Source: Dubosiella newyorkensis
Lineage (GTDB): Bacteria; Bacillota_I; Bacilli_A; Erysipelotrichales; Erysipelotrichaceae
Assembly (NCBI RefSeq): GCF_001945605.1
Contig: NZ_MPKA01000086.1
Coordinates: 61,045 to 93,044, forward strand
Direction of reading: 5' to 3'
Length of the DNA stretch: 32,000 nucleotides
The position numbers were made by a program, and so were the translations under genes. Shown one piece after another: positions 1 through 32,000 of the stretch. Within the stretch, counting starts at the first letter, position 1, and every line of letters starts with the position of its first letter. Under the pieces are notes generated by a model, which saw only the letters and a list, made by a program, of their open reading frames with translations, was not told the origin of the DNA and did not search any database.

Positions 1-1771
1 TTTTGCGGATTCGGATCGCGTCTGGTGTGACTTCGACAAGCTCGTCGTCGTTGATCCATTCCAGAGCTTCCTCCAACGAGAACACTCTAGGTGGCGTCAA
101 AAGCATCGCCTCGTCCCGACCACTGCTTCTTATCGCCGTAAGCTTCTTGTTTTTGAGCGGATTAACATCCAAGTCAATATTTTTTGCCGACTCACCGATG
201 ATCATTCCTTCATAAACAGGTGTTTGTGGCGATACGAATAAAGATCCACGCTCCTGCAAGTTCCAGAGCGCGTATGTCATCGCCTCTCCTGTCTCGGTGG
301 AAATCATCGCTCCCTGCATGCGCTGGGTGATCTCGCCTTTATAAGGTTCGTATCCACTGATCCTTCTAACAAGCGTTCCTTCGCCATGCGTATCGTTGAT
401 AAATTGATTTCTGAATCCTAAAAGTCCACGAGTAGGCGCCGTATAGGTGATCTTGACATAGCCGTTTTCTTCTTCCATATCTTGCATGACCCCTTTACGC
501 AGGTTGAGCTGGTTGATGATCGTTCCTTGATATTCAGCAGGCGCTAGGCACACCACTTCTTCAACAGGTTCGACCTTATGTCCATTCTCATCGACATGCA
601 AGATGACTTCTGGCTTCGATACGGCAAGCTCATACCCTTCACGACGCATATTTTCGATCAAGATCGAAATATGAAGCTCGCCACGTCCACTGATCTTGAA
701 ACAATCCGCGCTATCTGTTGGTTCGACCTTCAATCCAACATTGACCTCGAGTTCTTTTTCGAGCCTTTCTTTGATGTTTCTTGATGTAACGTATTTACCA
801 GACTGGCCCGCGAATGGAGAGGTGTTGACATGGAAGTTCATCGATAAGGTCGGCTCTTCGATCGCAATATGTTCCATAGGCTCGATCGAATCAACAGCGC
901 AGATCGTATCGCCAATAGAAATATCTGGCATTCCCGCGATCACGACAATATCTCCAGAATGCGCTTCTTTGACACTTGTTCTCGACAAGCCCTTATAAAC
1001 GAACAAATTTGAGATTGTCTCTTTTTTCTGCAAACCTTCTTGATTGCAGCGAACATAAGTTTCGCCTTGTTTCAAGACACCATCATAGATCCTTCCGATC
1101 CCTAAACGACCGATATATTCATCATAAGCTAGGGCGGAAACTTGCATTTTTGCTGGTTCCGCATCTAGATCAGGGTATACATCGCAATGCTTCAAGATCG
1201 TATCGAACAAAGGATCGATATTGTCGCTAGGCGTATCTAGATCGTATTGAACGATGCCTTCGCGCGCGATTCCATATAAGATCGGAAAATCGAGCTGCTC
1301 ATCGCTCGCGTTGAGATCCAAAAACAAATCATACACTTCATCCACGACTTCTTCTGCTCTTTGATCCTTTTTGTCGATCTTATTGATCAAAAGGATCGGC
1401 CTAAGACCGATTTCCAACGCTTTCGACAAAACGAACCGCGTTTGAGGCATAGGGCCTTCGCTTGCGTCCACGAGCAAAATCACCGTATCCACTGTCTTGA
1501 TGATTCTCTCCACTTCGCTGGAAAAATCCGCGTGTCCTGGAGTGTCGACAATGTTGATCTTGACACCATCGTGAATGACTGAACAGTTTTTCGAATAGAT
1601 CGTGATCCCGCGCTCGCGCTCTAGATCATTGGAGTCCATCACACAATCGACAACTTGTTCATTATCGCGAAACACATCGCTTTGACGCAAAAAGGCATCG
1701 ACCAAAGTCGATTTACCCGCATCGACATGCGCGATAACCGCTATATTTAAAATTTTTTCTTGATCCGACAT
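1..1771 (-). CDS. typA: Translational GTPase TypA/BipA, C-terminal end beyond the left edge
   Basis: Absent from the supplied ORF track because it is open at the window edge. My reverse-complement translation from the ATG at 1771-1769 reads [26 protein letters not shown]...[14 protein letters not shown]...[12 protein letters not shown]...LINKIDK. These are GTPase G1-G4 motifs in BipA order, and the frame continues in BipA-like sequence to position 2. A GAGGA Shine-Dalgarno lies a few nt upstream. Confidence 0.9.
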
Positions 1772-1902
1772 CGTATCCTCGCTTTCAAAAAATTCATTGA
1801 CATTATAAGCCCACACCTTTAAAAACACAAACAAACCAATTCTTATCCTTTACGAATTGTTGATTATAGTATAATGTATACGGTTGAAAAGGAGATTTAA
1901 TT

Positions 1903-2646
1903 ATGAATGTACGTTATTTTAAAGAATATTCTAGCTTTCTAAATCGAGACATGGAATTTAAGATGTATGGACATGCGGGAACGCTTTGTCTTGTTCTGCC
2001 TTGTCAAGATGGTCGCTTTTTTGAGTGGGAAGACCGACATATGTACGATCAAGTATCCGATCTGATCGAGCAAGGACGGATCCAGTTTGTGAGCGTCGAC
2101 TCAGTCGATCTAGAAAGCTGGTCAAGCTATGGCGATTCTCCTTCACGCATGCAGATGCAAGAAAACTATGTCCAATATATTATGAATGAGCTTATTCCAA
2201 GCGCTCTTTATAAAGCGGGTAAACCACAAGACGAGGCGATGATGGTCTTGGGAGCGAGCATGGGCGCCTTTCACGCCGGCAATTTCTTTTTCCGCTATCC
2301 TGGCCGTTTTAAACAAGTATTGGCTCTTAGCGGACTATATGATATGAGTCGCTATTTTTATGATGGAAATATCGATTTCAACGCGTACCAGAACAATCCT
2401 TGCGGATATTTATCGCAGATGGATCCAGCGCATCCTTATATTCCTCAATATAATGAGGCGCAAGCGATCTTTGTGGTTGGACAAGGCGCATGGGAGCACG
2501 AATGCGCCGACGATCTTAGAAAGCTGGCCGGCCTTTGTTTTCACAAAGGGATCCATATCCAAACGGATTTTTGGGGATTTGATGTTCCTCACGATTGGCC
2601 AAGCTGGGAAAGACAGATCAAAGAATATTTGCCAAGAATGTGTTAG
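1903..2646 (+). CDS. Esterase family protein (alpha/beta hydrolase, esterase D / YieL-like)
   Basis: 247-aa ORF with a GGAGA SD upstream. It has a GASMG nucleophile-elbow motif and overall resembles 'putative esterase' family proteins. Confidence 0.7.
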   Translation: MNVRYFKEYSSFLNRDMEFKMYGHAGTLCLVLPCQDGRFFEWEDRHMYDQVSDLIEQGRIQFVSVDSVDLESWSSYGDSPSRMQMQENYVQYIMNELIPSALYKAGKPQDEAMMVLGASMGAFHAGNFFFRYPGRFKQVLALSGLYDMSRYFYDGNIDFNAYQNNPCGYLSQMDPAHPYIPQYNEAQAIFVVGQGAWEHECADDLRKLAGLCFHKGIHIQTDFWGFDVPHDWPSWERQIKEYLPRMC

Positions 2647-2680
2647 ACGATCCAAAGACGATCGTCTTTTTTATTTTTTC
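2645..2680 (+). terminator. Rho-independent terminator after the esterase gene
   Basis: AGACGATC (2645-2652) pairs perfectly with GATCGTCT (2660-2667) and is followed by a T-run. Confidence 0.7.
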
Positions 2681-2747
2681 AGTTAGGCAAGAGGGAAGCG
2701 TTCTTTTTCTTGATGTATTACTATTTTTTTAGAAATGAAGAATCGAA

Positions 2748-3302
2748 ATGCTGATCAATCTATTATTAATGCTGTTCTTGATTTGGTTTATTATCCATAA
2801 TTTTATCAAGGCCCATACGTTCACTTCTTTTTCCGTATGGCATGATTCTTTCGTTCCAATCTATTCACTTGTCCTCTTTTTCATCACGATGAAGTGGGAT
2901 CGTGCCAACTTGATCTTGTTGGCGATCCTTACACCAGTGGCTTTGCTTCTTGGCTGGTATGAGACGCGAGGCATAGAGATCAAGAAAGAAAAGTCGCACA
3001 AAAACAAGACGGAATATGAATATATGATCAAACGCGGAACACCCTATGCTGTAGGATGGACGCTAACTTTTGTTTTAGGGATCGCCTTGCATGCATGGTT
3101 CGCCAAAGAAAAGATCTTAAACATGTTTTCCGAAGCGATCTGGGATAATTTGATCGAAGAGCTCAATCCTTTCGCCATTTTTTCTACCTCACATACGTGG
3201 TATATATGGCTTTTGAGCGGTCTTTCTTCGACCACATTCATTTCGGTGATCAAATATTCGATCTCTCGATATTTAAAACATAAAAAAGAAAAAACACTGT
3301 AG
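2748..3302 (+). CDS. Hypothetical polytopic membrane protein
   Basis: 184-aa ORF with several hydrophobic helices and no family I recognise. It ends 15 nt before the next gene, so it is probably the first gene of a three-gene operon. The SD is weak. Confidence 0.5.
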   Translation: MLINLLLMLFLIWFIIHNFIKAHTFTSFSVWHDSFVPIYSLVLFFITMKWDRANLILLAILTPVALLLGWYETRGIEIKKEKSHKNKTEYEYMIKRGTPYAVGWTLTFVLGIALHAWFAKEKILNMFSEAIWDNLIEELNPFAIFSTSHTWYIWLLSGLSSTTFISVIKYSISRYLKHKKEKTL

Positions 3303-3317
3303 CGGAAAGGAGAAAGT

Positions 3318-4787
3318 ATGGAAACGATATATGAACGGCTAAGATCGATTGCCAAAAGCGATCCAGACCAACTCGCTTTGTTGACGAGCGATAGATCGCT
3401 GACCTATCGCGACATGATCGATCAAGTGGATGAGCTCGCTCAAAAGATTCCTTTCAGTCATCAAAAAGTGGGAGTCATCTTAGAGCATGGGATCGATATG
3501 ATCTTTGTCTTGTTCGCGCTTTTAAAAAATGGAAATTGTTATGTGCCAGCCGAACCTAGCTTTCCGATCGAACGCGTCAAAACGATGATGGAAGAAGCGA
3601 ATGTCAAGACGATCATCACCCAGACAAAATTCAATGAACGATTCAAAGGAATGGACCTGACCGATCTTGACGATTTAAAAAAAAGTGAAGCGGATGGAAG
3701 TGATCCTATGTGGATCAAAAGTGAAGATCCAGCCTATATTTTATATACTTCCGGAAGCACAGGGAGACCGAAAGGTGTTTGTGTGACCCCAAAAAATGTG
3801 CTGCATTATATATGGGCGTTTGAACATGAATTTCATATTGGTCCAGGCGATCGGATGCTTCAATATTCTGTCTGTTCTTTTGATATTTTTGTGGAAGAGG
3901 TGTTCGCATCTTTGCTCAATGGTGCTTGCCTTGTCATTCCGAACGAAGCGGAAAAGAAGGACTTGTCTTCTTTGATGGATTTCGTTGAAAAAAACGCGGT
4001 TACGATCATTAGTGGTTTTCCTTATCTTCTTGAGGAGATGAATCACTTGCCTTCGATTCCTTGTTCTTTGCGTCTATTGATCAGTGGAGGCGATGTGCTT
4101 CGAGGAAGCTATATCGATCATCTTCTTGATCAAGTTGTGATCTATAACACATACGGGCCTTCGGAAACGACGGTCTGCGCTTCTTATTTTAAAGTCAATG
4201 GAAGCAAAGTGCTTGAGGATGGGACTTACCCGATCGGTAAAGCGGTTTTAGGAAGCCATATCGATCTTTGGAATGATCAGGACCATCCTGTAAAGGATGG
4301 AGAAGTCGGGGAAATCATTATTTCAGGCGATGGCGTATCGTTAGGCTATATTGGAAATCATTCACAAGAAAACAAAGCGTTCGAGAAAAAAGGAGGAACG
4401 ACTTACTACCATTCGGGCGATCTTGGATACAAGCTCAAGGATGGAAATCTTGCGTTTTTACGTCGCAAAGACGATCAAGTCATGATCTTAGGAAAACGAG
4501 TGGAAGTGATGGAAGTCGAAGCGAAGCTCAATCAAATCGATACGATCGAAGAAGCGATCGTCAGAGTCTATCAAGATGAAGAACATTTATCGTATATGAT
4601 CGCTTATTTTGTTCCTAAAACGAAGTGTTCTCTATCGAAGATCGTCGAACAATTGAGCGAGTCGCTGACTTACTTTATGATCCCTTCTTATTTTGTTCAA
4701 ATGAAATCGTTGCCTAGAAACGCGAATGGAAAGATCGATGATGGGCTTTTGCCAGTTGTTTTGAAAGTGGGCCACCTGGATGTCTGA
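3318..4787 (+). CDS. Stand-alone NRPS-type amino-acid adenylation (AMP-binding) enzyme, no carrier domain
   Basis: 489 aa with an AAAGGAGAA SD. It carries adenylation core motifs: YILYTSGSTGRPKGV (A3), FDIFVEE (A4), NTYGPSETT (A5), YHSGDLG (A7), RRKDDQVMILGKRVEVMEVE (A8) and NGKID (A10). Confidence 0.85.
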   Translation: METIYERLRSIAKSDPDQLALLTSDRSLTYRDMIDQVDELAQKIPFSHQKVGVILEHGIDMIFVLFALLKNGNCYVPAEPSFPIERVKTMMEEANVKTIITQTKFNERFKGMDLTDLDDLKKSEADGSDPMWIKSEDPAYILYTSGSTGRPKGVCVTPKNVLHYIWAFEHEFHIGPGDRMLQYSVCSFDIFVEEVFASLLNGACLVIPNEAEKKDLSSLMDFVEKNAVTIISGFPYLLEEMNHLPSIPCSLRLLISGGDVLRGSYIDHLLDQVVIYNTYGPSETTVCASYFKVNGSKVLEDGTYPIGKAVLGSHIDLWNDQDHPVKDGEVGEIIISGDGVSLGYIGNHSQENKAFEKKGGTTYYHSGDLGYKLKDGNLAFLRRKDDQVMILGKRVEVMEVEAKLNQIDTIEEAIVRVYQDEEHLSYMIAYFVPKTKCSLSKIVEQLSESLTYFMIPSYFVQMKSLPRNANGKIDDGLLPVVLKVGHLDV

Positions 4788-5253
4788 AGTCAACATCGAA
4801 CAAGCGTCTTTGCAGGATCTTGATCTGTTGATGCATTGGCGGATGATCGTATTGAAAGAAGTATTTTCGCTCGATGCGCATGAAGATCTTACTGAATTGT
4901 ATCTTCAAAATAAACAGTATTATGAAAAAACACTCTCGGATAATACTCATATTGCTTGTTTTGCCAAAAAGGAAGGAAAGATCGTCGGGTGTGGTGGCAT
5001 TTGTTTATATTCTGAAATGCCTTCTCCTGACAATTTGAATGGACTGTGTGGCTATTTGATGAATATTTATGTTTGTCCTGATATGAGACGCCAAAAGATC
5101 GGAGAGGCGATCGTCCATTTTTTGATCGAGCAGGCAAGATTAAGAGAGGTCAAAAAGATCACTCTCGAAAGCAGTGAAAGGGGAAGGAAGCTGTATCAAA
5201 CGATCGGTTTTATCGAAGAACAAGATATGATGATCTTGAAAGATTCACAATAA
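4780..5253 (+). CDS. GNAT family N-acetyltransferase
   Basis: 157 aa. The start ATG at 4780 overlaps the adenylase stop by 8 nt. It has the GNAT motif A region (RRQKIGEAIV) and a typical C-terminal LYQTIGF. Confidence 0.8.
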   Translation: MSEVNIEQASLQDLDLLMHWRMIVLKEVFSLDAHEDLTELYLQNKQYYEKTLSDNTHIACFAKKEGKIVGCGGICLYSEMPSPDNLNGLCGYLMNIYVCPDMRRQKIGEAIVHFLIEQARLREVKKITLESSERGRKLYQTIGFIEEQDMMILKDSQ

Positions 5254-5382
5254 TGTTCGCATCAATTTTCTCTTAAGCGCTTGAAGTCCTTTAAAAATAG
5301 AAATGTTATTTCAAAGTCGATCCCGTGTCTTGTGAAGCAAAAACAAAGAGATACAATAAGTCTAGTGTTTGAGGAGAAGAGG

Positions 5383-6311
5383 ATGAAAACAATACAAGTA
5401 GGAATCATTGGAAATGGCAAAAGCGCCAATCGCTAACATGCGCCATTTCTTCTAGATCGACCAGAAAAATTCAAGATCCGTACGATATAGCGGCGAGATC
5501 CTAGCCACGATTCGTGGCCTAAGATCAAGGGAGTCAAATATGTTTGTAATCTAAATGAGATGCTTCAAGATCCGCAAATCGATCTAGTAATCGTGGCTAC
5601 AAGGCATGATTCGCATTTTGAATTTGCAAAAAAAGCGCTGATGGCCGGAAAACACGCGTTGGTAGAAAAGCCATTTGTGATGAGCGAAGCAGAAGCTCGT
5701 AAATTGTTCGCTCTTGCCAAAGATAAAGGGGTCATGCTTCAAGCATACCAGAATCGTCGGTTTGATTCGGTTTTTTTAACGCTTAAAAAGGTGATCGAAA
5801 GCGGAAAACTAGGAACGCTTTTGGAAATCGAGTCGCATTATGATTATTATCGTCCCGAAGTGTCAGAGAAGATGGACGCTTATTCGCGGCTGAATTCGTA
5901 TGTATATGGTTATGCCTGCCATACGATCGATCATATCATCGCCTTATTTGGAAGTCCAAAACGGGTGGTCTATGATGTTCGATCCACTTTAGGTAAAGTA
6001 AAATAAACGATTATTTTGACATCGATTTTTTCTACGAAGAACCGTTGAAAGTTTCGATCAAATCTAGTTATTTCCGCGTGAAGGCTCGTTTCAAATTTGT
6101 CTCGTATGGAATGCTGATCTGGTATGACAAGAATGATACGTATCATGAAGAAAAAGTCGTTTCTGTCGATGGCAATTACGCACAGTTTTATGAAGCGATC
6201 TATGAGTCACTGGTCAACGGTGCAGAACCGCTCGTTAAAGAATGGCAGACGATCGAACTTATGCATCAATTGGAAGCGGCTTGTGAAAGCTTGGAACAAC
6301 AGTTCGATTAA
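5383..6311 (+). pseudogene. Gfo/Idh/MocA family oxidoreductase, decayed (two nonsense codons plus one frameshift)
   Basis: Translation from the ATG at 5383 gives MKTIQVGIIGNGKSANR*HAPF...IRTI*RRD..., joining in frame to track ORF 5560..6006. A frame change near 6000-6006 then links to track ORF 6045..6311 (INDYFDIDF...). The stops are TAA at 5434-5436 and TAG at 5488-5490. The N-terminus is a Rossmann GxGxxA-type motif. Confidence 0.8.
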
Positions 6312-6946
6312 GTCGTTCCACTTTTAAATGTTAAGATCGCTTCTTCTAGCTTTTTCAAAAAACATCCAGCTTGCTTTCCATCCATTTGGGTATGGTGGAA
6401 TTGAAAAGAGATCGTCAATAATGCTTGGGGACCATCAATCCGATATTTTCCCCAGATCAAAAACGGATTGTTGAAAATCCCGCTGTTCATTCCGATTGCT
6501 CCATCGAGTTCTACATCTACGATTGCCGAGGTGCCGATCACCATACATTGTAAAGAGAGGTCCTGATCTTTGCAGGTTCTATAAGCTTTTTGTGTAGAGT
6601 GCAAATAATTGGCATTGAATTGTTTGAGATCTTCGGTATAGCGGATATCGCATGAACTGATTTCTCCTTTTTTGTTTGCGACGATCGTGTTGATCGCAAG
6701 CTGGTCGAATTTGTATAGTCGTCCTTCTAGTGGAAGAAGCTCAAACTCTTTGATGGAAGAAGCGGCTTGTCCAATACAATACAGCATAAGCATGTTTAAT
6801 TTCATGTTGAATCGTTTCGATGCTTGAATGATAGGCATAATATCGTATGTTTTGAAAAAGGTCACCATTGGATTTGGAGCATTCATCCACAGTTCGAATG
6901 CCGCAGCTCTTGTGGTTGTCTTTGGATCGATTTCTTTTCTACTCAT
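6308..6946 (-). CDS. Chloramphenicol-acetyltransferase-like (CatA-like) O-acetyltransferase
   Basis: Has the CAT-type catalytic motif FHHTQMDG near the C-terminus and a CAT-like N-terminus (RAAAFELW). I prefer the ATG at 6946 (MSRKEIDP) because an AAAGGAA SD precedes it. The track ORF extends to 6973. Confidence 0.7.
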   Translation of the reverse strand: MSRKEIDPKTTTRAAAFELWMNAPNPMVTFFKTYDIMPIIQASKRFNMKLNMLMLYCIGQAASSIKEFELLPLEGRLYKFDQLAINTIVANKKGEISSCDIRYTEDLKQFNANYLHSTQKAYRTCKDQDLSLQCMVIGTSAIVDVELDGAIGMNSGIFNNPFLIWGKYRIDGPQALLTISFQFHHTQMDGKQAGCFLKKLEEAILTFKSGTT

Positions 6947-7796
6947 ATTTATTCCTTTCTTTCTTTTTGTCATTTACAGGCAAGACGAAGTGTTGCGTTG
7001 GATAGTCAAACTCAATGGAGCATTCTCGTTCCATGAAACCAAGTTTTATGAATTCTTCGCGGTATCCAGTATCGGCTGGATCGTATTTCCGAAATGTCGA
7101 GATCCAGATTTCTTGATTTGGACAATAGGTTTCTTTCAACGCGTTTAAAAAAAGCTGGGTGAGCTGGCTATTCCGATATTGAGGATGAATGCCTAGAAAG
7201 TCGATCCAGCAAGGATGAGAACGAAACACTAAAGCACCGATCAATTCATGTTCATGTTCGATCAAAAGCGCTCGTTTTTGTTCGATCGCAATTTCTAGCT
7301 GAACTCGGTATTCGACTTCATTTAAACTAGGATATCCGTCCACAACTAGATGAAGCAAGGTGATCCAAGATGGAATATCGGATTTTTTTGCGTGTCGAAT
7401 CGTGGCTTTGGACAATATGAAATCATCATACATGTCCTGAACGTTCATTCGTAGCTGCAAAGGATAGTATTGCTTCTGTTTTCGAAATTTGGCTGGTGGT
7501 ATTTTATACATTTTTCTGAATCGATTCGTAAAGGTACGCTGGCTCTCATAGCCGCTCCATAGTGCGATTTCCATGATGGGTCGCTGAGTTTGTGCTAGAG
7601 ATCTTGCCGCTTCGCTTAGGCGGCGTCGAAGAATATAGGTATGGATAGATAATCCGATGGTTTTCGTAAATAGGCGATGTAAATAGTATTTTGAATAATG
7701 CATGGAGGCGGCGAGCGTATCCAGATCGATATTTTCATGGAGATGGTCTTCGATATACTCGATGATTTTCTGAACAATATTTACATTTTGAGCCAT
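6939..7796 (-). CDS. AraC family transcriptional regulator with a C-terminal GNAT-like domain
   Basis: The N-terminal AraC HTH pair reads YLHRLFTKTIGLS...IALWSGYESQRTFTNRFRKMY. The C-terminal half resembles a GNAT fold (ALLIEHEHELIGALVF...IDFLGIHPQYRNSQLTQLF). The preferred start MAQNVN at 7796 is preceded by AAAGGAGGA. The stop overlaps the CAT-like start by 8 nt. Confidence 0.8.
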   Translation of the reverse strand: MAQNVNIVQKIIEYIEDHLHENIDLDTLAASMHYSKYYLHRLFTKTIGLSIHTYILRRRLSEAARSLAQTQRPIMEIALWSGYESQRTFTNRFRKMYKIPPAKFRKQKQYYPLQLRMNVQDMYDDFILSKATIRHAKKSDIPSWITLLHLVVDGYPSLNEVEYRVQLEIAIEQKRALLIEHEHELIGALVFRSHPCWIDFLGIHPQYRNSQLTQLFLNALKETYCPNQEIWISTFRKYDPADTGYREEFIKLGFMERECSIEFDYPTQHFVLPVNDKKKERNKYE

Positions 7797-7970
7797 TTCA
7801 GATCCTCCTTTCTTTTTTATTTTACCAAGATAGAACAGAATCGTTTTCACTTAGATTGCGGTCTTAGAAGAAAACATCACGCTTTTTGAAGAAAAAGGGT
7901 GGTGTTTTTCATATTCTTGAATGATAGATAGAGTATGGAAAGGTGCAATACAGACTAGAGAATAAAATGT

Positions 7971-8026
7971 GTTGACATTGTCAACGCATAGAGGTATATA
8001 TGAGTTGATAAAGTCAACTCATATAT
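7971..8026 (+). promoter_or_regulatory. Promoter of the MarR-GNAT unit with two palindromic operator candidates
   Basis: TTGACA (7972-7977), a 17-nt spacer, then TATATA (7995-8000). The perfect palindrome GTTGACATTGTCAAC (7971-7985) covers the -35. An inverted repeat ATATATGAGTTGA-5 nt-TCAACTCATATAT (7996-8026) covers the -10 and start region. Both share GTTGA/TCAAC half sites. Confidence 0.55.
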
Positions 8027-8039
8027 TGGAGGGAATACG

Positions 8040-8477
8040 ATGAATGAAGATTTGATAAAAAAAATACGCCGGTTTAACCGGTACTACACTATCTGGTTGG
8101 ACGTTTTGAATAAAGAGTATTTGGGAATGAGTTTCTCATGGCCTGAATCGAGAGTGTTATTTGACATCTATAAGAACCAAGGAATCAATGCCACTGAATT
8201 ATGTGAGCATTTAAACATGGATAAAAGCTATGTAAGCAGAATTCTCGCAAAACTTGAAAAAAAAGGATTTATAACGAGAAAACTTGTTTCGGGGAGCAAG
8301 GGAATTAAAAAATTGTATTTAACTAAAACAGGAAGTGAAGAAGCGAAAAAAATAGACTGGAATGGTGATCAACAAATTAGTGAAAAATTAAAAAATATAG
8401 ATCAAGAAGATTGTGATCGATTATGTGAAGCCATGGAACGGATTGAACATATATTGTGTAAAAATGATGAAAAATAA
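8040..8477 (+). CDS. MarR family transcriptional regulator
   Basis: 145 aa with a GGAGGG SD. It has a winged-helix core typical of MarR (LFDIYKNQGINATELCEHLNMDKSYVSRILAKLEKKGFITR). Confidence 0.85.
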   Translation: MNEDLIKKIRRFNRYYTIWLDVLNKEYLGMSFSWPESRVLFDIYKNQGINATELCEHLNMDKSYVSRILAKLEKKGFITRKLVSGSKGIKKLYLTKTGSEEAKKIDWNGDQQISEKLKNIDQEDCDRLCEAMERIEHILCKNDEK

Positions 8478-8500
8478 ATTGAACTTTAGGAGGAACTGTT

Positions 8501-8983
8501 ATGAAGATCGAAATAGTTTTAGCTTATAGGCATCCACAAGATATACGTGCTCTATTTTCAGAATATACAAATCTGTTAATTGCGAATGATCGTTCGTTTC
8601 AGAAGTATCTTGATATTCAGCGCTATGAAGAAGAAATAAATCATTTAGAAAAAAAATACGGTATGCCCTTTGGAAGATTGTATTTGGCGTATTGTGATGG
8701 AGAAGTTGCAGGTTGTATTGGATTGAAAGGTATAGATCAAAAGAACTGTGAAATGAAACGCCTTTATGTAAGACCACCATTTAGAGGAAAAAATATTGGC
8801 AAATTGCTTATACAAAAAATCATAACTGACGCAAAAGAAATTGGTTATTCTTATATGTTGTTAGACACTCTTCCTTTTTTAGAAAAGGCGATTAATGTGT
8901 ATAAACAATTTGGATTCTACACGATAGATTGTTATAACAACAGTCCTATGAGTACATCGATCTACATGAGATTGGATTTATGA
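8501..8983 (+). CDS. GNAT family N-acetyltransferase
   Basis: 160 aa with an AGGAGG SD. It has GNAT motif A (RLYVRPPFRGKNIGKLLI) and a typical C-terminal YKQFGFY. Confidence 0.85.
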   Translation: MKIEIVLAYRHPQDIRALFSEYTNLLIANDRSFQKYLDIQRYEEEINHLEKKYGMPFGRLYLAYCDGEVAGCIGLKGIDQKNCEMKRLYVRPPFRGKNIGKLLIQKIITDAKEIGYSYMLLDTLPFLEKAINVYKQFGFYTIDCYNNSPMSTSIYMRLDL

Positions 8984-9097
8984 TTTATATTCTATTTTTA
9001 GAAATTGCAGATTGAGCTGAATTCGTTAAATACGAGAGCGATACTCTTTTTTGAATGTGAAATTGTTTTTAATTTTCAACCATTCACCGAACATTTG

Positions 9098-9131
9098 GGC
9101 ACCATGGTAAACATCATGATGCCTTTTTTTT
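9098..9131 (+). terminator. Possible rho-independent terminator downstream of the GNAT gene
   Basis: GGCACCATG...CATGATGCC forms an imperfect stem with one mismatch, followed by T8. Confidence 0.4.
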
Positions 9132-9205
9132 GGAAACAAAAAAGAAGGAACCATTATGATCAGCCCCCTGTCAAGTAGACACGGGAAATAATTTACTGGA
9201 GATCC

Positions 9206-9246
9206 GCCTCTTTAATAGCACTTGCTATTAAAGAGGCCTTTTTTTT
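9206..9246 (+). terminator. Strong rho-independent terminator
   Basis: GCCTCTTTAATAGCA (9206-9220) pairs perfectly with TGCTATTAAAGAGGC (9223-9237) and is followed by T8. Confidence 0.7.
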
Positions 9247-9418
9247 ATCTATACCTTCCCAGTATTTTTTGATTCGTTTATTCTCTTTGATTGGATACAG
9301 TACCGGTTCATCGGTTGCTTTTTACAGCTTCTCTTACTTCAGATGCAGTAAGACCGTGAAAACGTTCTTGTGGATATTCATTCATATAATAGTGGATTTA
9401 GTATTAATGGTGCATCCC

Positions 9419-9448
9419 TTAAACCTCTGAAAATTCAAGTGGTAGAAT
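9419..9448 (+). promoter_or_regulatory. Candidate IS3 transposase promoter
   Basis: TTAAAC, an 18-nt spacer, then the extended -10 TGGTAGAAT, about 45 nt upstream of the orfA ATG. Confidence 0.35.
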
Positions 9449-9494
9449 GTCATAAGAAGAACAATTTGAATTCCAGAATGAGGAGGAATGAAAA

Positions 9495-9782
9495 ATGGCA
9501 AAACATTATGACAGAGAATTTAAAGAACAGGTGATTCAGTATGTACTCGATCATCCTGATCTTCCCTACACGCAGATCGCCAAACAGTTCGGAGTCCATG
9601 ACACAACAATTGGAGGATGGGTAAAAAGCTATAAAGAGCATGACGATCAAGTCATTGTTCGAGGGTCTGGCAACTACAGCAGCGATGAAGCCAAAGAGAT
9701 CGCTCATCTTAAAAAAGAGCTCAAAGACACGCAGGACGCACTGAATGTATTAAAAAAAGCGATCAGTATACTCGGCAAATAA
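9495..9782 (+). CDS. IS3-family transposase OrfA (HTH)
   Basis: 95 aa with a GAGGAGG SD. The sequence MAKHYDREFKEQVIQYVL...IAKQFGVHDTTIGGWVK is typical of IS3 OrfA. Confidence 0.85.
   Translation: MAKHYDREFKEQVIQYVLDHPDLPYTQIAKQFGVHDTTIGGWVKSYKEHDDQVIVRGSGNYSSDEAKEIAHLKKELKDTQDALNVLKKAISILGK
9752..9759 (+). promoter_or_regulatory. Programmed -1 ribosomal frameshift site (A7G) of the IS3 element
   Basis: TTA AAA AAA GCG lies in the orfA frame. My -1 frame translation from here reads KKSDQYTRQITARILYRSVREYKEKH...SGYYKHL..., running continuously into the orfB frame of track ORF 9896..11089. Confidence 0.6.
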
Positions 9783-10597
9783 CAGCTCGTATCCTCTATC
9801 GATCGGTTCGGGAATACAAAGAGAAACATCCCAAAGCATCGGTAGCGGGTATACTGGCAAAACGGGATAAGAGCACTTCCGGCTACTACAAGCATTTGAG
9901 ATCCAAACCATCCAAGACAAAAGTCCGGCGGGAAAAAACAAAAAAAGCAATCGTCAAGATCTACAACGATTCGCACCAGATCTATGGCTCTCCCAAGATT
10001 GCCGTGATCCTCCACAAGCATGGAATCCAAGGATGCCAGAAGTATGTCTATTCGATCATGAAAGAAGCCAATATCAAACCGAAATATCTGAAACACAAGA
10101 TAAAAACGACCATATCTAAAGGAAATGATCGAAAACTTCACAATCTTCTGAAAAGACAATTCAATCCAAAAGATCTAGAGCGCGTATGGTGTACCGATAT
10201 CACCTACATCTGGACAGAAGAAGGATTTGACTATCTGACCAGCGTGATGGATCTGTATTCCAGAAAAATAGTCGGGTGGGTGATGACTCGAAATATGGAA
10301 GCCGCAAAAGTTCTGGAGTGTATAGAAATAGCCAAAAGAAGACGAGGAATCAAAAAGCCATTGGTGATCCACAGCGATCAAGGAGTGCAGTACACAAGCG
10401 AAGAATACAAAAACAAGACAGAAGGAATGGAAAGATCGTATTCGAGAAAAGGCAATCCATGGGACAACGCCTGCATCGAAAGCTTTCATTCACTGATCAA
10501 GAGAGAATGGATCAACTTCTACCATTTCGAAACGATGAAAGAAGCGAAGAAAGCCGTATTCGAATATATAGAAGGATTCTACAATACGATCCGGATC
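9752..10597 (+). pseudogene. IS3-family transposase OrfB (DDE/rve), 3'-truncated and fused in frame to foreign sequence
   Basis: DDE core motifs WCTDITYI, HSDQGVQYTS and NACIESFHSLIKRE are present. The C-terminal HSHCGYESPMEYENNYKILKK... tail seen in copy 2 is absent here. Confidence 0.8.
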
Positions 10598-11400
10598 ATC
10601 AATGGAGCGTATATCAAAGAGGGAAATACTATCAAATATCGCCTTCCATATCATATTTTGGTCGGAACACAAATGCTGGAATATGATCGATCTTTTTTAG
10701 GGGCCCGATTGTTCATGAACCAGTTCAATGGCAATTTGATCGTTTCTGGGGCTTTTGGGCTCTTTCAAAAGAAGGCTATCGTACAAGTGGGCAGCTATGC
10801 GCGAGATTCGCTAGGCGAAGATATGGAACTTGTCATGAAGCTCCATGCCTATTTTCGGCAAAATCAGCTTCCGTATACGATCGAATACGTGCCGCAAGCG
10901 GTATGCTGGACTCAAGTGCCGACTTCAGTCAAAAATATTTTCACCCAGCGAAGGCGGTGGCATGTTGGATTGATCCAATGCTTGAACAAGTATCGAAGAA
11001 TGCTTTTTCGCTGCGCTTTGGTCCGCTTGGCTGGTTCTCGTACCCTTATTATTTGTTTTATGAATACTTGGCCCCGATCATTGAAGTGATCGGTGTTGTC
11101 GTGACTTTGTTGACACTTGTTATCAATATCATCAACATTCCGTATACGATCGTTTTTTTCTTTGTGTATTTTGTTTTTGGGATCATCATGGGCATCAGCG
11201 CTTTTTTAGCGAGGATCTATTCCCAGAACGTCTATCTTTCAAGACGCGATATTTTTCGAGCGATTGTTTTGGCTTTCGTGGAAGTGTTCTTCACCCAGTT
11301 CGTCATATTGTCCGCGAGGATCAGCGTGCTCTTCTTGATCTGCAAGAAAAAGCTAGAATGGGGAACGATCCAGCGCAACGGTTTTGGCGAAGAGCGATAA
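10598..11400 (+). pseudogene. C-terminal remnant of a GT2 processive glycosyltransferase (PgaC/IcaA/cellulose-synthase-like), with internal frameshift
   Basis: Contains SGAFGLFQKKAIVQVG, GEDMELVMKL and the QRRRW motif, followed by transmembrane helices. The frame changes near 10990-11010, which is the junction of track ORFs 9896..11089 and 10903..11400. The N-terminal catalytic half is missing. Confidence 0.75.
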
Positions 11401-11403
11401 GAT

Positions 11404-11431
11404 TTGCAAAATATACATTAAACTGTATAAT
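11404..11431 (+). promoter_or_regulatory. Candidate promoter of the yhfZ-like regulator gene
   Basis: TTGCAA (11404-11409), a 16-nt spacer, then the extended -10 TGTATAAT (11424-11431). Confidence 0.5.
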
Positions 11432-11493
11432 AGAAGCCATAAAGGAACACGGTCATCGCATCGGATTTGAACGACCGTAAATTGGGTGGACCT

Positions 11494-12417
11494 ATGGAGA
11501 TTCATGATCTGTTATACAGCAAGAATGGGCTTTCAACGAAAATATTAGCCAAACGTATGCTTTGTTTTGAGGAAGGAGAGAGGATCCCGACTGTCAGCGA
11601 ATGGAACAAGGAGATCCATTTAGCAAGAGGCACCGTGCAAAACGCGCTCAAGCTCCTTCAAAGCTGCGGAGCTGTCGTTTTAGAGGCGCATGGACAATCA
11701 GGGACGCTGTTGAAAAAGAAGGATATGGCAAAGCTCTTAGAGATCTCGGGGATCACGCAAATCTTAGGTGTGATGCCTTTGCCTTATTCAAAACGGTATG
11801 AAGGATTGGCGACTGGCTTGGTGGCGAATGTCGAAAATCGGTATGATATTCCTGTTTCGCTCGCTTTTATGCGCGGATCTAAAAATCGGGTATCTATGGT
11901 GCTTTGCGACCGGTACGATTTCGCGATCATTTCAAGATATGCCGCCGAAAAAATGATTGAGGACGGTTTAGAAATCGAGATCGTCAAAAGCTTAGGGATG
12001 TTTTCCTATTTATCCAAGCATGTGCTAATGTTTCATGATCCGTATGTCGGCAGCATAGAAGATGGGATGAAGATCGGTGTCGATGGCTCTTCGGTCGATC
12101 AAAAGAAGATGAGCGAGATCGCTTGCCGAAATAAATCGGTTCAGTACGTGGAAGTCGAATATACGCAAGTGGTGAAGAAAGTCATTTCTGGCGAAATCGA
12201 CGCGGCCGTATGGAATATGGACGAAATCCAGGAAAAGCTTTACTCGATGAATTATATTCCGCTCTCGATCGATGACGACAAAGATACCGAAGCGGTGATC
12301 GTCACCCATCGCACGCGTCAAGAAGTGGCGAAGATCCTGGATGATTTGATCCAGACGGATTTTGTCCGCAAAAATCAGCAGCTCGTCATTGAGGGCAAGA
12401 TGATCCCCAGTTATTGA
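11494..12417 (+). CDS. yhfZ: YhfZ family putative transcriptional regulator (winged-helix N-terminus plus solute-binding-like C-terminal domain)
   Basis: 307 aa from the ATG at 11494, with a GGGTGGA SD; the track ORF starts at a TTG at 11467. It has a GntR-like HTH (IPTVSEWNKEIHLARGTVQNALKLLQSCGAV). Size and gene context match E. coli YhfZ (about 300 aa). Confidence 0.75.
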   Translation: MEIHDLLYSKNGLSTKILAKRMLCFEEGERIPTVSEWNKEIHLARGTVQNALKLLQSCGAVVLEAHGQSGTLLKKKDMAKLLEISGITQILGVMPLPYSKRYEGLATGLVANVENRYDIPVSLAFMRGSKNRVSMVLCDRYDFAIISRYAAEKMIEDGLEIEIVKSLGMFSYLSKHVLMFHDPYVGSIEDGMKIGVDGSSVDQKKMSEIACRNKSVQYVEVEYTQVVKKVISGEIDAAVWNMDEIQEKLYSMNYIPLSIDDDKDTEAVIVTHRTRQEVAKILDDLIQTDFVRKNQQLVIEGKMIPSY

Positions 12418-12443
12418 GACAGGAATTCCTGTCTTTTTTTTTT
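12418..12443 (+). terminator. Rho-independent terminator after yhfZ
   Basis: GACAGG-AATT-CCTGTC hairpin (12418-12433) followed by T10. Confidence 0.8.
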
Positions 12444-12456
12444 GGAAGCGCTAAAC

Positions 12457-12485
12457 TTGACATAGAAAGGGTATATCCTTATGAT
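12457..12485 (+). promoter_or_regulatory. Candidate promoter of the yhfY-to-exporter operon
   Basis: TTGACA (12457-12462), a 17-nt spacer, then TATGAT (12480-12485). Confidence 0.55.
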
Positions 12486-12503
12486 TTACCTGTAAATATA
12501 AAT

Positions 12504-12572
12504 TATTTTGTATATTTTAGAACGGAGAGAGAAAAGGAGGCTTTATTTTTTTTAACACAAATATACAAAATA
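12504..12572 (+). promoter_or_regulatory. 14-bp inverted repeat pair in the operon leader (operator pair or RNA stem)
   Basis: TATTTTGTATATTT (12504-12517) is the exact reverse complement of AAATATACAAAATA (12559-12572), with 41 nt between them. The pair lies between the promoter and the yhfY SD. Confidence 0.35.
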
Positions 12573-12607
12573 TTATATATTGGTTATTTTATATGAAGGA
12601 GGTACCT

Positions 12608-12955
12608 ATGGATCATTTAGAACTTCTACAATCCTCAGGTTTGATCGCGCAAGAAACATGCTTGAAAGCAAAAAAAGTCGAAATCGAGTGTATCCAACGT
12701 TTTGGAAACTCTGAAAAGACCGAAATGTTTATCACCCATTACGCTCTCGCCTTAGAACGACATCAAAAAGGCGAAATTATTCCTGGACTTCAAAAAGAAG
12801 CCGTCGCTGAAATTTATAGTCATCCTGATCTCGAGGCTTGTCGTCAATTTTTAGACGAGCTCGAATTACTGAGCGGATCGGATCTTTCTTCGATCGAAGA
12901 AGAATTCATCTTGATCCATCTTTTGAATCTCATCAACGAAAAAAACAATAAATAA
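12608..12955 (+). CDS. yhfY: YhfY-like small PRD-domain protein
   Basis: 115 aa from the ATG at 12608, directly preceded by GAAGGAGG; the track start at 12593 lies inside that SD. It has a PRD-like histidine context (FITHYALALERHQKG). Size and position match E. coli YhfY (120 aa). Confidence 0.7.
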   Translation: MDHLELLQSSGLIAQETCLKAKKVEIECIQRFGNSEKTEMFITHYALALERHQKGEIIPGLQKEAVAEIYSHPDLEACRQFLDELELLSGSDLSSIEEEFILIHLLNLINEKNNK

Positions 12956-12966
12956 GAGGAGTGCTT

Positions 12967-14289
12967 ATGTTCAACTATATCATTGCCGCATTGATCGGCG
13001 CGATGTCTGCCGTATTGGCAAACCGGAATATTGCCGTCTATAACGATGGCTTCCGACCTGTCTATACAGAATATCTCAATGGAAATATGGACCGCAAAAC
13101 TCTGGCCACTACTTCGTTTGCGGTCAGCATCGGTCTAGTCATCGGATTTGCTTTCACGAATTCGATCGCGATGGGGATCGTCATCATCCATACATATTTA
13201 TTGATGGGCGATATCATCGGAACATGGTTCCCGGACAATAAAAAAGGATTGATCCTTTCTGCAATCGTCGGGGCTCTGTGGGGAATCGCCGTCGTAACCT
13301 TCATGTCGTCGATCCAAGCCTTCTTCGCGATGTTCCCAGTCAACTTCCTGCCACAACTTGCCGGCGTGGCGGACTATGTTGTCGCGACATTCGCTGTGTT
13401 CCCGGCATTGGTGGTCGCTTATCAAAATGGAGTCAAAAAAGGGATCATTACAGCAATCGTGACATTGGTTGGCTATATGCTTGTCGCGCGCTTCGGTGTA
13501 TTTCAGATCGGGGATTTCACGCTTGCTCTCAACGCGCCAGGTATGGCGATGCTGATTGGCACGATCGTCATGATAGTCTTTGCCGTCAAGACAAAAACAG
13601 ATGCGCAGGGCGCGGATCTTACGAATATTTTTAGCGCCAACATCGATGTGATCAAGAAAAACTGGTTCTATTTCGCGATCATGGGTGGACTTCTAGCGTG
13701 CGCGGCCTCGCAATGCTATTTGACGACAGATGTGATTTCGGGTCCTCTTGCGTTGAAAGGATCGTTTGCGGAAGCGGCTTTGGTCGCGATGGTCAGAGCG
13801 ATCGGCTACATTCCTTTAGTGTATACGACAGCGATCGTTACAGGTGTCTTCTCGCCAGCCGGTTCTTATTTTAGTATCGCAGGTGGATTATTCGTAGCGG
13901 CCATGGGTCTAAGCATGCCAATGGAACCGATCGTAGCCTTCTTAGTTGGAGCGCTGATCATGGGTTTAGAAATCGTTTTGCTTGGCACGATTGGAAGCTT
14001 GCTGGATAAATTCCCGGCCTTAAGAGAACTAGGCGATCATATTCGCGACGCGATGTCAAAGATCCTAGAGCTCGCCCTTCTAGTTGGAGGATTCACTTCG
14101 TCTTTTGCGATCATGAATGAAGTAGGCCTCGGCTCTCTTGGCCCGATGGCGGTCATGATCATTTGGATGCTGAATAAATCGGCGAAAAAGCCGATGCTCA
14201 TACCATTAGCCGTTGGTCCTGTTGTCGCGATCCTTTTAGGAATCGTCGCCAATTTGATCAAGATCTTAGGTCTAGCTGTGATCGTATAA
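12967..14289 (+). CDS. yhfT: YhfT family polytopic inner-membrane protein (presumed transporter)
   Basis: 440 aa from the ATG at 12967 with a GAGGAG SD. The N-terminus AVYNDGFRPV parallels E. coli YhfT AVFHDGIRPI as I recall it. It has more than 10 hydrophobic helices. Confidence 0.8.
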   Translation: MFNYIIAALIGAMSAVLANRNIAVYNDGFRPVYTEYLNGNMDRKTLATTSFAVSIGLVIGFAFTNSIAMGIVIIHTYLLMGDIIGTWFPDNKKGLILSAIVGALWGIAVVTFMSSIQAFFAMFPVNFLPQLAGVADYVVATFAVFPALVVAYQNGVKKGIITAIVTLVGYMLVARFGVFQIGDFTLALNAPGMAMLIGTIVMIVFAVKTKTDAQGADLTNIFSANIDVIKKNWFYFAIMGGLLACAASQCYLTTDVISGPLALKGSFAEAALVAMVRAIGYIPLVYTTAIVTGVFSPAGSYFSIAGGLFVAAMGLSMPMEPIVAFLVGALIMGLEIVLLGTIGSLLDKFPALRELGDHIRDAMSKILELALLVGGFTSSFAIMNEVGLGSLGPMAVMIIWMLNKSAKKPMLIPLAVGPVVAILLGIVANLIKILGLAVIV

Positions 14290-14332
14290 AACAAGCTTAA
14301 TGAAAAGAACAATAGAATAGGAGAAAAAAAAG

Positions 14333-14692
14333 ATGTTAAAAATCGTAGTAGGCGGTGCCTTGAATAAAAACGAAAACGCGGAATTGATCGAAAAATATGG
14401 AAATGGACAAGTCGAAGTCAAAGTCATGGGAGACTTGCAGGCAGCGATGGCTTTAAAAAACGGACAAGCCGATTATTATTTTGGATCTTGTCAAACTGGC
14501 GCTGGAGGCGCTTTGTCGATGGCGATCGCTCTGAATGGAATGAGCAAGTGCGTTCCAGTGGCGATGGTCGGAAAAGTGCTGAGCGATGAAGAAATCGAGC
14601 AAGCGATCAAGGATGGAAAAACGGCGTTTGGATTCGTACCTGAAGCGGCTGCTTCGGTGATTCCTGTGATCATGGATGTGCTGTTGAAATGA
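14333..14692 (+). CDS. yhfU: YhfU family protein (DUF2620)
   Basis: 119 aa. The sequence ADYYFGSCQTGAGGALSMAIAL closely parallels the E. coli YhfU motif DYYIGACNTGAGAALSIAIA as I recall it. Confidence 0.8.
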   Translation: MLKIVVGGALNKNENAELIEKYGNGQVEVKVMGDLQAAMALKNGQADYYFGSCQTGAGGALSMAIALNGMSKCVPVAMVGKVLSDEEIEQAIKDGKTAFGFVPEAAASVIPVIMDVLLK

Positions 14693-15732
14693 GCCGGGTC
14701 AAAAATTACGCCAAAAAGACGCTTCTAGCAACACTTGATCCAGGGCATTCGATCGATCATCTTTTCATGAACGCCCTGGATTCGATCGAAGAAGACAACG
14801 ACATTCAATATATGGGTGTCAAAAATGTCCGCCAGATCCCCACCTCCTTCATTCAAACGCTCATAGACAACGGGTTCGCGCTTCATACTTATGATGGCCA
14901 CAGCCACAATGGTAGAGCCATCGATTACGCAAGGATCAATCCGATCACTGGAAAATGGATGACAGGCTCTTCGAGCGGAAGCGCGATCAATGTCTTTTAT
15001 GGCATCAACGATCTAGGGATCGGGACGGATGGTGGCGGATCGGTTCTAGCTCCCGCTCTTGCCGTCAACTGTTTTGGCTTTATTAGTCCACTACTGGCGG
15101 AAGAGAAGATGAAACGATTCACGAAAAAATCAACCGATGGGATCGAGTTTTATCCATCGCTTGGCTTTATCTCGAACTCTTGGAAGACGATGGTCAAGGC
15201 GATCGAAGCCACTTTGCCACTTCCTAAAGCTCAAAAGCCGATCCTCCTTCACGCGCCAGAAGGCTTGATCGACTCTTTGCCAAAGGAAAGCAAAAATGTG
15301 CTACAAAAATCAGGATTGAAATTTGAAACAGTAAAGATACCATGTTTTGAAGATGAGAGGCAGCCAATGATCGAATTTTTATCCAAAGAGCTGCAAGAAT
15401 GCGATGTGTTCTTGAACTTCGAAAACAAAGTCGATTTTTATGGACTTGGCGATAGCGTGCTTGGTCATTTTGATCAAGAAACAAAGGCGTTCCAAAACAA
15501 AAGTGGCAAAACGCTCATTCGTGTAGCCAATATGGTCAAAGCGACAGCCTTATGCGTTCCTGCTTTCGAGCTATCTAGCGGCTTTACTCTTTATTGTTCT
15601 TCCTCGCTTGAGAAGATCGCGGATCTATTGAAGATCGCAAACACTTTACGGGTGAAAGAAGACGAGCTGATCCAACGCTATTTTCGTGATACAGCTCCTT
15701 ATTTTGAACAAGGTTTGATATGGAACCATTAG
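14689..15732 (+). CDS. Short amidase-signature (AS) family protein
   Basis: 347 aa with an ATGA start/stop overlap with yhfU. MTGSSSGSAINVFYGINDLGIGTDGGGSVLAPA matches the AS core (GGSSGGSA...GTDxGGSIRxPA). The protein is about 100 aa shorter than canonical amidases. Confidence 0.6.
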   Translation: MSRVKNYAKKTLLATLDPGHSIDHLFMNALDSIEEDNDIQYMGVKNVRQIPTSFIQTLIDNGFALHTYDGHSHNGRAIDYARINPITGKWMTGSSSGSAINVFYGINDLGIGTDGGGSVLAPALAVNCFGFISPLLAEEKMKRFTKKSTDGIEFYPSLGFISNSWKTMVKAIEATLPLPKAQKPILLHAPEGLIDSLPKESKNVLQKSGLKFETVKIPCFEDERQPMIEFLSKELQECDVFLNFENKVDFYGLGDSVLGHFDQETKAFQNKSGKTLIRVANMVKATALCVPAFELSSGFTLYCSSSLEKIADLLKIANTLRVKEDELIQRYFRDTAPYFEQGLIWNH

Positions 15733-16574
15733 AAGGGTATACATTGATGCATGAACATATGCATCTCGATCTATCTTACGTCAAGCACGATCCAGATACT
15801 TGTCTAGACTGCTTTGAACAAACACTAAAAGAACTGCAAGAACTCTACGCCAAAGGCGTGCGTCGGATTTTAGAAGTCAGCAATATCGGAATGGGGCGGG
15901 ATCTTGCGTGGATCCAAAAGCTCGAAAAACGATCGGGAATCCAGATCGTGACTTCTACCGGATTTTATAAAGAGCCATTTCTTCCAGATCTAAGCGTGGA
16001 GGAAATGGCGGCCTTGATGATCGAGGATCTAAAGAGTCAAAAAGCGCAAGTCATTGGCGAAATTGGAACATCGTATCAAAAATGGAAAGAACAAGAACGC
16101 AAAGTGTTCGAGGCAGCCGTTTTGGCGCATCAAGAAACAGGCGCGCTGATCACGACGCATACGACCTTAGGAACGCTTGGTCTTGAACAAGCGCGCTATT
16201 TGATCGAGAACGGTGTGGATCCAGATCGGATCATCATTGGACATATGGATCTGAGCAACGATTTGCATACGATCTTAGACGTGCTCGCTCTTGGTGTCAA
16301 TATTGGATTCGATACGATCGGGAAAACGAATTACTTGCTGGATGAAAGGCGTGTCGAGCTTCTTTGCGAGCTCGAGAAAAGAGGGCTGATCGATCATGTC
16401 GTTCTTTCGATGGATATCACGCGTAAAACGCAGCTCAAAGATTTTAAAGGAAAGGGATACGCCTATTTGCTCGATACGTTCGTGCCATTGCTTAGAAAGG
16501 CGAATATGAAGGAAACATCGATCCAACAGATGCTCAAACAAACACCAAACCGTTTATTAGGAGGTAAGCTATGA
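15720..16574 (+). CDS. php: Phosphotriesterase homology protein (amidohydrolase superfamily, PHP/COG1735)
   Basis: 284 aa. It aligns by eye with E. coli Php along its whole length: GYTLMHEHMHLDLS, GEIGTS, ITTHT, GHMDL, FDTIGK, VLSMDITRK. Confidence 0.9.
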   Translation: MEPLEGYTLMHEHMHLDLSYVKHDPDTCLDCFEQTLKELQELYAKGVRRILEVSNIGMGRDLAWIQKLEKRSGIQIVTSTGFYKEPFLPDLSVEEMAALMIEDLKSQKAQVIGEIGTSYQKWKEQERKVFEAAVLAHQETGALITTHTTLGTLGLEQARYLIENGVDPDRIIIGHMDLSNDLHTILDVLALGVNIGFDTIGKTNYLLDERRVELLCELEKRGLIDHVVLSMDITRKTQLKDFKGKGYAYLLDTFVPLLRKANMKETSIQQMLKQTPNRLLGGKL

Positions 16575-17668
16575 AAACGTATCCGCTCGAAAGCATATCG
16601 CTAAAACAAGCCAAAGAATTTCAATTCAAGATGGTCGACGCGATCACAAAGACTTTTTCGGGAAAAGAAAGCTTGAGTCGGGGCGATCTAGGAGTCGTTC
16701 CTGGCTTGAACAAGCCGAAAACGACATGGAAAGCGGAACAGGCGATCGCGCGCTTTTTCGATGCCGAAGCGGCGATGCTTGTCCGTGGTTCGGGGACGGG
16801 AGCGATCCGTTACGCTCTTTTTGCGACCACGAAACCCAATGGAAAGCTTCTTGTTCACTCGGCTCCGATCTACAGCACGACAGAAACTTCGATCCGAATG
16901 CTAGGGCTTGTTCCGATCATGGCGGATTTCAACGATCCAGAAATGATCAAACAAGTCATGCAGGAGAATCCGGATATCGAGGCCGCGCTCATTCAATATA
17001 CAAGACAGGTTCCAGAGGATCATTACGATATTAAGGAAGTCATCGAGACGATCAAAGCACAAAAAGAGATCCCGATCGTCACGGATGACAACTACGCGGT
17101 GATGAAGGTCAGCAAGATCGGAAGCGAGTGCGGGGCGGATCTTTCGTGCTTTTCCACTTTCAAGCTGCAAGGACCCGAGGGAATTGGATGTATTGTCGGA
17201 AAGAAAAAATATATAGATGCTTTGATCAAAGAACACTACTCAGGCGGCTCGCAAACGCAAGGCTGGGAAGCGATGGAAGTGCTTCGAGGTCTTGTCAGCG
17301 CGCCTGTCGCATTAGCTATCCAAGCCGAAGTCAACGAAGAACTGCTTCAAAGAATCCAAGAGCTGCCGCAAGTCAAAGACGCTTTTCTTGCCAACGCTCA
17401 ATCTAAAGTGCTAATCGTAGAGTTTCATGAACCGATCGCGCAAAAAGTACTTGAGCGAGCTGAAAAGCTAGGGGCTTTGCCAAATCCAGTTGGAGCGGAA
17501 TCAAAATACGAGATCGCGCCGATGTTCTATCGTGTCTCGGGCACGTTCATCAAATCGGATCCTTCTCGCAAAGATTCGATGATCCGGATCAATCCGAATC
17601 GAAGCGGAGCAGATACGATCGTATCGATCTTGAAGCAGGCGCTGGAAAGCGAGGAAGCATGTTCCTAA
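16571..17668 (+). CDS. yhfS: YhfS-like PLP-dependent enzyme (aminotransferase class V-like fold)
   Basis: 365 aa (E. coli YhfS is about 361 aa) with an ATGA overlap with php. A candidate PLP lysine lies in CFSTFKLQGPEG. Confidence 0.75.
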   Translation: MKTYPLESISLKQAKEFQFKMVDAITKTFSGKESLSRGDLGVVPGLNKPKTTWKAEQAIARFFDAEAAMLVRGSGTGAIRYALFATTKPNGKLLVHSAPIYSTTETSIRMLGLVPIMADFNDPEMIKQVMQENPDIEAALIQYTRQVPEDHYDIKEVIETIKAQKEIPIVTDDNYAVMKVSKIGSECGADLSCFSTFKLQGPEGIGCIVGKKKYIDALIKEHYSGGSQTQGWEAMEVLRGLVSAPVALAIQAEVNEELLQRIQELPQVKDAFLANAQSKVLIVEFHEPIAQKVLERAEKLGALPNPVGAESKYEIAPMFYRVSGTFIKSDPSRKDSMIRINPNRSGADTIVSILKQALESEEACS

Positions 17669-18834
17669 AAAAAGTAGTGGAAAGAAATCCAAGTCTTGTA
17701 GAAGCGGGGTTTCATTTGATGAATACACATACGATCTTGCCAGATACGTATGTCGTGGATGTCGATCAGTTTGTAGCCAACGCCAAAGCGATCTTAGAAA
17801 AAGCCAACCTCTATGGGATTGACTTGTACTTTATGCTCAAGCAGATCGGACGGAATCCATACTTAGCCAAAAAGCTAGTCGAGCTCGGGTATCCTGGAGC
17901 TGTCGCGGTCGATTATAGGGAAGCGGAAGTGTTGATGGCTCACGACATCCCCATCAGCAACATTGGACATCTTGTGCAAGTACCGCAAGGCTTTTTAGAA
18001 AGAGTCGTAGCGTATGAGCCAGACTACCTCACGGTCTTTTCACTCGATAAGATCGAGGAGATCGAAAAGATCTGCGCGAAGTTGAACAAAAAACAAAAAG
18101 TGCTGCTCAAAGTCGTGGGCGAAGACGATGTATTGTATACGGGCCAGTTTGCCGGCTTCGAATTGAAAGATCTCGATCAGGTCGTAGAAACGATCAATAA
18201 ATTCGACCACATTCAAATTGGCGGTGTCACTTCTTTTCCTTGTTTCTTGGTGGATGAAACGAGCGGGAAGGCAAAGCCCACGCCAAATCTTGAAACGCTT
18301 TTGCAGGCCAAAGCGGTCTTAAAAGCGCATGGAATCGAGGATATCAACGTGAATGCGCCTTCCGCGACTTGTATCGAAACGTTAGAAGAAATGGCAGCGT
18401 GCAAATCGATCACGAGCGCAGAACCAGGACACGGTTTATCAGGGACTACACCGCTACATGCCCACAGAACTATGAAAGAGATTCCTTGCGTGATCTATAT
18501 GAGCGAGATCTCGCACAACTTCAAAGAGCACGCGTATAGTTTTGGGGGCGGACATTATCGGCGCTCGCATATTCAATATGCTCTTGTTGGAAGATCGCTC
18601 AAACAAGCCGAGTGGACGAAAGTCTTGGATCTAGATCCGACGTGTATCGATTATTATTTTGAGCTGGAAAGATCGTTTCCGGTTTCATATCCTGTGTGTA
18701 TGGCGTTTCGGTTTCAGATTTTCGTGACGCGTTCGCATGTAGCGCTTTTGGAAGGTCTTCATCATGGAGATCGAAAAAGGATCGGTTTGTATGATAGTCA
18801 AGGAAGGAGTATCGTATGGGAAGATTTATCGTGA
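17659..18834 (+). CDS. yhfX: YhfX-like alanine-racemase-fold (fold-type III PLP) protein
   Basis: 391 aa (E. coli YhfX is about 387 aa), overlapping yhfS by 10 nt. It has an N-terminal TIM-barrel-like region with a lysine in YFMLKQIG. Confidence 0.75.
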   Translation: MFLKKVVERNPSLVEAGFHLMNTHTILPDTYVVDVDQFVANAKAILEKANLYGIDLYFMLKQIGRNPYLAKKLVELGYPGAVAVDYREAEVLMAHDIPISNIGHLVQVPQGFLERVVAYEPDYLTVFSLDKIEEIEKICAKLNKKQKVLLKVVGEDDVLYTGQFAGFELKDLDQVVETINKFDHIQIGGVTSFPCFLVDETSGKAKPTPNLETLLQAKAVLKAHGIEDINVNAPSATCIETLEEMAACKSITSAEPGHGLSGTTPLHAHRTMKEIPCVIYMSEISHNFKEHAYSFGGGHYRRSHIQYALVGRSLKQAEWTKVLDLDPTCIDYYFELERSFPVSYPVCMAFRFQIFVTRSHVALLEGLHHGDRKRIGLYDSQGRSIVWEDLS

Positions 18835-20021
18835 TCGTCCTCGATGGGTTCGGGATGCAGGCGATGAAGGATGCGGCGATCGTTCGCCCAGGGGATGAAA
18901 ACAGCAGCACGCTAGGCAGCTTGCTTCATGATTTTCCTGATCTTAAGCTGCCCACTTTAGAATATCTTGGTTTGATGAACGCGTTTGGTCAGGAAAGTAG
19001 GGCGATGAAGTTTTCTTCTTCGGCTTCCTTTGGACGATGTGAGCTGATGCATTTTGGAGCGGACACGTTTCAAGGGCATCAAGAGATCATGGGAACCAAG
19101 CCGAAAAAGCCTGAAGTGCATGATTTTCAACAAAAGATCTACGAAATCGAGAAGATCTTGCTTTCCAATGGGCATCAAGTCGAGCGTCTTGGCGAGAAAG
19201 GATTGGAGTACTTGCTGGTGGATCAATATTGCACGGTGGCGGATAATATCGATTCGGATCTAGGGATGGCGTATAATTGCACGGCTCCTCTTGATTTTCT
19301 TTCTTTTGATCAAGAGATGGAGATCGCGCGTCTTGTTCGAAGTGTTGTTTTTGTCAACCGGGTCATCGCTTTTGGCGGGACAGGGAATACGATCGAAGAT
19401 ATTTTAAAGGCTGAACAAGTGCGGGAAGGAAAATATATTGGTTTGCTCGCTTCCGCGACAAAGTCGTATGAGCAAGGGTATGAATGCCGGCATCTTGGCT
19501 ATGGTGTCGATCCAAGCGTGCAGGCGCCCATGATCTTAGGCAAGGCTAGCATTCCCGTGTCTTTGTTTGGCAAAGTGGCGGATATCGTTCATAACGAGTA
19601 TGGCAAATCGGTTTCAATGGTGGATACAGCCAAGGTGCTTGATCTTACGATCGAAGAAATGAAAACGATGGAGCATGGGTTTATTTGCACGAATGTGCAG
19701 GAAACCGATCTAGCGGGGCATTCGCAAGATCCGCTCCGGTATAAAGAGGTGCTTGAGATCGCGGATCAAAAGCTAAGACAAATTGTCGAGTTGGTGAATG
19801 AAGAGGATGTGCTCGTGGTCATGGCGGATCATGGCAACGATCCGGACATTGGCCACAACAAGCATACAAGGGAGAACGTCCCTCTGCTCGTGAAAGCTAG
19901 AAAGGAAGGGGTCGATCTTGGTTTGCGCGCCTCTCTTTCGGATGTGGGCGCGAGCGTGTGCGATTATTTTGGGGTTGAGGCTCCAGAAAATGGGACGTCG
20001 TTCTTGCCTTTGATTCGATGA
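18816..20021 (+). CDS. yhfW: YhfW-like phosphopentomutase / alkaline-phosphatase-superfamily metalloenzyme
   Basis: 401 aa (E. coli YhfW is about 408 aa), overlapping yhfX by 19 nt. It has the N-terminal IVIVLDGFG metal-site motif and C-terminal VMADHGNDP...GHNKHTRE, typical of phosphopentomutase-like enzymes. Confidence 0.8.
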   Translation: MGRFIVIVLDGFGMQAMKDAAIVRPGDENSSTLGSLLHDFPDLKLPTLEYLGLMNAFGQESRAMKFSSSASFGRCELMHFGADTFQGHQEIMGTKPKKPEVHDFQQKIYEIEKILLSNGHQVERLGEKGLEYLLVDQYCTVADNIDSDLGMAYNCTAPLDFLSFDQEMEIARLVRSVVFVNRVIAFGGTGNTIEDILKAEQVREGKYIGLLASATKSYEQGYECRHLGYGVDPSVQAPMILGKASIPVSLFGKVADIVHNEYGKSVSMVDTAKVLDLTIEEMKTMEHGFICTNVQETDLAGHSQDPLRYKEVLEIADQKLRQIVELVNEEDVLVVMADHGNDPDIGHNKHTRENVPLLVKARKEGVDLGLRASLSDVGASVCDYFGVEAPENGTSFLPLIR

Positions 20022-20749
20022 AAGCGTCATGGAGCGAAGGATCGCTTGCGGATGCGATCGTCTTGGCGGGATCGATCTTGTTGGAGAACGGAGCGGAAAC
20101 GCGTCGGATCGAGGATACGATGTTTCGGCTGGCTCATGTCTATGGGGCAGAAGAGATCGAGACGTACGCGACACCAGGCATGTTGATGGTTTCCTTTTCC
20201 TACCATGGAAAGAGTGTCTGGAGGATGAGGCGGACAAGAGTTCGTTCGACAGATCTTGAAAAGATCGATCAGATCAATTCTCTATCGCGTCTCGCTTCAG
20301 CCAACGCACTCCCTTTAACCCAATTGGTTCAAGAATTGAAGCGCGTGCAAGAAGGGGCGGGTGTTGAAAACAAGCAGTTCATTTTGGGGGCTGCCACTTC
20401 TTCTTTCGGATTCGCGCTTCTTTTTCATGCTTCCTTCTATCAAGCTTGTATGGCGGGGATCCTAGGAGGGACTTGTGGTTTATTCTTGCAAAGATCGAAA
20501 GCGAAGGGTGTGTTCAAGAACTTGATGGCGAGCGCTTTTATTTCCTTTTTTGCTTCTTTCGCTCATTCTAAGCTTATATTGTTGGGGGCTCTTATGATCT
20601 TGGTTCCAGGGATGCTTTTGACCAACGCTTTGCGGGATATCGTGAATGGAGACCCGATTTCGGGAATGTCAAGGCTTGGGGAGGCGATCACGATCGCGGC
20701 CTCGATCGCTTTGGGTAATTTGGCGATTCAAATGCTGGGGTGTTTTTGA
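20018..20749 (+). CDS. Threonine/serine exporter family protein, ThrE/YjjP-like part (DUF1212)
   Basis: 243 aa with an ATGA overlap with yhfW. The sequence LLENGAETRRIEDTM...NALRDIVNGDPISG is typical of the ThrE family. Confidence 0.8.
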   Translation: MKASWSEGSLADAIVLAGSILLENGAETRRIEDTMFRLAHVYGAEEIETYATPGMLMVSFSYHGKSVWRMRRTRVRSTDLEKIDQINSLSRLASANALPLTQLVQELKRVQEGAGVENKQFILGAATSSFGFALLFHASFYQACMAGILGGTCGLFLQRSKAKGVFKNLMASAFISFFASFAHSKLILLGALMILVPGMLLTNALRDIVNGDPISGMSRLGEAITIAASIALGNLAIQMLGCF

Positions 20750-21165
20750 TGAAAGGGGTCATTGGCGCTTTTTTGGGCGCTCTGGGGTTTGGCTTGATGT
20801 ATCATCTTTCGGGGAAGAAGCTTTGGTGGACGGCGCTTTGTGGAGGGGTTGGTCAGTTTATTTGCTTGCTTGTTTCAAGATGGACAGATTCGGCGATGGC
20901 TCCCATGTTGGTGGCCGCCTTTTGTGTCAATAGCTTTGCGGAAATCTTGGCTCGTCGATTGAAGGCGCCTGTGATCGTGTTTTTGGTGTGCGCTCTGATT
21001 CCGCTCGTTCCTGGAAAAGGGATCTATGAAGCGTTGTTGTGTTGTTTAAGCGAAAATGGCGCGAGCATGGAGGCGGCATCGAAAACATTGCTGGAAGCTT
21101 CGGGGATCGTGGCTGGTTGCGCGATCAGTTCGTGGTTGTTTTATCGGAAATCAAGTGAAGAATGA
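20749..21165 (+). CDS. Threonine/serine exporter family protein, YjjB-like part (DUF3815)
   Basis: 138 aa from the ATG at 20749, with a TGATG overlap; the track uses a GTG at 20740. It has four hydrophobic helices, and LIPLVPG is typical of the family. Confidence 0.75.
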   Translation: MKGVIGAFLGALGFGLMYHLSGKKLWWTALCGGVGQFICLLVSRWTDSAMAPMLVAAFCVNSFAEILARRLKAPVIVFLVCALIPLVPGKGIYEALLCCLSENGASMEAASKTLLEASGIVAGCAISSWLFYRKSSEE

Positions 21166-21190
21166 ATATGTCTAAGGCAAATTGAGATTG

Positions 21191-21234
21191 GCCGCTTATT
21201 CTTAATCCTCATTAAGAGTAAGCGGCTTTTGCTT
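21191..21234 (+). terminator. Rho-independent terminator ending the yhf-exporter operon
   Basis: GCCGCTTATTCTTAAT pairs with ATTAAGAGTAAGCGGC over 16 bp with one G-U pair, followed by TTTT. Confidence 0.7.
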
Positions 21235-21260
21235 GTCTTCAAGAGTCGTGTCACTATAAA

Positions 21261-21274
21261 ATATCTTAAGATAT
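21261..21274. promoter_or_regulatory. Perfect 14-bp palindrome, candidate TetR operator
   Basis: ATATCTTAAGATAT sits 36 nt upstream of the TetR start, next to a TATAAA -10-like box (21255-21260). Confidence 0.4.
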
Positions 21275-21309
21275 ATATCGTAGGATATTTCATAGAAAAG
21301 AGGAGCGAT

Positions 21310-21882
21310 ATGCCACCAAGACGAAAAATAACGAAAGAAATGCTGTTAGACCATGCTTTTCAAATAGCTGAAAGTAAGGGAATTTCTGCTGTAACCTCAC
21401 GAAGCGTTGCAAAATCGGTAGGATGTTCTGTTCAGCCTGTTTTTAGCCAGTTTCCAACTATGGAAGAACTGCGGCAAGCGACCTTTGATTATGCGTGTAA
21501 TAAGTTTGTAGACGAGGTATTAGTTTTTGAAAATCAGCCCGACTTTATGCTTAAAGTAGTTTCATGAACAATAGACCTTGCTCGAAACAGACCACACTTA
21601 TACCGTTTGCTTTATTTGTCGGGCGGTTTTCAAGGAAAAACCCTAATGGAATCTATGATGACGTATGAAAGCAATCAAAAAATGATAGCAAAAATGACAG
21701 AACTATACGGATTGGACACAGAAAACTGCAAAGATATTCTAATGCGTAGCTGTTTATTCCTATTGGGAATCGGAACAATGATTTGTGAAAATCACTTTTC
21801 TTATACAGACGAACAGATTTCCCAAATGATGAAGCAGACGGTTGCGGATCTGGTGCAGGGAGCAAAGAGGCGCAGCATATGA
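21310..21882 (+). pseudogene. TetR/AcrR family regulator interrupted by one in-frame TGA
   Basis: Track ORFs 21229..21567 and 21607..21882 are in the same frame. The 39 nt between them contain no stop. The joined product is 190 aa with a TetR HTH (SAVTSRSVAKSVGCSVQPVFSQF). The TGA is at 21565-21567. Confidence 0.75.
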
Positions 21883-23225
21883 AACAAATCGGATTATTGA
21901 GGGCATTGGCACTGACACGCAAGGCGAACAAAATGAGTAATCAAGAGCGGATTGCTTTGCAGCAACGCCGCTTGAAGGAGCTAATTGCCTATGCGAGGAA
22001 AAATAGCTCATACTTTTCGAAGCTGTATAAAGGCATTGATAAGGACTGTCCTTTATCAGAATATCCGACTACTAATAAGGCGGATATGGCAAAGCACTTT
22101 GACGAATGGTTTACAGATCGTTCGATCACAAGGGACATTGTAGATAGTTTTATGTCAGACCTTTCCAATGTGGGGAAGAAATTAAACGGAAAATATCTGG
22201 TTTACACCACTTCTGGCTCAACTGGAACTCCTTGTATTGTCCTATATGATGACACAACTATCAATGTTTCCTCTGCGATTGGTGTTTTACGCAGTTTTGC
22301 AAGGAAAGAAGATATGAGGTTGTTTATGCAGTCGGGCGGAAAAGCCCTTGCCCTTTTTGCCGACAACGGTTTTTATCTTGGAAGCGGCTCAGGCAAGTAT
22401 CAGCTTCGTAAAATGCCATGGAAGAAAAGAAAAATGAAAGCCTTGGATGTTCGAAAATCGAATTCCGAAATTATTGCTTTGTTGAATGCGTACCAGCCAT
22501 CTATGATTGGCTGCTATCCTTCCGCGATGGAAATACTGGCTGCCAAACAGGAAAAGGGAAATTTGCATATTCGACCAGCCATGATCATGACGGGTGGAGA
22601 AAAGCTGAACGACGATGTACGGGAATATTTGTCCAAAGTGTTCGGCTGTTATGTGCAGACCAATTATTCTTGTACGAAGGGAGGCACAGTTGCTTGCGAA
22701 TGTACCGAAAGACACTTCCATATAAACGATGATTGGATAATTGTTGAAGCTGTTGACGAAAACAATCAGCCTGTTCCGTTTGGAACCCAGTCAGCAAAGG
22801 TATTACTTACAAATCTTGCGAATAAGATATGCCCTATCATCCGTTTTGAAATAACGGATAGGATTATTCTTCATAAAGAACCATGCGCGTGTGGCAATTC
22901 CAGACCGTGGCTTACTTTAGAAGGTAGAACAGATGACATTCTGGTATTTGGGAATGGCATCAAGTTTGCTCCGCTACCTCTCTATGCCATATTAAAAGAA
23001 GTTCAAGGAATAGAAAGGTTTCAACTTATCCAACATGTGAATGACCGTTTGGAGCTGTGGCTGATAGCCAAGAACAAACAGGAACAATTTGCGAAAGCAA
23101 AACAAGCGATCGAAGCGCATTTGCGTCAGAATGGAGTAGATGCCAAGATTTATTTATCAAACAGTGATCCCTCTGCAGATCCAATAAGTGGAAAATTCAA
23201 ACATGTTGTCGCAAAGAAGAGCTGA
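21879..23225 (+). CDS. Phenylacetate-CoA ligase family (PaaK / F390 synthetase / CapK-like) adenylating enzyme
   Basis: 448 aa with an ATGA overlap with the TetR stop. It has the TTSGSTGTP P-loop and a PaaK-like overall layout. Confidence 0.75.
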   Translation: MKQIGLLRALALTRKANKMSNQERIALQQRRLKELIAYARKNSSYFSKLYKGIDKDCPLSEYPTTNKADMAKHFDEWFTDRSITRDIVDSFMSDLSNVGKKLNGKYLVYTTSGSTGTPCIVLYDDTTINVSSAIGVLRSFARKEDMRLFMQSGGKALALFADNGFYLGSGSGKYQLRKMPWKKRKMKALDVRKSNSEIIALLNAYQPSMIGCYPSAMEILAAKQEKGNLHIRPAMIMTGGEKLNDDVREYLSKVFGCYVQTNYSCTKGGTVACECTERHFHINDDWIIVEAVDENNQPVPFGTQSAKVLLTNLANKICPIIRFEITDRIILHKEPCACGNSRPWLTLEGRTDDILVFGNGIKFAPLPLYAILKEVQGIERFQLIQHVNDRLELWLIAKNKQEQFAKAKQAIEAHLRQNGVDAKIYLSNSDPSADPISGKFKHVVAKKS

Positions 23226-23239
23226 TGCTTGATCGAAAA

Positions 23240-23290
23240 GAAAAGCGAAGTTCCCATTCATGAATAGGATCTTCGCTTCTTTTATTTTGA
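23240..23290. terminator. Hairpin between convergent genes, possibly a bidirectional terminator
   Basis: AGCGAAG (23244-23250) pairs with CTTCGCT (23271-23277), with a T-run after it on the plus strand and an A-run before it. Confidence 0.5.
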
Positions 23291-23295
23291 TTATA

Positions 23296-23601
23296 TCAGA
23301 CAAGAACGACGTCGCGGATGCCTGGGACTTCATCGAGAAGCAATAGGCGGATCCCAGACGAGAAATCATCGGCGGCCATCATACAGCCGGCGCATGCGCC
23401 TCGAAACGAGACATAGGCTACATTTTGTTCGTCGATGCCTAAAAGTTCGATATCGCCTCCATCGTGCTGGATGTAGGGGCGGATCTTATCGAGGCATTGT
23501 TCGACTTCTTCTTCGGAAACGAGGATGTTGGCTTCTTCGTTTTCTTTCGCTTCTTTTTCGAGTGATTGTTCTAGCGTTTCTGTTTTATTTTCTTCAGACA
23601 T
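23296..23601 (-). CDS. NifU-like (Nfu-type) Fe-S cluster scaffold domain protein
   Basis: Preferred start MSEENK at 23601, preceded by GGAGGT. The C-terminal Nfu domain has a GACAGC CxxC motif and IRPYIQHDGGDIEL. Confidence 0.8.
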   Translation of the reverse strand: MSEENKTETLEQSLEKEAKENEEANILVSEEEVEQCLDKIRPYIQHDGGDIELLGIDEQNVAYVSFRGACAGCMMAADDFSSGIRLLLLDEVPGIRDVVLV

Positions 23602-23611
23602 ACTGTACCTC

Positions 23612-24076
23612 CTACGCAATAAACATCGGCAGCAGGATCATCGGCACGATCAAGCCGACAAAAAAGCCGCCGAGAACTTCGATTCCTTTATGACCTAAGA
23701 TCGATTTGAGTTTTTCTTGATATATAGGGTCGTCTAGATTGAGTCCGACCATCGTTTTTAAGTCTTTGATCAACTGTTGGGTCAACGCGATGTTTTTTCC
23801 GCTGTAATATCGAACGTGACAGGCATCATACATGACGATCAACGAAAAGATGCATGTGACATCGAATATTGCGGAATCAAAACCTTCTTGGATCCCGATC
23901 GCTAAAGACAAGGCGGTGACGGTCGAGGAGTGGGAGCTTGGAAAGCCGCCGCTCATCAAGACCCAATGAAGATCCCAGGATCCAGTCCGGTAATAGTATA
24001 CAAATGTTTTGGCGACTTGCGCAACCAAATTCGCGAGCAGAGCGCTGATCAAAGGGAACAGGGATGCAGGTAACAT
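23612..24076 (-). CDS. Divergent PAP2 family membrane protein (DUF212)
   Basis: 154 aa. GGFPSSHSSTV is characteristic of this family. Confidence 0.75.
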   Translation of the reverse strand: MLPASLFPLISALLANLVAQVAKTFVYYYRTGSWDLHWVLMSGGFPSSHSSTVTALSLAIGIQEGFDSAIFDVTCIFSLIVMYDACHVRYYSGKNIALTQQLIKDLKTMVGLNLDDPIYQEKLKSILGHKGIEVLGGFFVGLIVPMILLPMFIA

Positions 24077-24191
24077 TCGATCATCTCCTAAATGTCATTA
24101 TTATACCATACTTGGGTTAGGATCGATGGTTTAGACACTAGAATCGTTTATAATACTAATGAAATACTATTGAATAGAAAGAAGGAGATCT

Positions 24192-25118
24192 ATGGCTGTA
24201 TTCGTGATCGGTTCAATGAATATCGATATGTTTTTTGATGTGGATCATTTTGTTCGCGCTAAAGAAACGCTTTTGCCTGATCGGTGCGAAGTGCTTCCAG
24301 GAGGAAAAGGGTTGAATCAGGCATGCGCTTGCTCGAAAGCGGGAGCGAAGACGTTCATGGCTGGAAAGATCGGAAGCGATAGAAAAATACTTCTTGACGC
24401 TCTGAATCAAGCTCGAGTCGATGCTCGATTCGTTCAGATCGACGAGAATGACATGAGCGGAAGAGCGATCATTCAAAGAGATCCTAGTGGCGAGAATTGT
24501 ATTTTATTGGTTCCTGGACTCAATCACGCTTTAGAGTGTGAGGATTTTGAAAATGTGTTGGAGAAGATTGGCGAGAATGATATTGTCCTACTTCAAAACG
24601 AGATCTCGAATTTGTGTGTCCTAGCTAAATTGTTAAAGGAAAAAGGAGCGTTCGTAGTGTTCAATCCTGCGCCAGTTACGGATTCGATTCCAAAAGACCT
24701 TTCGTTTGTTTCTATTCTTGTGGTCAATGAAGTGGAGATCGAACAGCTACTTTCGAAAACAGGAGATCCAAAGAAGTTGTGCGAGGAATGGCTTGGATCC
24801 TATCCAGATTCTTCGATCGTTCTGACTTTATCGAACCATGGATCGATGTTCGCGAACCGGAATCAAATGTTGTTCATGCCTTCCTTTCCGGTCAACGCCA
24901 TCGATACGACTGGCGCAGGAGATACTTATATTGGCTATTTTTGCGCGCTTCTCGATCAAGGATCCGAAATCGAGAGCGCGCTCCAGTTCGCTTCGGCGGC
25001 CGCTGCGCTTTCGGTCACAAGAGCAGGGGCGGCTACTTCGATCCCGGAACGAAAGGAAGTGGAAGCTTTGATCGAGAAAAGCGATATCCTATGCCAAAGA
25101 GCGAATCAAATGGTCTAG
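24192..25118 (+). CDS. rbsK: Ribokinase / PfkB family sugar kinase
   Basis: 308 aa with an AAGGAG SD. It has GGKGLNQACA and DTTGAGDTYIGYF motifs. Confidence 0.75.
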   Translation: MAVFVIGSMNIDMFFDVDHFVRAKETLLPDRCEVLPGGKGLNQACACSKAGAKTFMAGKIGSDRKILLDALNQARVDARFVQIDENDMSGRAIIQRDPSGENCILLVPGLNHALECEDFENVLEKIGENDIVLLQNEISNLCVLAKLLKEKGAFVVFNPAPVTDSIPKDLSFVSILVVNEVEIEQLLSKTGDPKKLCEEWLGSYPDSSIVLTLSNHGSMFANRNQMLFMPSFPVNAIDTTGAGDTYIGYFCALLDQGSEIESALQFASAAAALSVTRAGAATSIPERKEVEALIEKSDILCQRANQMV

Positions 25119-25186
25119 GACTTATTGTTTTTAAAAAGGAGTGTAAATGGTATAATAAGAAAAATGGTACGAAGGGAGAATAACGA

Positions 25187-26458
25187 ATGTTAACGTTAGA
25201 TTTAAACCATGCAAAATTAAAAGAAGATGTTAAAAGCTATCAAGAAGAGGTCAACAAGATCGATGAGACTTTAAGAAATCACACTTGTAAAGGAAACGAC
25301 TTCACGGGATGGCTGACTTGGGCGCAAGACTATGACCGCAATGAATTCACCCGCATCAAAGAATGCGCGAAACGTATCCAGGAAAACGGGGATGTATTGG
25401 TCGTATGCGGTATTGGAGGCTCGTATTTAGGCGCAAGAGCGGCGATCGAAATGATCAACGGGATCTATCCGGAAAACCAGATCGAGATCGTATATTTAGG
25501 AAATACGTTCTCAAGTTCTTATATCGCGCAAGTGATGAAATACATCGAAGGAAAGAGCGTCTATGTGAATGTTATCTCAAAATCAGGAACAACGACGGAA
25601 ACGGCTCTTGCTTTCAGAATCTTGAAACAGTTCATGGAAGACAAATATGGCGAAGAGGCAAGCTCGCGCATCATCGCGACGACCGACAAAGCTAGAGGAA
25701 CGCTTAAAGCGCTCGCCGAAGAACAAGGTTATGAGACTTTTGTCATTCCGGATGATATTGGAGGACGCTTCTCTGTCATCACACCTGTCGGCGTGCTTCC
25801 TATGGCGGCGGCCGGTATCGATATCGACGCGTTCATGAAAGGATATGCGGATGGTTCTGGCGAATATTCGGATCCTGATCTTGATAAAAACCCAGCGTAT
25901 CGTTACGCGGTCGCTCGTCGTATTTTGCAGAATCAAGGCTATGATGTCGAATTGTTCGTCAATTATGAAACGCAAATGCAGATGGTGGCTGAATGGTGGA
26001 AACAGCTTTTTGGCGAAAGCGAAGGAAAAGATGGTCTTGGTATCTTGCCAGATAGCGCCAACTTCTCGACAGATCTTCACTCACTAGGCCAATTCGTGCA
26101 GGATGGTAAAAAAGTATTGTTCGAAACAAACCTCTATGTCGATCAACCAATGATCGATATCACGTTCCCGAACGATAAAGAAGACAAAGACGGCATGAAT
26201 TATCTTGCTGGAAAATCGGTCGACTGGGCAAATAAGATGGCGGCCAAAGGAACTCTTATGGCGCATGAAGAAACGGGTGGTATTCCTAACATCTTGATCA
26301 CGATGCCAAGCATGTCCGCTTATGATTTTGGAAATATGTGCATGTTCTTCTTCAAAGCGATCGCGATGACAACGCTCATGAACGGAAGCAATCCATTCAA
26401 TCAGCCTGGCGTTGAAGTCTACAAGAAAAACATGTTCAAGCTGTTAGGAAAAGAATAG
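25187..26458 (+). CDS. pgi: Glucose-6-phosphate isomerase
   Basis: 423 aa, Firmicute-type short Pgi: VVCGIGGSYLGARA, ISKSGTTTET, GGRFSV, ESEGK. An extended -10 (TGGTATAAT, 25148-25156) lies upstream. Confidence 0.9.
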   Translation: MLTLDLNHAKLKEDVKSYQEEVNKIDETLRNHTCKGNDFTGWLTWAQDYDRNEFTRIKECAKRIQENGDVLVVCGIGGSYLGARAAIEMINGIYPENQIEIVYLGNTFSSSYIAQVMKYIEGKSVYVNVISKSGTTTETALAFRILKQFMEDKYGEEASSRIIATTDKARGTLKALAEEQGYETFVIPDDIGGRFSVITPVGVLPMAAAGIDIDAFMKGYADGSGEYSDPDLDKNPAYRYAVARRILQNQGYDVELFVNYETQMQMVAEWWKQLFGESEGKDGLGILPDSANFSTDLHSLGQFVQDGKKVLFETNLYVDQPMIDITFPNDKEDKDGMNYLAGKSVDWANKMAAKGTLMAHEETGGIPNILITMPSMSAYDFGNMCMFFFKAIAMTTLMNGSNPFNQPGVEVYKKNMFKLLGKE

Positions 26459-26480
26459 TCGTTCGATTACGGGATTGGTT

Positions 26481-26512
26481 AGAGTCAAACAGTGTGTTTG
26501 GCTCTTTTTTTT
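26481..26512 (+). terminator. Rho-independent terminator after pgi
   Basis: AGAGTCAAACA pairs with TGTTTGGCTCT (one G-U pair) around a 3-nt loop, followed by T8. Confidence 0.7.
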
Positions 26513-26526
26513 ACATATTTTTTACA
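26510..26526 (+). promoter_or_regulatory. Pho-box-like direct repeat upstream of pstS
   Basis: TTTACA-TATTT-TTTACA has an 11-bp period and matches the Bacillus PhoP half-site TT(A/T/C)ACA. A TAAAGT -10-like hexamer sits at 26558-26563. Confidence 0.4.
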
Positions 26527-26586
26527 AAATCAAGAATCAGAGTTGATGTTCAATCACTAAAGTAAAGGCATAGAAAGAAGGATTTT

Positions 26587-27387
26587 ATGAAAAAACTAGC
26601 AACTATGATTGGACTCTGTACTTTGATTTTATTCAGTGGATGCTCAAACTCGAAAAAAGAGAATGTGTCCTTGAATGGATCGACCTCGATGGAAAAACTT
26701 GTCGGCACGCTAAGCGAAGTCTATCAAAAAGAAAATCCAGAAACAGACATCACATATGATCCGACAGGATCGGGCGCTGGCATTCAAGCTGTACAAGAAG
26801 ATCGGTGCGATATCGGTCTTTCGAGTCGCTATTTAAAAGAAGAAGAAAAAGAAGCAGGACTGAAAGAAACGATCGTAGCTCTTGATGGTATCGCTGTGAT
26901 CGTCAACCCTGAAAATCCAATTTCCGACCTCTCGTTGGAACAAGTCGCCGACATCTTTACCGGAAAGATCACCAACTGGAAAGAGCTAGGCGGAAACGAT
27001 CAAGAAATCGTATTGATCGGACGGGAAGCAGGAAGCGGAACAAGAGACGGTTTTGAAACGATCACCAAAACTGAAGAAAATTGTCAATATCGACAAGAGC
27101 TCACTTCGACAGGCGATGTGATCACGACAGTCTCCAGCAATCCAAGCGCGATTGGGTATGCTTCTTTGGAAGCGCTTGGCGATTCGGTAAAAGCGCTTTC
27201 GATCAATGGGGTGCCATGCGATGTTCAATCGATACAGGATCAAAAATATGCGCTTGTAAGACCCTTCATTTATGTCACCAAAAAAGAACTCGAAGGCGCG
27301 TCGAAACAATTTTACGACTTTTCGACCAGCCAAAAAGCCGTTCCTTATATAGAACAGGTAGGGCTTGTCGTTTATGAAAACCATTAA
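26587..27387 (+). CDS. pstS: Phosphate ABC transporter substrate-binding lipoprotein PstS
   Basis: 266 aa with a signal peptide and LFSGC lipobox. GSTS...GSGAG and GREAGSGTR motifs are present. Confidence 0.9.
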   Translation: MKKLATMIGLCTLILFSGCSNSKKENVSLNGSTSMEKLVGTLSEVYQKENPETDITYDPTGSGAGIQAVQEDRCDIGLSSRYLKEEEKEAGLKETIVALDGIAVIVNPENPISDLSLEQVADIFTGKITNWKELGGNDQEIVLIGREAGSGTRDGFETITKTEENCQYRQELTSTGDVITTVSSNPSAIGYASLEALGDSVKALSINGVPCDVQSIQDQKYALVRPFIYVTKKELEGASKQFYDFSTSQKAVPYIEQVGLVVYENH

Positions 27388-28255
27388 AAACAAAACGATC
27401 GAACAAATCGCGTCCTGGATCTTCTTTGCGATCGGGATGATCACGATCCTTTGCGTACTTGTGATCACACTCTATTTGATCAGTTCTGGCCTTCCGGCGA
27501 TCCAAAAGATCGGACTCAAAGAATTCTTATTTTCAAGTACATGGAATTCTACGGGAAGCGATCCAAAATTTGGGATCCTGCCTTTCATTTTGACGAGTTT
27601 ATATGGAACGCTTGGCGCTTTGTTGCTTGCGGTTCCTGTTGGCATTGGCTGCGCGATCTATCTATCCAAATTCGCGCCTCCTGCTTTGAAGAGATGTCTT
27701 TTGATGGGCATCCAAGTATTGGCGGGTATTCCTTCCGTCGTCTTTGGCTTGGTTGGAATGGTCGTTCTCGTTCCTTGGATCCGTTCTATGTTTCATTTGA
27801 GCGATGGGGCTTGTTTGTTGAGCGCGATGATCGTGTTGGCTATCATGATCTTGCCTTCGGTCGTCAATGTTTCGCTAAACGCATTAGACGCTGTTCCTAG
27901 CGAATATGAAGAAGCTTCGATTGCTTTAGGGGCGACAAAGCTAGAGACTGTAAGAAAAGTGAGTTTTCCTGCTGCTCGAAGCGGAATTCTCGCTTCGATC
28001 ATCTTGGGGACGGGAAGGGCGATTGGAGAAGCGATGGCGGTGATCATGGTTTCGGGCAATGTCGCGAATATGCCGAATATGTTTCAGAGTGTGCGTTTTT
28101 TAACTACGGCGATCTCAAGCGAGATGTCGTATGCTTCGGGTCTTCAAAAAGAAGCACTGTTTTCGATCGCTCTTGTCTTGTTTGTCTTTATCTTGCTCAC
28201 GAATACGATCTTATCGAAACTTATGAAAGAAGTGCAATCCAATGATTCCCATTAA
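27374..28255 (+). CDS. pstC: Phosphate ABC transporter permease PstC
   Basis: ATG at 27374; the track starts at a TTG at 27365. It is a polytopic protein with an EAAxxLGA-type loop (EEASIALGATKLETV). Confidence 0.9.
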   Translation: MKTIKNKTIEQIASWIFFAIGMITILCVLVITLYLISSGLPAIQKIGLKEFLFSSTWNSTGSDPKFGILPFILTSLYGTLGALLLAVPVGIGCAIYLSKFAPPALKRCLLMGIQVLAGIPSVVFGLVGMVVLVPWIRSMFHLSDGACLLSAMIVLAIMILPSVVNVSLNALDAVPSEYEEASIALGATKLETVRKVSFPAARSGILASIILGTGRAIGEAMAVIMVSGNVANMPNMFQSVRFLTTAISSEMSYASGLQKEALFSIALVLFVFILLTNTILSKLMKEVQSNDSH

Positions 28256-29138
28256 AACAAAAGAAATGCTTCTGATCCAAAGAAGCGCAGAAAAAACAAA
28301 ACCGAATTATAGAAAGTGGAAAGATCGCCTATTCCAAGCTTCTTTATGGGGCGCGATGAGCGTCTGCGCTGTATTGACGTTTTCGCTCATCGTGTATGTC
28401 GCGATCAAAGCGGTCCCGAACATCAATCTTGATTTTTTGCTTGGTCAACCAAGTTATATTGAGGATACGATCGGTATTTTGCCTGCGATCCTCAATACGC
28501 TCTATTTACTGCTAGGCCCTCTACTCTTTGTCGTACCCCTAGGCGTGGGGGCGGCGATTTATTTAAATGAATATTGTAAGAGCGCGCGTCTTGTTTCGCT
28601 GATCGAATATACGTCCGATATTTTGTCCGGGATCCCATCGATCGTTTATGGTCTTGTGGGGATGTTGTTTTTTTGTCAATTTTTCAATTTGCAGACTTCG
28701 ATCTTGGCGGGCGCTTTGACGCTTGTCATCATGAATATTCCGACGATCATGAAAACGACGCGCGAAAGTTTGAAGACTGTGCCAAATTCTTATCGTGAGG
28801 GGGCTCGGGCATTAGGAGCGGGCAAGTGGAAGACGATCCATACGGTTGTTTTAAAAAGCTGTAGGAGCGGGATGATCACGGGAATTTTGTTGACGGTCGG
28901 AAGGATCCTTGGTGAATCGGCGGCTCTTCTCTTGACGGCTGGTTTTGCGCAAGTGCTCAATCCAATTTATGAAGGAATGTTTTCTTCGGGCGCTTCTTTA
29001 TCGGTGGCGATGTATGTGTTTGCGAAGGAGCGGGGAGAATTTGATGTTGCTTTCGGGATCGCGGGTATCCTGCTTATTTTGACGCTCATTATTTCGGTTG
29101 CGGCGCAGATCTTGGAAGCGAGAACGAAAGAGAGATGA
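28242..29138 (+). CDS. pstA: Phosphate ABC transporter permease PstA
   Basis: 298 aa, overlapping the pstC end. It has the loop REGARALGAGKWKT. Confidence 0.9.
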   Translation: MIPIKTKEMLLIQRSAEKTKPNYRKWKDRLFQASLWGAMSVCAVLTFSLIVYVAIKAVPNINLDFLLGQPSYIEDTIGILPAILNTLYLLLGPLLFVVPLGVGAAIYLNEYCKSARLVSLIEYTSDILSGIPSIVYGLVGMLFFCQFFNLQTSILAGALTLVIMNIPTIMKTTRESLKTVPNSYREGARALGAGKWKTIHTVVLKSCRSGMITGILLTVGRILGESAALLLTAGFAQVLNPIYEGMFSSGASLSVAMYVFAKERGEFDVAFGIAGILLILTLIISVAAQILEARTKER

Positions 29139-29141
29139 TAT

Positions 29142-29900
29142 ATGATGAATCCTGTTTTACAAGCGAAAGGGCTTGATCTTTGGTATGGTGATCATCAAGC
29201 GCTTCATTCGATTTCGCTTGATATTTTTGAAAAGACAGTGGTCGCTTTGATTGGTCCGAGCGGATGTGGTAAATCAACTTTTTTGAAAACGCTCAATCGA
29301 ATGAATGATTTGGTCGATAGTGTCCGGGTAGAAGGTGATGTGTTGTATGAAAGCCATGATATTTTTGATCCAATTCTTGATGTGAACGATCTGAGAAAAG
29401 AAATTGGCATGGTTTTTCAAAAGCCAAATCCTTTTCCAATGAGTATTTATGACAATATCGCTTATGGGCCTAGGATCCATGGGATCAAAAACAAGCGGGT
29501 TCTTGATCAAATCGTTGAACAAGCTTTAAAAGACGCGGCTCTTTGGGACGAAGTGCATGATCGGCTCAAAAAGAGCGCTTTGTCATTATCGGGAGGGCAA
29601 CAACAGCGTTTGTGTATCGCGCGCGCTTTGGCGATCCAGCCCAAAGTGTTGTTGATGGATGAGCCAACGAGTGCTCTAGATCCAATTTCTACGGCCAAGA
29701 TTGAAGAATTGATCGATCAGCTTAAAACGAAGTATACGATCGTGATCGTCACTCATAATATGCAGCAGGCGATGCGGATCGCTGATCAAACCGCCTTTTT
29801 CTTGATGGGAGAGCTGATCGAGTTCAACGATACGCAAGAGTTGTTTTTAAGACCGCAAGATCCTAGAACGAGCGACTATGTCAATGGGCGATTTGGATAG
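29142..29900 (+). CDS. pstB: Phosphate ABC transporter ATP-binding protein PstB
   Basis: 252 aa with Walker [10 protein letters not shown], signature LSGGQQQRL and Walker [12 protein letters not shown]. Confidence 0.95.
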
Positions 29901-30233
29901 GAAGAGAATAGTATGAACAACTAGGATGCAGTCTACACAAACAAAAGAGGAAGATTGATATTTAACCTAGCAAAAACCGCTATTCCAACAATGTGAAATG
30001 AAATGGCTAAAAAGAGTTTCCCACAAATTATTTTTATATACGAAGGCATCAATCGTTTCATGAGTAAACTGAAAACTTTAATTCCAATCCATAAAGCGCT
30101 AAAAGCAATTTGGAATTATCTCGTACAAAAACCCGGGAAAAAAAGTGTTTTCTCAGGTTTTTCTGTATGAGTAAACTCTAAAATGATAAAATTTTAGCGG
30201 CTTGGAGGGTAAAAAAAGGTATATAAAAGCTAC

Positions 30234-30350
30234 TGCATTTAGTATTAATGGTGCATCCCTTAAACCTTTGAAAATTCAAGTGGTAGAATGTCATAAGAAG
30301 AACAATTTGAATTCCAGAATGAGGAGGAATGAAAAATGGCAAAACATGAC
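30234..30350 (+). mobile_element. Solo left-end fragment of the same IS3-family element
   Basis: 30237-30347 matches 9396-9506 with one mismatch that I can see (T at 30268 versus C at 9427). The match includes the candidate promoter, the GAGGAGG SD and the first four orfA codons (MAKH). Similarity then ends. Confidence 0.8.
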
Positions 30351-30532
30351 ATGGCTTTTTTGATTTGCCATCCTGCTTGTATCGATTCTGGATTATTGAT
30401 TTTCAAAAACTTGTACAGGAAGGAAAAGCAAAATAAGACGATCCATAGGTGATTCAATCGAATGGATTGGCTTTTCTGCTCAGAATGGAGAAGCATATTG
30501 CTCATATAAAAAAGTTTTTATAAAATCGTATT

Positions 30533-31123
30533 ATGAACGATATTAGAAATTTGTTTATCCATCAAAAAAGATTAGAAAAAGGACTTTCTCTGGAAGAGTT
30601 GGCTGATGGAATTTGTTCACCTTCCTATCTTTCGCGGATCGAGCAAAATAAAGTCGTACCGGGTGAAGAGTTTTACAATTTGCTCGAAACGAAGCTTGGG
30701 ATTCATTATTTAGAAGATCAGGAGGAAGAACGATTAAATGCGATGCTCGATTCATATTTTAAACTGTATTTTGCAGAAGATCCAGATCTTCCTTTGGTTG
30801 CCAAAAAGATCAACAATAGTGCCGATCAGATGAAGGGATCAAGGCATTTTATAAAGTATTTGTTGTTTACGTATTTTTTCTCTTCATTTGAAAATAAAGA
30901 AATTCAAAATGAGCTCAAAAAATATCAAGACTTTATGAAGCAGGAGGAAGCAGAGCTTTATGAGTTTTCGCTTTCTTTGACAATGGACGAAAAGAGAGAA
31001 AATGGATTGATGAAAGTTTTTCAGAGAAAGGCCAGGGGAATTCGTTTGATGGATCAGCATCATTATTTGAAAGCGTATTGGTACTATGTCAAGTTTGAGG
31101 ACAATCTAAATTTCTGTTTTTGA
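30533..31123 (+). CDS. XRE-family HTH regulator of Rgg/RNPP-like type, probably C-terminally truncated by the adjacent IS
   Basis: The N-terminal HTH reads LSLEELADGICSPSYLSRIEQNK, followed by a helical repeat-like region. It is only 196 aa and ends abruptly (AYWYYVKFEDNLNFCF) at a TGA next to IS3 copy 2. Truncation is an inference. Confidence 0.55.
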   Translation: MNDIRNLFIHQKRLEKGLSLEELADGICSPSYLSRIEQNKVVPGEEFYNLLETKLGIHYLEDQEEERLNAMLDSYFKLYFAEDPDLPLVAKKINNSADQMKGSRHFIKYLLFTYFFSSFENKEIQNELKKYQDFMKQEEAELYEFSLSLTMDEKRENGLMKVFQRKARGIRLMDQHHYLKAYWYYVKFEDNLNFCF

Positions 31124-31742
31124 CAAATCCGAAAAAAATTGTTCCGCTTTCCATTGACTAGGGATCCCCATCGTCAATGCCGCTTCCTAGTTTTTTCTAA
31201 ACGCATTTTTTTCAATATCTTGTAGTTGTTCTCGTATTCCATCGGAGATTCGTATCCGCAATGGGAATGGATCCGGATCGTATTGTAGAATCCTTCTATA
31301 TATTCGAATACGGCTTTCTTCGCTTCTTTCATTGTTTCGAAATGGTAGAAGTTGATCCATTCTCTCTTGATCAGTGAATGAAAGCTTTCGATGCAGGCGT
31401 TGTCCCATGGATTGCCTTTTCTCAAATACGATCTTTCCATTCCTTCTGTCTTGTTTTTGTATTCTGGAGTCATTACTATACGCGCTCTAGATCTTTTGGA
31501 TTGAATTGTCTTTTCAGAAGATTGTGAAGTTTTCGATCATTCCCTTTAGATATGGTTGTTTTTATCTTGTGTTTCAGATATTTCGGTTTGATATTGGCTT
31601 CTTTCATGATCGAATAGACATACTTCTGGCATCCTTTGATTCCATGCTTGTGGAGGATCTCGGCAATCTTGGGCGAGCCATAGATCTGATGCGAATCGTT
31701 GTAGATCTTGACGATTGCTTTTTTGTTTTTTCTCGTCGGACT
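31121..31742 (-). mobile_element. IS3-family element copy 2: inverted, internally deleted, with its 5' part cut off by another insertion
   Basis: Track ORFs 31476..31949(-) and 31174..31473(-) carry ...KKAIVKIYNDSHQIYGSPKIAEILHKHG...DLERV and EYKNKTEGMERSY...YNTIRIHSHCGYESPMEY. These are near-identical to copy 1. The segment WCTDITYI...HSDQGVQYTS (about 220 nt, holding the first two DDE aspartates) is missing at about 31470-31480. Similarity ends at 31742. The low-coordinate boundary is approximate. Confidence 0.8.
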
Positions 31743-32000
31743 GTAGACGTTAAGATAAATATGTACATAAACGATGAGATAAATATGTACAATTTCTAAA
31801 AACAGATTGTAAAATTCTCTTATTTGCAGGGAGGATTTTATGATCATTACTTTATCAATCAACAACTCGTTGCGTGTTGATTCTTTGACAGATTTGAACA
31901 AGCTTATGCCGCTTATGAAGGAGGGTGTTTTGAAATTGAACAAATCCAAGATTGCCCGTGAACTCGATGTTCGAGTGCAGAACGGTCGATAATATCTGAA
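31742..32000 (+). mobile_element. Possible left end of a second, different IS inserted into IS3 copy 2 (partial, runs off the window)
   Basis: Starts TGTAGACG right where IS3 similarity stops. Two 15-bp direct repeats AGATAAATATGTACA sit at 31753-31767 and 31777-31791. A GGAGG SD is followed by a 50-aa ORF (31840-31992) with the HTH-like sequence LNKSKIARELDV. Multiple subterminal repeats are reminiscent of IS21-type ends. The family call is a guess. Confidence 0.3.

What the first reader, a model, noticed from the sequence alone, without database searches (positions are those of the whole stretch)
11404..21234. Complete yhf-type orphan locus (yhfZ / yhfY-yhfT-yhfU-amidase-php-yhfS-yhfX-yhfW) fused to an exporter: a catabolic system with no known substrate
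What the sequence shows:
- A separately transcribed YhfZ-like regulator with its own promoter and terminator.
- A nine-gene operon from one promoter (12457-12485) to one terminator (21191-21234).
- Almost every junction in that operon is translationally coupled: ATGA at 14689, 16571 and 20018; overlaps of 13, 10 and 19 nt at 15720, 17659 and 18816; TGATG at 20749.

Established knowledge: the same gene set (yhfS, yhfT, yhfU, php, yhfW, yhfX, yhfY, yhfZ) lies next to the fructoselysine frl operon in E. coli K-12. To my knowledge it has no assigned substrate or pathway, although a Php crystal structure exists. As I recall, some COG1735 relatives were shown to be phosphorylated sugar-lactone lactonases.

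Inference: the enzyme mix is a membrane carrier plus DUF2620, an amidase, a lactonase/esterase-like Php, two PLP enzymes of different folds, a phosphomutase and a PRD protein. That suggests uptake and breakdown of an amide-linked amino-acid/sugar(-phosphate) conjugate under PTS-linked control. Conservation of the module between a Gram-negative and this Gram-positive-like genome, with tight coupling here, argues for a functional pathway that remains undescribed.
Basis: partly seen in the sequence, partly recalled or inferred. Interest (0 to 1): 0.8.

Follow-up and report, generated by a model that had tools for sequence, protein, structure and literature searches.

The report
Orphan yhf nutrient-breakdown operon, Gram-positive version
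This is an intact copy, in the mouse-gut bacterium Dubosiella newyorkensis, of a widespread gene cluster (E. coli yhf genes) whose nutrient is still unknown; comparison with about 170 related loci suggests a phosphotransferase-fed pathway for an amino-sugar-like compound under one conserved repressor site, which makes the open question testable.

Summary
The window (Dubosiella newyorkensis, Erysipelotrichaceae) carries full-length orthologues of all eight E. coli yhf proteins. It also carries a 347-aa reduced amidase-signature protein and a two-gene ThrE-type exporter. The layout is a monocistronic yhfZ followed by a ten-gene (not nine-gene) translationally coupled operon.

I found no published pathway. 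Four E. coli members have solved structures named only as uncharacterized, hypothetical or homology proteins.

New findings from about 170 related loci:
- A 22-bp palindrome, AATATACA-N6-TGTATATT, sits at both promoters here and at the equivalent sites from Bacillota to E. coli. It is absent where YhfZ is replaced, so it is the likely YhfZ operator.
- No kinase was seen, but HPr (usually with Enzyme I) ends the operon in several non-Bacillota lineages. The PRD protein keeps both phospho-histidines. PRD, Php and DUF2620 occur fused pairwise. YhfT and YhfU are always adjacent.
- The small amidase is a regular member (54 of 65 complete loci). The exporter is confined to Dubosiella/Faecalibaculum-type loci.
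- Recurrent accessory genes (true NagB, a PBP4B-like lipoprotein) point to an amino-sugar, possibly cell-wall-derived, substrate.

Verdict: a real orphan catabolic operon, a variant of a known but unsolved kind. The substrate is still unknown.

The parts
11403..11431 (+). yhfZ promoter-like site (TTTGCA-17-TATAAT)
   Evidence: 10 of 12. It lies in the gap after the upstream ORF ends at 11400.
11410..11431 (.). Predicted YhfZ operator OZ, AATATACATTAAACTGTATAAT, overlapping the yhfZ -10 element (predicted autoregulation)
   Evidence: one of only 3 matches (1 mismatch each) in 32 kb, 0.16 expected. The same palindrome lies upstream of yhfZ in 36 related loci.
11494..12417 (+). yhfZ: GntR-type HTH (HTH_41) plus YhfZ_C ligand-binding-like domain. 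The ORF opens at TTG 11467; the probable start is ATG 11494.
   Evidence: NF041241 362.6 bits, above the 260 cutoff; 32% identity to E. coli YhfZ; PDB 2OZZ, E=4e-29; start codon context.
12416..12435 (+). Terminator of yhfZ (8-bp stem followed by a T run)
   Evidence: perfect 9+9 inverted repeat at 12417-12434.
12457..12485 (+). Operon promoter, TTGACA-17-TATGAT
   Evidence: 11 of 12. Both hexamers are invariant in three species.
12495..12516 (.). Predicted YhfZ operator O1, AATATAAATTATTTTGTATATT, just downstream of the -10 element
   Evidence: (conserved block).
12560..12581 (.). Predicted YhfZ operator O2, AATATACAAAATATTATATATT, just upstream of the yhfY start. Its centre is 65 bp from that of O1.
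   Evidence: The pair could alternatively form an RNA hairpin.
12593..12955 (+). yhfY: PRD-only protein (120 aa) with both phosphorylatable histidines (H49, H109)
   Evidence: H49, R56 and E102 are 100% conserved and H109 93% conserved among 46 homologues.
12967..14289 (+). yhfT: polytopic membrane protein, the putative permease. The ORF opens at GTG 12961; the probable start is ATG 12967.
   Evidence: PF10797, 397 bits; many hydrophobic segments.
14333..14692 (+). yhfU: DUF2620, a small alpha/beta protein with a conserved C53-x-T-G-x-G-G loop
   Evidence: model pLDDT 97.5; best PDB matches are RpiB; weak SFCGS matches; adjacent to yhfT in 65 of 65 loci.
14689..15732 (+). Reduced amidase-signature protein ('AmiL', 347 aa) with an intact Lys45 / Ser94-96 / Ser118 triad
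   Evidence: 835 homologues; invariant columns; pLDDT 91; amidase-signature fold, TM about 0.6, 12-16% identity.
15720..16574 (+). php: PTE-family binuclear metallohydrolase, orthologue of E. coli Php
   Evidence: 42% identity; 1BF6/4LEF, E=4e-68; all six metal ligands conserved.
16571..17668 (+). yhfS: fold-type I PLP enzyme (Lys198)
   Evidence: 55% identity; PDB 4J8L.
17659..18834 (+). yhfX: alanine-racemase-fold (type III) PLP enzyme (Lys61)
   Evidence: 45% identity; PDB 4KBX.
18816..20021 (+). yhfW: phosphopentomutase-like metalloenzyme
   Evidence: PRK12383 550 bits, cutoff 254; 49% identity; motifs conserved.
20018..20749 (+). thrE: large subunit of a two-gene ThrE-type exporter. Its start overlaps the yhfW stop (ATGA).
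   Evidence: (PF06738, 187 bits).
20749..21165 (+). thrE2: small subunit (ThrE_2). Start is ATG 20749 or GTG 20740.
   Evidence: (PF12821, 95.8 bits).
21190..21234 (+). Operon terminator (17-bp stem followed by a T run)

Best explanation
The locus is an intact, YhfZ-repressed catabolic operon of the yhf type.

Shown:
- All eight yhf families are present with their catalytic residues, plus a reduced amidase and a ThrE-type exporter.
- A conserved palindrome occupies both promoters.

Inferred mechanism:
1. Regulation. YhfZ binds AATATACA-N6-TGTATATT at its own promoter and at two sites bracketing the operon leader. It releases them when its C-terminal domain senses the substrate or a phospho-intermediate.
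2. Uptake. The membrane protein YhfT takes up the substrate together with the small cysteine-loop protein YhfU. Phosphate comes from the PEP:sugar phosphotransferase relay (Enzyme I, HPr). Either YhfU acts like an EIIB during transport, or it phosphorylates the substrate inside the cell in the manner of the Dha kinase system. The PRD protein YhfY reads or relays this phosphorylation state and acts on Php and/or YhfZ.
3. Breakdown. The phosphorylated, nitrogen-containing sugar-like compound is opened by two hydrolases: the small amidase (amide bond) and Php (lactone, ester or cyclic amide). The two PLP enzymes then act at the amino-bearing carbon: YhfX as a racemase/epimerase type, YhfS as a lyase/aminotransferase type. 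YhfW moves the phosphate.
4. Export. In Dubosiella the co-translated ThrE pair exports a surplus amino-acid or organic-acid product.

The substrate is unknown. My best guess is an amino sugar derivative, possibly from cell wall, that ends as glucosamine-6-phosphate. I put this guess at about 0.3.
For: Identity and integrity.

Operator:
- There are exactly 3 matches in the window, all at the two promoters (0.16 expected).
- The 8-mer lies downstream of yhfZ in 48 of 68 loci and in 0 of 68 control segments. It lies upstream of yhfZ in 36 loci.
- E. coli has AATATTCA-N6-TGAATATT upstream of yhfZ and of yhfX.
- The site is at the expected promoters in the Breznakiella genome, a Spirochaetales MAG and a Petrotogaceae contig. 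It is absent from L093, where a GntR/UTRA regulator replaces YhfZ.

PTS link:
- HPr plus Enzyme I directly follow yhfW or yhfX in L087, L088 and L093 and in L096, L102 and L108.
- HPr alone abuts the yhfW stop in L129.
- The PRD histidines are conserved.
- Fusions exist: PRD-Php in both orders, DUF2620-PRD on 14 contigs, and one Php-DUF2620.
- YhfT and YhfU are adjacent in 65 of 65 loci despite 11 different gene orders.
- No recurrent kinase was found among neighbours.

Substrate clue:
- NagB scores above the TIGR00502 cutoff and sits next to the cluster in 9 genome loci, a Spirochaetales MAG and a common human-gut variant.
- A PBP4B-like lipoprotein recurs. In L089 it carries a perfect operator.
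Against: - No canonical EIIA, EIIB or EIIC is present.
- YhfT shows no detectable similarity to the ascorbate EIIC UlaA.
- YhfU resembles the isomerase RpiB (Foldseek TM 0.65, E=2e-3) more than an EIIB, and all its similarities are weak.
- HPr/EI adjacency was seen only outside Bacillota and E. coli.
- The E. coli cluster lacks the amidase, NagB and the PBP4B-like gene.
- The two leader sites could work as an RNA hairpin rather than as DNA operators.
- Gene context cannot identify a substrate, and nothing here is experimental.
Confidence: 0.55

Rival explanations
1. The pathway is not PTS-driven. YhfT is an ordinary secondary carrier and YhfU is an RpiB-like sugar-phosphate isomerase. The substrate is already phosphorylated, or is phosphorylated by a kinase encoded elsewhere. 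The PRD protein and HPr only provide catabolite-type regulatory cross-talk.
For: - The best structural matches of YhfU are RpiB.
- The shared C-x-T-G-x-G motif aligns with the RpiB catalytic cysteine region.
- YhfT has no similarity to an EIIC.
- No EIIA is present.
- A hexokinase-family gene lies near the cluster in L087 and L029.
Against: - Other RpiB active-site residues (the Asp/His at the N-terminus, the His-Asn motif) are not conserved in the DUF2620 alignment (comparison from my knowledge of RpiB).
- YhfU is always next to the membrane protein.
- YhfU is found fused to a PRD.
- A dedicated HPr, with or without EI, inside the operon in lineages of three phyla is hard to explain by cross-talk alone.
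Confidence: 0.25
2. The cluster degrades a glycated amino acid (an Amadori or Heyns product), like its E. coli neighbour, the frl operon. NagB-like enzymes would then act as deglycases.
For: - The cluster is adjacent to frlABCDR in E. coli K-12.
- It contains PLP enzymes for an amino-acid moiety.
- It is associated with NagB.
- An SIS-domain gene and a cupin GPI gene lie in the variant locus L093.
Against: - The frl adjacency is not seen in any of the Bacillota loci.
- No deglycase/SIS gene or kinase is a regular member.
- The NagB genes pass the equivalog cutoff for true glucosamine-6-phosphate deaminase.
- This reading does not explain the PBP4B-like hydrolase or the amidase.
Confidence: 0.1
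3. The system is biosynthetic or a detoxification system that makes or modifies a compound and exports it through ThrE, rather than a catabolic system.
For: An exporter is translationally coupled to the last enzyme gene here.
Against: - The exporter is present only in Dubosiella/Faecalibaculum-type loci.
- All other loci pair the enzymes with an uptake-type membrane protein, a repressor, NagB or PTS genes, which is the usual make-up of a catabolic operon.
Confidence: 0.05

Closest known systems
E. coli K-12 yhfZ-yhfY-yhfX-yhfW-php-yhfU-yhfT-yhfS cluster (b3376-b3383), function unknown
   Same: - All eight proteins are full-length orthologues at 30-55% identity.
- Catalytic residues are shared.
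- A related operator palindrome is present.
   Different: - The gene order differs.
- E. coli has no reduced amidase and no ThrE exporter.
- E. coli YhfY lacks the second PRD histidine.
- The E. coli operator half-site is TTCA/TGAA rather than TACA/TGTA.
L-ascorbate (Ula/Sga) PTS system of E. coli: UlaA EIIC, UlaB EIIB, UlaC EIIA, UlaG phospho-lactone lactonase
   Same: Working analogy: a membrane permease plus a small cysteine-loop protein fed by HPr, followed by a metallohydrolase acting on the phosphorylated product.
   Different: - YhfT has no detectable sequence relationship to UlaA.
- YhfU matches UlaB only over a 15-residue motif.
- There is no EIIA.
- Php belongs to a different hydrolase fold from UlaG.
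SFCGS / DUF4310-4312 cluster of Enterococcus faecium, with an amidohydrolase, a DgaE-type PLP lyase, a KDGP aldolase and a BglG-type PRD regulator (PMC11934601); relative of the Salmonella D-glucosaminate (dga) pathway (my knowledge)
   Same: - The architecture is parallel: a glycine-rich cysteine-loop protein, uncharacterized membrane proteins, an amidohydrolase-superfamily enzyme, a fold-type I PLP enzyme and PRD control.
- 12 of 29 DUF2620 proteins give weak Pfam matches to Gly_rich_SFCGS.
   Different: - The membrane and PLP families differ.
- The yhf cluster has no aldolase.
- The yhf cluster adds a type III PLP enzyme and a phosphomutase.
- The SFCGS cluster is also uncharacterized.
Phospho-sugar lactonases of the PTE family (Lmo2620 3PNZ, MS53_0025 3MSR; NCBIfam NF045706)
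   Same: Same PTE/amidohydrolase fold and the same binuclear metal ligands.
   Different: The window's Php scores 99.7 bits against a cutoff of 630 for NF045706. It groups with E. coli Php, whose substrate is unknown.
E. coli murQP-yfeW MurNAc catabolic operon (my knowledge)
   Same: A PBP4B/YfeW-like serine hydrolase is co-located with a PTS-type uptake and amino-sugar catabolic operon. The end product is channelled to NagB.
   Different: - There is no MurQ etherase and no MurP.
- The PBP4B-like match is below the family cutoff (221 vs 385 bits).
- This gene is absent from the window itself.

Membership tests
yhf orphan cluster (E. coli yhfSTU-php-yhfWXYZ) | All eight protein families are present as full-length homologues in one locus | tested here: met
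   30-55% identity over the full length for all eight. The YhfZ equivalog model is passed (362.6 bits, cutoff 260), and so is the YhfW-type model (550 bits, cutoff 254).
yhf orphan cluster (E. coli yhfSTU-php-yhfWXYZ) | Catalytic and cofactor residues are retained (Php metal ligands, PLP lysines, mutase metal/Thr motifs) | tested here: met
   H11, H13, E114, H147, H175 and D232 in Php; K198 in YhfS; K61 in YhfX; the DGFG, GADTF, ETDLAGH, ADHGNDP and HTRE motifs in YhfW.
Amidase-signature (AS) family | Gly/Ser-rich signature with the Ser-cisSer-Lys catalytic triad | tested here: met
   K45, S94-S96 and S118 are invariant in 40 homologues. The signature aligns to GatA and FAAH.
Amidase-signature (AS) family | Full-length AS domain (about 410-600 aa in solved members) passing family thresholds | tested here: not met
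   - Length is 347 aa.
- Pfam matches residues 89-131 only.
- All NCBIfam amidase models score far below their cutoffs.
- The fold match has TM about 0.6 at 12-16% identity.
This is a reduced, separate subfamily.
PRD (PTS regulation domain) proteins | PRD fold with two conserved phosphorylatable histidines | tested here: met
   Pfam PRD scores 23.0 bits, at the cutoff. H49 is 100% conserved and H109 93% conserved in 46 homologues.
PRD (PTS regulation domain) proteins | Attached RNA- or DNA-binding effector domain (antiterminator or activator) | tested here: not met
   The protein is 120 aa and PRD-only. In other lineages the PRD is fused to Php or to DUF2620 instead.
PTS permease (EIIA/EIIB/EIIC) | Sequence membership in a known EIIC or EIIB family | tested here: not met
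   - Pfam gives only YhfT and DUF2620.
- hhalign against UlaA finds nothing.
- hhalign against UlaB aligns 15 columns at E=0.15.
PTS permease (EIIA/EIIB/EIIC) | PEP/EI/HPr-dependent phosphorylation of the transported substrate | not testable with these tools
   Only context evidence is available: HPr, with or without EI, inside the operon in L087, L088, L093, L096, L102, L108 and L129.
GntR-type repressor with palindromic operator | N-terminal winged HTH, plus a conserved inverted repeat at regulated promoters that co-occurs with the regulator | tested here: met
   HTH_41/GntR match. Palindrome statistics and cross-phylum conservation. Binding itself was not tested.
RpiB/LacAB sugar-phosphate isomerases | Membership of PF02502 and the full catalytic set | tested here: not met
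   - No Pfam match to LacAB_rpiB, even at E up to 10.
- Only the Cys-x-Thr-Gly loop is shared.
- The fold similarity is modest.
ThrE-type two-component exporter | ThrE plus ThrE_2 domains on adjacent genes | tested here: met
   PF06738 at 186.7 bits and PF12821 at 95.8 bits. The transported compound is unknown.
Phospho-furanose lactonase (NF045706) | Score above the equivalog cutoff | tested here: not met
   99.7 bits against a cutoff of 630.

The most novel reading that the evidence does not exclude
YhfT, YhfU and YhfY together form a previously unrecognized kind of PEP-dependent phosphotransferase system:
- YhfT is a membrane permease unrelated to known EIIC families.
- YhfU is an RpiB-fold cysteine-loop protein that acts as the phosphoryl donor.
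- YhfY, a stand-alone PRD, takes the place of EIIA or of the sensor. It gates an enzyme (Php) directly rather than a transcription factor, as the PRD-Php and DUF2620-PRD fusions suggest.
Probability: 0.3. Interest if true: 0.8.

Novelty: new variant of a known kind. Interest (0 to 1): 0.55.

Why it matters
**Scale of the open question**
- The yhf genes are a conserved block of the E. coli 'y-ome' that has resisted annotation. Four of its proteins have crystal structures that carry no functional name.
- The cluster is present in at least 416 of 185,579 species-level genomes by a strict pattern search. It also occurs on hundreds of gut and termite-gut metagenome contigs.
- It therefore probably handles a common but unrecognized nutrient of gut bacteria.

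**What this analysis adds**
- A candidate operator for reporter and binding assays.
- A prediction that the pathway depends on PTS Enzyme I and HPr.
- A predicted end product, glucosamine-6-phosphate.
- A short list of cell-wall and amino-sugar candidates to try.

**If the transport part is confirmed**
It would add a new family to a transport and signalling system that has been considered fully catalogued.

Tried and rejected
- Rfam scan of the whole window: no RNA family.
- Catabolite-responsive element (cre) search: 15 matches against 22.5 expected, none at the promoters.
- Literature: five full-text searches found no paper that assigns a pathway. Terms covered the yhf gene names, DUF2620, SFCGS/DUF431x, and yhfV/phosphotriesterase homology. 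Most yhfS/T/W hits are unrelated B. subtilis genes of the same name. A Bdellovibrio prey transcriptome lists yhfV as 1.26-fold up, which is uninformative.
- hhalign of a YhfT alignment against UlaA: no similarity.
- hhalign of DUF2620 against RpiB and UlaB: only short motif alignments, at E=0.024 and E=0.15.
- Recurrent neighbours such as GlmS, RluD, LspA, SepF, AroB and cytidylate kinase were set aside. They recur only among closely related Lacrimispora/Hungatella genomes, so they reflect shared ancestry rather than function.
- Homoserine-lactone (quorum-quenching) degradation was considered because of the PTE-type lactonases and the Thr/Ser exporter. It was dropped because the exporter is lineage-specific and nothing else points that way.

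Full report
**1. Observation**

ORF listing and profile searches confirm a + strand array. Coordinates below use the revised yhfZ, yhfT and thrE2 starts argued at the end of this section.

| Coordinates | Gene | Assignment |
|---|---|---|
| 11494-12417 | yhfZ | HTH_41 + YhfZ_C; NF041241 362.6 bits, cutoff 260 |
| 12593-12955 | yhfY | PRD only |
| 12967-14289 | yhfT | PF10797, 397 bits |
| 14333-14692 | yhfU | DUF2620 |
| 14689-15732 | 'amidase' | 347 aa; matches the amidase signature over residues 89-131 only |
| 15720-16574 | php | PTE family |
| 16571-17668 | yhfS | YhfS-like_C |
| 17659-18834 | yhfX | YhfX-like_C |
| 18816-20021 | yhfW | PRK12383 550 bits, cutoff 254 |
| 20018-20749 | thrE | ThrE |
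| 20749-21165 | thrE2 | ThrE_2 |

- The promoter scan as a whole is at chance level (18 hits vs 17.5 expected). However, the 12457-12485 site is the best in the region, and its two hexamers are invariant in an alignment with Dubosiella muris and Faecalibaculum.
- Both terminators are found.
- Three corrections apply. The operon has ten genes. yhfZ most likely starts at ATG 11494. yhfT most likely starts at ATG 12967.

**2. Origin and equivalence to E. coli**

- The amidase-like protein is 100% identical to an NCBI protein of Dubosiella newyorkensis. This species belongs to the Erysipelotrichaceae, Bacillota.
- Against the annotated E. coli K-12 region, all eight Yhf proteins align over their full length at 30-55% identity.
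- All six Php metal ligands, both PLP lysines and the YhfW metal/Thr motifs are conserved.
- E. coli has neither the amidase nor the exporter, and its gene order differs.
- The PDB holds E. coli Php (1BF6/4LEF), YhfS (4J8L), YhfX (4KBX) and YhfZ (2OZZ). They are named 'phosphotriesterase homology protein', 'uncharacterized protein' (twice) and 'hypothetical protein'.
- Five full-text literature searches found no assigned pathway.

**3. Distribution, core and accessories**

- A pattern scan of one genome per species found 416 YhfS-encoding loci, of which the 80 best were fetched.
- A metagenome scan with a DUF2620 alignment found more than 480 loci, of which 80 were fetched.
- In 65 genome loci that carry all seven readily detected core genes:
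  - a PRD protein is present in at least 62;
  - the small amidase is present in 54;
  - YhfT and YhfU are adjacent in 65 of 65, although the other genes occur in 11 different orders.
- The amidase family has 835 detected members of about 320-360 aa. Every homologue whose neighbourhood I looked up lay in or next to a yhf cluster. It also occurs in a Petrotogaceae cluster at 35% identity.
- ThrE and ThrE2 occur only in loci with the Dubosiella gene order: L007, L048, L126, L144 and L175.
- Recurrent accessories are:
  - a lipoprotein of the beta-lactamase/PBP family of about 450-520 aa, whose best NCBIfam match is PBP4B (221 bits, below cutoff);
  - a true NagB (TIGR00502 294-317 bits, cutoff 237).
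- These accessories sit immediately beside or inside the operon in diverse Bacillota, a Spirochaetales MAG and a very common human-gut variant with the order Z-BLAC-Y-U-T-Php-S-X-W-NagB.
- An enolase-superfamily gene resembling L-Ala-D/L-Glu epimerase appears in two lineages.

**4. Regulation**

- The leader alignment of three species shows two conserved blocks in otherwise diverged sequence.
- These blocks are inverted copies of a 22-bp palindrome, AATATACA-N6-TGTATATT.
- With up to three mismatches allowed, the window has exactly three matches, each with one mismatch (0.16 expected):
  - 11410-11431, overlapping the yhfZ -10 element;
  - 12495-12516, just after the operon -10 element;
  - 12560-12581, just before the yhfY start.
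- The core 8-mer lies in the region downstream of yhfZ in 48 of 68 loci, against 0 of 68 control segments. It lies upstream of yhfZ in 36 loci, often as a perfect palindrome.
- E. coli carries AATATTCA-N6-TGAATATT upstream of yhfZ and upstream of yhfX.
- The site is also at the expected promoters in the Breznakiella genome (L087), a Spirochaetales MAG (L090), a Petrotogaceae contig (L088) and L089/L091/L092/L129. In L089 a perfect copy precedes the PBP4B-like gene. In L093, where a GntR/UTRA regulator replaces YhfZ, the site is absent.
- I infer that this is the YhfZ operator, giving autoregulation plus a two-site block of the operon.
- The rival reading is an AU-rich RNA hairpin (-19.7 kcal/mol, z = -3.1). 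It cannot explain the copy at the yhfZ promoter.

**5. Phosphotransferase link**

- No kinase is a regular member of the cluster.
- HPr and Enzyme I genes follow yhfW or yhfX directly in several places:
  - Breznakiella homolactica, Spirochaetota;
  - a Petrotogaceae contig;
  - a divergent metagenome variant;
  - three metagenome contigs whose YhfU is 76-81% identical to the Breznakiella protein.
- In L129 an HPr gene starts right at the yhfW stop.
- The PRD-only protein keeps the two PRD histidines, at 100% and 93% conservation.
- Domain fusions link the three small soluble partners:
  - PRD-Php in both orders;
  - DUF2620-PRD on 14 contigs from three sources;
  - one Php-DUF2620, on two contigs only, to be treated with caution.
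- The YhfU model is confident (pLDDT 97.5). It is a five-stranded alpha/beta protein whose nearly invariant Cys53 opens a glycine-rich loop at a helix N-terminus.
- Its best PDB matches are RpiB (TM 0.65 and 0.60). Weak Pfam matches connect DUF2620 to the SFCGS family, whose E. faecium cluster has a parallel make-up.
- The family is small: 181 representatives among 1.84 billion proteins.
- Taken together this favours a PEP-driven phosphorelay ending at YhfU/YhfT. Sequence membership in known EII families was tested and not met, and a plain isomerase role for YhfU is not excluded.

**6. The enzymes**

- The amidase-like protein models confidently (pLDDT 91) as a trimmed amidase-signature fold. 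Its best matches are malonamidase E2, GatA and FAAH, at E about 1e-12, TM about 0.6 and 12-16% identity.
- Lys45, Ser94-96 and Ser118 are invariant, along with several conserved Arg, Lys, Asp and His residues. It is therefore probably an active hydrolase for a charged amide.
- Php groups with E. coli Php, not with the characterized phospho-sugar lactonases (99.7 bits vs a cutoff of 630).
- YhfS is nearest to Cys/Met-metabolism lyases.
- YhfX has the alanine-racemase fold.
- YhfW is nearest to phosphopentomutase.
- The cluster has no dehydrogenase, aldolase or kinase. The pathway therefore consists of hydrolysis, PLP chemistry and phosphate migration only (inference).

**7. Substrate**

This is inference only.
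- NagB without NagA suggests that glucosamine-6-phosphate, or a close relative, is produced with a free amine.
- A secreted PBP4B-like hydrolase under the same operator suggests an amino-sugar derivative released from a larger amide- or ester-linked structure, possibly cell wall. The occasional Ala-Glu-epimerase-like gene and an M15 peptidase gene point the same way.
- I rate this at about 0.3.
- Glycated amino acids are a weaker alternative. They are suggested by the E. coli frl neighbour, but that adjacency is not seen elsewhere.

**8. Exporter**

- thrE overlaps the yhfW stop (ATGA), and thrE2 overlaps the thrE stop. Co-expression is therefore very likely.
- The pair is confined to one lineage. 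It is best read as a local addition that disposes of a product, not as part of the conserved mechanism.

**9. Verdict**

- This is a real, intact, widely conserved orphan operon. The window holds a Bacillota variant, with a mini-amidase and an exporter, of a known but unsolved cluster.
- The comparative results add a candidate operator, a PTS dependence, partner fusions and an amino-sugar lead.
- All functional statements beyond family membership are inferences from sequence and gene context.

Noticed in passing
window 9495-11400: An IS3-type element lies inside a family-2 glycosyltransferase gene. It has an orfA-like ORF at 9495-9782 and an rve integrase. The ORF listing ORF at 9896-11089 therefore reads as an integrase-glycosyltransferase chimera. 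The glycosyltransferase remnant runs to 11400, just before the yhfZ promoter.
   Followed up: partly
L091 12562-13830; L092 13896-15212: Single proteins combine a full PTE/Php domain with a PRD domain, in both orders: Php-PRD in L091 and PRD-Php in L092. A PRD attached to an enzyme rather than to a transcription regulator is unusual.
   Followed up: partly
L093 4243-5049 (P0249/P0341): A DUF2620-PRD fusion protein sits in a divergent cluster. That cluster has YhfT, YhfW, YhfX, HPr and Enzyme I, but a GntR/UTRA regulator instead of YhfZ, no Php, and extra SDR, 2-hydroxyacid dehydrogenase, cupin GPI, class-III aminotransferase and SIS genes.
   Followed up: partly
L071 7224-9500, L079 3839-5900, L082 12595-14700, L086 12592-14700: A second, divergent Php plus YhfS pair (32% and 47% identity) lies directly downstream of the main cluster in several Erysipelotrichaceae MAGs. 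This suggests that these two enzymes work as a unit.
   Followed up: no
L016 4333-4698 and 11 other loci (cluster c4): A small protein of about 120-150 aa, with an N-terminal zinc-ribbon-like CxxC pair and a hydrophobic segment, is inserted between yhfZ and yhfY/yhfT in one group of Erysipelotrichaceae-type clusters. It has no Pfam family above threshold.
   Followed up: no
L140, L148, L151, L159, L160, L168 and about 20 similar contigs: A very common human-gut variant has the order Z-(PBP4B-like)-Y-U-T-Php-S-X-W-NagB and lacks the small amidase. Other loci (L132, L153, L155) have both hydrolases.
   Followed up: partly
window 21229-21567 and 21879-23225: Immediately after the operon terminator lies a 112-aa ORF with only a TetR N-terminal HTH. 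It is followed by a 448-aa ORF with a sub-threshold AMP-binding match (27.2 bits, cutoff 29.9).
   Followed up: no
window 24192-29900: A PfkB-family sugar kinase and a 423-aa PGI-like protein are followed by a binding-protein ABC transporter set: a PBP_like_2 binding protein, two BPD_transp_1 permeases and an ABC ATPase. No link to the yhf operon was seen.
   Followed up: no
window 1903-8983: This stretch holds a run of small-molecule modification and regulator genes: an esterase, an AMP-binding ligase plus GNAT, a truncated-looking GFO/IDH/MocA oxidoreductase (148 aa), a CAT-like acetyltransferase, an AraC-type regulator, and MarR plus GNAT.
   Followed up: no
L087 1122-2078 and 12283-13641; L029 2014-3117: In Breznakiella a Peptidase_M15_4 gene (a cell-wall peptidase family) and a hexokinase-family gene flank the yhf/HPr/EI cluster. 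A 30%-identical hexokinase-family gene lies near the cluster in L029.
   Followed up: no
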